A stretch of 64,000 nucleotides of DNA from Vermamoeba vermiformis (GCA_045837725.1 JBEWZL010000077.1:248001-312000); one strand, 5' to 3'; counted from the stretch's first letter, positions 1 through 64,000 are shown. Numbers and translations: made by a program. Notes: generated by a model from the sequence alone, not told the origin.

Positions 1-3000
1 TTGTCGACATTCTTGCCCAGCTTGCTGGCAAAGTCGCGGAACTGACGATTGGGGTGCAAGAAGTAGATGTGCTTGAGGCTGTTCTTGGCTTGGTACGGGA
101 AGTGTTCGATCACCTTGCGCATCAGGCGGATGTCGACTTCGCTCTCTTTGCTGAAGAAAGTCAGATCCACCACAATCGAGAGGGGCTTGTCGAGGTGTGG
201 CTCGAGTGTCTTGAACACGTAGTACAAGAACACGTCGCTGTCAGGCAGTGTGCGCGCACTGAGTCTGCTGCTGATGAGATAGAACAGCGTGTGACCCTCT
301 TTGTTCGTGCCCTGACGATAGAAGATGCGCTTGTCACGCACGGCATCGGTGTTGGTGCCCTCCATGTTCTCCATGAAGGTGAGGAACTTGTCGTTGTTGG
401 ACTGCTCCGTGTTGTCGCCCTGATTGCGTGCGCGGTAGTGCTGTTGCTTGGCCTCGGGCGGATCACCGAGCTTGCTGAGCAGTTGTTGCAGACGCGCTTC
501 GACATTCTGCTTGGCCTTCCACTGAATCAAGATCTTGGAGATGGGGTCGCTGTTGCTGATCAAGTGGCGGTGAATGGCACCGAGATCTTCTTCGCGCTGT
601 GCCTCGCTGATCGAGGGCACGAAGGACTTGCCCGCCGTGAGGGGCTTGGGGACCGCGTATTTGTCGAAGAGCTGCTCCATGGTGCTGATATTGGCCTGGA
701 TGAAGCTGTTCATGTCCATCATGTAGGGCTCTTTCTGGAAGATCTGCAAGTTGGCGAGATTCTGCAGCACTTTGGTGACGAGAATGAGACCGCGCACGAG
801 TGACTGCGAGGGCACATCTTCCACCAGGCCAAAGTTGCGCGGTGCGACAATGGCGGGACAGAAGAAGCGCAAGAACATGAGTCCACCGACGGCTGTGCGC
901 TGAATCATGCGGATGTTGCTGCTCGGTGACGGCGTGCTGTTGGGATTGGCTTTCACTGCACCAGGACGCACAGGACTCGGTGACTTGGGTGCTGCACCTG
1001 CGGGCACAGAGCCTGAGTTGGTGAGTGGTCTGGACGGCTGTGCAGTGTTGGGTGTGACAGGGGTGACGGGGGTCTCCGTGGGCTCGCTGGGCATGAACGT
1101 GGCAGTCAGCGGATTGGTACCACTCGTGCCGAATCCACCAGTGATGGGCTGTGGCGTGCCAGTCTCAAATCTCTCTTTGACTTTGAGCGAGAGATAGTGA
1201 CACAGCTCGCACAGTTGTCTGTCGGGCACACAGTTAGAGCGGGTGTGGTACCGCTACTAGCGAGGGACTTACGGGGGACAGGCATCGAGCGAGGAGATGA
1301 TGGACTTGAGGAACATATTTGACACATCGTTAATGTTCTTCATATTAGCCTCTCGGTTCTGGCCGGGTGTGAGTTTGGTTGGATCCACTTCAAAATCGAG
1401 CGGCGTTTGCAAGAGATACTCGAGGGGCTTGCTGAGTGTGTCTTTGAGGTACTGCGAGCCAATCAGCTTGGTGTACGCAGCCATCAACTTGGTGGCCACA
1501 CTGTTGCGGCGGAACAATGTGTTCGGGGACTCGGTCTTGGAAATCTCCGTGCTGATTGCCATTTTTAGCAATCGCAGCGTGAATGACTGGCCCTCATCAT
1601 GAGCAGCTTGTGGTACAGTGCCAGGCGACTGATTGAGTGCAGCCGTGTCCGCGTGACTGGCAGTGTAGGCCTCGCACATGCTGACCAACACGCGCGTGAC
1701 GTCATCAGCCTCGGTGATCTGAATCACTTGCAGCAGCGCTTGAATCACTAGCATGTTCTGTTCGAACAGCAGCTCGAGCAGGGCCTCGTACTTGTCGCGC
1801 AAGTCCTCTTCGCCCTTGTCGAACTCAGCGCCCTGATCGAGAATGTTGGTGATCACCTTCAAGAAGGCTCTGCGCGTGTCAATGTCGTCGTGATAGCCCA
1901 TCTGCGAGAAGTACTCGAGGGCACTGCTCACATTGGCACTCAGCAAGTGACTCAGCGACATGATCGTGTACTTGACGAGCTGCTTGGGCTTGTTGATCTG
2001 GTGGCACTGTGTCAGTCATCGCGATCAACAACAGCTATAAATAGCACGCACCTCTTTCTTGCAGCGCGCGAGTAGTTTGGAGAAGTAGGTGAAGTACTTG
2101 ACCGCGAGCGAGTCCGTCTTCTCCACCGTGCCCTTGTCCTCTTCGAACGACAGACCGCGCAGCAGTGTGGCAGCCGTGCGCAGATTGGCGACATCGACGT
2201 CCTAACAACACTCGTCAGTCTCCACACCAGTACACGCACCGCGACTTACATTGAATATCTGCTTGAGCTTGTCGAGTTCGTCGCTCGGATTGTTGGGGTT
2301 CTCTTTCTCGTACTTGAGTGCCTCGGCCTTCCAGTCCACGTAGTCTGACGTCCAGCTCAGCACCGCGTCCAGTGTGGCCGTGCGGAACTGATTCTCGTTC
2401 TTGAAGGTGATGTGGGCACGCTTCAACATGACGGCATCGATCAAGTTGCAGAATTTGATCTTGGTGCGCAGGGCACGGTCACTCAACACGAGCTGCGAGA
2501 GGTACTTGGCGAAGGACACGAGCAGCTGTTCAATGTTGGACATGAGCGAGAGGTTGTGCGGGGGCTGCAAATAAAGGAGGTGAGTACACGACAAGACTAG
2601 CGGAGTGACACGTACGAAGGTGTCGAGCATCTTCTTGATGCAGAGAATGCTCTGTTCGATCAACAGCGTGTAGGTCGAATTGATGTTGATCTGCTGCGTG
2701 GAGGTGACAGCTGCTTGCATCAGATTGTGCAGGTGGAAGAACAGCACCGTGAGCATCATGGGACTCAGCGTGCTGCCCACCAGCTGCGTGATGGTGTCGC
2801 GAATGGGCTGATCATCGGCCACGAACAGCTCGACCAGTGTCTGCATGAACTGACCACTCGCACTCGAGGCCACTTGTGTGGGGGTCTTGCTCTTGCTCTT
2901 CTCCTTGCCGTCACTCTTCAGCAGCATCTCTTTGCCCAGCGACACACCGCTGAGTGCAATCAGCACACCCGAGTAGTTGTACCACTCTCTGTTCAGCTCG

Positions 3001-5815
3001 TCTGCGGTCTTGTTGGACTGAGCGAGCAGCGGATCAGCCACGGCATTGATCTTGGGCTCGCGACCACCCAGCAGCACTTGTCGTCCTCGCTGCGTGTTCT
3101 GTTGCTGTTGTTGCGACAGCCACAGCAAGTGTTGCGTGTAGCGGGTCCAGCGATCGAGTATCTCTTGCCAGGCCTGCCAGTTGGCTGTGGTCTGCTTGCT
3201 CACATCGCGGAAGATGCGCTGAATGGTCTTCTGTTGCGCAGCAGGACCTGTCGTCAACAGCCCAGACTGCGACAGCTCGCGATAGTTGTCGTAGTTGAGC
3301 GCGATGTCACTCGTCATGTCATTTGCCACATCGACCTCATCGCACACGTGACCGAAGCACGTGACGCACTTGGACACGATGGCCGGCTCACGACTGCACA
3401 AGTGAATCAACAGACTGGCCTCCACACTCGACAGCGAGCGGAAAAACAGCAGTTTGTTGGGGGCATCACGTGCCTAATAGACGAGTGAGTGACAGGTGTC
3501 GAAAAATGACACGTCAAACAGTGTCGCACGTACCTTGAAGTGATTGGAGAGGAATGTCTTGCGCTGAGCGAGCACGGACTCCAAGAAAGACACGAACTCG
3601 AGTATCTGCGGGGACGTGAGATCACGACGCAGCATCGCATTGCCAATCGAGTGGTTGAATATCGCGCCCAGGTCCCAAAATGCACCCAAGGCATCGGTGC
3701 GCGACCACTCCTCGATGTGCTCGGGCTCGTGCAGCGTGACCAAGCATTGCGTGCCTTTGCGTACCAAATAAGGCGAGGACACGTCCACCGCAATGTCGCA
3801 AATGCCCTGGAAGAGAATCTTCTTCTCCTCGCGATCATCGATCTTGCCGTGCAGGAACAGAGCAGGGGCAGTGTGCACCAACTTGGCGAGCTGACCAATG
3901 ATCTTGATGTCCAGCTGCAACTTCTCGCTCTGCTTCAGTGCCTTCTTGTCGGCATTGGCGCGCAGATTGGTGTAGGCACGGTAATTGGCGAGTTCACTCT
4001 GTGCCGGGCATGAGTGTCGTGCATTGCAAGCGATTCATGTGCTACTTACAGTGAACAAGAGCTTGACGAGAGGTGCGAGGTCGTTGAGCGAGTCGGGCTG
4101 TTTCGAATCCGTGTGGTGAGGTGCGCGGTGCTTGAATATCTTGAGCAGCGACTTGACCAGCACCATGCGCATCTGTGCCTGTTCGTTGCGAATGCACTCC
4201 GAGAACTGCTCTTTGATCGTGGTTGCAGGGTTGAGATTGAACGCAGCCACGAGATAATCGATCAGCGGGGCGAGATCATCGTCTGACACCTTTTGCAGTC
4301 TGGTCTTGAAGTACTGGTCGCGCAGTGTGATCTGCAAAGATGCAGCGAGTGTGCGAAGTTCAGAGCCCTGGTGCGTGAGGGTAGCTGCGCGACACATGTC
4401 AATCAAGCACGTGGTAGCTGTCACTCTGTTCTTGGAAGTGGGGGCCAGCGATGCTTTGACATCTGTCACGTGATTAGTTGACAGGTTGACATTGTTGCAT
4501 GACACGCGTCATTCGTGCTCGAACACTTACTCGTGAGCCACTGTTCCTTGGCCTCGTTCTGTTTGAGTGGTTTGTTGGCAGACAGCTCGGAGACAATGTC
4601 CGCGCAGCACAACAAGAGCACTGCGAGTGCGGGCCAGGCCTGCACAATGATCTTGGAGGTCTCTTTCTTGATCCACAGCTGCATTGCATTGAACATGTTG
4701 TCTGCCTCGACAATGCGTTTCTTATTCACGAGCAGTTCGTTGAATTGCAACGGATACTTCTCAATCCAGTTCCACACAGCGCCGTACACGCCCTTGCAGA
4801 CTAGGATCTGATTGTGTTTCTTGAGGCCTGCGTTCATCTTCTCTAACAGCTTGCCTAACAGCTCTGCCAATCTCTCGCGATTCACATTCAAATACGGAAT
4901 TAAACTCAGCTTGTTCTCTTCGGATTCCTTGGGTGGATTTTGAATATGAACGACCAGATCCGCGTAGATGACTTCGTAATTAGAAGCTGAGAGTTGAAAC
5001 AACAACTTGCTCGCTTGCTCTCTGAATTCATTGGCATAATATGGAGGGGGCTTGGGCGACAAGAGAATATTGTACGAGTGATTTAACAGCGAGAGCGTCA
5101 GTTTGTGATCGAGTGGTGGAGGTAATACTGCTTCTTCTTTAACCTCAACTTGCTTCATATCATCACTGCCTTTTGATACTGAAAATAATTGCTGCCTCTG
5201 TATTAAATTGAAAATATTACTCCGGATGTCAAAAATATCAGCGTAATTTGCTCGCTTTATTCAATTTCAAGCACATTCGCATGCAATTAATTTAATATAA
5301 AGGAAAATTATAAAGAATGAATGATAAGCTTACGATATTATCCCATCGAAATTGAAGGCAGTTGACCAGCATATCCAATACATAAAGCTGTGACTTTGCT
5401 GCTTGCTCATTAGGGAATCCAGCCTGTATATTTAATGTAATATAATTAGTGGGGTGGAGTTGAAAGATTCTGTTCGTTGCAATTCGATTACTTTGACTAA
5501 TTTATCGAGGAGAGTCGCCAAATAATCCACGACTACGTTGATCTGATTGGCGGAGAGCTCTATTAAAGCTTGACGAGTTTTGAGGGCCACTTCATTTTCA
5601 AAATAGGTTTGAAGAGAGCTGCCTGTGGAGGGAGTTGCACTCGATGCAGAAGTGCCGCTCTGTTGGCCCGAAGGATTGGCTTGATAGGTGTCAAACAAAA
5701 TGTCCGAATCTGATTCGAGCCACGCCACGCTAATGCCTTCTTTCAACTGGCGCTCCACTCGCTCAACTAACTTCTTGATCACCTCTTCTTCTTTTGGTTC
5801 TTGTACTTGAGCCAT
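1..5815 (-). CDS. NF1: Neurofibromin-like RasGAP (RasGAP + Sec14/CRAL-TRIO), multi-exon, 3' end runs off the window
   Basis: GAP motifs TLFRRNSVATKLM, FEVDPTK and VGGLMFLRFFCPAIVAP. N-terminal HEAT-like region. Bases 1-330 encode a Sec14-like segment (IFYRQGTNKEGHTLFY...IVVDLT...LKHIYFLHPN), matching NF1 domain order. Confidence 0.88.
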
Positions 5816-6106
5816 TGGGAGGTAATGAATATACTAATATTATTGAATTATGCTCGTGTGCACCATGGACGATTTGAAATGGAACTTGCACCGCGCCCAG
5901 GTAAAATGTCAGCGTGACATGTAGTTTGACAGGTTAGCGAATCAACGCGGATAACAACGGATTTTAGACTTTAGATTATGAGAATAGGCGATTGGTTAGC
6001 CGGTAGCTATCTTTTCACTATTTATTAAGTGCCCGCGTGCGATATCCAGTTGCCCGCTTTTTTTCAATTATTTGTAACGCGACGTTGACTACACCACAAG
6101 ACGAGC

Positions 6107-6971
6107 ATGAGCAGCGACGATAACACTGTACGTAAGGTCAAATGCAAGACTATCGATCCCTTGGTTCTGCATACGAAGATTGGCCAGCTAAACGGAGCCT
6201 TACTGGCAGATTTGATTAGTTTTCAGCTGTTCATGAGCCATCAAATACCCTGGTATGCATAATATATTATATCAATTATTAAACATTGTATTAATTGTTC
6301 ATAGTCTACTTCCCGAGCTGCGAACAAGAACAGAGGAGGTAATTAATGAAAATTATTATTTAATTGACTTGTTGTTCTGATTATCACTTGCCTAGCGGGC
6401 TGAAGAGGTCGCCGAAGGGAACATTAAGCGAGATTTTACGCTAAAAAAAGCTTTGCAAGTAAGAATTCGTTGTAGTCAAACATTTGTACTGGCACTCAGC
6501 TGCGTCTAGGCTTTGACTGCGTGCTCAGAACTGTTGGAGGCCATAGATGAGCTCTTAAACACGTCAAGGACCACAATTAAACACATCGTATTCATATTGG
6601 GTGCCACACCTCGCAGTCCCAAGTGCATCTGGCAACTGAATCCGAGCTGGGCAGCTACCAGTCAGTCGCGCACTGATGATAGTCGCCGAGTGATGCGCCA
6701 ACTCATTCCGCACAGCACTCTAGCGAGCATGGGTCCCACCAAGCTGTTTGCGCTGGTCTGCACGACAGAGGCGATTGACAGCAACAATTGGCTGACACGC
6801 GTCAACTTCACGCTGCCCACTAAGCGCGCCAAGCAATGGATTGACTGGGAGGTGCTGGAACACGATGCAGCACTGAGTGACGATGTGACTATGAACGACA
6901 CTGAACAGCTGCTGTGGTATCAGTGGCGCGGACACGTCAAAGGCTTCAAGAGCACTGCTGCGTGGCTGTAA
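6107..6971 (+). CDS. MAD2L1BP: p31comet / MAD2L1-binding protein-like HORMA protein, 4 exons
   Basis: Spliced ORF from ATG 6107. Contains FQLFMSHQIP, VFILGATPRSPK and C-terminal LLWYQWRGHVKGF, resembling conserved p31comet segments. Confidence 0.7.
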
Positions 6972-7031
6972 CACGAGACATCGAGCACCAACACATTAGA
7001 CAAGCACTGACTATAGAACAGGGTGTTTATT

Positions 7032-8314
7032 TCACGAGACAGCCTCGAGCATGGCCGTGGCACGACTAAGCTGCAGCGAGGCGAGGCGTGGGAACACAGT
7101 GCGAATGGTGCTCACTGCCTGCCACGCGAGGTGCGGACACTCCATTACTTTCAACACGCGCAGCTTGTCGTGCTGGTGCTGTTCACTGCTCAGCGACAGA
7201 CCACTGAACGCTGTCTGCGAGATGTCCAGCTCTTCCAAGTCCTTGCAGAAGCGCAGCACGTTCTCGACGACAAAATCATCGCAGTAGTGCTGTCGATAGA
7301 GGCCCAGCACGCGCAGATTGGGACACTTCTCGGGCAGACTCAGCAGCGTGTTCTTGGTCACGAGATTGTCGCCGCCATTCAACTCCAAGACCCGCAGCTG
7401 TTTGCAGTGGTGAATGATCTGTTGTATCACATCGTCGTCAATGTTCGCGTGATTCAATCGCAACTCGCGCAGCTCTTTGCACTGCTTGAACACGTGCATC
7501 AGTCCGCTGCAGTGCCGCAGACCACTAAGATCCAGCTGTTGCAGCTTGGGCATGCTACATCATTCGCGTCAATACGATGCACACGACCTATATACGCCCT
7601 CATCAGGGCACGTACCGAGCAATGTCGCGCAGTTCCAGCACGGTGAGCAGTGGCCAGTCCGCGCAGTCGAGTGACACCACAGGGCGAGCAGCCAGTGCGT
7701 GCAACACGCGCGTGACATCAATGCGCGCACCAGTGCCCGCGAGACTGAGCGTGTGCAGATGGAGCTGCGATATCGCGCGCAACACTGTCTCGGTGTTGAT
7801 CCACAGACAGCGCTTGAGGAGCAGTGTCTGGACGCAGCGGTGAGATGTGTGTAAGGCATACATTGGATGTAAATAAAGTGCTTACATGAATGCGTGGGTT
7901 GTTGTTAATAATCGTCAATAAGGTCTCGCTGTTGATGGGTGAGTTGCTTACATCCAGCGAAGTTAAATTTGTACAGCCTGAAATAATTTCTTCAAATATA
8001 TATGAGCCATCGCTAATGTCTAAATGTCTAAATGCTGGTAGTAGTCGCTTGAATGCGAGCACTGTATTATCTTTGAAAGCAAATCTGCGTCTTATTCTCA
8101 ATACCAAGTTAAGCCTTTGTTGAATCTTTTTCTCGTTAATATTTTGAGAATTATTAATATCCTCGATGCTATTCAATGCGACTAATTGAGCCAGTGTATC
8201 ATCAGCTTGTGTGTATTTCTCGATCGCGCGTCGACAAAGTAGCTGCAGCCGCGGCACTTCTACGCGTGCGGGCAACGAGATTTTGAGTCTCTTTGACTGT
8301 GGCTGATCTGTCAT
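7032..8314 (-). CDS. Leucine-rich repeat protein (cysteine-containing, AMN1/FBXL-like LRRs), 3 exons
   Basis: Repeated CxxLxxLxL units (CTNLTSLDVS, CKELRELRL, CKQLRVLEL, CPNLRVLGL, CKDLEELDIS). N-terminal VPRLQLLCRRAI resembles a BC-box. Confidence 0.75.
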
Positions 8315-8483
8315 TGCTATAGCTGTTGCGTGTATGATACAAGGTGTGCAACAGGAGAATAAGGCAAGAGCCGTCCGTCGTGAAAAATTGACAAAAATTC
8401 AATTCTGTTAGTTCTCATTGCTTCAATAATAGAGAACCACCGTTCTATCCTATAAATATATTTATCAACACAGCGCAATCAAC

Positions 8484-10390
8484 ATGACAGATGCACTGAG
8501 CGTGTTGCGCGAGTACATTAAGAAGGGCGGCAAGTTGACGTGGGATCCAAGTTCACCGTCCGACATTCAATTCGCTGGATATAAATACCCGCGCAGTACT
8601 GTCACCAACTTCAGAAGTATCAAGGGCTCTGGTGATCCCTATCCATTGGATGCGTGCTGTTTTTTATTTCTTAGTGAAAACAAGCCAATTGCCGAGTAAG
8701 CATTATAATTACTATAATAACGAAATTATTTCGAATTTATTTCAATTTTAAAAAATAATTTTGCGTTTGCTTGTCAGTTACGCAGGGAGAGCTATCAGCC
8801 AATATTAACAATACCCATGCAGATATTACAAAGAATGCAGTCAATACGGATGCACGCGTGTATCAGCAGTCGACAAGAACGATCTGCTCGAGTACCTCAA
8901 AGGCAAGCGTGAGGCGAGTGCGGTGGTGCAGCTCAAGCTCACAGACGATGATCTGGGCGCGGAGAGTGTTGCCGAACCCCCTGCCAAGCGACAGAAGCTC
9001 GAGGACGGCAGTGCAGCGGTGACCAAGACGAGTGAGAGCGAACTGTCGCACGAGCCGATGGAGTTGAGTGCGAGTGATTGGGCAGCGCGCGAAGAGTTCA
9101 GCAAGCGATTGGACAGCAAGACACAGGGTGACGCGGGCACCAAGGCCACACTGGTGAATTTGGCAGCGGAGACAGGTCTGAGCTTGGAGAAGATAGAGGC
9201 GCTGAAGATGAAGGCCAAGCTCAAGAAGAAGACCCCCGGCGAGGAGAGTGCCGCAGACAAGGTGCTGGAGGACGAGGCCCCTGCCACCACCAATGCCTTC
9301 ATGACGCGATCAGTGGCCGTGGTGAAAGATATCACCAGCCGTGAACGACCGATGCGCACTCGCGCGAGTGTGTTGCAGCTCAAGGGCAAAGAGTTCAAGT
9401 ACATCCTCGACACACTGCACACCCTCACGCGACAGCAGAAAGGGGCGCGACCTGATGCGAAGAAAGCGATTGACTTTGCGAAGAAACCAGCGACACAACC
9501 CACACAACCCGCGACACGCTACGACAGATACAACTTCAATGAAGACGCGTCGTTTTGGAAAGAAAAGCTCAAGGGCGATGGTAAGTGGCTGCTGTTGTTA
9601 TTGTACTGCAATGCTAATTGATTGATTGTGTGCAGAGGCGGAAGAATTTCAAATTGACACACGCGGTACATTTGCACGTGACACGACCATGGCGGAAGCG
9701 AGTGCTCCGAGCACATCGAACGGCAATCGCGCACCGAGCAGTGCCCCCGTGCAGAGCCAGTCTGCAGCGAGCAAGACACCAGTCAAAGCGCGCAAGTCCA
9801 CTGGCCCGCCCATCATCATCGTGCCAGCAGCCCTCACCACCAATCTCACGCTCTACAACGCGCAGGACTTCTTGGAACAGGGCGTGTTCGTCAGCTCCAT
9901 TGACAAGCGCACTGCCTCGTCGAAGAAGCCCGTGAGTGTGACGATCAAATCCTTTGCCGACAAGAGCACGGTGTACGAGGTGTTGGACAGCACGGCCAAG
10001 TTGAAAGAACAGGACTGGGAGCGCGTAGTGGCTGTGTTTGCACTCGGTCAGCAGTGGCAGTTCAAGGGCTGGAAGTGGTCTGAGCCAGTAGAGCTGTTCC
10101 ATCACGGTGCGTAGTGACATTACCGTATTAGGAAATTCAAATACTGACACGTGTCAGTGCGGGGATTTTATTTGAGATATGACGACGACGGACCAGTCGA
10201 CGCGATCAAGAAGTGGAACATCAAAGTGTTGACGGTACGTAGCTATTTTTAGCACCATGCAGCGTACTGACACGTGCCACAGATCAATCGACACAAGCGA
10301 CATCTCGATAAGACAGCAGTGGTGGAGTTCTGGCAAGAGCTGAACAATTACATTGCCAGCACGCGTCCCGAACTGTTGAGCGCACAATAA
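8484..10390 (+). CDS. CDC73: Parafibromin / PAF1 complex subunit Cdc73
   Basis: N-terminus MTDALSVLREY. Contains DITSRER and PIIIVPAA; C-terminal DWERVVAVFALGQQWQFKGW and KRHLDK. Confidence 0.93.
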
Positions 10391-10476
10391 AGCAGTTGTA
10401 TTATACACGTCGGTGTCAGGGTACGCAGCAGTAGAGGGGGTGTAGTGCTATTTACAGGAGTACAGTACAAGTGCGC

Positions 10477-12838
10477 CTAGTTGTTGGTGGCAGCAGTGAG
10501 CAGTTGCTTGCCCTTGGTCAGTGCGCCGTCAAAGAACTTTGAAATCATGCCCTCCAAACTCTCCGCGCTGTACTTGAGATACTTGTCTTTCTTCTTCGCG
10601 AACTCTTCGTGGCCATATTTGGACAAGAACTGTTTGTACGGTGGCACCAGCAGCGCCATCAACTCGCCGCGGAGTGCAGTGCGGAGATCATCGTCGGCAA
10701 TGAAGAACTGCACCTGATTGGAGAAGTTGTCTTCGAACTCTGCGTTGAAGCCCTGGTAGAGCGCGTGAGTCTCACTCATTGACACGTGTCACACACAAGA
10801 TGACACTTACCGAGAGACAGTGTTTGATGGCAGAGTGCAGCTTGGTGCCCTGCGCGGTCTTGAGCTCGCGGTCCTCAAAGTACTCGCTGCACTTGCTCCA
10901 CGTGCGCTTGTAGAGCTCTTTTTGCTCCTCCACGCGCTTCTGATAGCCGTCCAGCACTTGCGATCCGACCTCTTTGGACAGCTCGGCATTGGACTTGACA
11001 CCTTTCCAAATAAAGTAATAATTGTTCAGCAGATAGATTGCTGTCAGTGCTTGCGACTTTTTTTCCTTTTTTGCGCGTGTCTCCATCGTGTCAATCAGCT
11101 CCTCCAGACTGCGAACTGCGCTAAAATTAGCTAGTCTGAAAACACTGCAATGCTTAACATACTTATGTAGACAGCTAGCGGAGATTTTCCGCTGATTGGC
11201 TGCAGGGTGGGCAACAAGTTGACAACAATTTCCTTATAAGGAAACAAGGCGGACAAGAACTGCACTGCCATGACAGTCTGTTGCGCAACAGTGCCATCAG
11301 ACGGTACGGACCACGAAGTGACTGCGAGAGCACGTGACAGGCCCTCGGGACTGACCAATGACAGCGCAGAGCTGTTGCCACCAGACCACTGGCCCTTCAC
11401 CTCGCTCAATATCTCGCGCGTGTTCTCCGTCAAGTCCTCGCTAAATTTGGTAATGACCGGTGACAGCAACGATGTGCCAGCAGGTGTCTTGCCGCGCTTG
11501 ACAGACTGTGTCTCCTCGTCCTCGAATGCGGTGAGTGCTGCGCAGTATTGTGGTGTGAGGGCAGTCACGTGCGCCCAGAGGTCCAACAGCACGCACACCG
11601 CGTACTGACGATTCGCATTGCGGCGCTGCAGCTTGATGATGCCGTCACTCAACTCGCTCAGCTGCTGCATGCTCGGCTCAAGCACCGCGCGGAACTGTGC
11701 CGTCACGTGCTTGGCTGGCAACAATCGCGCGATGAGATTGCGTTCAGTGAACAGCAGCACGAGCAGCGCGGAGATGAATTGAATGCACGGGTGTGTGCCG
11801 CGCATGTAGCCGCTGGTGGTGGCCTCGCTGTCCGCGAACATCTGCAACATCTTGTGGGGCTGCAGCTTGGCGAGTGTTGCCAGCACGTACTCGCTGCGCA
11901 CGGTGGTGTAGAGCGACAAGTAGCTGCTCTCTTTGTTCAGATCGAGCCGCTTGATCATCTTGTTCAGCTCACTCAGCGTCTGTTCGTTGGTGATCAGCAC
12001 ACTGCCAGGTGCCAGCACTTGTCCCGATGCGGTCATGCGCACCTCACGACTGCTCTTGCTCTCGGTGACATCCACGCGCAGTTGAGTCGGATCTGCAGGA
12101 CTCGAGACACCGCGCAGCACTTGCTCGTAGTGTGCTTTGAGCTTGACAGTAGCATCTGCTTGCAATCGCTGCAGCTCATCGAGTGTCTTGGTGGCACTCT
12201 TGAGCTCTGTGTTGTTCATAAAGTAGCTGATCGCAGTCTGCAGCTTGTCCATCACCTCCAAGTACTCATTCACGCCGACTGCACTCACACTGCAGTGTAC
12301 GGGTCAATATATATCGTGATATGAGCAGTGGTGTACGTACCCTGCGGATAGCTTGGGCTTGGCAGTGGCAGCCGTGTCAAACAGCTCGATCACATCCTTG
12401 AAATTGCTGAGACCACTGTCAATATCTGCAAATAGACATTAATATTGTCGTGCATGTTTGTGGTACGACGTACTCTTATACACATTCTTCCATTTCGTAG
12501 TGCTGTGGTGGATCTGCTGAATGCTGCCGAGCAGATGCTTCAATCGATCGTCAAATGTCTTCAACACACCGACCTATAATTATACAGCGCATTTAATTAA
12601 TTATTAAATTTGAATATCTTCAGCAAGTTAAATAACCGACCATTTTATTGGTGACATCATTGCTGTTGCGCAGCGAGTCGCGCAAGAAGTTCAAGCTGTT
12701 CTCGTCTTGCTGCCACAGCTTGTCAATCTCGCGCTGCTTGGCGTGGTATTGGCCTTCATTCAAATTGCCGTATCTGCGCAGTATGATCTCATCTTCCACC
12801 AGACGAGTAATCAGCTCCTCGTCTCTCTCATCTGCCAT
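10477..12838 (-). CDS. EXOC7: Exocyst complex component Exo70
   Basis: Contains EYLEVMDKLQTAISYF, VPSDGTVAQQT, AIYLLNNYYFI and C-terminal KYLKYSAESLEGMISKFF. Confidence 0.9.
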
Positions 12839-12879
12839 GGTATTCACATGAACATATATATGCCTATCACTACCATCGC

Positions 12880-14145
12880 TCACTGCACTTTTTTCCTCTT
12901 GTCGCGGTCACGTGCTTGTTCGGTGCCCTGATCGGCGTGCAGTCGCTTGGCACGTACTAGCAGCGCTACGGCACCACCCTTGTTGTGCTTGCCCAGTTCT
13001 ACCAAGTCTCCGGTGCGCAATGGGGTCTGCAGCTGCGTCTCTAACACAATGAACGTGAGCAGTCAGAGCCAGATGCACCTCCGTTACGTACCGAGTCGCA
13101 GTCCGTTTAGCCAAGTGCCGTTAGAGCTCAGATCGGTCAGCCAACAGTGTTGTTCGCGCACCACGAGCGAGATGTGCACGGCGCTGATCACTTTGTGCGC
13201 ACTCAGCTCACTCGCACCCACGCAGCCAGATCCGCGCCCGACTTGCACGGCACTGCCTTCTTGGAGCTCAATCACGTGACCATTCAGCGCACCTTGACCA
13301 ATCATCTGCCACTTGACTGCATTGTGCGTCGCAGTGTTGGGCAGTGGTATGTCGAGCAGTGTTGTCGCACGTGACAGCAATTCCGTGCTGGTGCTCAGAG
13401 TAGAGCGATTGGTGCTATTTTTAGTCGCGTCGAGCACGGTAGTCGTGCGCGTCAATAGGTCTGCAGTCGTGTCAGCGGACATCAGGGCAGGTTTGCGTTT
13501 GACATCTGTCACTGGCGCTGAGTGTGACATGTCATCGACGTCGAGACGAGTCTCCATGCGTAACAAGCGCGTCATTGACCTGTCATTCGGTGACCTGTCA
13601 TTCGGTGACCTGTCATTCAGTGACCTGTCATTCAGTGACCTGTCATTCAGTGACCTGTCATTCAGTGACCTGTCACTCTTCTTGTTCTTGAGCTCCACCA
13701 AGTCCAGCTGCGTGACCTCTCGTTGCAAAGTGTCACGTGTCAAAGTGTCACTTCCAGGTGACCTGTCAATCGGTGTGAGAGGCGGTGTAGATCCCTGGTA
13801 GACCACTGGTGTGGCCGGAGATGACGAGGGAGATTGATCCAGTTGCGTGTGAGCCTCGAACAAATCAGGTGAGTCACGTGACGGCGAATGATCACGTGAC
13901 GAGGGGCTGTGCGGCGAGCTCGGCGCTAATTTTAGCGGCGAGAGTTTGATGGGTGAGAAGTCGGACCAGCCCCCGCGTCGTGTGGGCGGTGTTTCGGGAC
14001 TGGATGTGGGCAGTTGAGCTGCTGCGTTCGAGGAATTAATAGACTTATTAGCTGTAGCGTGAGGTGTAGTGGTGGAAGTGCTTGGCAGCGTAGATGTGGT
14101 TTTGGACTTTGGTTGCAGATGTGCACTGCTGCGAGGTCTGTCCAT
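12880..14145 (-). CDS. FHA-domain protein with long S/P/T-rich disordered N-terminus
   Basis: C-terminal FHA motifs VQVGRG, ISAVH and LTDLSSNGTWLNG. After an intron at ~13035-13091 it continues PLRTGDLVELG. The start codon is uncertain. Confidence 0.78.
13576..13675. repeat. 15-bp coding tandem repeat (TGACCTGTCATTC[A/G]G), 6 full copies plus a partial one
   Basis: Seen directly; encodes S[LP]NDR repeats in the FHA protein. Confidence 0.95.
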
Positions 14146-14473
14146 TGTGGCTGAAGCGCGGCTAATTTGTCTCAATTTAGATGAATATTAGCAACAATTC
14201 TTCGAATAAATCAGTCAATTAATTGGTGATCCAGATGGTGATCTGGCAGCTCCGCGCGATTACCACTCCAACAAAAATGTATACTGTTACAATACTATAC
14301 AGTTATATTATCGTGTTCCATATGACACGTGTTCACTCGGAGTGCTGCGTCGGGCTCAAGTGAAAATTTGTCACTCCGCATAATTATTTATCACACCCAC
14401 AAGAGAGAAGACAACTAGCGATCATTGAGACTAGTCGTATCATTGACCGAGGCGCAATTGCATTATATTAACA

Positions 14474-17276
14474 ATGTACTCTGGTCGAGTGGTGTCGAAG
14501 AGTCTCTTGAAGAGATCTCTTCCCATCCTCTCTCACAATGGACGAGGACAGAATCACCACAATGTTAACAACAATAATTATTCTAATATGCCCCACACGG
14601 TAGTCAACGCACCACACCCTCAGGGACCACCAGCACCCATTCACCATCCGCATCAACCAAATTACAATAATCTTCCGAAATATTCCAAGGTCTCCAAGAA
14701 GCTGCAACAATTCCCCCACACTCACCACATGATCACTCCTCCACCTTTGATTAATATAGGCAATTTTCTGCCGCAACAAGTGCCCTCCAATCCGTCAGCT
14801 GCAAATATCGCCGCGAATGCGCCACCGGTGATCTTTCAACACAAAGCAGTGAGCCACACACTGCCGGGACGAGTGATGCGCATTGACGAGTGGCACCCGA
14901 ACTATCGCGACAACGGCGTGCTGGTCGAGTATCTGCAGGCCCACGAGCGCCACTTGGGCATCCTCGACAAGCCACTCGATGCCGCGCACTGGCTGATCCT
15001 CACCGCTGCACCCACGCACTGCTCACTGCGCGACAAGCGTGCTGTGGCCGAAGAGGTGCCGCGCGTGAGTGTGCCGTGCCGCGAGGTGACGTTCCAGTGG
15101 CCGCAGCACCACATGAACACGCTGTACCGCTATCGCGTGGAGGACTTGCCCGAACTGCTGCACATGTGTCAGGAGCTCGTGGAGAAGTACCGCGATCAGG
15201 TGCCGATTGCGTGGGGTGCGCACATTGATCACCACCGCGACTACGCCAAGCACCACTATCATCACGCGCTGCTCGCTAATTTCCTTTTTGGGCAAGTACC
15301 CAAGCCACACGAGTACTACATTGCGCAGCGACTGTTGGTGGAGAGCACGCGCTACTTCACACCCACTGCAGATCCGCTCTATTTCTCCGTCAATTCTCCG
15401 CAGCACGTGCAGAACTTCAACAAGCCACGTGCGAGTGAGACAGCAGAGCCAGCGAGTACTGTCGCGTCTGAGACTACTGGTACGTGTGACTCGTTGATGT
15501 CATTCACTGAACTAACCATTCACTGAAACAGCAGTAGAAGTGGCACGTGACGGAGCTAAATTAGACGACATTGAAGGCACGCGCCAATTCGTGCGGAGAT
15601 TAGTGAAGAGATTGCAGCACAAATATCCGCGAGCACGTGACCACGACGCACAACGCGCACGTGATCAGTCGGTGGTGGTGGCTGAGGAGTGGAATCCAGT
15701 GGCAGACAAGGCCCTGATCGATGAACTCAAGTGCTGGGCCCTCAACAGCAGTTCAGTGAACGAACGACTCCCTTCCGCAGCGGAGAATTCGCGAGTAGTG
15801 CGACACACCACGATGATGGTTCATGAGCGGCTGATTGAGCCGTTGTGTCGCGGACTCGGCATTGGCACCACACCACGTGACATTTTTGACGTGCTGACGT
15901 CACTTGGCGTGTGGCACAGGCACGAGAACTTGAATCTGCACCGCTATCCCTATAAATGGCAATTCTCCGCGCAAGAACTGCAGCACTACGCGCACCTGGC
16001 CACGCTGTTCGGTCCCTCGCTGTCACGTGACAGCAGTGCCAGTCAGGTGTGCGTGGACAAGGACCATGCCGTGCGCGTAGACATGCGACAGCAGTGTCCC
16101 GTGGTGGTCTCGGTGGACAACAGCACGGAACAACTCGAAGTGGACGATGCAGTCAGTTTGGAGCACGTGCCTGGCACTGATCAGCCCTGGATCTGGATCC
16201 ACATTGCCGATCCGAGTCGATGCGTGACACCGAACAGCGCGGTAGATCTCCTGGCACGTGAGCGCGTGAGTTCCATCTACCTGCCCGAGCGCGCTCGTGA
16301 CCCGATCACCATGTTCCCCGCACCACTGATCAGCCACAACTTCAATCTGCTGCACGATCACACCAACTACGCGCTGTCTTTTGGCATCAGACTGCGCGAG
16401 GACGGACAGGTCGACGAGTACGTCATTGTGCCCTCCATTATTCCGCCCATTCACAAGCGCACCTACGCCCTGGTAGACGATTGGCTGCACGCAGACTGGG
16501 TGCCACGTGACAGCGAACAGGCCATGCTGCACGAGCTCTACGCACTGTCGCAGCGACGTCGTGCCTATCGCGTGCGTTGCGGAGCTGTGGCGGGCACTGA
16601 GCTGCCCAGACCGGAGATCTCCGTGCTCGAGAACGGCGCGCAGATTGAGATCAGCATGGTGCCCGAACACGAGAGCCGATCACGTGCCCTCATCTCCGAG
16701 CTGATGATCCTGGTCGGAGATATCACCGCTGACTTTGCCAAGCGTCACGCCATTCCCATTCCGTACCGCAGTCCCGTGCCCGATCAGCCCAGCAAATACA
16801 CCTACTGCGTGCGTCCTCCCAGCACACCGCACTCAGCACTCGCACTGCCGCTCTACACGCAAGTCACTTCGCCTATTCGCCGCTATCACGATCTCTTGGT
16901 GCACCACCAGATCAAAGCGCATCTCCGCGGTGAAGAATTGCCGTTCAGTGAAGAGCGTGTGGCAGCTATTCTGCACGAGATGGAGCCAGTGCTGCGCGAG
17001 ATCACCAAGCTGAATCAGTACTCGGTGCGCTACTGGATGCTGCGCTACTTGGAGCAACAGCCCCCACACCGCAAGTACACGGGCAAAGTGCTGGCAATCA
17101 ACACTGCGGCATCGGAGTCTGACGAGGTGTCGGTCTACGTATACTTGCTGGAGGTAGGACTGCGCGCCAATGTCATGCTCAACTGGTTGCCAAAGGTGCA
17201 TCAACACTTGACGCTGCGTGTCAATTCGGTGGATGCATTTTACAACTTGATTCATTTGTCTGAAGTACCCAAGTAG
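14474..17276 (+). CDS. RNase II/RNB-family 3'-5' exoribonuclease, possibly mitochondrial DSS1-like; 2 exons
   Basis: RNB motifs SVDNSTEQLEVDDAVS, WIHIADPS, SIYLPE and YTQVTSPIRRYHDLLVHHQIK. Basic, acid-free N-terminus resembles a presequence. Confidence 0.87.
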
Positions 17277-17745
17277 AGTTTGTGAATAGTTTTGTAAGAT
17301 AGTTAAGTAAAATTTGTAAATACGCGAATTTGGTTGATGGATCAGCTTTAGTTTCAATATTGAAACACAGTAATCAACCACCAGGGCAAATGGGCTGGAC
17401 ATAGGGTGCAGGACATCCGCCACAAGTTTGTATTTTATCATTGCTTGTGGTAATCAATATCTTCCGGACACAATCTGCAAAGCCAGGGTGTGCCTCAACA
17501 TTTTTGGCTTTGAGCTGATGAGGACTGCAAGTAATAAGTTCGTTATATAAGTGAACTGATGAGGACAATAAGTTCGTTTTCTAGGTAATGACCAATGTGA
17601 ACTTTTCCCAGCTCCAAATTGTCCAAGCCTAGCATGCCCTCAGGACTTGCCTGCTGATTGCTGTTGACAGTTTCCATAGAACATGATCGTCAAGATATGT
17701 AGTGGTGGCAATTTTATCACTTGTAAACAAAACGATTTGCAAACA

Positions 17746-18441
17746 TCAATTTGTGAGTTTACTGCATTAAGTATGAACCCATCCATCTCACACGTTTGGC
17801 ACAACACAACTCTATGTATTTTCTACATCACCGAACTTTGGCTACAATACATGGTAAGCTAGCTATCCAAAAATTTTTCATCTTAACAGGATAAAAGTAA
17901 TCATCACCTGGTGGAAATGATTTTGACGTTGCAGCTAAATTGTGGTTGCATGCTGTGTGGTATTGTAACAAGCATGTGTAACTGTTTGGTTCGTACTTAG
18001 GGTGGACTTCTCATCTGCCAAAATTTTTTCGTCTGTCTGTGGTCGCTGCATCCGCTGAAGTTAGTAATTGACCAACTTACACCAAACTTTGCCAGTAGCA
18101 CCATCAGACCCAAGCAGGACTACTATTGGCATCAGGAGGCTTTGGACTAGCTGCTGGAGGGTGAAAATGTCATTGTTCTGCAAAGAACTTAAGTACCAGA
18201 ACTTTGTTCTATTTGCTGCAATACCATTTAAACTTTGAAAATACATAGACCTATCACTATCTAACAAGAAAATATAAGTAATCATCAAAGAATTGTAGTG
18301 ACAGCAATTTGTAAATGTTCAGCATTAAGTATGAACCATCCATCAGCACATACTTGGTACAACACAACTATACGTATTTTATGCATCACCGAACTTTGGT
18401 TACAATTCATTGTCACCTAACTATCCAAAAATTTTTGCATC
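17746..18441. repeat. Diverged direct repeat of ~130 bp (copies at ~17746-17882 and ~18305-18441) in a non-genic block
   Basis: Both copies read GCATTAAGTATGAACC..ATCCATC..ACAACACAACT..CATCACCGAACTTTGG..CTATCCAAAAATTTTT. Confidence 0.85.
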
Positions 18442-18776
18442 ATCCATAATTGTTTATGTTGTAACTTTGTCCAGCATGGTGGCAAACCTTTTTATATGGA
18501 AGGAATATGCTTAACCACATACATGGCATATAGAAATCCTATTAAAAACTTGGTACTGTATAATGTGGTCGGCGGAAGTGCGGTCCATGGGGGATGTCCA
18601 ATTTTTGGTGGATGGGACGTCCACCAGAGCGCTTCAGGAAAAGTAATGTATACCTCGTGTAATTTATTCATAACGGCGATACATTGACTTGTAGAGTCTC
18701 CCAGTTACTCTGACGTCAACCAAAGAAAGGCCTAATTACTCCGCAAAATTATTTATAAATACAAGGTTACAATATA

Positions 18777-20955
18777 TTATTTATCATTCTTCTTCTTGGT
18801 TATAAAGGCCAGTACCTCTTTTGATTGCGCCACATTCTCCGAGCTCAGCAGTGCATCAATGAACCGTTGCAGCTCAGCGCGCTTGTTCTGAATGTACGTC
18901 AGCTCTGAGGCCTTCCAAAACTTGTGTGACGGCAGTGGTGGCAACTTGTGGTGCTTTGAGAGCTACAAAGATGACATTAGAACAGATGTATATACTGGCA
19001 GTGGCGAGTACCTTCTCGTAGAACTCTTTGAAGTCGTTGGCACTGCGCGTGATGGTCCAGGTCTGATCGTTAAAATACACTTTGAGAATATATACAACGT
19101 ATTTGAACAAGAAGTTGCGCCTGATCTCGTGGTCCACAATCACCAGCAAGATGTCGTTGTTGCTCTCCGTCACGGCACCGAGCAGCTGATTGGAGAAGCG
19201 ACTCTTCTTGCTGTCCAGCACGGGACTGACGGGCAGTGCACTGGGCAGCGAGTTGACGCGGCCACTGCTCACTGGTGCCACGCTGCTCGCACTCTTCTGC
19301 TGCGGGTCGTTCGGTCCCTCGCTGTTGCTGCGCTTCTGGGCACTGTCTTGCACGGCCAGAAAGTGCTGCTTGATCGATCGATCGTTCATCGGAACACTCT
19401 CCGAGACACTTTTGACGTGCGCGGAGCTATTATTAGCACCATCGCCCCACTTCTCGGCCATGGCTGCCAACCACTGCTCGTTGTTCAACAGCTCCAAGTC
19501 CACGTTGTGCTGCGAGATGCGACGGATCTGCCGCTCAAGCTTCTTCTCCTCATTGGGCCCGGGGCTATTATTAGCACCTTGTTTGTCGCGAATCACGTTC
19601 TTGCTGATCCACTCGTGCTGGCGCAGGTCGGTGGCACTGGGCCGCTTGGACGGGTCTTTTTGGAAACATTTCAACAAGAAGTCTTTGCACTCCTGCAACA
19701 ACACGTGTGAGTGGTCGGCGCACTCACCAAATATAGACATACCGGCGAGAGGTTGTCGACGAGGGGCGGATGGTCCTCCTTGACGACTTTGTACAGTGCA
19801 GCGAGGGGTGCGAGATCAAAGTAGGGCGGCGAGCCAGAGATGAGTTCGATGATGGTGCAGCCGAGGGACCAGATGTCGCACGCACTCGAGGGCCGGTTCA
19901 TTTGAATGATCTCGGGGGCCACTGTCAAGCTGCGGGTCAGTGTCACGTGATCACAGCGAATAGTTGCAAACACTCACTCCAAAAAGGACTGCCCTCCACA
20001 ATCGACCACTCTTCGGCCTCGGCGGGCACACTCGGCGGAGTGTCACTTTGACACGTGTCACTCGACCCTGGTTCTTCGCTCTGACTGGACTCGCTCGATT
20101 CCATACCTGACACAGTGCCAGTCACGTGCTCGCTGTGCTTGACCTTGGTGGTCATGGCAATGCCAAAGTCCGCGAGCTGGACGAGGAGTTAGTGGCTGAG
20201 TATGAGCGATACTGATGAGGAGTGTACCTTGACTACGCCGTCCTTGGTGATCAATAAATTCGGGCCCTTAATGTCGCGGTGTATCACGCCGTGCTGGTGC
20301 AGGTACTCGAGGCCCTTCAGCACTTGATCCATGTAGATAGCCACCAAGTTCTCGGGAAACACGCCAAATTTGTCAATTACTTGTGCCAATGAGCCACTTT
20401 CCACATATCTGCACACGATCAGTCAATAAGCGAGTTCAAGTACGCGATGGAGTGCAGATGGAGCTCGAAATGGAATTCTCGTTGTGAATTACATCAGCGC
20501 TACACTTACTCGAGGACGATGTTGACATTATTTTCAGTGAGAATGAGGTCAATGTACTTGACAATGTTATCGTGTTTGAATGTCTTGAGCAGATCCATCT
20601 CGTTCTGCGTGCAACGGTTAGTACAGCGAAAAGTAGGTAAAGCGCAAGACAACGCACCTTTAGCTGTGCTTCATCGAGTCCCTGGCGACGAGGCACGCGT
20701 TTGATGGCGACAAAGCTGCCAGTCTGAATGTCCAGCCCTTTGTACACCGCTCCGAAGGCACCCTTGCCGATCCGATCACCGAGTTGCTGCAAGGATGTAT
20801 TTAGCACGCGAGCCGCCTTCTACTGCGATCGGCACTTCAATATTACTTACGTAATGGTCAACAATGATTTTTTCTCCCGAGCTTTTGGAATTATTGTTTT
20901 TGATCCGAATGCTGTTCACTCGCTTCGCTTTGCCGAACGAAGAACTATCTGCCAT
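18777..20955 (-). CDS. STE-group (Cdc15/SepA/MAP3K-epsilon-like) Ser/Thr kinase with C-terminal PX domain
   Basis: Kinase motifs [27 protein letters not shown], spliced GSPFW-MAPE and DIWSLGCT. C-terminal [36 protein letters not shown] fits a PX domain. Confidence 0.85.
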
Positions 20956-21289
20956 AATTGATTTATATTCACCAATGAGTAGTATGCAATATTAAAGAGT
21001 TAAGCTTGGTCAGTGGGCAACAGCATCCGTTATTATTAATCAACTTGTTTGAATGAAATTGCTAACTGTTCAACTGCGCACTCTAGACGTGTCGTATATA
21101 TGCGTGTGATGAATGTACAGCGCGCAGTGTTCAACGACAATGGGTGCTTCTGTTGGTCTCGTATTTTGTGTGTGAAACAATTAATATTAAATTACAATCA
21201 CCGCACAACAGCTCAATTGCACTTGATATACGAGTATACGGCTCGTGTGAATATAGTGTGCATAGTAACATCCCCTCCTGTCACACGCC

Positions 21290-22176
21290 ATGTTCCTCGC
21301 CATCAAATCTGCAGTCACAGGTTGGTTCAGCAAGCCCGAGCCCGAGAACGTGATATTCGGTGCCACCCTCGACAAACAACTTGCCACCGTGCCACCAGTG
21401 CTGCTCACACTGCAGCAGTACATTCTGCGTCACGGTAATATTAATTCGATTTAATTCAATTTCAGTTTGATTGCGCATCGTCACCGCTATATTTACCTCT
21501 GCCCCCTATATTTGCATATATATCTGCACTGGCATACCTCACGACTGATCACCGCGCAGGTCTGGAGACACAAGGCATATTTCGCGTGAGTGGCAATCAA
21601 CACGAGGTCAAGCAGCTGATGGCGCGCATCAATCGCGGTGAAGTGCTGCGCGAGACTGAGTGGAAGGACGTGCTGACTGCTGCCACGCTGTTCAAGAGCT
21701 ACTTCAGGTACGCGCGGTTGTGGTGGCACTGCTGGCACTCACCGCACTGCACAGAGAGCTGCAAGAGCCGCTGCTGAGCTACGAACTGCACGCGTGTTGG
21801 CTGGCCCTCGGTGCACTCCACGAACACGAGTGCGCGGAGAAATTGCCTGGCGTGGTGGCACTGCTGGCACCCGGTGGGTATACTGCAGTACATGCCAATG
21901 CACGTGACTCACACGATGTACTCGACAGGTCAGCGCCGCATGCTGGCATTCTTGCTGCAAACATTGCATCAATTCGCACAACACGCCCACGCGACGCAAA
22001 TGTCGTTGCAAAACTTGGCCGTGGTGTTTGCACCCAGTCTGCTCAAGATGGATCCACGTGACGCGTCCTACTCGCCCGTCACTGAGATGCAGCAGTTGCC
22101 CTACGCACTGCGCGTCACGCAGCAGTTGATCTCCGAATATCCGAGATTGTTTCCCGCTGCAGACGCGGCACTGTAA
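21290..22176 (+). CDS. Small RhoGAP-domain protein
   Basis: IFGATL, GIFRVSG (arginine finger), ATLFKSYFR-ELQEPLL and QMSLQNLAVVFAPSLL. Confidence 0.88.
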
Positions 22177-22319
22177 TTGTTCCGCTTGTATTATATATAC
22201 CATAATTAGTTCGAACCCCACTCATCGATGCGACTCTGTTTTGGCGGCAGTTACTTAATTTGGTCATTGAAAAACATCGCTATTTATGTACAGGGCTAGT
22301 CTTTGCAACTATTTCACGA

Positions 22320-23089
22320 TCACGTGACTTTCTGTCGCTTGACTTCTCGCTCGCTGTCACTGCTGTCACTGCTGTCACTCGAATCACGTGCTCGTTTGCG
22401 TGCCTCGCCCTCCACGTGACCGTGCTGCTTCATTTGCTGAAATCTGCAAAGATCGAGGTGAGATTGCAATTATTTCCGTATTTGGGTAAATCAAACACCA
22501 GACATGTCTGCCTTCGTGTCCGAGAGACCACTCACCGTGCCACCATGTCCGCGTCTGACACGTCTTTCAGGGCCTCTTCGTGTCGTACGCGCTCCTCTTC
22601 GTGCGCACGTGACTCGGCGTGGCGCAATTGTTTTTCCGCGCGGCGCATCTGCTTCTCTTGCTCGCGCTGCACTCGCTGTGTGGTGCGTGAATAAGCAGGC
22701 GCATATAGCGTGCACGTACCTCAATGTCGTGATTGAAGTTCTTGAAGGAGCGTCGTCCCACGCTGCGTTCACTGCCCAGCACTGACTGCTCATCGACCAC
22801 CACTCCTGCGCTGCATCCGCTGCAGTCAGTGCGTGCTGCAACGCGGCTATATTCAGCAATACTTACGCACTGTGCTTGCCAATGTTTGGATTGACGACCC
22901 ACTGCGCTTCTTTGAACGACTGCTCTTTTTCTTCGCGGATCTTGTTGCGCATCTCTGTTTCGCGCGAGCGTTGCATGAACTGATTAAATCATATTAATAT
23001 TGCCATATTTAACGACGATTTATTGCACGTACGCGCATCTGCAATATATTCTTCGACAGCTCTGGTGATTGCGATCTGTCTCTCTTCAT
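22320..23089 (-). CDS. MPHOSPH6: M-phase phosphoprotein 6 (nuclear exosome cofactor MPP6)
   Basis: Spliced product has LSKNILQM-FMQRSRE, GRRSFKNFNHDIE and DVSDADMVAR, matching the characteristic MPP6 motifs. Confidence 0.78.
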
Positions 23090-23327
23090 TGGTGCGATCT
23101 GTCTTCGAATCAACTAAGAATAACTTTAGCGCTATATATAACTGTACTAGGGACTGTGGTGTGGAGTCACGATTACTGCGCTAATAATAATTTGAAAAGT
23201 TGCCGCGAGTTCAGCACGGCAAATTCAGCGCAGAAAACAGGGCCCTCGAGTGCAGCTATTATTTATTATTATTATTATCAGTCCCTAGTCTCTGCTGAAC
23301 ACATAGGAGCACCACTCATCACGCGTA

Positions 23328-25213
23328 ATGTCTGGTACGTAGTATGACTGACCCCTCGATCGCACTCGACTAACTTGCTTTGTGAACTACAGGCACTGGT
23401 AAGAATTAAACACCATCCACTAATATACTGCACTATAATACAGCCACTATAGATCGTTGATATATTGAGGACTGCATTGATGCGCGCGAATTAAGCGAAA
23501 TATTTTCAAATTATTATTTCAATATTATTGTGAATATTCAGGACTAGTACTGCACCAATATATAGCGGAATAATAGAATAATACTGCAACGCTAAGACAA
23601 TATTTATATGCCCATCAATTGCGCTTCGATCGCGATCACAAAGACCAGTCAAAACTAACGCGACAACTAGGCTTCTCCTTTGGTGGCAGCACTGCCCCTG
23701 CGTCATCCTTTTCATTCGGTGTGCCCTCCACCACACCTGCCACGAGTACTACTACATTTGGCGCGTCAACTACACCCTCGATCGGAGGCACATCCGGCAC
23801 CACCAGCAGCACCACACCGAGCTTCAACTTTGGCTCGACTGCCCCCACTGCCTTCAGCACCACACCCAGCACCACTGCACCGAGCACCACGCCTGCTGCG
23901 AGCACTACCAGCACCACGCCTGCCTTCACATTCGGCACCACGCCGAGCACCACTGCACCGAGCACGAGTGCCACCACGAGTGCCAGCAGTGCCACCACCT
24001 CGACATTCAGCTTTGGCACCACACCGAGCACCACTGCTGCCACCACCAGCACGACAGCAGCACCGACCACGAGCACCACACCTGCCTTCACATTCGGCAG
24101 CACGCCCAGCACTGCGGCACCGAGCACCACTGCTGCCACCACGAGCACGAGTGCCACCACACCCAGCAGTAAGTGCACTGATTGACATGTGACACCTGTC
24201 ACTTCTGACACTTTGACAGCGACCTCGTTCTCGTTCGGTGCCACGCCAGCCACGACCAGCACCGCACCCAGCACTGCCACGCCGAGCACTGCGACAGGTG
24301 CCACCAGTGCTACCACGAGCACGACCTCGTTCTCGTTCGGCAGCAGTGCCAGCACGACTTCGAGCAGCACGGGCGCGACACCTGCCACACCGAGCACACC
24401 CGCGACGAGCACGCAGAGCGAGGCCAAGAAGATCGACTTGACAGCGGTGCTGAAGAACAAGAACCTCGAGGACATCATCAACGATTGGAGCACGCAGCTC
24501 GAAGATCACGTGGGCACATTCACGAAACAGGCGCATCAAGTGGCGGAGTGGGACAACAAGATCATTGAGAACGGCGCCAAGATTATGAAGATCTACGAGC
24601 ACGTGAACAAGGTGCAGGTGTCGCAAAAAGAATTGGATCAGACGCTGGAACTCATCTTCACGCAGCAACAAGAGCTGAATGGCATGCTCGACTCGCTCGA
24701 GGGTGAGTTGGACAAGCTGATGAGTGCGCAGGGACGGCAAGAGAACCCTGCCGACATTGAGCGCGAGAAGGGCTATCAAATGGCCGAGGACTTGAACCGT
24801 CAGCTCGATCAGATGGGCGTCACGTTGCGCGAGCTGATCAAAAAGATCAATTCCAATCAGCAGCAGAGCGCGGACGATGACAATCCGGTGCGTAGTGTGC
24901 TGCTAGTAGTAGTGTTGTGACTGACCGCGCGCAGATATATCAAATCGTGCAGATCTTGAACGCGCACTTGAATTCGTTGCAGTGGATCGATCAGAGCAGC
25001 ACGGCACTGCAGCTAAAAATAGCCGAGGTCGACAAGCAGCTCAAGGCCAGCAAGTTGGAGCACGATAAGATCACGCGCATGCGCAAGAGCAGTACGTATA
25101 CTTGTGTATACCTCAGGGTGGCACGTGGCTATTTTTAGCTCGTGTACCGGAGTGACTGTTTGACACGTGTCACATTAGGAGTGCTGACAGCTGTTATTTT
25201 AGATTTTGAATGA
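23328..25213 (+). CDS. NUP62: FG-nucleoporin Nsp1/Nup62
   Basis: FSFG/FTFG/FNFG repeats in S/T/A/P spacers, followed by the Nsp1_C coiled coil LKNKNLEDIINDW..VAEWD..ILNAHLNSLQWID. The last exon is uncertain. Confidence 0.92.
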
Positions 25214-25342
25214 ACGCCGATTGGTGAATAACTCCGTTGCTAAATATGGTCAAATGTTCTATATTTAGTAATGCTGCCGATGCTGTACTGTGAATAAATG
25301 TGAACATAATCTTGTTTTATTATTTACACGGGGCTGTGGCGA

Positions 25343-25695
25343 TTATTTATTGTCGCTGTTAGTGCTGTTAAAGTTGCTGTTCTTTAAGTGCGTTAAATTC
25401 AACACTTCTAATTTTTTCTGAATTTTAAATAATTAATTTGAATTATTATTGCTTGCGATCTGTTACCTTGATGCACTCTTCGTACTGAGTCCAAATAGGT
25501 GTACAATCGTCTTGCTTGGCCTCGCCTTTCAAGAACTTTTCGTGCAGCCAGCGATGAAAGCACTGATCGTGGCGCTCTTTTTCTTCGCGACACATCAAGT
25601 AGTCCTTGCTGTCTGCCTCTGTAGCGTGTTAATAAGCTATTGTACTATCATATACTACTAGTACCATTATTGTGCGTGCTGTTCTTGTCTGCCAT
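25343..25695 (-). CDS. TRIAP1: TRIAP1/Mdm35 twin-CX9C mitochondrial intermembrane-space protein, 3 exons (not in ORF track)
   Basis: Spliced: MADKNSTHNN-EADSKDYLMCREEKERHDQCFHRWLHEKFLKGEAKQDDCTPIWTQYEECIK-KKLEVLNL. Twin CX9C plus the W..EKFLKG motif. Confidence 0.85.
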
Positions 25696-25852
25696 TCTCG
25701 CGCTGTGACTAATTGGCCATTTGTTGCATTCAGTTCACGAGCACTGAACTCACAATATAGAACACTATATATTATAATAACACATAACAATAGGGTTATT
25801 TGTCGCTACACATCGTTGTTAATATTGTGGAGTAACGGATCGCGATCTGACG

Positions 25853-26341
25853 ATGGCGCGACGAGTTATTGAGAACGAGTATTTTTATTTGAAAGTCCGC
25901 TTGTAAGCGAAGCATATTCATTAATATTGTCACCATAATAGGCAAGTAATCACGAGCAAATAATAATTATTTTTATGCAGAGTTTCCAACGACAAAATTG
26001 ACGACTTGACGCCTGTATTATACAAGAATATTATAGTGACTTCTATGCGCACGCTCTTTGGTGTTGTGGGCACAGCACTCGAGGTAGATCTGCTCGCGCT
26101 GGATGCAGACAACGAAGCTATTCTGCGCGTACAAAAATCGTAAGGTACCTGTCACTCTAGAGCGCATATTAACGCTGAATATAGGGCACTGACAACACTA
26201 CGCGCAGCACTGACGTTTGTGTCCAGTTACGACCAACACGCGTGCAGATTTGACGTGCTCAAAGTCTCATCCACCCTGCACTCGCTCAACAACACGAGCA
26301 GACTCGATGCATTCGATGAATACGCGCCCCTAACACTGTAG
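25853..26341 (+). CDS. RPP14: RNase P/MRP subunit, Rpp14/Pop5 family, 3 exons (not in ORF track)
   Basis: Spliced in frame: YFYLKVRL..MRTLFGVVGTALEVDLL..AILRV..LRAALTFV..FDVLKVSSTLHSL. Confidence 0.75.
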
Positions 26342-26374
26342 TGCATGTACATATAAACAACGCTTTATTTACGC

Positions 26375-29300
26375 TTATGAGAGCTGCACGGGCCCCAACA
26401 GCGGTGCGACAGTGTTGGCTGGATGTAGCAGACTGGCCACACTCGCACCCGTCGAGGCACTCGGCACCGCACTGTTGCTGCACCACCGCGTCCAGAGCTC
26501 GCGATACACGCCCTCCAAGTGCTGCGTGAATGTGGCCCCGTCGCACAGATACGACTGCGCCATTTGTGCGCGCAATGTGCGACGAATCTCTTGCAGCTGC
26601 GCGACATCACTGGCGAGATTGATGGCAATCTTGATGTACTCGTCAATGTTGCGCGCAATGAACCGCTCGTGCCCCACTTGTGTCAGCAGTGACACGCCGA
26701 CATTGTGCGCGTGACAGGCATCGCCTTGCAAGGTGACTACTGGCACACCCATCCACAGCGCTTCACACGTGGTAGTAGTGCCTGCATAGGGCCAGGTGTC
26801 GAGTGAGAGGTCCACGAGTCCGTAGGCTGACAAGTGGTCGCGGTGCAGGGGCAGCAGACCCATCAGATCGATGCGCGTTGAGTCCACGCCACATCGTTCA
26901 AATATTTCCCAGAATTTTTTGCGCACTTTCTCGCTCACGAATGGCTTGCACTTGACTACGAGCCTCTGCATTGTGTTAGTTAGCGACAGATCATGCGACT
27001 AGCTGTGCTACTTACCGAATTAGGCACAGCTTTGATGATCTTAGCCCAAGTCTCACACACGTGCATGTTGATCTTGGCCAAGTTGTTGAAGGAGCCAAAG
27101 GTCACAAAACCGTTCTTCAAATAGGGCAGTGGTGGCACCTCGCCACTCTCGGGGGCAGGAGTGTAGCACAAGAAGCACTTGGGCAGTCGCACGAGCTGTT
27201 CAGTGAATTCTTGTCGCGTGTTGGGCGGGTCTACCAGGGCATCGGTCAAACGGTAGTCAATGCGTCGCATGCCCGTGGTGTTGGGATAGCCAATGTACCT
27301 GCAAATGACACGTGTCAGTCAACGTGTCAAAGAGTAACCTCCGCTCTACTCACGTGATCTGCACGGGCGCGGGTTTGAGAGCCATGACATCGAGTCTGTT
27401 GCCAGCAGTGTGGCCGGTGAGTTCAATCAGCAAGTCAATGCCGTCCTGTCGTATCATGTGTGCCACACTGCGCGCATCGAGACCGTACACTGCGCGCCAC
27501 TGATCGACGTAGGACTTGAGCCGCTCTGTCTTGTGATCTGGCTTGACGACATTCGAGTAACTAGCGCCGATCAGTCTACATGCGAGGTATATATATAGAG
27601 AGATGTGCTCGTACGTACCAGGTGATGTGATAGTGCTGCTTGTTGTAGTGCTTGAGAATGGCCTCGACAAAGTACGAGACGGAGTGGACAAAGAAGTCCG
27701 GACTCAAATAGCCAATTCTGATGCGGCGATCACTCGTGCGCGCATTGTCCCAGCTCGTGTAGGGCTCGTATTGGGCCTCAAAGCGATCGCCCCACTCGCG
27801 ATGGGCCTCGTACACTTTGTCGATGCGGAGATTTTCCAAATCTGGAAGCACGTGTTAGTGTCACTGATTGCCAAATTAGGCAATGAGCATACAGTTCATG
27901 GCGAGCAGGCGATTCTGTCCAGCATTGCGCGAGTTCGGCTGCATCTGCAAGCACTTGTCGTAGCAGGTGATGGCCTCTTGAATGTCGCACTCGTCGCGGT
28001 ACAGCACACCGAGGTTGTTGTACGCCTCCACGTAGTTGGGATTTTCACGAATGGCGGACTTGATCGCTGCATAGGCCTCTTCCAGCTACGATTGGGTCAG
28101 TACGCCACGAAGTGACACATCCCTATATGTACAAGCACGTACCTTGCCCTGCACGGTGTACACGACGCCGAGGTTGTTGAGTGTCTGACTGAACTTGGGA
28201 TTGATGCGCAGTGCAGCTTGATAGCACTCAATGGCCTTGCTGAGATTGTCGCGGTTCTTGTAGATGACACCGAGGTTGTTGTAGGCCACTGAGCACGCAG
28301 GATTGAAGTGAATGGACATCTCGTAGTGGTAGATGGCCTTGTCGAATTGACCGCGCTCACCGTGCGCGACACCGAGGTTGTAATAGGCATCGGAGTACTT
28401 GCTGTTGTAGATGAGTGCGCGCTTGTAGAGTCGGATTGCCTCTTTCACCTTGCCCTCGTTCTTGATCTTGGTGCCAATGTCCGTGTAGGCAATGGCCAGG
28501 TTGTGCTTGGCGATCTCAAAGTTCGGATTGATGTTCAGCGCCTTCTCGTAGTGTGCAATGGCCTCGTCGAGCTTGTCCATGTTCTTGTATATGACGCCAA
28601 TGTTGCAGTAGGCCTCGCAGTAGTACGGATTGAACTCGACGGCCTTGTTGTAGTAGAACAGTGCCTCGGGGTACTCATTCAACTCGCTGTGCACCACACC
28701 GAGGTTGTAGTAGGCAGGGGCGTACTTCTGATCGTAGGCCAGTGCCTCCATGTATTTGCTCATGCCCTCTTTGATGTTGCCTTCCATCTTCAAGTGCGTG
28801 CCCAGATCTGTCAGCGACACACTCAGATTCTCTTTTGCCGGGCCATATTCGCGGTCATAAAACAGTGCTTGCTTGTACATCGCTATCTGCATGGTACATA
28901 TATATAAATAAGTCCTATGGTTCAGCGACGAGTCAGCTACGTACTGCTTCGTTGAGTCGTTGCCCCTCTTTGTACATGGTACCGACTGTGGTCAATATGG
29001 AGGGGTCTGTGCTGTTCAATGATAGTGCTTTCCATATGACGCTGCTCGCCTCTGCATTATATATATTAGTACGTCTCGCTCGGGACGGAGATCGACGGTG
29101 GATCCAACCGATCCGCCCGATAAACTTCAAATAAAGCTCGATTTATCGTTTGTTGCTTAAGATAAGTAGCATTGTATGCCAACATTCTAGTTTTCTCGGT
29201 TTGAAAGTTATTGGCGCGCGGATCGACAGCTGAACTCACTAAATTTACCTTTAGTTTTACCGAGCAACTTCAAGCAGATGCCTTTGTGAACGAGTGCCTC

Positions 29301-29456
29301 TGTATTCGATTCTTCAATTGACAATATTTTGTCGTATACTCCTATCGCTTCTTGTATCTTATTGCGCGACTGATAGAGCTGTGACGTCAATTAAAGAAAA
29401 TAATCACAAAATTATTAATATTTTAACAACAAATCAATATTAACGTATTCTACCAT
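26375..29456 (-). CDS. SPY: SPINDLY-type protein O-fucosyltransferase (TPR repeats + GT41)
   Basis: Many TPRs (AYYNLGV, AYNNLGV), NAGQNRLLAMNY, RIGYLSPDFFVHSVSYF, ELTGHTAGNRL, VTFGSFNNLAK and DTWPYAGTTTTCEALWMGVPVV. The 5' exon is uncertain. Confidence 0.9.
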
Positions 29457-30038
29457 TATATAGGCCTAAATATTGTAGTAAAATAATATGTCAATATTAA
29501 TATGTATTGTCGGCCCCAGTAATTAAGACCGACATTTAATATAATTTCAATACCGCGCAATGAGCTCATTACGCATATAAATAAATTGTTAATAAGGATA
29601 CACTCGCTTTGTTCAGCAGTTCTTTGATAATAGGTTTGACAGGACTCTTCGGAGTGCTCGCGATCAGACCGTTCAGATCTGTTCGCGGAACTAAATTCCT
29701 CAAGTGCTGATTGGGGTCCATTAATAACTGCCAATGCTCCGAGGTGAGTTGTTGTTGATTTCACAAGCACGATCCAAATAGTCATTCATGAACGCCGGTG
29801 CAATTTTTGCGAGTCACGACGAACATCACGCGCAAAAGAATTGAGCGAACAACGATGGATTTATTTAATATGTAAGTGGTGCAATTAACCCTACAATGCG
29901 AGGTCATAATATTTCTGAGTGTACTGTTGGGCTGCATCGAATCCACTCGTACCTGAGAGGTAGATGTGACTTCACACTGCACGCATCGAGACTCAAGTGC
30001 AGTGCCGTGAATGTGCTGCGACTACATGCCTGCGTGTC

Positions 30039-33000
30039 CTAGAAGGGCTGCGTGCTGAGCTGTTGCGTGAGTGAGTCGGGCTGTGTCTTGGCCCCGACAG
30101 TGCTCTGCGAGTGCAGCGGATCATCCACAAAGTCACTCACTTGCGACAGACCTTCGAACAGGTACGGTGCGCGCTCAGAGTCCTGCGTCTGATCGAGGGC
30201 TTGCGTGAAGGGTGCTTGACTGAATGAGCCGCTCGACACATCGTCGCGCACGTTGTTGTTGTTGTGGCGCACGTGATCTTCGCGTCGTTCACGGCGTGGT
30301 GCGCGATCAGGACGATCACGTGGCACACGACGTGGACCGCGCGAGACATTGGTGCTGTTGGGACTGACTGCGGGCACGGGCAGCGACAGATCATTGCTGA
30401 CAGGGTGCAGTGGCATGCCTTGACTCTGATGGGCCTGATGGAAGTGCGACTGCGACTGATAGCTCGGATGATTGCTGTGGTACGTGAAGTTCTTGCGCGG
30501 CTTCTCGAGCTGCATCAGTGCGGGCTTGAGATTGTTGAGCGGACCATCCACGAGCGAGCTCTTCTCCTTGAAGTACTGCAGCAGATTGTGCCACAGTGGT
30601 TGCGTGGACAAGACGCGCGGATTGCCAATCAGCACGAGACCGTAGCGAGCACGCGTGAGTGCAACGTTGAGACGACGCGGATCATTCAAGAAACCCACTC
30701 CGAGCTTGCTGTTGGAGCGCACACACGACAGGATGATGAAGTCCTTCTCGCGCCCTTGGAACGAGTCCACTGAGGCGACTTCAATGTCCTCGTACAAGTC
30801 ACTCGCCAGCGAGCCGTTGCGGCGCATGTACGAGACAATGTACGCGCGCTGACCCTCGTAGGGTGTGATGACACCAATCTGCTGCGGACTCGCGCCGGAC
30901 TTCAAGAAGGCAGTGACAATCTTCTCGCAGGCGTGCACTTCAGCACGATTCAGATACGACGTGCCACTCGCGGAGATTTCCTCCTGACCAATGCACGCGT
31001 AGAAGAACATGGGCTTGTCCATCACAGGCCAGGGGAACTTGATGGTCTTCAAGAGCCGATCGTTGATGGACACACCGTTCTGCAGTGTGCCCTCGTAGAA
31101 GGTGTTCGAGGGCCACTCGCTGAGACACGGGTGCATGCGATATTGGACCTGCAAACGAATGGGCTTCAATGAGGTGTCGTTGAGCGACAACAAGACCAAG
31201 CGTTCAAAGAGTGATTGGCTGAGTCCTGCTTTGGCTGCTTGTTTGCACATGATGACTGGTCCGAGCTGACAGTGATCGCCAATGAACTGAACTGCAGTTA
31301 GCACGCTGCACAGACATCATGGTTCAGCGAGTACGTACCACGACTTGTTTGGCACCGAGCACGAGGGGGATCAGCACTTCAGGCTCCGTGGCTTGTGTCG
31401 ACTCGTCCACCAGCACTTGTTTGAATCGCAAGTTGCTCAAGCGCGGATCACCAGCACCCACACAGGTCGTGCAGATGACGTGCGCTGCTTTCAATATCTC
31501 GCGCTCAGCACTGCGCTTGAGGGACTTGTAGCGCTTCTCGTCTTGTGCTGAGAGCTCACCTTGATCGTCCTTCAATTGTTGCCTGCACGCGATGAGTTAG
31601 TCGCACTGACATTTGATATCACAGCATTAGCTTACAGTTTTTGCAGCTCAGTGGAGGTGTCCAATCGCTTGACTTGCCAGTGCAGTGTCAAGAACTCAAC
31701 GGGAGAGCTGACTGCCTCGCGACTCTTGGCACACAAGCGCACCACTTTGAGACCAGTCGCGTGAATCTTTTCCGTCAATTGATCCACTGCCACGTTGCTC
31801 GGAGCACACACGAGCACTTGTCCGCGGCCTTTGTTCTGCTTGACGAGGTGAAACACGACAGCTGCGGAGGTGACAGTCTTGCCCGTGCCTGGCGGTCCTT
31901 GAATGAGCGAGAGTGGCTTGCTGAGCACGGCTTTGACGGCTTCAATCTGACTGTGATTCAGCTCTGGCAGACCTGGCGCTGAGAATCGCTTTGGCATCGG
32001 CACGCGGAACTTCTTCTCGGCGACGTCGTGTCCGAGTATCTTGTGGTAGAGATAGGCACTCATGGCACTCTCTTCCGCTGCAAATATTTGCATTGCTTTA
32101 GTCATGCGATCAAAACTGGTGCTCTTCCAGACAAAGTCAATGCTGAACGGATACGACACGTCCACAGGTGCGCCTTGACTGCTGCGGAGCTCCAGCGCCA
32201 CCTCTTCGTTCTGCACAATGTTCAGCTTGATCACGTGACCGACACTCTGCCATGCAGGACGCATCGAATCACCTGCATAGCGCAGTCGCAGTTCATCGCC
32301 GGGCACGAGTCTGAGATCCGCATCGACGCGCTGAAATGAGAACCAAGCAATGCGCTTCTTGTTGAGTCCAATGTCCCAGCGCACAGAGATGTTGTCCTGC
32401 GTCTGCGACTCTTTCATCACCTTGTCGTAGTCTGCTTCGAGCTTCACGAGCGGCGTGTAGATGCTCTTGTACTGATACGCATCTTCGTACGCTGATTGCA
32501 CGGGCTGTGCCTCTTCGTCGGTGGTGTTCTGCTTCAAGTCCTCGGGGCCTGCATCGGGCTTGCTCTTCCACACCTCTTCCAGCTTGTTGATCTGCTGCGT
32601 GGTGACTTGACGCGCACGTTGTTGTTCGTGTTCGGAGGGCACTTTGACGAGCCAAGGCAAGAAGGCCTGGTCCTCAATGAGTGGCTGCCACTGCGTCATG
32701 TCCCAGTCCATGCCTTTAATCGCGCCTGAACTGCACTCGCGACACAGCAGCACCACGACAGATTCGGACTTGGCGGGAATAAAACCAAGACCAAACACAT
32801 TTCTAGTGCCACAATTATAGCACTCTAATATAGTCTCGCCAAGGGGTGAGTCCTTGTGCAGACTAACTTCTTTGTGCTTCGTGCGAACCAGATGGTAGAT
32901 GATGTGGGCACCAGCAGTGTGTCCGCGACCATTGCAGAACCATTTTTGACAATTAGGAAAATTGCATCGTACTACGCAGGCGGGATTGTGAATACCGCAG

Positions 33001-33408
33001 TATCTAAAGCAAACACGCGATAAGAATGGAGAAAATAATAATAATAATTATTAAAAATAAATTAAAAATGCTACGATCACCGCACCTGCAAGCATGTTCA
33101 GGGAGCTCTTGAATTCTGTCGAAATTTTCATCGTCGTCAAAATTCTCTTCGAAATTAAGTTCAGCGGTCGCCGAAGCTAGATCAGTGAGAGTTGCATCGG
33201 TAACAGATCTAGTATCAGCGTGCCAGTTCTGAGAGTGTTGCGATGTGAAATCGTCCACTTCTGAGCCTTGTGTATTGAAATCGAGAAAGTTGTAATCCGA
33301 TTGACTTTCATCAGGCTGCACAAAGTAGTCCATATCAGAGCGAGCAGTGCTCTGACTGACCTGCGAGAATGCCTGTGAGCTCGGGCGATTGCTGAACCTC
33401 TTGCTCAT
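30039..33408 (-). CDS. UPF1: Regulator of nonsense transcripts 1 (UPF1 SF1 helicase)
   Basis: CH zinc domain ([19 protein letters not shown]), [45 protein letters not shown] and [10 protein letters not shown]. Confidence 0.97.
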
Positions 33409-33598
33409 CTGTGTGCGGCCTTCAAAAGTGCGAATACAATGACTGCCCCGGTGCGCGTGTAAATTTACCAGCTGAGAACACGTGGCCAAACAGTCAACAC
33501 GAACATTAACTAGGGTGCTGCAATGTGAAGTATAATACAAGTGCGATGAGGTTTAATGCGTGCGTATACAAGCTTCAGACAACATGCATGAAGGTCAC

Positions 33599-34713
33599 TT
33601 AAGTCCACTTCATGTTCATGCCCACAAACTGCTTGTTCGTCGTGTCTTCAATCGGCATGGCATCCACGGCATTGTAGCCGTCCCCTGTGTACCCTGACTC
33701 TGAATAGCCAGACTCGACGTGCATGGCGGGGAACAGATCCTCTTTGCGATAACACTTGGCGGAGAACGGGTCCGTGAAGTCAATCATGTGCAGCAAGAAC
33801 GGTCCATCGCGCTTCGAGTCGTACAATCGTGCGCGCAGACTGTTCACATCGCGCAGCTCATCGAACTTCCAGTGCGTCTTTTTGATCTTGCCCTCGTGCA
33901 CGTAGTCCACGGCCAGTCCACCCTTGCTGCTGAAGCGCAACAAGAAGGCACCAATCACACCAATGCGCGCCTTCAACATCTTCTCGGAGAGATTGCTGCT
34001 CACAAAGCCGTGAATGCGCACTGGTGCTGGTATGTCCCATGCGTCCCATAGCTGCAGCGCGGTGTCAGTACGCGAAACAAGAGCACATCTGTAACGGACA
34101 GTACATACCCTGTCAATCAATCGCCAGCAGTGAATAAATGAGAAATTGTCGTCTGATTGGTCCCAAAAGAATTTCAAAAAGCTCTCGCGATCAATAATTA
34201 AGTTGTTGATGTATTCAATGTCTCGGTTACCAAAGGCTTTGTCAAATTCAGTCGAGCCTCGTGCAAATCCTAACCGAGCGCAGTCGAATTAGTATAGTCA
34301 TCACATATACGGACTAGTGACGTACCGAATGCAGCAACAGCAGTTAAGTAAGCAAGACTGGCAATATCAAGCGGACGACGGCACTCTCGTCGTTGACTGG
34401 CTGAAATTAAGTAGTGATAATAATACTGCAAATATACTTTCAAGTGAGTGCCTAATACACCTCTTTTGACTCCCTAAAATTATGAAATAATTATTGTAAT
34501 AATTTCTAAAAAATGGTAATATTATTCAATTAATACCTCTCCTTTGACCATTAGTGCCCAAACAATTGGCCCATGTTGTCTGCAATCAGGGAGGTCTTTG
34601 AATACGTCAATGAATACTTTTACAACTTGCGGATTGAATGCGCTGCTGGCTTGTAAAAGGTTGAATATGGTCTGTCGCGACAAAGTAAATTTATCTTCGA
34701 GTTGTGCATCCAT
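33599..34713 (-). CDS. Small SH2-domain protein (STAT-like linker-SH2)
   Basis: LW..IHGFVS...SEKML....GAFLLRFSSKGGLAVDYV. Several upstream exons have GT-AG boundaries. Confidence 0.72.
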
Positions 34714-35104
34714 TATTTGCTATTTTTAATCCCAGACGGTGATAAACAATGTCTCTTGTGTCGCAAGCAATTTCGTGGATTTGGAACTGACCTGTTTTCA
34801 CAAGGCGGGAATCTTTTGGTGAACACGTGGCTGTCCCTCTTTTTGCGAACAAGGAATACACCTTACTGTAAGTGTCATATGCACCTTAGGTGATAAAAGG
34901 GCCGAATAATATGAGCGCAAGGCACGGATCCCCGTAACTTAAGGCTACATTAGTGACATTGGAGAAGATACATCGACAGGTCAATACACTGCTCATGATA
35001 AGCACTCATGCTTACGAATATGATAGTGTTAGTATTGAGGTGCGGTAACTTTCCTTGTTGTTTTCGTGTTTTATTATTTGTAATCTATTTCGCAACGCCA
35101 CACA

Positions 35105-35938
35105 ATGGTAATGGACTCAATATATCACCATGCACTACATTAAATAGTATACTAATACGAGTGCATTTATAGAGCTCTGGCAAGTTAATTTTGGTTATTG
35201 GTGACTTCCATATTCCTCACCGAGCAAACGATTTGCCCAAAGAATTTAAAGAACTATTGGTAATTATTAATTATTGGACTACTATGGACGAGCTATTCAC
35301 AGTAATATTTATTAATTTTTCTGTTTTACTGTAGGTGCCAAACAAAATCCACCACATATTATGCACTGGAAATTTATGCACTAAAGAAACATACGATTAT
35401 TTAAAGACGATTGCGCCCGATATTCACGTCGTTAAAGGAGATTTTGATGAGGTAATTGGCTTATTATTTTTCGCCCCAAACTTGCGCAGATCTGACTCAG
35501 TCCTCAACGATCTTTCAAACGTTACAAAAGTATTAATGCGTGCCTATTATTAATCATTACTAGAACACTACATATCCGGACGAGAAAGTCATCACGATCG
35601 GTTCGTTCAAGTTCGGTCTTACACACGGTCACCAGATCGTGCCCTGGGGCGACAAAGAAGCACTTGCCATGCTACAACGTCGCTTGGACTGCGATGTGCT
35701 GATCACTGGCCACACACACGACTTCAAGGCCTTTGAATACGACGACAAGTTCTTCATCAATCCCGGCTCAGCGACAGGTGCCTATTACTCGGCCGTGAGT
35801 GCAGTGGGCAGTGTTGCACCGAGCTTTGTGCTGATGGACGTGCAAGAGAACTTGATCGTGTCGTACATCTATCAACTCACGGAAGAGGGACTGCAGATCA
35901 AGAAGATTGACTACAAGAAGCCTGGCAGCGAGCTGTGA
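35105..35938 (+). CDS. VPS29: Retromer subunit VPS29
   Basis: [52 protein letters not shown] and [10 protein letters not shown]. The first exon codes only the ATG. Confidence 0.96.
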
Positions 35939-36051
35939 GCTGTGAGCACTGTAGTAGCGTACATTAATATAAATTGCACTCTAGTCTTCTATACAAAGCT
36001 CTTTATTTGGCAGTCAAGACAATATTATAGTAGTGGTAGCATTATAGTGCG

Positions 36052-36511
36052 TTACACTCGTTCTAAAGGCTCCATCATCACCACACTGTTGCCGCGAATG
36101 ACCTGCGAACACAACATTAGTATTATGTACAATACACAGGACGTATTAGTTCATTGCGTACCACCATGCCAATCTCGTTCTTTTCATTGGCTGAGACCTC
36201 CTCGACTGACTGATCCAAAACGATGTTCATGTATTGGTCAAATCCACGCAAAACACCGACGACTTTTCTGTTGCCATTAAGTTTGACTATAAAAACGATT
36301 AATTATAAAGAGTCACCAGTAGAAAATCAAGATCATTTTTCGTGTATAATAAATAATTATTATCGCCAATATTTTGTAATCAAAGCCACTTACGTGCCAA
36401 GCGCTTGTCCATGTATCTAATAAAACAAATGATATTTAGAACACGTTAAAAAAATTATACGCCAAACATAGCCACTTACTTGCGCATATCTGGTAAACTA
36501 GCCTTGCTCAT
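36052..36511 (-). CDS. SNRPG: Small nuclear ribonucleoprotein G (SmG), 4 exons (not in ORF track)
   Basis: Spliced: [76 protein letters not shown]. Confidence 0.95.
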
Positions 36512-36760
36512 TATCGTATTGTGTATATATCAATGAATTATTGATACTCAAGAAATTAACTAGAACAACAACGAGTGTTTGTTGATGTTCAAAGAGAAAA
36601 AGATAAGCGAAGGCAACGCGCACCAAATTTTAAACCACGGCTCCGGAGTCGATCGCGCTGAGAATCGTAATTGTTAACACACAGCGCTGAGAGTGCCACG
36701 TATACGGGCGTATATCAGCGGAAAGACAAGACTAAATCTAATTGGAGTTTTAATGTACAG

Positions 36761-37405
36761 TCAATAATCAGCAGCACCACTATTGTGTCCATACAGCCCC
36801 AGTGAGAGCACACGCAACACTCGTTGCACTGCATGGCACGCAGTGTGGTTCAAAGGAGTGTCTTGCACCGTGCACAGCAGGCTTAGGGACACGAGTACCG
36901 CTAGCAACAGTGGCACCAAATACCCAAATATTCTCCAACGTTGAGGGTAAGATGTTGGAAGCTTCGCCTTGTTCTCGTTAGAGATAGTATTGAAGGTTTT
37001 ATTGCTAATATTTTTTGTTGTTTGTTGCGGATTTATGTACTGTGGCTGTGTTGCTTCAACATTTTGCTCTAATAATTGGCATTAATAATAGAATAAAAAT
37101 TATAGAATTTATGGAACCTTCTGCGCTGCTGGATTCGAAGCTTTCGTCCAGCTGATCCTCAATTCCCTCAAACTCGTCATCCGAACCTGGTTCCTTGAGA
37201 ATATGCGTTTCGTACAGCTTTATGTAATACTATAGCGAGGAATTAAAGTGTTGTTGGAGGCTAGCTACAGGAAGGAGAGAGACCCACCTACCTCTTTTGG
37301 CTGATCCTTAACGTGCGGTATTATTACACCATTAGCAGACAACAGCGATTTGAGCTTGCTAATTGGCAGCTTTTTATAAGTTGTGTCATCGCGTGCGGTT
37401 GACAT
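36761..37405 (-). CDS. Small LEM-like/HeH-domain single-pass membrane protein (not in ORF track)
   Basis: Spliced: YKKLPISKLKSLLSANGVIIPHVKDQPKE-YYIKLYETHI (LEM-like/HeH pattern), an acidic linker, then hydrophobic IFGYLVPLLLAVLVSLSLLC. The 3' end is uncertain. Confidence 0.65.
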
Positions 37406-37993
37406 TTGTTAAACAAACATGTCACAATGATTCAAGATGGGTTGCAACAAACGCAAAGTACACCGAAAGAAAGAACCTTGATGAACCTGATTCTTGCCAC
37501 CTTGGTCCATGGACCATGATTACGCAAAAAAAGTTAGGAGATTTGCAAAAGATCAGCACCAAGAACGTAAAAAAAGGAGGCGTTGTTTATCCTCGAACCA
37601 ATTATGATTAATATTCCCTCGATATTCAGTCGGTGCTCTTACGTATTTATAGTCGTTCAAGGAATACCTTATCAACTTTATCTTTCCAATAACGACCCAC
37701 GTGTTTTTCGTATTTTTTTGCCGAGTACGAAAAAAAATCACAAACAAATCTCGCTAAGGAAAAAAACTGACCAATAGCGAAGCGGCGTAAAGCAGAAAGA
37801 TAGAAATTTCATGTGACGAACAAAAATTGAGAGACTAAAAATAGCACGTCTATATTTATCAATTTCCTCCCTAAACGCGTTATAAAAATCATTTCGGCCT
37901 CTGTTTTGTTTATCTCAAAGGAACGACAAACAACTTGAGGGGACTAACTTTCAAACAACAAACCCTTCTATTTCATTCATACAAGCTGTAATC

Positions 37994-38966
37994 ATGTATG
38001 GCAACAAGTATCCTGCCTTCTTCTCCTTTGCTGATCCAGTCGGCAACGATTCTGGCTTTGACTTCTTCACTGGAGGAGATGATAACATTCAATTGCACTA
38101 CAATTCATACTTCCCCAGCGATTCTGGTTTTGGCCTTGATCCAAAGGAGTTGCACGGTGTCGATCCTCTCAAATACGAACAAGTTGATTTTATGGACGTG
38201 GAAGAGGAAATGATGATGATGCGACCTCCTTCTTCTCGATTTGATGACGACGATATGTTCGAGGACGACAATTACAACTCTGATGCGGAGGAAGACGAAC
38301 GAGATGTTTCGAACGACGATATGGAAACCAACGAAGACGACGATGAAGAGGAGCTTTCTGACCAATCAAGTAAGTATTTACGAAACTTTCGATTATCGCT
38401 ACGCTCGTTCCACGCCACGTCTCCAGTCACAAATTAATTTTATTTTGGTTTGGGAGGCGTGGGTGAAAATCTCCCACAATTGAGATTTATAACTGCTTTA
38501 TTATCGCTTTCTAGCTCGTATCTAACCCGATTTCATAGGCCGTTCAAACACTGTTAATAGCTCAGCAGTATTGCCCGCTTCAAAAACACCAATTTTGGAT
38601 GCCACCGCCTTTTGCGCTGAATTGAAGATTGGAGCTGAACGAGACGCTGACCCTGAATCAATTAGAATCACCGATTTCAACACATTCATTTCTCAATTGA
38701 AAGTTTACTGCCCGAAGCAACACCAAACCCAAAACGACGAGGCGCGCATTAAAGCCCTTCGCCGCTGGTTTGACGGTATTCCCAACAAAAAGAAACGAAA
38801 GGAATCATTTGTCATCAAAATGAAGCCTGAAAAGAAGAACAAGATTTTAGTGTGCTTCAAAAAGATTCAGAAGTTTGTTCGTGAACAAGGAGCCAGTCCA
38901 CGCGAATCAAATGTGCCTACCAATCAAATGCACTTCGCGCAACAAGCACTTGTCTCGTACTCATAA
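37994..38966 (+). CDS. Hypothetical protein with acidic N-terminal half and basic C-terminal domain, 2 exons
   Basis: ORFs 37994-38437 and 38571-38966 are joined in frame by a GTAAGT..CATAG intron (~38370-38538). No family recognised. Confidence 0.65.
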
Positions 38967-39122
38967 TCACTGGTGATTGCGCAGTCAGTCATCTTATCGG
39001 CTCTGGCCACCAATTTTGTGTCAAATAATGTAAATAGTGTACTATAGTAAACCTCGTTTCCCCGGATATCTCGCCCAATTGTTTTAAGCACACATTTACT
39101 TTGTTATTAATGCGAAGCGGCT

Positions 39123-39155
39123 GTTAGCCGTAAAGGCTTAAAATAGATCGATAAA
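39123..39155 (+). repeat. Left copy of 33-bp direct repeat bounding the desaturase/oxygenase island
   Basis: GTTAGCCGTAAAGGCTTAAAATAGATCGATAAA; 30/33 identical to 48070-48102. Confidence 0.9.
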
Positions 39156-39521
39156 GTGTCTTATTTCAACCCAAACTAAAGTTTCCAATAAACTCAGCTG
39201 GGCCAGTTGTCGAAATAAAATAGTAAATCTCATTAAAAGTAATGTTAGCCTTCGTATTAATGTTAATTACGGTCAAACGCCAGTCAAACCAAAAAGGTCG
39301 GTTGCGATCGCAATTAATGATTGCTAAATTTCATTACATTAATAGACACACTTGAAGATTTAGATAAAGAGAAATCTTTAATTTTTGGCAATGTTGTCGC
39401 GAACAGAAGCACCAAGGTTAGTTAGCAACGATAGTATTTACAATGCAAAATTAACTTTACCCTTAAATACATTTTTTACCAACGAGGCAATCACAAGGTT
39501 ATATAATTTTGTCTGCATCAT

Positions 39522-41364
39522 TTAATATTTTACAGTGTACTTGCCACATAAAATTCTGGAAACAACGCGAGCAGATTCGACGATTGTTGGTACGCCTGAG
39601 CCAGGGCAGGTATTGCCTCCTACGATATAAGTATTCTTAATCTCGAATTGATTAGGCGGGCGCATGAACGACATTTGTTCCATTGTGTGGGCCAACGAGA
39701 AAACAGCTCCGTAATGTACGTTATATTCTGATGACCAATCTTCCGGCGTGATAATCTTTTCATCTTCAATATGATTTCTAATTCCGACCAATCCTAATTG
39801 TTCTTCAATTATAGATAACACAGTCTCGCGGAACGGTTGCGTTAGTTTTTGCCACCCATCGCCATTTCGCATAATCTTCAAGTTCGGAGTTGGAACAAGT
39901 ACGTATAATCCAGTCTTATCAGCGGGACAAACAGTAGGGTCAGTAATGCCGGGGAAACAAACGTACATCGCTTTGTTGAGATCCGTCGGGTTAAAATCGC
40001 CAGTATGACAAACTTCAGTAGAATTCTTCTTGACTTCGTTTGGATAGAGTATGTTATGGTGGCAAGTAAGAGTGTCCCATCGCTTATTCAAGCAAAGGTA
40101 CATCATGAATGTGGAGCATGAAAATTCCATTGAGTTGAGCCGTGTGCGAGTCCATTTTTTCAAATGTGTCTCATCGATCAGCTTGTTTAAAGTATAGCCA
40201 AAGTCTGCATTCATGATGACCTCGTCAGCTTCAATCAAGTCTCCGTTCTCCAAGAAGACGCCATTTGCTGCACCGTTCTCTATTTGGATCCTACTGACCG
40301 ACGACGCAAGTTGAATTTTTCCGCCAAGTTCAGTGAAAACTTTTGCAACGCCGCGAAGAATTGAGCTCAGACCACCCTCTGCGTACCATACACCGTACTT
40401 GCGTTCAATATATGGAATCATCGAGTAGATGCCAGGACAAGAGTATGCGCTCATTCTGTTAAAGCTTAGATAAGAATTTTAAGCTTATTAACAACGATTT
40501 GCCTTACCCTAAGTACTTGCTATGAAAAGAAAAAGCTAATTGGCATTGCTCATCAGCGAAATAATTTGCAAAAACATCCACGAGACTTTTGCCGATAGGA
40601 ATGCTTGGTAACGATGCGAGCCAATCTAGTGAAATACAATCCAAAGCATTTCGGATAGGTCGTTCCAGTAGTCCATAGCAAGCTCGCATCTTCTTGTCCT
40701 CTCTTTCGTTGAATTTGTCTAATCCTTTTTCATCGCCCGGAAACACCGCGGCGATCTCTTGTTTCATCTTTTGATCGTCCGCATACAGCGTGATCTTCTT
40801 GCCATTAGCGAAGTGAACTCGATTGAAAGTCTCGAGTTTGATTAGCTTGGCGTAATCGTTCAAATTTCTTCCAGACTCAGCAAAAATTTCTTCGCAAACG
40901 TTCTGAATGGTTCGAATCAATTAAATAAGTTTACTTATTATTTCTCAGCTTACCTTTAACATCAAGAGCGTTGGTCCTACGTCGAACAGGCAAGAACCGA
41001 CTTGAATTTGTGCGTTTCTTCCACCAATATGATTGTTCTTTTCAAGAACAGTAACATCGAAACCGCGTGCTTGCAGCAACATGGCTGCACTCAGACCGCC
41101 CCATCCAGCGCCAATAACGATCACTTTCGGTCTTCTTTTTGTAATTGGCGTTTGAGGTATGGGCCTGTGTTGCAGGTCTAGCGGCTCGTATTTACTGACT
41201 CCTTCTCCGAAGCGCGGATAGTAGCGCTTTGGAACGCTCATCGTGTTCTGTCAAACGAACATTAACTGATGGAGTTATTATTGCAGGGCAGTGCGGATCG
41301 TTACCTTGATGAGCAATCCAATGAAAGCTGAGGCGCATGCAATCAATACCACACTTAGTATCAT
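39522..41364 (-). CDS. CrtI/CrtN-family FAD-dependent carotenoid desaturase, paralog 1, with N-terminal hydrophobic anchor
   Basis: VIVIGAGWGGLSAAMLL..VTVLEKN..GGR, FDVGPT, FSFHSKYLGMS, GVWYAEGG, SCSTFMMYL, YVLVPTPNL and YIVGGNTCPGSGVPTIVESAR. Exon 1 is MILSVVLIACASAFIGLLIK. Confidence 0.88.
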
Positions 41365-41574
41365 GACTTTTGTTGTCTTCTGGGTACTCAGGTATTCAAT
41401 TGAATTCTGTTTTATATTTGCCCGGCGGAAACGGTTTCCGCTGATTGCAATGCATTCAAAATGTCGGAGTCTTGTGTCCGCTAGATGGTTTCACAAAAGT
41501 ATTATTAGACACGATGTCGGCATCAAGTTCCGAAAAGATCAAGTGTATTGTTTATTGCAACACTGTTTGGCATC

Positions 41575-43466
41575 TTAGTACTTGTTGTCATACTTGCGGC
41601 AAATGTAATTAGTCACAATCCTTGCCGCATCGATGAGCGTTGGAATGCCAGCACCCTATTAGTACGGTTTAAACATTGTCAAGATTATTATTATGGATCA
41701 TACTTACTGGATGATTAGAAGATCCGACGAGCCACGTATTCTCAATTTCAAACTTATTCGGGGGTCGTAAAATTAAGATTTGCAACATTTTGTGTTCCAA
41801 CCCGAAAACAGCTCCGTACGGGATGTTGTAATCAGCCTCCCAATCAGCAGGTGATATGATCTTCTCTTGCGCTATCGAGTTCGAAAGATTATCAAGCTTG
41901 AGTCTCTTTTCTAACCGCGCCAATATGGTCTTCTTGAAGATCTGCTTGATCTGATGCCAATTGATGTTTGGATTGATTTTTCTATTCGGAACTGACACTA
42001 AGACATACATGGCTGTATTATTCTCGGTTTGGATCGATGGATCCGTTACTCCAGGGAAACAAACGTACATGCTGTGTTCTTCACTGAGCGGATCAAATTC
42101 GCCAGTTTCGCAAACTCTCTTCATACACGCTTCAAAATCGGTCGGAAAGACTATGTTGTTATGAGAAGTGATGCTTGGCCATTTTCTATTGAGGTTTAAG
42201 TAGATCATAAAAGTTGAGCACGAGTACGTCATCTTGTCCATGGTCTTCGGGCTCCATGTCTTCAACGGTTGATCGATTGCATTCTTAACTAGCCAAGCAA
42301 TATCGGGGTTCATAACAATGTCATCTGCTTCGATAATTTCACCACTTTCTAGCGTAACCCCTGTCGCGGCTCCATTTTTCGTGTTAATCTTTTGTACCGC
42401 AGATGAAAGTCTTAACGTTCCTCCGTATTCAGTGAATACCTTCGCCATGGCTTCTAATATACTGCTTAGTCCTCCTTTTGTGTACCAAATTCCATCGGCT
42501 CTTTCAAAGTACGGAATTGAGATGTACGCGCCGGGACAAGTCCATGGGCTTGCTCTGCATTATTATCAGTTTGATGCATCTCGTTATGGTATTTCTAAGA
42601 GCGCGGATTACCCTAGATATTTGCTATGAAAAGAGAATGCCCATCGCAAAGCAGGAGAGGGAAAGTAATCGCCAAGAACGTCAAAGAAGGATCTGCCCAA
42701 AGGAAGCCAAGGTATGGATCGCATGAGGTCGATGTTAATCAAATCAAGGAAGCTGGCATAGGGCCTTGCTAATGCCTTCATTAAATATTCTCCTCTCGTT
42801 TTTTCAATCTTCATCATGCGATCCAAGCCAGCTTCCTCGTTCGGAAACAATCGTCTAATTTCTTCTTTTTGCTTTCCGTGATTCGAAGTCAGTAGCATAT
42901 CTCGACCATCACCAAAATAGATTTTGAAAAACGGATCCAATCTTTTCAGTTCCACATAGTCGGCCAGTTTTCTCCCGGATTCACAAAAAGCTTCTTCTAA
43001 GACATACTTCATTACTAAAATAGTTGGACCAGAGTCTAGGCGGCAATTTCCGAGTGTAATTCTTCCTTGACGACCGCCAATCTGTTCGTCTTTTTCCACA
43101 ATGGTCACGTCAAATCCTCGTGATTGAAGTAACATGGCTGAAGTAAGTCCTCCCCAGCCAGCTCCTGTAAATTCGGACGATGTTAAATATATCTTGCATG
43201 AATTAACCTTCCTACCAATAACTACTATTTTAGGTTTTCTGCGGTTGCCGTTTGGATGTTGAACGAATGGAGTTTTTCTAGTTGACATATCCAAGGGCTT
43301 GAACTCGTCGAAATTATTCGAAAATGGAGGGTAGTAACTCTTTCGATGCTGTCTTTCATTCTGAAATGCCACTTATTAACCAGATCTAAACGATCGTACA
43401 AATCCATACCTTGACGAGTAGCAGAACAACGCCAGCGAGTAATGCGGTAAGTAGCAATAGAATCAT
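41575..43466 (-). CDS. CrtI/CrtN-family carotenoid desaturase, paralog 2, with N-terminal hydrophobic anchor
   Basis: IVVIG-AGWGGLTSAMLL, LDSGPT, FSFHSKYLG, SCSTFMIYL, YGAVFGLEH and HP-GAGIPTLIDAAR. Exon 1 is MILLLLTALLAGVLLLVK. Confidence 0.88.
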
Positions 43467-43636
43467 GTTGTGGTGTTTTTGTGAACTAATTGATCAAAAA
43501 GAGCCTGATTTACTCCTTTGAAGCTGATGCAATGGCTAGAAACTGGTGGCGGAAACTTTTCACGCCGACTCACAATTATTGAATTGGTTGCATTATTAGT
43601 AACATCAACACAACACAAAATCAACACGAATTGCAT

Positions 43637-45572
43637 ATGTTTATCACTTTACTAGTCGTGACTCTCGTAATTGCGCTAACATTCGTGACTTTAGTCGTGG
43701 TCAAGGTAAGTAGAACGAATTTGGTCATTGTTTCGCGTCACTATTAATACCGAATGTAGAATGAGCGATCAATGCCAAAGAAATACTACCCTCGATTTGG
43801 AATCGGGGTACAAGACTACAACCCTTTAGATCTATCCGGCAGACAGCAACCGAAAACGGCCGACAATAGGGCGCCTAATGTTATCGTCATTGGTAATTTA
43901 AACAAGACCAAGCGTTTCAAAATACTTACGTTATATATGCCTTTTAGGGGCTGGTTGGGGCGGTCTTGCGTGCGCAATGTCACTTCGGTCTCGCGGATTT
44001 GACGTTCTAATCGTCGAGAAAAATCCTGATATTGGGGGACGGAATACTCCCATTGAAGTTGGTTCATGCAAATTCGACGTTGGCCCGACGATGCTTCAGT
44101 TTAAAGTAAGCGGTGGAAAAATGAGTCTTGCTTGCTAACAAGTTTTAATAGCACATCGTCGAAGAGGTGTTCGCTGAGTCAGGAAATCGCCTTCAAGATC
44201 ACGTCAAGTTGACGAGACTAGACAACTACAACCGAATTTATTTCGACGATGGAATTGCGCTGGATTTGTACACGGACGATGAAGTCATGAAACAAGAATT
44301 AGATCGCGTATTTCCTGGAGCCTCGAAGGGACTGGAGAAGATGTACGAAAAAGAGAAGGAAAGAGGACCGTTATTTGTCTCGTTACTCGAGCGATCGTAC
44401 ACGAGCATTTTGGATTGCTTCACGTTGAATTGGTTCAGAGCTGTTACAAAGATTCCCCTTGGAAAGAGCTTGATGGACGTTCTCGGAGAATATTTCAGTG
44501 ATAAGCGATGTTGCTTAGCCTTTAGTATTCATAGCAAGTACCTCGGGTAAGTTCCGATCATTTCTGCGAGTAAATAACACTAATGTACTTGCAGAATGAG
44601 CCCGTGGAAATGTCCGGGACTTTACGTAGTAATTCCGTACTTTGAACGATTGACTGGTGTTTGGTACACTGAAGGTGGTCTTTATGCAATCGTCAACGCT
44701 ATGAGAAACATCTTTGTCAAAAATAACGGAAAAATCATGTTTTCAAGCACGGTCAAGTCCATTCACATCGAGAACGGAGCAGCTAAAGGAGTTATCTTGC
44801 AAGACGGAACTTTATTGCCTGCGGACGACGTTGTGATTAACGCTGATTTTGCATATGCTGCTCACAACCTCATCGGCGATAAGCACCTGAAGCGATGGAC
44901 GACGAAGAAAGTTGACTCTTGCGATTACTCTTGCTCCACGTTTATGATGTACATTTCACTGAACAAGAGATTTGATTCGCTCAAGTGCCACCACAACATC
45001 ATATTGGCCAAGGACGTGGTCAAGAATATGGATCAAATCTGCGTCTCTGGCGATCAAGACCCACGCGATGATAACAGATCAATTTATGTCTGCTTCCCTG
45101 GCTTGTCAGATCCAACCGTTTGTCCTGCCAACAAAACCGGGCTTTATGTCCTAGTACCAACTCCCAACTTGAAAATCGCCAAAGAATCGTCCGAGAAGGT
45201 GTACAGTCAGCTAAAAGAGACTATTTACTCAATGCTAGAAGACAGATTAGGCTTAGCTAACGTACGAGATTACGTTGAAGCAGAGAAAATCTTGACACCC
45301 GAGAACTTCGTCAACGATTTCAATGTGCATTATGGCGCTGTATTCGCTTTCGCTCACTCGATGTCTCAAGTCATGTTTAACAGACCACCCAATCAGTTTG
45401 AAATCAAAAACATGTTTCTCGTTGGAGGTGGCGCGCATCCGGTACGTCCGGCATTGTTCTCCGACTCAAACGTACTAATCCTGACTTTTAGGGCTCTGGC
45501 ATACCAAGCATTGTAGAATCAGCTCGCATCACTTCTCGTTTGCTTTGCAAAAAGTACAATATCGAGTATTAA
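43637..45572 (+). CDS. CrtI/CrtN-family carotenoid desaturase, paralog 3, with N-terminal hydrophobic anchor
   Basis: VIVIG-AGWGGLACAMSL, FDVGPT, HSKYLG-MSPWKCPG, SCSTFMMYI, YVLVPTPNL and VGGGAHP-GSGIPSIVESAR. Exon 1 is MFITLLVVTLVIALTFVTLVVVK. Confidence 0.88.
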
Positions 45573-45750
45573 GATGCACAAGATATTTATAACCCTCGTC
45601 GGAGATTCAATCCGAAGACAATTAAAAACAGTGTCTATTTTTACCCTCGTAACGAAATTTTAGCGATTGCTTTCGTGTCAACGTCTGAAGTTTGTCGGAA
45701 TCACCACCCGACCCAATTTAATTCATTGAAAGTTTGTTTGGCACGACTCA

Positions 45751-47958
45751 ATGCCAATAATGATGATAATCGATTATCTTTTGGAAATAGGTCTCTTTCT
45801 TTTGGACTTTTTGAACTTAATTAACAATCTGTTGCGGCGTAGAAAGACAAAATCCGAAGGTCAGGATCCCTAGACGAAGTGTTTAAACGAGAACCCAATT
45901 AACTGTTAATCTAACTCCAAAGGATCAACGCACTTGACAGGAAATTTTTTGCCTATTCACGATGAAATAGAAGTAGACTCATTCCATATTGAAGGAAAGA
46001 TTCCAACCGATTTAAACGGAACCTACATCCGCAACGGACCAAATCCACTCTACATACCTAAACACTACCATTGGGTACCCTTAATATACAATGCCAATCA
46101 TTCTTACTAACGAATATCTATCGTAGTTTGACGGCGACGGTATGATACACGCGATGACGTAAGACTCAATTGATGCGCGATGTGAAACTCGAATAGACTC
46201 TTACTGCCATATGTTATAGGATCCAGAACGGTCACGTCACCTATAAGAATCGATACATTCAAACGGCCAAGTTGTGCCGCGAAAAGAAGGACCAATTCTG
46301 CGTCAGTTTTCAGAGACCAATTAAACTCTTAGTAACCTTCCTTATATAGTATGAGCAATCTGTTGTTACTCGGGGCACTAAGACATGACCCCTATAGCGC
46401 ATACAAAGTGATTGCGGCGATGTTCAAGTGGGGCTTGCGGGTTCCAATGGACCAGTACAACAATGCAAACACTTCATTCGTCTATCACAACAACACTTTG
46501 TTAGTGCTGTCTGAAGTCGCCAAGCCTATAGAGGTTGGTACTATACATTAGGGTCCACGCTTCCTCAATCTCATTTGTTCCTTGTAGTTGAAATTTCCTT
46601 CTTTGGAAACCATCGGAATGTACGATTTCAACAAAAAGCTTCGCAGGAATATGACTGGTAAGGTATTGTTTGCGGTTGGTGATAAATTGACCCGCTATTT
46701 TAGCTCACCCGAAGATCGACCCCGCGACAGGGGAATTAATTTTCTTTGGCTATCCACCAACACCAGTTGACGGAAGAAAAGTGCATTATCACGTGGCAGA
46801 TAAGTGAGTTACAAGCCTTGAACTTGACAGAGATGTTAAACAGACTCAACTACAGAAATCTCAATATCACTCACTCGCTGCAAGTTCCTGTGTCGGGCAA
46901 TGAACTGATCCATGATTTCGCGATTACGGTGCGTAGCGTACTTTCCTGTTTGGTATCAAAGGAATTAACCAGGATCACGTATAGCCCAATTATACTCTCT
47001 TGCCGGATCTGCCACTCAGATTGGATCTGATCCAATGGATGCGTGGGCGAGGTGGCTATAAGTTTGACAAGAGAGGTCGCTCTCGCATAGGTACACTTTG
47101 AAAGACTAGTCTATTGTTGAAATTCTCTAATCGAGATCAGGAATATTTCCGCGCTATGCCAAATCAAGCAATGAAGTTGTGTGGTTTGAGACGCCTCTCT
47201 GCTTTTTTTTCCACGTCATCAATGCTTGGGAAGAAGAAGATCAAGTCGTACTCATTGCATTGAGGTATTTAGTCCGATGAAACCGCATGTTGTAGTAATT
47301 GTTTTGTAGGCAAAAACAGACGCTTGCTTTCGGTCTCGTTCCAGATGACCCCACCGTGCGCGGTACGTCACTTTACTAAGGTCAGCGAAATGTAATGCGA
47401 TCATTTGTAGAGCATGCCACGCTGTACGAATGGCGATTTGATATGACGAAAAGAATTATCGTGAGTGAGACACCTATCCAGAGCGGATTTTGCGTGGAAT
47501 TTCCGTCGGTGAACGAGAAGTACTGGACGAAGAAAAATAGATTTGCGTACCTCGGTCTGTTCGATGACAACAAAAACATTGACGGCAGAACCTACGGAGG
47601 TAAATTACTGCAGATATTCTCTTCGTAACTAAGAATGGTGCAATCATAGTGTTAAAAGTGGATCTGCAAAACAAGGTCAACAACCAACCTTACGTGTTGC
47701 CCAAAGGACATTTCTGCGGCGAGTTTTTGTTTGTCGCCAGTGACAACTCGCAAGAGGAAGATGATGGTTATTTAAGTAAGTGAATTATACTGTTTTTAAT
47801 TATTCAGATCTAATCGATTTTCAGTGGCGTTCGCTCACGATGAAGGAGAGAACATATCGTATTTCTTAATCCTTGATGCACAGTCAATGAGATTTCAAGC
47901 CCGGATCGACATTCCTAGACGAGTGCCTTACGGCTTTCACGCAAAGTGGATCAAATAA
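45751..47958 (+). CDS. Carotenoid cleavage dioxygenase (CCD/RPE65 family), highly intron-fragmented
   Basis: Spliced motifs [80 protein letters not shown] and [10 protein letters not shown]. All four Fe-ligand His motifs are present. Confidence 0.9.
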
Positions 47959-48069
47959 TTAATTTATAGTACGATAAACTGTTTTCATATCATGCGGATT
48001 CGAAAGCCTGTGCTGTGCTTTTCTTTAGCTAGGTCTCGGTACGGACCATTCATCTTGTGCACAGATTAC

Positions 48070-48102
48070 GTTAGCAGTAAAGGCTTAAAATAGATTTATA
48101 AA
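48070..48102 (+). repeat. Right copy of 33-bp direct repeat bounding the island
   Basis: GTTAGCAGTAAAGGCTTAAAATAGATTTATAAA. Confidence 0.9.
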
Positions 48103-48145
48103 CAACGGGTATGAACAGTTCAATAAATAAAAGAATCAACGACAA

Positions 48146-49574
48146 TTAGTGTTTGTTGTAGGCAGACCACTCAATCGCGTTGTTGAGGATGGAGAAATCG
48201 CCAAACACGACTGCAGATCCGCTTGCCGAGGGAGCAGCAGGGGTGGTGGAGTTGCCCTTATGACCTCCCGGGCCCACAGTGAAGTAGAGAATGATCGTGA
48301 GCACTGCACCCAGCAAGGCCACGCACAGCACGATAATAGCAATCATGCACTGTGAGAGTATTAGTAGTGCAGTAGTGTCACATCCAAGGACGTACCTTTC
48401 TGCCACGTTTCGCCAGCTTGTTCGCCTTTTTGAGCTGTCCAGTAGCCTCTTTCATATAGCCAGTAGCATTCTCGATGTTGACTTCAATCGAAGTGATCAT
48501 CTCGCTCTGTTCGGCCACGAGTACGGCCATGTCAATGAACAGCTGTTGCAATTGATTCAAACTCTGCTCGATCTTCATGATTTCTTGGTGACGATCCTAG
48601 AGAGACCGATGTGTTAATAGTGAGCTTGTTAACGCATGTTCTATATACGTACACGAATGTATGACAAGGCAGTCTCGGCAGCCTTTTGTTTGTCCACCGT
48701 CTTGTCAGCGAAGATGCGGTCAGCATTGCCACTCTCAATGGTGTCGTTGATCTCATCTTCGGTGGCATCAGGACGCACTGTATAATTGAGGTTTGAGTGC
48801 CAAGCTGATAATACTGTGTAGTTAAAACAGTCACGTACCGACCAAGATCTGACGTCTGACATTGTCTTGGTACTGTTGTTTGTACTTGGCCTGCACTCCT
48901 TGATAGTGCTGCATAATTTCCACGAATTGTTGCACCAGACTCGCGTGCGTGTTCTTCTTAATCCGCTCTTCTGCAGCCTGGGCTTGCATCTGCTTCACCG
49001 AGGCTGTGTATGCATGTAATTAACATTTGTATCGCATATGTATACGCTATTCAAATACCTGTAGTGTCTGTCTTCACCATTGCCTCCAGTTTTTCCTTAA
49101 CTTCGTTCGCGATCTTGTTAGTGTCATCGACGATCTGGTCTGCTTCATTTCCAAGCTCTGTAAAGGTAATAAACTCATTAAAAAAAGATCATAAACAGTG
49201 GCTCAGAATTTCAATGAAAGCAATTAAATTCCCGATCTGTTCGGACAAACCGCAGTGTTAATAAATACAATTTGAAGCACTCACTCTTCTTGTCCTTAGG
49301 GTTAATTTTCTGTAATTGTTCCGTATATTTTTCTTCCAATAATTCGATGTTATTCTGAATCTTTTTCATTGAGATGCGGACGTCATTGACACCAGAAAAG
49401 AAGTCAGACATAAATTCATTGCCATCAGCTGCCATCTCTTCATCTTGACTATGGTCATCACTACCTAAGTGAGGATTGGTCTAAATATTATTAATAAGCG
49501 GATCAGGACCACGTTAAATAGTTGCAATAATTTACCTCGGCAAACTTATTTAAATCTCGTAATCTATCTAACAT
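48146..49574 (-). CDS. Plasma-membrane-type syntaxin (Qa-SNARE, syntaxin-1 family)
   Basis: N-peptide MLDRLRDL, FMSDFF, Habc helices, SNARE motif IEQSLNQLQQLFIDMAVLVAEQSEMITSIE and a C-terminal TM segment. Confidence 0.92.
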
Positions 49575-49747
49575 GATGATGGTGACAATAATAAATAGTG
49601 TGATATATAATACAAGTGTGTATGTTCTATTGACAAGCGTAACGGACACTGGTTTGTTGCGCGAATTTCTGAACGGGCTGTTTTTTTCACGACAAACCGC
49701 GAACACTACACTGCAACATTATATTACATTTATAGTAATTATTAGCG

Positions 49748-50713
49748 ATGAGATTCAAATTCTGCGGTGATTTAGATGCTCCTGACTGGCTGCTCAAAGA
49801 AATATCAACTCTTTCAAAGATTGTAAGTCAGATGCTTTGGAGAATCGCCGACACAAATTTAAAAATTAGCACAATTTGCTTGGATGACAATTATTATGAA
49901 ATTTAATGCCGAGCTGTAGTTACAAATTAAAAGTCAGATCTGACTTTTCAATAGAAATTGACTAACCCGTTATTTGTTGCAGTCTGGTATTAAAATCCGC
50001 TTATTATGTAACGAAATTATCAAGCACTTACAAGGAAGTGAGATCGAGGTACGTAGCATTTTAATTGAATAATATCTTTAATACGGATCCCATCCAGTAC
50101 GAAAACATCTATAAACACACAGCGGGCGCTAATTTAGGTACGTAACAAATCATGCAAATACCATGTAGCTCAATCTCGCTTCAGAGGACTCGGATGTGAA
50201 GGCAGTGGTAGCATCGCTCAATTTTATCATCTTCAACTCAGCCAAGTACAATGTGAACGGCGACACAGTGGCCAAAGAGTTGCAGCAGTTAGGTCTGCCC
50301 AAAGAGCACTCTGAAGCGGTCTCGAAAGTCTATCTCAGCAAGAAGGACGTGCTCCGCGATGTGTTGCGCGGTCAAACGCTCAAGTGTAAGTCACGTGATT
50401 CGCGTGTCAGTACCCTCTGACCACACTATCTGACCACTCGTTTAGTGGGTCAGCTCGTCACATTAGAATGGCGCGTGGACTATTTGATCAGCTCGAGTTC
50501 ACTCTCAGATCTCAATGTCCCCACCGTGCAGTTGCAAGTCACCACCGCGCAAGATAAGGCACGTGATCAACTCGCCTTTGAAGTCAGTGCGGACAAGTTG
50601 CGTGTGCTGCTGAGTGGTAAGTGTTGTGTGGTTGCTGAGGGATTCAATTTGACACGTGTCATACAGAGCTGCAGACGGCCAAAGCGATGATGGACAAGCT
50701 CGAAGGCGTGTAA
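49748..50713 (+). CDS. COMMD4: COMM domain-containing protein 4
   Basis: N-terminus [36 protein letters not shown] and COMM domain [12 protein letters not shown]. Confidence 0.92.
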
Positions 50714-50770
50714 TGACATTAGTGAGGACACTGGCCAATGTAAATATCGATTGCAAGAGGTGTGTTTTTA

Positions 50771-53467
50771 TTAGAATATCAGCCACAGCAACAGCAGCAC
50801 AAAGCTCACGCCGCACGAGAGCAGCAACAGATTGCCGTACTGGGCCAGGGGTCGCAAGTCGTAACTGAGCCCTGTGCGTTCATTCAGCCACCGTGCTGCC
50901 ATCACTGCTGGCCGCCACTCGTCAGTGCGGATGGGTTGTTCTTTGCCTAAAAAGGGCACGTCCTTGTTCGTGCAGCGACGCAGCCCTCGACGAATCTGCT
51001 GTCATTAGTACCGTGCACATGAGGTGCGTGAGTGTGGGACGTACTTGATCGCGACCGAGTTCGCTGAGGTGCATGGGATCATTGGGGTCAGTGTCGGGTT
51101 TGAACAGCGCACTCGACAGCGTGGAGACTGCACTGTTCGTGGCGTTGTCGTGTGTGCCGCGTGCAGGTGAAGTGGGCATGCGAATGCTCTGCTCGTTGAT
51201 GTCGAAGATGGCGCACACCACTTGCACCACACTGCGCAACACTTCAGCCTTGTCGATGGAGGTGCCTTTGGGTGTTTGTGGTGACTAGTGAATGAATTAA
51301 ATGAGGGTATGGAGATATGATTATGGAGGGTAGTGTTAGTGATATAGTGGAGATATCATTCCGTGATAGTAAGGACTGACCAATAGCTTGCGATCAGTCC
51401 CTGTTCGTAGGAATTTGATGGCTGACATCAACAACCTATTCGGCGCATACGTACATTGAACAGCGAGAATGGACGCGTGTCCAGCTTGTTCTCGGTCACT
51501 TCCACCGTCACGGGTGTTTTGCTCGTCCGCAGCTTGTCTTGCGCTAACTTGAGCGTGCCGACGAGTTGTTCGGCAATGTCAGTGTTGGACTGGTGGTGCA
51601 GCGGTGTGTATTGATAGTAAATGTTGTCTTCGAGGCCCAGACACTGTGAGCGGAGTGGTGCGGATTCTGGCGCGTGTTAGGCGAGTGACAGGTGTCAAAT
51701 CAAGACTTACGATCAAATGTCGAGCGGTAGCTGGGCTGTTGAGGGGTGTGCAAGAGTTCTTGTTCAATATCGAGCAACATCTTTTTGAGTTCTGGCTCCG
51801 AGAACACTTCAAGCACCTGTCACACTGTTAGACATTTGACACCTGTCACATGATCGTGGACTTACATTCACGAATGAGTCGAGTTCCGCGGTTGAAATGG
51901 TGCGGAAATCAAAGTCGAGTGCCATGCTCAATATTTTCATGAAAATCGGCACGTAGAATAAAAAGTTATATATTACATAGGGTCGCTTGATTTGTGTCGT
52001 GAAAATTGTTTGCCTGTCACATGTCAGTTAGTAGTCGAAAAGTTTCACTGAACGGCGCCACGTGCTTACCTGCGCTGCGAGTGCATTTCGTTGATGGGAC
52101 TCTGTGCGGCATTGCGGGGGAATTTGCGCCAAGGAGCAATGTATGCCAGCCAGATGTCAATCACCTGTCACCGTGTCAATGCGTGTCATTCAAGGTGTCA
52201 AAGAGCGTACCTTGAGCAGCATGCGATGCGTGTCGTACTTCCAGTGCGAGGTGAAGAACGACTGTTTCACAAAGGCGTAGAGTGGCTTGGCGAGTGTCTC
52301 TTGCACGAGGCGCAGCAAGGGTCGCGAGTGCCGCACGGTCTGATCGAAGCTCTCGCTGTAGATGAGCGACTGATCGAACATGCCGAGCAGGGACTGCAGG
52401 TGTGTGTGCAGCAGCACGAGGGCATCGACTTGCAGGTACGAGGGCAAGATGAATTCTTTGGTGCTCGGATTGTTCTGATTCAGCCAGAACTCGGTGCAAA
52501 TCTGCAAATATGTCTTGGAGATCGGATCCACTTCACTGAACAGCAAGACGGTTAGATCACGTGACAACTGTGCCTAAAAATAGACTGACCTCTTGGTGAA
52601 AGGCTTGGGAAAGAAAGTGGTCGTGTACTGATCGAGCAGCTCTAAATATAGTGTCTTGACGAGCTCGTCACGTGACGGGGGTGTGGCCTGGTTCTTGGTC
52701 AAAATATTTTCAGTCCAGCCTGTGATCTCGCCAAACACTGTCTGCTTCGAATTCTTTTTGCTGCTCTGCGGACTGGTCAGTGACACGTGTCATTCACTGA
52801 ATTGTACTCACGTGATCGGGGCGCACAGTGGTGGCAAAGTGAATGAAGTAAAACAAATAGAACTCGAAGATGTCTGCAAATGAGAGTTAAGGATGACAAC
52901 ACAAATGATTGCCAAATAAGGGCAAGTAATGATAGCCAAATAAGGATACTGAGCATCACTTTGGTGTAGGTCTCGTCCATGCGATTGAGATACAGCGCGG
53001 GCAGTGTGTTGTACTTGCCACCCAAGATCAGACCTCGCGTGGAGTGCTGTGACAGGTGTCAGCGAATCAGGTTCAGTGAATGCAGTGTTCAGTGAACAGA
53101 GTACTCACGGGCAGTTTGCTGAGCGGGAATTCAAATCTGAACTTGTGATCGTTGCTGAGACTGATCAGCACGCGGAAGAAGATCCCCTTGGCACTCAACA
53201 ACTGCTTCACTGCCTCGGCCTTGCTCTTGCTCTTGGTCTTCAACCAGGGCCTGTGCGCGCATCAGTCAGCAGCTATATTTAGCGCGAGCACGTGACGTAC
53301 CGCTTGCCGTGCGACTGAATGAAGCAGTTCTCGAGCAGGGTCGGGAATTGCGCCAACAACTCTTTGGGGTCCTCGCGCCGTTCATATATGTCTTTGAAGT
53401 AGCCGTTCAGCTGTTCGAGCGACTTGTCGGAGGCTTTTTGCGAGAGAATGGTGCGTAGTCGCGACAT
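50771..53467 (-). CDS. SMPD4: Sphingomyelin phosphodiesterase 4 (nSMase3/NET13)-like protein
   Basis: KELLAQFPTLLE, LQICTEFWLNQN and PLYAFVKQSFF..HW. C-terminal QPIRTDE..YDLRPLAQY followed by a tail-anchor TM, as in SMPD4. Confidence 0.68.
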
Positions 53468-53851
53468 TGGGACTGATCTGTGTTAGTAGTGCTGCTAAAA
53501 TATATTTGCCGGGTATAATGAATTATAAATATAGTGCGGTGAATTAAATTAGTCATAATTGATTTTTAATTATTTTTGAGTCTTTTTTTGTATTCGTACC
53601 TGGGCTGGATCTGCTGTGCAATGGATAGTAATTCAAATAATGGTCGCTAATTCGCTTTTTGATCACACAATAATAAACCACAATAGTATGGCAGTGAGTT
53701 GCTTGTGGTGTTGCTCAACGGGACTGAACGGATTTGAAATTGCGCGGGATTATCATTTACCACGTCCAATCGACGAGCACAACACAAATACACTCGCATA
53801 TCATCGCGCATTAATACAATAATTGCACCATCTGTTTGTGCTCGTTGACAA

Positions 53852-56800
53852 ATGGAGGCTCGCGAACCCCCCAAGCAGGAGTTCAAATCTAGCCAGATCG
53901 AGTCGTGGCGCAATATTGTGGCTAATTTAAAAGAGAACAATAGTGGACATCATAGTAGCGAGGTAATGCACGCAATAGGGGGTTATTTGAAATTAAAAAA
54001 TAATTATCACAAATATTATTCACGCTTCAGTTTAATTCAAATTAATTCAGCCATTAATTCCTGTAATTAGCGAGGACGAGCAGATCCGAACAACAATTAT
54101 TACGCCAAGCCCTATTCAAACACACGTGGTCGCGGACACAAGACAGCACATCAAGGCCCTGATCGATCACGTGGTCAGAACAAGTCACGTACTGACAAAT
54201 CACGTGGCCGAGGTCGTGGTGCGCATGCTCGTCACGTGACTCCTCAGCACAACACGTCAGTCAGTGACACCAACACTGTATGTATTGCCTTATTTGGATT
54301 AGTGTCGTTAACGCCCCTGTCATTCAGACACCTGTCATTTCAGTTGACACTTTGCACGTGACATTGGATCAGCTGAGTGCGCTCAACTTTCCAAATTTAG
54401 AAGTCGACGCAGCCGATGCAGGTCACGTGATTGCAGGTCTGACACGCCAATTGACACGTGTCACAGTCGACTCTGCACTGTTGCTCAAGTGGTGTCACAC
54501 TACTGTCGCGATCATGCGCAAGCACGAGGTCTATTTTGAGAACAGTGATCTCGCCCTCGTGATTGACTGTCACGTGACGCATCTGCGCACGGCCCTGCAG
54601 ACCAATCACGTGCTCGTACCAGCACTCTTGCGCGCGCTCAGCTTTGTGCTCTATGAGAACAGTCCGCGCTATCTCACCAAGGTACTGATTGCCTTTTTTG
54701 GCAAGTGATTTAACTGTCCAATCACAGGTTTCCGAGCTGTTGGCACTGCTGATGCCCCTGGTAGATTTCGAGAAGCACGTGACTGATCGGGAAGTGCCGC
54801 GATTGGCTGCTTCGTGTCTGGGCTCGATTGCCACCAAATCTGGTCCGAAATCTGGCGAGATACAGCGCGAGATTATCAACACACTGTTGCGTGCGTTGAA
54901 TGTGGCACGGAATATCTTGTCACGTGACGCGAGTATGGCGCGGTCAGTGGCAGCAGTGTTGCACGCCCTGGCCCTGGCAGTGAGTGAGTGTCGGGTCCCG
55001 AATTTCAATCCCGCCGTGCCCCCGCCCCCGTCCCTGTTCGGCACTCTCGCGCGACTGACGGCCCTGGGCACTGTGGACAAGCCCGATCTCCCCGCACATC
55101 TCGCCACACTGCCCAGCACTGCCAGTGACAGCGAGCTCTCTGATTCTGACGCGGGAGATCGTTTCCAATTTTGGAAAGTACGACTGCACGCGCTGAATGT
55201 GCTGCAGGCCCTGGTGCGGACTGGCGGCGTGGCACACTTTGTGCAGTTCTGGCCGCAGTTGTTGCCAGCCAGTGTCACTTCGCCACCCCCGCACTTGTGT
55301 GCTATAATTAGCAGCGATCCCGTGCACAAGGTACGCGGTGCCGCGCTGCAACTGCTGCAAGTGATGGTGGACGGTGCGAGCAAGTACCTCGTGCTCGTCG
55401 ATGACACGCAGAGCAATGTCGCCAAGTCCTTCACTCCGCTCTCACGCACATTGGGCGCGGTTGTGCGTACTCTGCATCACGTGCTGCTGCAAGTGCTCGC
55501 CACTGAACTGCGCGCCAACACACTGCTGCAGCTGTTGAAGGTAAGTGTTTGACACCTGTCAACTTGTCAACTCACCTGTCGCGCAGTGTCTCAGTGTGGT
55601 GATTGACAACATGCCCTATGAACGCCTGTCAACGAGTGTCATTGCACAGCTCGTGCAGTCACTCGAGCACGTGATTTTCAAAGCACAAGAAGACGTCGCG
55701 ATTCGTGCCTCAGCTGTCACGTGCTTCACTCACGTGCTTAATACGAAATCTCCGCTGAGCGAAGTGCAGCGCGTGTTGACAGCCACTGACAGCACTGCAC
55801 AGCTCGCTGCTCGACTGTGCGCGTTGTTGGCGAGTGACAATCTGCCACCACACTTGACTGCTGAATTGTTCCGCGCCTTCGCTGCCATGTGCGGCCATTA
55901 TTATTCCGCTGTCAAGTAAGTCCCCCACTGTGCAATTAGATCAATCTCATGCTATTTTTAGACTTGTGTGGCCTGAGCTGCTGTCCCACACATTGACAGC
56001 TGTCAAAAGCAAGGAAATTTCAGTGAGAATTGCGGCAGTGACCCTGCTCGATGGCGTGGCGAAGAGTGTTGCCAAATCAGTACGTACCTCCACTTGACAT
56101 GTTGACACGTGTCACTGACAGGTCTGCAGAGCGATGCAAGTGAGTACTGGACAGCGATGATGACGAGTGCTGTCACCGATCTCTTTCACGACGAGATCAA
56201 TGCTGTCAGGGCCACGATTTGCAACTGTTTCTCGCAAGTGCCAGCACGTGTCTTCGACGCCCTGTCGCGCGACAAGCGCATCATGATGCAGACAGTCATG
56301 CTCGGTCTCGCACGTGATGAAGCACCACTCGTGCGTGCCACAGCCAGTCGCACACTGGGCGTGTACATCACATTCAAATCACTCAGCTCGGACGCGCTGT
56401 TCGTGGCAGATGTGGCCCTGGCTCTCACTGACGGCCTCAACGACAAGAACCTCAATGTGCGCATCAGAGCCAGTTGGGGCCTCGGCAATCTGTGTGACGC
56501 GCTGATTGGTGTCTCGGAGGACAGTGCTGAAGTGGCTGCGCTGGAGGACATTCCCACGGACATTCTCGTCAATGTAATCAAGTGTGCTGTGCGTGCCACA
56601 CGTGACAATGACAAAGTGCGAGCCAATGCCGTGCGAGCTCTCGGAAATTTCCTGCGCTTTGCCCCCGCAGAGCTGTTGCGCGAGTACACAGCGCTGGTGA
56701 GCAGTGTGTGCGAGACACTGATGCAACACACCACTGAGGGCTCGGTCAAAGTGCGTTGGAATGCCTGTTATGCCCTGGGCAATGCCTTCCACAACCAGGC

Positions 56801-57377
56801 CATGCACCACGTGACACTCAAGCTGACCTCCAAGCACGGCACTCCATTCAGTGAAGAGATTGCTGCATCACTCGCGCACGTGTTGTGCAGTGCCAGCAAC
56901 TTCAAAGTGCGCATCAATGCAGCCACAGCCCTGGCACAGTTGCAGTCACGTGACGCGTACGGCAAGCAGTTGACAGTAGTGTGGCGCGCAGTGATCGAGG
57001 CCATGGTGACGATCGATGCGAATCAAGACCCTGCCTCGTACCAGTACAAGAACACACTGCAAGATCAACTGCTCGCCACACTGCAGCACGTGATTGAAGT
57101 CACGACTGCTGATGACGTCACAGCCCTGGTAGATGTGTTCACTGAACGAGCTACAGCCCTGTTCGAAGCACTGCACTTCAACTACGAGATAAGCAAGGTG
57201 AGTACTATTCAGTATTGTTAAGTGTTACCTCGCTCACATTCGTCGCAGCACTCGCCGTTGAAGAGTGAACAAGAGCGCGCCAGATCGGTGCAGCGCAGTC
57301 ACCACCAGCTCTTGACACTACTGGCCCCGCTCAATATCGCTGCTGTGCGAGACGTGAAACCGCTAGCACCTTTGTAA
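53852..57377 (+). CDS. HEATR6: HEAT repeat-containing protein 6-like
   Basis: SDSELSDSD..KVRLHAL, SFTPLS, NMPYERL, DNDKVRANAVRALGN, KVRWNACYALGN and NFKVRINAATAL. Confidence 0.85.
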
Positions 57378-57496
57378 ATAGACCTGTAAAGCTGTTAAAT
57401 AGTACCGACATGTCACATCACTCGCGCATCTATCGATTTTTGCTATTTACTAAGTACTGTACAAGATACGAGTGTGAACTGCCAATGTTTCACAGC

Positions 57497-60400
57497 TCAT
57501 TTTTTACTTTGCGCGACTTCTGGCGGTTCCAAAACACGACTTCGTTTGAAGAGCTCTTTGTCGTCTAATATAAACAGTTCTTGTCGCAAAAATGCTTGTG
57601 CATCAGGGTCAGGTTGAATGTTTGTGTACTGGCTTTGTTGGGCACGTTGGATCTGCAATAAAATGGCCGATAATTTCTTCATTTTCTTCCAATTGATCAT
57701 GCTGCCGTCGAGTTTGGTCGGATTTCCGTCATTAATGAACGTCAAATCAGCCAAAAACAGACCAATGTACGGCACCAGGGGCGGGGCTTCGTTCTGCATG
57801 AGCGGACGATAGTTCTTCCAGTTCTGTTCGGGCGAGACAATCAACGACAGCTTGCCGAGGATGTCAGTGTACTTCTTGTTCATAGTCTTCCACGTCTGAT
57901 TCAATCGCTTCACACTCGGATTGTTGAGCCCTCCGACAATCTCGAGCAGTCCGTTGTAGTTCTTATACTTCAAGCAGTACTGTAGTACAAATTCATTAGA
58001 GCGCTGTGAATGGCATCATTTGACACGTGTCAAGTTCTTACCTGCGCGATTAAAATGAACTTCTTGATGAGTGTTTGACGGGCTTTGACACTTTGCGCGC
58101 TGACCACTTCAGTCGCCACCCACGAGCTGACTTTGTTCACAAATGTCACCACCGCATCCAAGTTCGGTGCTTCGGCTTCACGATTTTCTTTCTTGCCCAA
58201 GATCCAGTAATTCACTTCGCGGAATGAAATCTTTTTGAACAAATTGAACTCAAAATACGTCAATTGTTTCGCAAAGTTGAGTGGATCAAAGTCTTTAGCC
58301 CCGCGTGATGAGGGCTTTTCTGAGTTGTGCGGCATTAAATTCCGCAGCACCACGAGCTGTTCTTGTTCTTTGGTCAACTGCAAACAATAAATTAGCCTCA
58401 ATTAATCCGATTAGATGCATAAGGGACGTACATTGCTCGAGTATTTTTTGCTCTTTTTGAACGGCTCGTCGATGGTCTTGGTGTCTTTGGCCAGTTTGAG
58501 CAGTCCTTCCACCAGCAATTGATTGCACACCTCAATCGCGTCGTCTTCGTCCAAATTGAGCTGTTTTTTGAACCACTTCAACATGTCTGTGCCTGCAAAT
58601 GTGTCTTTGCTCTTCGACGTTGATTTGATGCCCGTGTCAGGGTGCTTCATGCTCACCACGACCTCATCGAGACAGTCTTTGTTGATGCCTGCCATCTGTT
58701 GCAACACCTCGTCAGTCACTAGCACTGCGATATATATATTAGCAAGAGCTTACTTTGTAGCGGATGAGTCGTTTCATCAGGTCTCTGAAGCCAAATCGTT
58801 TGTCGTGAATGCTGCCCTTCAGATCTGTGTCGCAGAACCGCAGCACTTTTTCCACGAGCTCATTATTGCCCTCCCTACGAGTGTGTTAGCGCTAATATAC
58901 TCGTCATAGATAATGATATATAATATGTGATATAGAAGTGTATAAGACATATGGGGATACAGACTTTGACAATAACCTGAAGTCGTTGAAGTTGGTTTCA
59001 ATCCACTGCTGAAACACTTCAATCACGCGCAGCTGAATAAAACTCTTCTTTTGATCGAATTCTTTGCGGTCCGATTCGCCTTCAGGGGCCTGCAACAATA
59101 GTCCGATTAAGCATTGTTATTTAACTGATTGATTCTATTCTGCGCACCTTTTGTTCAAATCGATCCACCAGCATATTCATCAGTGTGAGGGGCGTTGAAA
59201 AATAATGCAAAGTCAACAAGAATTCTTTGGCGAATGTGTTGTCTGCATTACATTTGTTAGTCAACTAGGCGATGGTCCTATATATATTAATAACAAGCAA
59301 TAGCGTACCTTTGTGATGAGTGGGTGAGGTGAGGGCTTTGACCAGGGCCTCCATGCTGCCTCCGAGAATGAGTCGTTTCTCCAAGTCCTCTTCATTCGGC
59401 ACAAATTTGAGGCCGTCCATCACGATGGCTTTGGCTTCGTTTTCAGCCTCGAGCTTGGAGCCGTCTTCTTTTTCCGCCTTGGGAATTTTGACTTTGAGCT
59501 TGGTCGAGGTCTTGAGTTTGTTGGGCGGTGTTTGCTGCGTGGGTTTTGAAGCAGAATTGCGCGGAGATTTCTTGTCACGTGCTGAAGTGGGTGCTGACTG
59601 CGCCTCTTTGGAGTCACGTGGACTCTTTTGCGAGGCTTTGAGACCGACTGACAGCGCACTGGAGACACCAGCCAAGCGAGGCACGGTGTTGGGCCCAGGA
59701 CCTGACGAGGACTTAGTGGTGACTGTGGCCTTGGTCTCAGCGGCAGTCTGTGAACTTGAGAGCGGATTGGACGAGCCTGAGGACTCGGGGGTGTGCGATG
59801 TGCTGCTCTGATTGGACTCGTTCTCGTTGAGCTGCAGATCTGACTCGTCATCGCTCAAGTCACTGATGGACAAGTCCAGTTCAATGTCCTCGGTGTCTGC
59901 AATCTTCGACTGATTCATGATCTGATCGTTCAATGCCACACGTTGCAGCCACTCAAAGGCTGAAATCATGTTGTTATCGGTTTCACGTGCACTGCTCGGT
60001 CGATCACTGCGCATTGAGGTATTTGAGCGCGTGTCTTCATCGCTGGACGAGAGCTCATCAAAGACCAGACCCGGTGCCCCACCAGGGCCCAGTGCCACTG
60101 ACTGACTTCTGCTGTCTCTGCGCGATATTAATGACATGCTGCTCGGTCCACTGCCGTTGTTGTTGTTGTCACTCAGATTGCGCTTGGGTCTTCAGCAACA
60201 CGTTAGTAATGTGGGGTTGGGCGTGTCAGAAGGATATTGTAGTTAATAGTAATTGCATAAAGACGTGGAGGAGTCATTATAAGCTACGTTGTCATGTTAT
60301 GGCATTAAAAATGTGACAAATAAGGTGACAAAATCAAATTTAATTTGTAAATTTTGATTTTGAACTTGCGGATGTGGACTTGTGAACACGACAATAAATG

Positions 60401-60500
60401 ATTGCTTTAAGAAAATTACAATAAAAATTAAATCTGTTTAAGTAACTTACTTTTTGCGCTCTACATCTGTTGAAGTTGATCCACTGTTTGGCGAGGACAT
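57497..60500 (-). CDS. Ras guanine-nucleotide exchange factor (REM + DEP + CDC25)
   Basis: REM (GGSMEALVKAL, FLLTLHYFSTP, IQLRVIEVFQQWIE), DEP (TFAGTDMLKWF..DAIEVCNQLL) and CDC25 (FAKQLT, WVATEVV, NYNGL, VPYIGLFLADLTFINDGNP). Confidence 0.92.
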
Positions 60501-61272
60501 AATTACATTTGCCCTAATCAATATAAAATAAGTCACACATTTATAATCAATATGAACACAACTGCATTATTGATTGCAAAGCGTTAAAAATAAAGCGTGG
60601 GAATTGCTCCTGCTTCACATAATCTTCACAGTATTTTATTGCACGACAAAAGAAACAATTTTTATCGAATGAATTTATATAATATTATGTGATTATAGAG
60701 TATTAATAGCGCTATGTAATATTCGCCTCTAAAATAAAAAAATATTTAAATTTTAACTGCATCCACCAAATCAAACAAAGACATTATGATACACTCTCAT
60801 TTGAGCTATAATAAATAGTGGTGCTTGGTAATAGATGTTTAAAGCTTACCTAGAGAATCACTTTAAAATAGTCCTATTTTTATAAAACTCCAAACGTTCT
60901 AGAGTGGCTGTATAAATATATCGATATACCGCTGTATATCACTAAAATAGAGCAAGTTTGTTAAGACCACTGTTGTTGTTCTCTATTCGGGCTGTAACGG
61001 TTAATTGTCAGGCAAAATATGATTTTGTCGAGGAATTCGTCAAATCACAACTAAGACTACTCACTATACAAGGACTATGCTTAGTATAGAATCAACTATG
61101 TTGAGAACGGGTGGAATTGCTTTCCGATTCGGATCTGTTCGCTGAAAATCGAATCACAAAATCAACTCTCGCGCAGATCGTAAATTCGCTCGAATATATT
61201 CGCAGTGTCATATTTATTTACAAGGTACTATTGACCACAGTTTAGTATTGTTCTCACGAGTCAAGGGCTAGA

Positions 61273-62463
61273 TCACGACTTGACAACTTTGTACATGATA
61301 TCTGCAGTACTCGATTAGATAGCCGAATTATGACCACGTACTAATATATGTACATACCAGATCTGAATACATATTTGAATTTGCCCTCGGAGTAGTGAGG
61401 AGCACCTTCGTGTAATGGACTGAGAGAGCCAGTGTGGAAGAACAAGAGCGCAGATCCAGTGGTCTATTGCACAAGTTAGTCAACGTAATAGTGCTATGTA
61501 GTCTCGATAGGTAAAATGGCTAGCTCAACGATGTACTTACAGGATCTATTTTGACTTGGTTGTCCATGTCCATGTAGCCTTTAGGGAAGAAGGTAGTGTG
61601 GCCAAACTTGAAGCCTAGTGAAGACTATTAGATCAAATTTATATATGAAGGACCGCTATTGTTCAACCTACCATCATTCAAGTAAATAATGAAGGTCAAG
61701 TGGCTCATCTCTTCGTGAGTGCGCGGGAATGCACCGTCATAGTGCGGTTGGAAGATTTGTCGCTCAGCATCTAATGCAATTAGGTTAATAAGATCGAAAA
61801 TCATCAATATTAGGTGGTACTTACATCGATAGAATCGGATTCGCTCGTTGAAACCTTGAGGATCAACAAGACGCCAAGTTTTGCCACCAAATCGAATGTC
61901 ATTAGGCAAGAGCTGTTTAATTCTATCCCACATCACTTGCAACTCTTCTTTAGGCATCTCCCACATCACTCGTTCATTGTCACGCACATCTTGAAGGCAA
62001 AGCGTAAGCTACAACTACTGATAGACACCATCATGAAATATTTATTACTAACTTACCTTTCATCATCATAGCGGAGTGCAAGCCAGTGGAGATTGGTGCT
62101 TCGGTGTAGCCCATAGTCTCGCTGGATTTAATTAGGAATTCGCACTCTTCGGGAGTTAACACCTAAACAATACACAATTGATATTAATACATTTAAATTT
62201 CTTATCGATAAATATCTAAACGAATTCGTAATTTAAAATCGATATTGAGAATTTTTCATTAACAAAGACCAGCGCTCTTTTAACTTATGATCACGTACAT
62301 TGCGTAATATAAATGCTCCTTTAACACCTTCTACGTCTTCTTTTTCAACTGGCTTGGGGTTGGAGCTCCACATAAACTTGCCGAGTGGATTGGAGTCGTG
62401 CACCTTCATAGCACGTTCGACTTTAGGGTCAATAATTCTCTTCTTTCTTTCAGCTTGTTCCAT
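61273..62463 (-). CDS. 2OG-Fe(II) oxygenase, prolyl-4-hydroxylase-like
   Basis: FILRNV-LTPEEC, FNERIRFYR, FQPHYDG (HxD), LTFIIYLND, LHEG (distal His) and KYVFRSDIMY. Confidence 0.85.
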
Positions 62464-62820
62464 TCTGAGTTGTTGTGTTGTTTAGGTTGCGAGATGTTAA
62501 AATGAAACTCAACCAAAGTTCGGCTTTTGTGCTGACGCAAGACAGTTTCTACGAATTTCAAGTAACGCCTCGCGTAGTAGAATTGCAATTCTAGCGAACA
62601 TATCCTCATTAGTGGCAATTTTGTACCAGTATCATATCAGGCTGTCAACCTACGGCTCGGGTAATTTTCAAATAAACAAATTTCAAACCAAAATAATGTT
62701 CCCTATTTTTCTTTGCTGATCGTGCACTAAAGCACAAAATAAGAATCAGTGTTATTTATTAGCAGTGTTAAATTGAATAGTGTTGTTTTGCTCAAGCAAC
62801 AGGAGTGACAACGCTAAAAT

Positions 62821-64000
62821 ATGGATGATCAAGGGCAACGTCTAGATAAAATTGTAGCTCAAAATGGTAACACTCCTATATTAGTTTACAATTAAATTTG
62901 ATACAATGTAGTGTTCTTGTGGAGTACACTAGCATAATTGGGCAAATTGAAAAATATTTATTTTATTTTTAATTGAATATCGCATTTATTAAATTAAAAT
63001 ATTACAGAGGAGCTAAAGTTAACAGAGAAAACTCAAAAAGCGATTGCCGAAATTCTTCCGAGCAAAGATCCGCTCGATCAGCCAGACTTCAATTACATAG
63101 ATTATGTGAACACTATTTTTCCAAATGGTACGTCGATTAATAATATCCTGTATTTTATGACGATATTAATTTACATGATAATAGAGAAGTCAGTCGAAAA
63201 TATTGAAAATGAGTTGACGAAACTGCGCCTCAAAGTGAAAAGGTACGAACAGAGGAGCAATAATAATACATATATTATTACAAATGAATATAAATATAAC
63301 ACGTGCACTGCAGAATTGACGAAGATATCCTCTCGTCCGTGTACAAACAAACACGAGCAGGCACGAAGGGCAAGCAAGAGCTCGACAAGGCCAATGTCGC
63401 CGTGCAAGAACTGTTCACTAAAGTCGGTGAGATTAAGCGCAAGGCCTCGGAGAGTGAACAGATGGTCCAAGAGATTTGTCGTGACATTCGCGATCTCGAC
63501 TTTGCCAAGCGCAATTTATCGACAGCTATTGATGCCTTGAGAAAACTGCACGAAGCAGGTCAGTTGCACCACTAAGCAGAGTGCATATGAATGAGACTAA
63601 TCATTGTTATTACGTACAGTGACCTGCTTGGAACAGATTAAGACGATGACGGAGAGGAAACAATACGTTGAAGTGGCCAAGCGGTACTCAGTGAGTGTTA
63701 TGATAATATTGCCTAATAGACGCGTAACTAACTGCATGCAAGACGGTGCAAGAGATCTTGTTGTTCTTCTCGGCATACAAAGACATCCCTAAGATCAAAG
63801 AAATTCAAAAACAAGTTGACGCTGTCACCAGTCAACTGCGCGAGCTGATGTTCTCTGAGTTCAACAAGTACGTTACTGGTAATAATACTGCACCATTGCC
63901 CTATCTAACTTGCGTCACAGCCCTAACTTAAAGCACTTGACACCAAGCGAACAACAACTGATTCTCGACGCGTCATCTGTCGTGTCAGCTCTCGGTCCTG
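62821..64000 (+). CDS. VPS53: GARP/EARP subunit VPS53, 3' end runs off the window
   Basis: DPLDQPDFNYIDYVNTIFPN, IKRKASESEQMVQEICRDIRDLDFAKRNL and YKDIPKI. Confidence 0.93.

Follow-up and report, generated by a model that had tools for sequence, protein, structure and literature searches.

In eukaryotic transposon superfamilies other than the Cryptons, target-site duplications measure roughly 2-20 bp. The Starships of fungi span tens to hundreds of kb, carry a DUF3435 tyrosine-recombinase 'captain' at one end and have short direct repeats. In bacterial genomic islands, a metabolic cassette may lie between direct repeats of tens of bases, attL and attR. For Cryptons, which are tyrosine-recombinase transposons, terminal direct repeats of 4-6 bp and no inverted terminal repeats are given in the accessible part of the report (PMC3212892). 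Carotenoid and apocarotenoid gene sets, including crtI-crtB-crtY fusions and Blh-type oxygenases, have spread in heterotrophic protists by horizontal transfer and fusion, according to the available sections of Rius et al. 2023 (PMC10016063). The term 'direct repeat' is absent from that paper, and the gene arrangement reported here was not found in the titles and opening lines of abstracts surveyed on carotenoid gene clusters and horizontal transfer.

In this study, we analysed a window of 64 kb from Vermamoeba vermiformis, the whole stretch of DNA available to us, in which an 8.9-kb block of four enzyme genes is bracketed by a 33-bp direct repeat. As in transposon target-site duplications, the repeats are direct, have identical sharp ends and lie right beside the presumed insert. 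Unlike transposons, the block holds no transposase, recombinase or reverse transcriptase, and its cargo consists only of four intron-bearing enzyme genes. The locus resembles bacterial attL/attR islands in that a metabolic cassette lies between direct repeats of tens of bases, and excision between the repeats would be possible in principle. It differs from them in its eukaryotic genome, in the spliceosomal introns of its genes, and in having no integrase, no tRNA target and no compositional break at the repeats. The Starships likewise present a metabolic gene block bounded by direct repeats in a eukaryote, and movement as a unit is presumed here; however, the present block is only 8.9 kb long and the scanned ORFs contained no recombinase domain. 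The lack of inverted terminal repeats is shared with Cryptons as they appear in the accessible part of that report, whereas the repeat is 33 bp here and 4-6 bp there. As in the protists covered by the available sections of Rius et al., a eukaryote has crtI-type desaturases together with an enzyme of a carotenoid-cleaving family, and the nearest crtI relatives are bacterial; unlike the gene sets in those sections, this one comprises three separate crtI paralogues and an RPE65-type oxygenase. The features of the locus are listed in Table 1.

Table 1. Position, strand and structure of the repeat copies and genes at the locus (window coordinates).
Feature	Position	Strand	Description
Gene A (left flank, outside repeat)	37994..38966	+	2 ORF pieces
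Left 33-mer copy	39123..39155	+	in 555-nt convergent spacer between gene A and crtI-family gene 1
crtI-family gene 1	39522..41241	-	3 exons (41241-40954, 40902-40508, 40455-39522), 538 aa; Pfam, TIGR02734, gene model
crtI-family gene 2	41575..43372	-	at least 4 exons; Pfam, TIGR02734, gene model
crtI-family gene 3	43772..45572	+	5 exons, 533 aa; divergent from gene 2
RPE65-family (carotenoid cleavage oxygenase family) gene	45910..47958	+	many short exons; stop 47956-47958
Right 33-mer copy	48070..48102	+	in 187-nt convergent spacer between RPE65-family gene and syntaxin gene
Syntaxin (SNARE) gene (right flank, outside repeat)	48146..49480	-	Pfam SNARE and Syntaxin

The two 33-mers lie on the same strand and are identical at 30 of 33 positions (91%), the 3 mismatches being at position 7 and positions 27-28. 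Outside both ends of the 33-mer the in-register identity drops straight to background, at the same sharp ends in both copies. Local alignment over 150 nt on either side of the copies recovered the 33 nt only, with no longer or gapped homology. The left copy lies 156 nt past the stop of gene A and 366 nt beyond that of crtI gene 1, and the right copy 111 nt past the RPE65-like stop and 43 nt beyond the syntaxin stop, the 3' end of syntaxin being taken as its ORF stop only. An initial annotation of this DNA had described a 33-bp direct repeat with 30/33 identity at both cluster borders, enclosing exactly four metabolic genes and with its right copy 43 bp beyond the syntaxin stop. Coordinates, strand and sharp ends of the repeat were confirmed, the distance agrees with the ORF ends, and the enclosed genes are exactly four, namely three desaturase paralogues of the crtI family and an oxygenase of the RPE65 family.

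The significance of the pair was assessed with shuffles of the window. None of 340 block-wise dinucleotide shuffles reached 30/33 in either orientation, and the maxima were 29 in direct and 28 in inverted orientation. The ungapped score of the pair (22 at +1/-3) was reached in 4 of 200 shuffles, and the gapped score (27 at +1/-1) in 2 of 40. When the window was compared with itself, the pair was the top dispersed non-coding match, and all self-hits scoring above it were coding paralogues or local or tandem repeats. The 19-nt exact core matched at these two places only, with up to 3 mismatches allowed, within the 64-kb window. A third or degenerate copy of the 33-mer was not found in the window either, where the next best match was 22/33, the shuffle level. 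The 33-mer pair is thus not a chance match, and we take the two as copies of one sequence.

We next describe the genes between the repeats, which are separated by internal spacers of 333-399 nt. The last exon of crtI gene 1 alone scored 248.5 bits against the TIGR02734 cut-off of 238.1, and its counterparts in genes 2 and 3 scored 196 bits as fragments. The N-terminal exons of each paralogue matched NAD_binding_8 in Pfam; gene 1 also matched Amino_oxidase and the phytoene dehydrogenase structure PDB 4dgk, the latter with an E value of 9e-39. Gene 2 has no in-frame ATG at the homologous start position, and a further 5' exon is therefore likely. In the fourth gene, PF03055 was found on 5 ORF pieces (profile positions 1-46, 96-130 and 321-468), 3 of which individually exceeded the 27-bit cut-off; its match to a PDB carotenoid 9,10-dioxygenase was weak (E 0.006), and its first ORF piece has no in-frame ATG. 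From these profile matches, the three paralogues are assigned to the CrtI family (phytoene desaturase family, TIGR02734) and the fourth gene to the RPE65 / carotenoid cleavage oxygenase family (PF03055). A scan of 49 large ORF pieces from the whole window revealed neither a phytoene synthase nor a cyclase. Around the cluster, the window shows only housekeeping genes. A search with UPF1 gave best matches of 72-77% identity, covering roughly two thirds of its length and belonging to diverse eukaryotes, with no close relative among the named ones.

The three crtI paralogues are 46-55% identical in protein sequence (47% for genes 1 and 2, 55% for genes 1 and 3). In quick trees they formed one clade (SH-aLRT 100 and 99), whose tip and stem branches measured 0.2-1.25 changes per site and whose sister was a eukaryotic transcriptome protein, P0138 (SH-aLRT 94). 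Other public records hold an orthologue of gene 1 that is 78% identical (P0136) and one of gene 3 that is about 95% identical (P0137), and the orthologues further include P0135/P0215 (about 99%); the split between genes 1 and 3 is older than P0136. All three crtI-like genes and the oxygenase have introns of host type, 46-57 nt long, and the introns at shared positions in the crtI-like genes showed no evident sequence likeness by eye. Among named relatives, bacterial ones come closest to the crtI-like genes, with 40-45% identity. A search for bacterial and archaeal relatives gave 590 candidate stretches, of which 587 were confirmed; 80 loci were retained. No RPE65-like gene was detected by tblastn within 8 kb of these 80 crtI loci, a search of limited sensitivity as the queries were five short exon peptides. 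Since, within this limited sensitivity, 0 of the 80 bacterial or archaeal loci paired a crtI relative with an RPE65-like gene, a copied bacterial operon was rejected as the source of the cluster. The cluster is an old, intron-bearing eukaryotic gene set whose three paralogues form one old lineage-specific clade. Because the paralogues are old and have orthologues elsewhere, a repeat that is 91% identical would, if neutral, be far younger than the cluster. A neutral repeat thus could not date from the origin of the cluster, which agrees with a relocation of the complete block at a later time.

The composition was then compared across the borders. GC3 was 0.44-0.51 in the cluster and 0.46-0.49 in gene A. 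Other values outside the repeats were 0.45 for LSm, 0.33-0.38 for exons 1-2 of VPS29 and 0.40 for the N-terminal piece of syntaxin, and the median across 26 Pfam-supported host ORF pieces was 0.67. Low GC3 is therefore regional, being common to the cluster and to host genes outside the repeats, with no break at the 33-mers. Coding sequence and introns, like the composition, run smoothly over both borders. The absence of a compositional break fits a long residence of the cluster at its present place.

Inside the block, a Pfam search of the ORFs returned crtI-family and RPE65 domains alone and no recombinase, transposase, integrase or reverse transcriptase, nor do the internal spacers suggest room for a recombinase or transposase. 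There was no inverted terminal repeat: in inverted orientation the inner ends scored 7 at best, which 195 of 200 shuffles equalled. The best direct match of the inner ends also scored 7, equalled by 193 of 200, and no other sequence shared at the inner or outer ends rose above the shuffles. The window contained no tRNA or tmRNA genes. The Pfam search and the shuffle-tested inner ends agree with the initial annotation, in which no integrase, transposase or terminal inverted repeat had been seen inside the block.

Gene A, the left neighbour outside the repeat, is acidic in its N-terminal half; its C-terminal domain, about 105 aa long, is conserved and belongs to an unnamed family, with 189 relatives at E<=1e-3. 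It matched no Pfam family, even when the threshold was relaxed to E<=10. Its predicted model, a confident one (pLDDT 82.6), resembled winged-helix DNA-binding domains only weakly in a fold search (best E 0.03, no match at E<=0.001). By language-model similarity, gene A was linked to ALOG, QRICH1 and Phage_int_SAM_1 clusters, with a recognition value below the guide value and the family flagged as probably wrong. ALOG domains are said to stem from the DNA-binding domains of tyrosine recombinases in the accessible text of one report (PMC3537659). None of 60 relatives of gene A carried such a family in a Pfam scan, and there were no PDB sequence-profile matches at E<=1. Gene A was rejected as a recombinase remnant.

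The geometry of the locus is what a boundary duplication from the insertion of one block would look like, and the data support this in part. Removal of the insert with one copy of the repeat leaves a convergent spacer of 156+33+43 = 232 nt. Convergent spacers elsewhere in the window measure about 185 to 1600 nt, as roughly estimated from ORF ends, and the implied empty site falls within this range, in line with the ordinary short convergent gap expected in the initial annotation. The insertion duplication proposed there stands as far as the direct repeat, the exact bracketing and a plausible empty site are concerned, and fails as regards a recently acquired, foreign or self-mobile island. We infer tentatively, and with rather less than even confidence, that the finished 8.9-kb cluster was inserted or relocated as a unit and that the 33-mer was duplicated in the process.

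If so, a single 33-mer would originally have been located in the spacer of about 232 bp between the convergent gene A and syntaxin gene. The ready-made 8.9-kb block would have entered this spacer in one event, leaving one copy of the duplicated 33-mer on each side. The duplication may have arisen by fill-in of the overhangs at a widely staggered break, or from a circular intermediate by a single crossover through a short shared sequence. The movement may have relied on the host's own repair or recombination, or a trans-acting factor; because the block carries no mobility gene, any movement would be host- or trans-dependent. Recombination between the direct repeats could in principle lead to rare loss of the block. 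As an insertion scar, the repeat would mean that an entire eukaryotic enzyme cluster was moved as one block although it carries no transposon machinery. It would then bear on the formation, relocation and loss of metabolic gene clusters, and would provide a simple presence/absence marker for related strains. As counterpoints to insertion, 33 bp exceeds the target-site duplications usual for eukaryotic DNA transposons, the borders and the block showed no mobility gene, inverted terminal repeat, tRNA or RNA family, the introns resemble those of the host, and the composition does not change at the repeats. In addition, the four genes are no more than what lies between two adjacent convergent spacers; an element associated with 3' ends, if present in two copies, would bracket them even if nothing had been inserted.

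Short conserved blocks also occur elsewhere between the genes of this genome. Where 0.35 sites would be expected, the TGACACGTGTCA family has 10 exact and 19 near-exact ones; some of these sites have conserved flanks, forming blocks of 26-30 nt with 88-90% identity. This makes a discrete conserved element a serious alternative: the 33-mer would be a short conserved or dispersed spacer element, for example a signal in a UTR or at a 3' end, a site bound by a protein or an RNA, or a very small dispersed selfish repeat, and no insertion would have occurred. We regard this as quite possible, though short of probable, and about as likely as one-block insertion. The identical sharp ends of the copies are consistent with it, and each copy follows a + strand gene at a comparable distance. 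In sense orientation they lie 156 and 111 nt after the stops of gene A and the RPE65-like gene and end in GATAAA or TATAAA, so that the 33-mer could be part of both 3' UTRs. Such an element would also account for a 91%-identical non-coding block flanking a very old cluster, and for composition and introns without any sign of recent arrival. However, only two copies occur in 64 kb despite an estimated 25 or so gene ends and 7 convergent spacers, and degenerate copies do not exceed the shuffle level. By eye, the four remaining 3' flanks at the locus showed no shared motif. RNA folding at the repeats was neither stable nor shared (z-scores of -0.4, -0.7, -1.3 and +0.5 against shuffles), no Rfam family reached its gathering score in the window, and none matched around either copy at E<=1. 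The presence of both copies in direct orientation exactly at the borders of one metabolic cluster would also have to be a coincidence. If the 33-mer is a conserved spacer element, it would be an ordinary regulatory or repeat feature, and the cluster itself would be of more interest, with three old crtI paralogues and an RPE65-type oxygenase but phytoene synthase absent from the 49 ORF pieces.

A further reading is that the block is a non-autonomous, repeat-bounded metabolic cassette, moved or lost as a unit via the 33-bp att-like sites by a recombinase encoded elsewhere or by host recombination. We consider this unlikely. If true, the cassette would represent, in a eukaryote, the equivalent of the genomic islands of bacteria, with an apocarotenoid pathway as its cargo.

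It is very improbable that the block is a mobile island recently acquired from bacteria, viruses or another foreign source, which a site-specific recombinase integrated at att-like 33-bp sites and which can still be excised. The att-like length of the direct repeats around a metabolic cassette, the bacterial affinity of the nearest named crtI relatives (40-45% identity) and a cluster GC3 lower than in the majority of the window's host genes would be in keeping with such an island. However, it is largely refuted by the host-type spliceosomal introns in all four genes and by the phylogeny, in which the paralogues form a deep lineage-specific clade with a eukaryotic sister, P0138. The orthologues at 78% and about 95% identity and the 0 of 80 bacterial or archaeal loci with an RPE65-like gene within 8 kb also argue against it, as do the failure to find an integrase in the block or a tRNA in the window and the regional nature of the low GC3, which reaches host genes. 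Gene A, the sole recombinase-like lead, failed its tests. The same introns, old clade, orthologues and regional GC3 are the grounds on which the 'island' sense of the initial annotation falls.

Least probable of all is that AT-rich spacers match here by chance or that the assembly created the pair at an overlap of k-mer length: the looser scores were equalled in a few shuffles and 33 is a k-mer size in use in common assemblers, but no shuffle reached 30/33, the placement at both cluster borders would be an added coincidence, an overlap artefact would be exact while the copies differ at 3 positions, and coding sequence, introns and composition continue smoothly over both borders.

The initial annotation had placed a 33-bp direct repeat, both copies on the same strand, around four metabolic genes, and had proposed that a short convergent gap between gene A and syntaxin would remain without the insert. 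In this study, both copies were found exactly at those positions. Three crtI-family genes and one RPE65-family oxygenase gene lie between them, and the spacers inside this cluster (333, 399, and 337 nt) leave no space for a further gene. The left copy lies 156 and 366 nt from the neighbouring gene ends, and the right copy 111 and 43 nt. Removal of the block with one copy of the 33-mer was calculated to leave a convergent spacer of 232 nt. By eye, the syntaxin ORF (48146-48340, minus strand) runs an unusual ~45 residues past the predicted membrane anchor. The true 3' end of syntaxin may differ from the ORF stop, which would alter the 43-nt distance.

Positions of the repeat copies, genes, and palindromes in the window, with third-position GC content (GC3) of genes outside the repeats
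Feature	Position	Strand	Description	GC3
Gene A	37994-38966	+	Left flank, outside repeats	0.46-0.49
33-mer, left copy	39123-39155	+	Direct sequence reading	
crtI-like gene 1	41241-39522	-	3 exons, 538 aa	
crtI-like gene 2	43372-41575	-	At least 4 exons	
crtI-like gene 3	43772-45572	+	5 exons, 533 aa	
33-mer, right copy	48070-48102	Same as left	Direct sequence reading	
Syntaxin	Stop at 48146	-	Right flank	
Syntaxin N-terminal piece			Outside repeats	0.40
LSm			Outside repeats	0.45
VPS29 exons 1-2			Outside repeats	0.33-0.38
TGACACGTGTCA	4500-58032 (span)		Exact at 10145, 10780, 20049, 25161, 27306, 50650, 52781, 54452, 56103, 58021	

The two 33-mers differ at position 7 and positions 27-28, and every mismatch lies within one of the left copy's two CpG dinucleotides (39129-39130, CCG vs CAG; 39149-39150, CG vs TT). 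The edges are sharp: in-register identity was at background right outside both ends, and local alignment of ±150 nt around the copies showed no homology beyond 33 nt. The 19-nt exact core had no third match in the window at ≤3 mismatches. When all 33-nt windows were scored against the pair, the runner-up reached 22/33, which is the level of shuffles. When the window was compared with itself, this pair was the top dispersed non-coding match, and every match ranking above it was coding paralogy or local or tandem repetition. Three statistics were compared with shuffles preserving dinucleotides within 2-kb blocks. A gapped +1/-1 score of 27 was reached in 2 of 40 shuffles and an ungapped +1/-3 score of 22 in 4 of 200. 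Thirty matches in 33, in either orientation, were reached in 0 of 340 (maxima 29 and 28), although this statistic was picked after the repeat was seen and slightly favours the pair. These results put the window-wide chance of such a pair at roughly 0.001-0.02, with its position at both cluster borders not yet counted, and the copies were treated as true.

The crtI-like genes were modelled from homology and splice signals. They matched Pfam NAD_binding_8 and Amino_oxidase and the PDB phytoene dehydrogenase 4dgk (E 9e-39), and NCBIfam TIGR02734 passed its cut-off on the last exon of gene 1 by itself. Five ORF pieces of the RPE65-family gene matched PF03055. Its start codon was not located (45573-45925, plus strand), and a short upstream exon is likely because the first family-matching ORF piece has no in-frame ATG. 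In crtI-like gene 2 (43216-43400, minus strand), an in-frame ATG is absent at the start that this gene has in common with genes 1 and 3. Just upstream, GTATGG resembles a splice donor and TTTCAG an acceptor by eye, which suggests that the gene has one more 5' exon and an additional intron of 51 nt. The bases right after the stops of genes 2 and 3 also resemble each other by eye (GATGCCAAAC vs GATGCACAAG; 41570-41577 and 45570-45582), which may be the last trace of the duplication of these two genes.

Nine introns of 46-57 nt were inferred in the cluster, with GTAAG-like starts and CTAAC/CTAAT-like branch sites; by eye, two introns of ~52-53 nt in host UPF1 resemble those of the cluster. An intron after the KYLG motif is common to all three crtI-like genes, and genes 2 and 3 have two more in common, one within GxGxxG and the other ahead of the C-terminal GSG motif. 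Protein identity among the paralogues is 46-55%, and their nearest named relatives are bacterial/archaeal crtI-family genes at 40-45% identity. A scan of bacterial and archaeal genomes gave 590 candidate stretches, of which 587 were confirmed and the best 80 kept; a search with short queries revealed no RPE65-like gene within 8 kb of any of these 80 loci. The three window genes grouped as a single clade in a quick maximum-likelihood tree of 97 rows (SH-aLRT 100; stem 0.89, tips 0.47-1.03 changes per site). A second quick tree of 45 rows combined 27 of the 80 loci, 5 of 14 'longer' and 10 of the 120 listed 'near' proteins, and the three window genes. Here two proteins of other public records, P0136 (78% identical) and P0137 (about 95% identical), were sister to gene 1 (SH-aLRT 98) and gene 3 (SH-aLRT 100), respectively. 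These five formed one clade (SH-aLRT 99), to which P0138, a eukaryotic transcriptome protein, was sister (SH-aLRT 94). Two further such proteins, P0135 and P0215, are nearly identical to ORFs of the window itself, with differences at 1 of 310 and 3 of 259 residues, respectively. These placements and identities indicate that the crtI-like duplications are old, predating at least one related organism, and that the genes have been eukaryotic for a long time.

The window is eukaryotic and carries ordinary housekeeping genes: RasGAP, CDC73, Exo70, RNB nuclease, RhoGAP, Nsp1, OGT, UPF1 (best matches 72-77% identical, covering ~two thirds of the query), a VPS29-like phosphoesterase, LSm, syntaxin, HEAT-repeat proteins, and RasGEF. 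GC3 was 0.44-0.51 in the cluster genes, and 26 host ORF pieces with Pfam support had a median of 0.67 (range 0.45-0.76). Low GC3 continues beyond both repeats, and GC was 0.36-0.48 across a regional zone of ~33-50 kb vs 0.50-0.60 elsewhere in the window. Since low GC3 is also found in host genes outside the repeats, composition does not mark a foreign block; if anything, it suggests long residence of the block in this region. The last VPS29 exon has a GC3 of 0.69.

No recombinase or transposase domain was found in the ORF and Pfam scan, and the block ends had no inverted or otherwise shared sequence, in agreement with the absence of integrase, transposase, and terminal inverted repeats noted initially. 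No tRNA was found in the window, and no Rfam family either there or around the 33-mers, where RNA folds were no better than shuffles. In how it works, the arrangement resembles a boundary duplication of the target-site or att type. The block differs from transposons in duplication length and in having no terminal repeats and no enzyme. Transposon superfamilies other than Cryptons have duplications of roughly 2-20 bp. Crypton repeats are 4-6 bp (PMC3212892), as opposed to 33 bp here. The block also differs from integrase islands, having no integrase, tRNA target, or compositional break. The repeat noted initially is confirmed, and its reading as an inserted island with a target-site or att-like duplication is supported in part.

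The introns of the crtI-like paralogues show no evident likeness by eye. Because the paralogues, introns included, have strongly diverged, the 91%-identical non-coding repeat, if neutral, must be far younger than the cluster. In one reading, the finished four-gene block came to this site in a single, fairly recent insertion or relocation, and its arrival would have duplicated 33 bp of target, leaving one copy on each side. This reading accounts for all geometric features. However, the machinery is absent, the duplication would have to be unusually long, and the donor site would have to resemble this region in composition; we regard it as plausible, if somewhat short of an even chance. The 33-mer could instead be a selected or a younger dispersed element present in both neighbouring convergent spacers without insertion. 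Such an element would agree with the composition and introns of the cluster, and the genome has other short conserved spacer blocks, such as sites of the 12-base palindrome TGACACGTGTCA with conserved flanks. Two consecutive convergent spacers delimit precisely the genes of the cluster, so that less coincidence would be needed. However, the 33-mer has just two copies in 64 kb, and structure and motif support are absent. We consider this explanation only slightly less likely than insertion of the block. A recent foreign island driven by an integrase is highly improbable, given the host-type introns and the phylogeny as well as the absence of an integrase, a tRNA target, and a compositional break. 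Carotenoid genes are known to have spread horizontally among heterotrophic protists (PMC10016063), but that study deals with crtIBY fusions and Blh oxygenases, and the window has separate crtI-family genes and an RPE65-family oxygenase. Chance or artefact can hardly explain the pair: no shuffle reached 30 in 33, and an overlap artefact would have given exact copies.

Gene A was considered as a recombinase relic, which would lie 156 nt from the left repeat. Its N-terminal half is acidic, and 189 relatives of its conserved C-terminal domain of ~105 aa were found at E≤1e-3. In a language-model look-alike search, this domain fell near clusters annotated ALOG, QRICH1, and Phage_int_SAM_1, with a low recognition value and the family flagged as probably wrong. 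ALOG domains reportedly arose from the DNA-binding domains of tyrosine recombinases (PMC3537659). No Pfam family matched the domain at E≤10, none of the 60 relatives aligned (60 of 189) belonged to an ALOG/QRICH1/Phage_int_SAM_1-type family, and the profile had no matches among PDB sequences. The predicted structure was confident (pLDDT 82.6, pTM 0.74); a fold search gave no match at E≤0.001, and weak matches were to winged-helix DNA-binding domains (best E 0.03, TM 0.4-0.5). The relic was rejected, as none of these searches supported it. Gene A belongs to a conserved family without a name; it is possibly DNA-binding and could be a regulator adjoining the cluster.

The window contains 10 exact copies of the palindrome TGACACGTGTCA and 19 copies at ≤1 mismatch, vs 0.35 expected. 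Some copies have conserved flanks of 26-30 nt, and the motif is absent between 27317 and 50650, the low-GC zone containing the cluster. The motif probably has a regulatory role across the genome. A tandem array at 13551-13692 (15-base unit, ~8 copies, up to 100% identity) falls in the span of an ORF piece with an FHA domain, and both halves of TGACACGTGTCA, TGTCA and GTGAC, occur within its unit. The long spacer that follows the RNB-domain gene contains a local direct duplication of ~160 nt (17723-17882 and 18278-18441, 80-87% identical).

Follow-up and report, generated by a model that had tools for sequence, protein, structure and literature searches.

The window, meaning the whole 64-kb stretch of Vermamoeba vermiformis DNA that was analysed, contains at positions 39522-47958 four adjoining intron-bearing genes: three flavin desaturase paralogues (des1, des2 and des3) and one dioxygenase of the RPE65/CCD family (CCD; Table 1). 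Gene models built from coordinates gave a complete reading frame of 560 amino acids for each desaturase, and with 25 introns in all they bore out the four adjacent intron-containing genes described in an earlier reading of this DNA (the sequence-only reading). All 12 desaturase introns are of the GT-AG type and are 46-57 nt long. The distances between genes, previously put at about 170-210 bp, measured 210 bp from the start of des1 to the stop of des2, 170 bp between the start codons of des2 and des3, and 178 bp from the stop of des3 to the start of the CCD; as had been noticed, des2 and des3 are divergent. The spacer between these two genes is presumably a promoter that they share. A search of the three upstream spacers for a common motif found no 8-mer shared by the 170-bp divergent spacer and the other two, and the single 7-mer common to the upstream spacers was within chance expectation (50 of 300 shuffles).

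Table 1. Coordinates and structure of the cluster genes and of selected features within them
Feature	Position	Strand	Details
des1, CrtN-type FAD desaturase	39522..41364	-	560 aa; 3 introns; exons 41364-41305, 41247-40954, 40902-40508, 40455-39522
des2, CrtN-type FAD desaturase	41575..43466	-	560 aa; 4 introns; exons 43466-43410, 43360-43216, 43164-42612, 42554-41708, 41655-41575
des3, CrtN-type FAD desaturase	43637..45572	+	560 aa; 5 introns; exons 43637-43705, 43760-43892, 43948-44105, 44152-44546, 44595-45441, 45492-45572
CCD, RPE65/carotenoid-oxygenase family	45751..47958	+	501 aa in model A; 14 exons
First exon of des1, N-terminal hydrophobic helix only	41305..41364	-	des2 equivalent 43410-43466 (-); des3 equivalent 43637-43705 (+)
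Divergent spacer between des2 and des3 start codons	43467..43636	.	170 bp; from gene-model coordinates
CCD exon 4/5 junction with frame problem	46271..46350	+	from intron enumeration

The flanking ORFs are eukaryotic (RasGAP/NF1-like, CDC73, Exo70, UPF1, OGT, syntaxin, COMMD and Nsp1), in agreement with the eukaryotic host proposed earlier; the cluster nearest to the UPF1 exon in an atlas look-up, one labelled 'commonest Zoopagomycota', is a weak pointer to the lineage. Bacterial contamination or an assembly chimera might be suspected from the nearest named homologues, which are bacterial, but the cluster carries 25 spliceosomal introns and eukaryote-specific first exons and lies between eukaryotic genes on both flanks within one 64-kb sequence; the gene structure effectively refutes this explanation, and we regard it as exceedingly improbable.

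Among the 210 window ORFs scanned (27 + 89 + 94), no SQS_PSY, cyclase, opsin or aldehyde dehydrogenase domain was detected and no Amino_oxidase gene was found beyond the triplet, upholding the earlier statement that synthase, cyclase and opsin are absent. None of the usual C30 partners (a crtP-type oxidase outside the triplet, aldH, a glycosyl- or acyltransferase) was seen in the window, and Rfam and tRNA scans of the window returned nothing. A crtB or crtM gene may lie outside these 64 kb. Public data contain a near-identical des1 ORF (99.7%) and a 78% orthologue of it, as well as a des3 exon ORF (P0001) that is 95% identical, and intact exon ORFs are present in a second strain and in relatives.

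Family and history of the desaturases

CrtN acts on a colourless C30 backbone, either 4,4'-diapophytoene or squalene, and makes conjugated C30 carotenoids from it. Profile searches, scored on individual exon pieces and not on spliced whole proteins, matched Pfam Amino_oxidase and/or NAD_binding_8 in five of the eight desaturase ORF pieces (NAD_binding_8, 4.8e-15 to 9.5e-11), and the NCBIfam model TIGR02734 (crtI_fam, 'phytoene desaturase family') was the top model for six of six desaturase pieces. Exon 4 of des1 alone reached 248.5 bits against this model, above its curated cut-off of 238.1, while two separate exons of des2 scored 195.7 and 128.7 bits and exon 5 of des3 scored 196.1 bits. The dinucleotide-fold motif (GxGxxG) reads GAGWGG in every paralogue, so the FAD-binding motifs are kept by all three as had been claimed, and the C-terminal G-G-x-x-x-P-G-x-G-x-P motif is kept in variant form (GGNTCPGSGVP, GSSNHPGAGIP and GGGAHPGSGIP). 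The best PDB match of des1 was CrtI 4DGK (9.1e-39); its exon 4 scored 136.7 bits to this structure, compared with about 285 bits to the best bacterial CrtN-type proteins.

Of 590 pattern matches in genome_contigs, 587 could be confirmed. The nearest non-self homologues are bacterial, the best 80 of the 587 loci being 37-45% identical and including Methylomonas, Methylovulum, Planococcus, Paenibacillus and Verrucomicrobiota. Neighbours at these best 80 loci included an aldehyde dehydrogenase (34 loci), a CrtNb/CrtP-type paralogue (32), GT2 (11) and SQS_PSY (CrtM; 5), with Pfam annotation of the neighbourhoods covering 111 ORFs of 13 loci. The nearest bacterial relatives often belong to C30 clusters with the arrangement crtN-ald-crtNb or crtNa-crtNc-crtM-crtNb. 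A CCD neighbour was present at 0 of the 80 best bacterial CrtN loci, indicating that the CrtN-CCD pairing is without bacterial precedent in that sample. The Planococcus locus has the gene order of orf1-4 of P. maritimus iso-3, for which work in E. coli established the functions of orf1 (CrtNa, diapophytoene desaturase) and of CrtM (PMC8502411). When relatives were sought with a 318-aa desaturase exon as the query, the search for longer desaturase proteins (14 matches, 33-44% identical) returned no annotated full-length eukaryotic orthologue. A literature search, part of it poorly targeted, found no eukaryotic CrtN or C30 pathway, and the term CrtN has no occurrence in Rius 2023 (PMC10016063).

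A careful IQ-TREE analysis (63 rows, LG+G4; supports given as UFBoot/SH-aLRT) united des1-3 in one window clade (100/100), held within a CrtN clade of 37 rows (100/99) that comprises 30 context-labelled CrtNa rows, the window clade, P0153 and P0005. Outside it fell the CrtI-like group, which contains P0028 (473.5 bits to CrtI 4DGK), CrtNc, which forms its own clade (support 100), and CrtNb/CrtP, on the outgroup side (support 99-100). The CrtN placement was repeated in an 86-row quick tree (support 100) and in a 221-row FastTree (98). Two other identities were rejected on these placements: CrtI proper (C40), by the position of des1-3 outside the P0028/CrtI-like group, and CrtNb/CrtP or CrtNc, both of which form separate clades. 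By phylogeny, des1-3 are CrtN-type (C30, 4,4'-diapophytoene) desaturases of bacterial descent and not generic CrtI; of the earlier label 'three CrtI/CrtN desaturases', the three paralogues and the CrtN assignment are retained and CrtI is dropped. Within CrtN the window clade branches at the base, close to where the other subfamilies diverge, and its sister group is the other 32 rows, with support of only 90/64; its function is therefore not readable from a close characterised relative. A likelihood-favoured grouping with a Pharyngomonas transcript and one more protein hints that these genes may belong to a wider, unnoticed eukaryotic CrtN family.

The helix encoded by exon 1 has a Kyte-Doolittle 19-residue maximum of 2.73-2.89 at residues 1-3 in all three paralogues, and the alignment showed that this N-terminal segment is missing from bacterial CrtN, P0153 and P0005. 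We predict that the first exon encodes a membrane anchor added in the eukaryote. A phase-0 intron follows it at the same place in des1-3, and a linker of roughly 45 residues has also been added. Intron positions after the TM exon and at KYLG are common to the whole triplet, the positions IG/AGWGG and HP/G (slashes marking introns) are common to des2 and des3, and LK/ is common to des1 and des3. The most divergent paralogue is des2, with 46-47% identity to des1 and des3, which are 55% identical to one another; its second vicinal His is replaced (SHNN instead of CHHN). The duplication order is (des2,(des1,des3)). The common intron positions together with the added first exon point to one old transfer, followed by domestication and then by tandem triplication.

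Of 125 columns with conservation of at least 90% across 73 bacterial CrtNa, des1, des2 and des3 keep 95, 92 and 93, compared with 114-125 in the bacterial rows, 117 in P0153 and 110 in P0005. About 17 changes at CrtN-conserved sites are common to des1-3, and three of these (FSFH, ER and VWY) match CrtI-like rows and not CrtN rows. With so many CrtN-conserved columns replaced, a shift of substrate or chemistry is possible. The region holding R148, D149 and R152, which have been proposed as catalytic in CrtI (PMC3382138), lacks conservation even from one CrtI-like row to another.

These sequence changes bear on two alternatives. In the first, the pathway would be a classical C40 one, with the triplet desaturating phytoene from a CrtB-type synthase elsewhere in the genome, of which the analysis covered 64 kb, and with the CCD giving retinal-like or other apocarotenoids. 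The 100/99 grouping with CrtN and not with the CrtI-like group, the membership of the nearest relatives in C30 clusters and the lack of a synthase or cyclase in the window make this unlikely, as does the published SAHNTO CrtI, which is a different, Bacteroidetes-related lineage and often fused (PMC10016063); in its favour are the three CrtI-like changes in every copy, the basal position of the window clade and the HGT-derived C40 pathways paired with carotenoid oxygenases in heterotrophic protists (PMC10016063). In the second, the paralogues would be neofunctionalised flavoenzymes that have moved off carotenoid backbones, for example to another isoprenoid or lipid, and the CCD would be unrelated or act on dietary carotenoids only. 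The replacement of 24-26% of family-conserved columns, many of them in all three copies, would fit such a history, as would GAGWGG in place of GAGPGG, the new membrane anchor and linker, and the lack of a CCD at the 80 bacterial CrtN loci. The 31 columns invariant in a 26-row alignment of CrtN relatives are kept, though by definition, as the paralogues are themselves in that alignment; four carotenoid-family genes are packed into 8.4 kb, about 200 bp apart, and orthologues are still intact at 78% and 95% identity. We consider neofunctionalisation of this kind improbable.

The linked dioxygenase

Pfam PF03055 (RPE65) was found in three of the four CCD ORF pieces, in two of them at 35.3 and 34.0 bits, which exceeds the cut-off of 27, and a look-up with a CCD exon reconfirmed the family. 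In the gene model, His86, His202, His253 and His496 stand in HWFDGDG, AHPKIDP, IHDFAIT and GFHAKW contexts, and Glu171, Glu324 and Glu382 in the expected motifs. From the motifs of the RPE65/CCD family we take the four histidines to be iron ligands and the three glutamates to be second-shell residues; the four-His iron motif reported earlier is present.

Structures were compared exon by exon, over 40-82 aa each and with E-values from 1e-10 to above 1. For single exons, the best matches in the PDB were 'carotenoid 9,10-dioxygenase' (9LUZ/9M6Z/9M3E) and NCED VP14 (3NPE), one or other of which was the top match in five of six CCD exon queries; exon 4 (E = 2.1) matched CAO1 alone. Summed over exons, the scores were about 131 bits for the 9LUZ type, about 89 for VP14, about 49 for CAO1, 36 for NOV1 and 33 for LSD. 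Going by their substrate labels, we take the last three to be stilbene or lignostilbene cleavers. The CCD would accordingly resemble 9,10-dioxygenase/NCED structures more than stilbene cleavers; the sequence-only reading had counted a grouping with the latter against its proposal, and none appeared in this crude per-exon comparison. On the same exon-sized comparisons, the CCD shares with CCD1/NCED-type enzymes the four-His and three-Glu contexts and differs from them in its first exon, which encodes a moderately hydrophobic N-terminus, and in its 13 short introns. A search of a large protein set with an 82-aa exon for longer homologous proteins yielded six candidates, none significant.

Apart from one, the 13 introns of the CCD are canonical, with lengths of 45-63 nt. 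The exception separates exons 4 and 5, where removal of a well-formed 48-nt intron, running from GTCAGT at 46302 to TAG at 46349, puts the frame out by one base and frame-keeping GT-AG introns are available only with weak donors at 46271 or 46274 (76-79 nt). No strong canonical in-frame intron was found among all the frame-keeping introns enumerated at this junction. The weak alignment of exon 4 to a PDB structure suggests that coding may continue past 46274. One reading of this junction, which cannot be spliced in frame with strong sites, is that the CCD at least, and perhaps the whole cluster, has lost its function and is decaying; GC3, at 0.44-0.52 in the four cluster genes against 0.55-0.73 in eight neighbouring host exons, may reflect low expression. 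A one-base assembly error or use of a weak donor would equally explain the junction, however, and decay is very improbable in view of the three complete desaturase frames with all introns canonical, the regular form of the other CCD introns, the retained catalytic His and Glu residues and the intact exon ORFs in the second strain and relatives.

A proposed C30 pathway and its relation to known systems

We propose that the locus encodes a domesticated C30 CrtN triplet that is fed by the cell's own squalene, together with a CCD that cleaves the resulting polyene or a dietary carotenoid, an explanation to which we give about an even chance. A bacterial CrtN-type desaturase gene would have entered the eukaryotic lineage long ago, acquired spliceosomal introns as well as a novel first exon for a membrane-anchoring helix, and then triplicated in tandem in the order given above, the triplet now standing beside a CCD1/NCED-like dioxygenase. 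The three FAD enzymes would act on the cytoplasmic face of a membrane, probably the ER, held there by their N-terminal anchors, and their likely substrate would be squalene or dehydrosqualene made by the squalene synthase of the host's sterol pathway; with squalene supplied in this way, no dedicated carotenoid synthase would be needed. The successive desaturations, and possibly terminal oxidations, may be divided among des1-3 as they are in bacterial CrtNa/Nb/Nc trios. The CCD would cut at a 9,10-type double bond, either in the C30 polyene or in carotenoids taken up with food, and the products would be apocarotenoid aldehydes or ketones that may serve as pigment, protectant or signal.

Bacterial C30 clusters with several CrtN-family paralogues are well known; the earlier description of an unrecognised architecture is fair for eukaryotes. 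These clusters (Methylococcaceae crtN-ald-crtNb, Planococcus/Bacillales crtNa-crtNc-crtM-crtNb and the Planctomycetes squalene route) belong to the same CrtN clade and likewise hold their paralogues side by side. Most non-Firmicute bacterial C30 systems likewise lack CrtM and take squalene from Sqs or HpnCDE (PMC9907078, PMC10745290, PMC8502411): HpnCDE or Sqs, rather than CrtM, is described for most CrtN-bearing bacteria, planctomycete crtN gave identical C30 carotenoids in E. coli with hpnCDE or with cyanobacterial sqs (PMC9907078), and Methylomonas is without crtM and has a single SQS (PMC10745290). In contrast to the bacterial clusters, the window paralogues stem from a lineage-specific triplication and not from the old CrtN/CrtP/CrtNc split, they have introns and an N-terminal membrane helix in a eukaryotic host, and their partner is a CCD, with no aldH, glycosyltransferase or acyltransferase.

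A desaturase and a carotenoid oxygenase are near neighbours in fungal car clusters (carRA/carB/carX/carO type). Like the fungal clusters, the window places desaturases near a carotenoid oxygenase in a eukaryotic genome; unlike them, it has no bifunctional synthase/cyclase or opsin, and its desaturases are not of the CrtI/Al-1 type. Aphids and mites are among the heterotrophic eukaryotes with HGT-derived carotenogenesis. In the SAHNTO/crtIBY systems of thraustochytrids, Thecamonas, Oxyrrhis and Noctiluca, desaturases of bacterial descent have likewise become fixed in eukaryotes that do not photosynthesise, and carotenoid oxygenases occur along with them, but there CrtI (C40) is accompanied by CrtB and a cyclase, often as fusions, and is related to Actinobacteria, Bacteroidetes or Archaea (PMC10016063), whereas the window desaturases are CrtN-type, unfused and triplicated, with no synthase, cyclase, opsin or Blh in the window.

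In the literature consulted, C30 carotenoid synthesis and CrtN figure as bacterial traits that a few archaea share (PMC9907078). In its most far-reaching form, which we advance tentatively and hold to be possible but short of probable, our proposal would describe the first eukaryotic C30 'squalene-route' pathway, in which ER-anchored, triplicated CrtN enzymes make polyenes in a heterotroph without a synthase and a CCD1-like cut yields a new class of eukaryotic apocarotenoid that serves as pigment or signal. If true, this would be a third independent kind of horizontally acquired carotenogenesis in eukaryotes, and the first that does without a transferred synthase, since the substrate is already made in any cell that produces sterols. 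The 'squalene route' would become directly testable in a eukaryotic cell, and pathway engineering would gain three naturally diverged CrtN variants with a linked cleavage enzyme. If the enzymes have instead left carotenoid chemistry, their common replacements at conserved sites would be the sign of an activity new to this much-studied family of flavoenzymes.

The four-gene cluster and its surroundings

Gene models were built from coordinates with both strands of the region read, giving three flavin desaturase paralogues (des1-des3) and an adjoining gene of the RPE65/carotenoid cleavage dioxygenase family (CCD). All 12 desaturase introns were GT-AG and 46-57 nt long, and the genes were separated by spacers of 210, 170 and 178 bp, with the starts of des2 and des3 divergent across the second. 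Pfam assigned Amino_oxidase and/or NAD_binding_8 to 5/8 desaturase ORF pieces and RPE65 to three of the four CCD pieces. TIGR02734 was the best NCBIfam model for all six desaturase pieces examined, and exon 4 of des1 alone exceeded its curated cut-off (248.5 vs 238.1 bits). The sequence-only reading, which had described a cluster of three CrtI/CrtN desaturases plus a dioxygenase, was thus correct in coordinates, gene number, order, orientation and motifs. A branch-point motif resembling CTAAC/CTAAT lay 10-25 nt ahead of the AG in many of the cluster's 25 introns (39522-47958), whose lengths varied little (45-63 nt); these traits may help to place the host lineage.

Genes of the cluster and the two ORFs just upstream of it (positions in the window)
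Feature	Position	Strand	Description
ORF	37886-38437	plus	no Pfam match; very acidic, D/E-rich tail
ORF	38526-38966	plus	no Pfam match
des1	39522-41364	minus	3 introns, uninterrupted 560-aa protein
des2	41575-43466	minus	4 introns, uninterrupted 560-aa protein
des3	43637-45572	plus	5 introns, uninterrupted 560-aa protein
CCD	45751-47958	plus	14 exons, 501 aa in model

Comparison of 210 window ORFs with Pfam (27 ORFs with a minimum of 150 aa from the whole window, 89 with a minimum of 55 aa from the 5.5-kb flanks and a further 94 from elsewhere with a minimum of 100 aa) identified ordinary eukaryotic neighbours: NF1-like RasGAP, CDC73, Exo70, RNB nuclease, kinase, RhoGAP, Nsp1, OGT, UPF1, an SH2-like piece, VPS29-like, LSM, syntaxin, COMMD, HEAT/DUF4042 and RasGEF. 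For the UPF1 exon the nearest Atlas cluster is labelled 'commonest Zoopagomycota', a weak hint at the host lineage. With such neighbours and spliceosomal introns on one side and bacterial relatives of the desaturases on the other, contamination was considered extremely improbable. None of the 210 ORFs matched SQS_PSY, lycopene cyclase, opsin, aldehyde dehydrogenase or a carotenoid-type glycosyltransferase, a search that small exons could escape; the earlier claim that synthase, cyclase and opsin are missing was therefore upheld within the window.

Placement of the desaturases among CrtN proteins

Desaturase homologues were searched with the 318-aa last exon of des1. Among 1.84 billion protein representatives 5069 matches were obtained at E <= 1e-3, headed by one 53% match and followed by ~500-aa proteins at 38-44% identity, while a named protein search gave 827 significant hits from 1336 candidates. 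A same-species exon ORF from NCBI/Logan was 99.7% identical to the des1 exon, and the database proteins P0152, P0001 and P0230 corresponded to des1 (a 78% orthologue), des3 (95%) and des2 (98.8%), respectively. P0153, a 498-aa EukProt protein with 45% identity to the des1 exon, bears the accession prefix of the Pharyngomonas kirbyi transcriptome (PMC5421314); ranked below it, at 41-47%, were bacterial MAG proteins annotated as 'phytoene desaturase family protein'. Among proteins of 558-2000 aa (14 matches, <=44% identity) there was no annotated eukaryotic orthologue of full length, and the best PDB match was Pantoea CrtI (4DGK), at only 136.7 bits.

Three trees were computed: a FastTree of 221 rows (the three spliced window proteins, P0152, P0001, P0153, every labelled ORF of 430-640 aa from the bacterial loci and the representatives among P0002-P0150 of 440-640 aa, with shorter and longer rows excluded), a quick IQ-TREE of an 86-row subsample, and a careful tree (LG+G4, 63 rows) from which 23 long-branch or near-duplicate rows had been removed. 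All three concordantly recovered the window proteins with P0152 and P0001 as one clade (support 100/100), ordered (des2,(des1+P0152, des3+P0001)). This clade lay inside a 37-row CrtN clade (support 100/99), together with P0153, P0005 and each of the 30 CrtNa rows labelled by context. Outside it fell CrtNc (support 100), CrtNb/CrtP and a CrtI-like group, so labelled because its member P0028 scores 473.5 bits to CrtI 4DGK. The original CrtI/CrtN assignment was thus narrowed to the CrtN-type (C30) clade.

In the CrtN clade all other rows together were sister to the window group, with weak support (90/64), a position that points to no particular donor phylum. When P0153 and P0005 were constrained to join the window clade, the log-likelihood came out 20.5 above that of the free search (p-AU 0.737), and FastTree likewise formed this group (support 97). 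A single eukaryotic CrtN lineage may therefore be the better tree, for a grouping that was picked after the trees had been seen and that includes P0005, a protein without a taxon label. P0153 and P0005 (520 aa, K/N-rich in composition) pair together (support 90/97) and have a C-terminal C-x-K-Y-x-[IV]-x-[YF] ending in common with the window proteins; they may represent a wider eukaryotic CrtN group or transcriptome contamination from a prey bacterium.

A profile of three window exons and 23 relatives was searched in one-genome-per-species bacterial and archaeal contigs, yielding 590 pattern matches, 587 of them confirmed. The best 80 loci (37-45% identity) included Methylomonas, Methylovulum, Methyloglobulus, Planococcus, Paenibacillus and Anoxybacillus, many Verrucomicrobiota and Kiritimatiellota, and scattered other phyla. 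Annotation of these loci (Pfam on 111 ORFs from 13 loci, then local BLAST labels for all 80) revealed typical C30-carotenoid clusters: the match was accompanied by aldehyde dehydrogenase in at least 34/80, a second amine-oxidase paralogue of CrtNb/CrtP type in at least 32, GT2 in at least 11, an ICMT-like methyltransferase in at least nine, and SQS_PSY (CrtM) and CrtNc in at least five each, the latter two in Firmicutes loci. The counts are lower bounds because in 7 loci the matched gene was missed by the crude ORF caller and many loci are short contigs. No CCD was detected by tblastn in any of the best 80 loci. The Planococcus maritimus locus (match, second paralogue, SQS_PSY and, on the other strand, a third paralogue) has the order of strain iso-3 orf1 (CrtNa), orf2 (CrtNc-like), orf3 (CrtM) and orf4 (CrtNb), of which CrtM and CrtNa activities were demonstrated in E. 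coli (PMC8502411). NCBIfam, which has no model specific for CrtN, gave all paralogues of these clusters only TIGR02734 above threshold.

Several further features of the bacterial relatives were recorded. The nine methyltransferase loci (ICMT/PEMT family; L008, L017, L021, L025, L033, L043, L060, L068 and L069) were mostly Methylococcaceae, with one archaeal MAG, and the enzyme may convert C30 carotenoic acids to their methyl esters; for Planococcus, PMC8502411 describes a methyl ester as final product and a cluster without a gene for carotenoid carboxylic acid formation. Fused forms (P0272-P0274, P0278; L056:10942-12807) comprised CrtN-like with PF11127 (three proteins), CrtN-like with GT2 (676 aa, Verrucomicrobiales) and aldehyde dehydrogenase with DUF2141 in an Acidobacteriaceae C30 cluster. 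Many CrtN-type genes of anaerobes (Cloacimonadota, Clostridia and similar; MAG loci L009, L018, L019, L027, L035 and others) were solitary, with no aldH, crtP or crtM nearby, echoing the statement in PMC9907078 that Clostridia possess only CrtN.

Eukaryotic history and divergence from bacterial CrtN

Intron positions after the first exon (phase 0) and within KYLG (phase 2) were common to des1-des3, those at IG|AGWGG and HP|G to des2 and des3, and that at LK| to des1 and des3; therefore, the introns predate the duplications. The triplication is old, since the paralogues are only 46-55% identical. The first exon of each desaturase encodes solely a 19-23-residue hydrophobic helix (Kyte-Doolittle 2.7-2.9), followed by a linker of ~45 residues with a conserved YYPxF...PLD motif, and both were missing from bacterial CrtN, P0153 and P0005 in the alignment. 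As CrtI is described as membrane-peripheral without spanning segments (PMC3382138), the anchor is an addition. Because positive residues come after the helix, it is predicted to target the desaturases to the ER, leaving their catalytic domain on the cytosolic side.

Base composition also set the cluster apart, with a GC3 of 0.44-0.52 in the four genes vs 0.55-0.73 in 8 neighbouring host exons; the acidic upstream ORF, at 0.45, resembled the cluster genes. The low GC3, CCD included, fits incomplete amelioration or low expression. Overall G+C was 38-43% at 34000-50000 and 60000-64000 vs 46-57% elsewhere in the window; in the low-G+C stretch host exons keep a high GC3 (VPS29-like 0.69, syntaxin 0.60), whereas the cluster genes do not.

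At 125 alignment columns conserved in at least 90% of 73 bacterial CrtNa, des1, des2 and des3 retained 95, 92 and 93 residues, respectively; bacterial rows retained 114-125, P0153 117 and P0005 110. About 17 replacements were common to des1-des3, including GAGPGG to GAGWGG, FTFQ to FSFH, EH to ER and IYH to VWY, and des2 lacked the second of two vicinal His, which hints at a different extent of desaturation. Mainly because of these replacements, membership of the CrtN clade was not equated with substrate. An altered, non-carotenoid activity would accommodate the replaced columns, and with four carotenoid-family genes lying together we regard it as quite unlikely. The FSFH, ER and VWY replacements resemble CrtI-like rows, as might be expected of a C40 pathway with its synthase elsewhere in the genome; set against the position of the CrtI-like group outside the CrtN clade, this explanation was judged unlikely.

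The dioxygenase and a possible squalene route

Twelve of the 13 CCD introns were canonical (45-63 nt). At exon 4/5 a well-formed intron of 48 nt, running from GTCAGT (46302) to TAG (46349), leaves the downstream exon one base off frame, and the only frame-keeping GT-AG options use weak donors at 46271 or 46274 (introns of 76-79 nt); a weak CAO1 alignment (E = 2.1) suggests that coding runs past 46274. The discrepancy could reflect an assembly indel (a purine run lies near 46281-46290), weak-donor splicing or a true frameshift. A frameshift or low expression would suit a decaying relic, a very improbable reading given three uninterrupted desaturases and a CCD model that retains His86, His202, His253, His496, Glu171, Glu324 and Glu382 in the usual family motifs.

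A protein database search with the CCD query returned no homologues. In exon-sized PDB searches 'carotenoid 9,10-dioxygenase' (9LUZ/9M6Z/9M3E) or NCED VP14 (3NPE) ranked top in 5/6, with summed per-exon bits of ~131 for 9,10-dioxygenase, ~89 for VP14, ~49 for CAO1, 36 for NOV1, 33 for LSD and 17 for ACO. CAO1, NOV1 and LSD we take to be stilbenoid cleavers, and grouping with such enzymes had been named as a result that would count against a carotenoid role; the bits lean away from it, as a per-exon comparison rather than a tree. The CCD is apparently an intact, CCD1/NCED-like member of the carotenoid oxygenase family.

The cluster can be likened to bacterial C30 clusters on one side and to HGT-derived eukaryotic carotenogenesis on the other. 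The latter is established in heterotrophic eukaryotes via CrtI/CrtB/CrtY (PMC10016063, in which 'CrtN' has 0 occurrences), and in the text consulted PMC9907078 ascribes CrtN only to phyla of bacteria and a single class of archaea. Searches of openly available full text turned up no eukaryote with a natural CrtN or C30 pathway; provisionally, a eukaryotic CrtN is not in print. According to PMC9907078, CrtN enzymes take squalene as substrate; in E. coli, planctomycete crtN with its downstream genes yields identical C30 carotenoids from hpnCDE-derived and sqs-derived squalene. Outside the Firmicutes, most bacteria with CrtN possess HpnCDE or Sqs but lack CrtM, and crtN is prone to duplication (PMC9907078). 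Methylomonas, which is represented among the nearest relatives of the window desaturases, has no crtM and one SQS (PMC10745290).

By clade and motifs, des1-des3 are CrtN-clade flavoenzymes with intact cofactor motifs, in a eukaryotic host and with no synthase nearby. In a sterol-making eukaryote squalene would already be present at the ER, where anchored CrtN copies could convert squalene or dehydrosqualene to conjugated C30 polyenes. The three copies might split the desaturation steps among them, or terminal oxidation might have evolved as in bacterial CrtNb/Nc, and cleavage by the CCD at a 9,10-type bond would follow, with the C30 polyene or carotenoids from the diet as substrate. From structural reasoning, 4,4'-diapolycopene cut at 9,10/9',10' would be expected to yield a C14 dialdehyde and C8 methyl ketones. 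The family assignment and history in this scheme are highly probable, a C30/squalene substrate falls somewhat short of an even chance, and the composite of a domesticated CrtN triplet acting on squalene-route C30 polyenes with CCD cleavage stands at about even. Taken together, the cluster is best read as three CrtN-type (C30) desaturases that arose by triplication of a domesticated gene and have a predicted membrane anchor, next to a probably CCD1/NCED-like dioxygenase.
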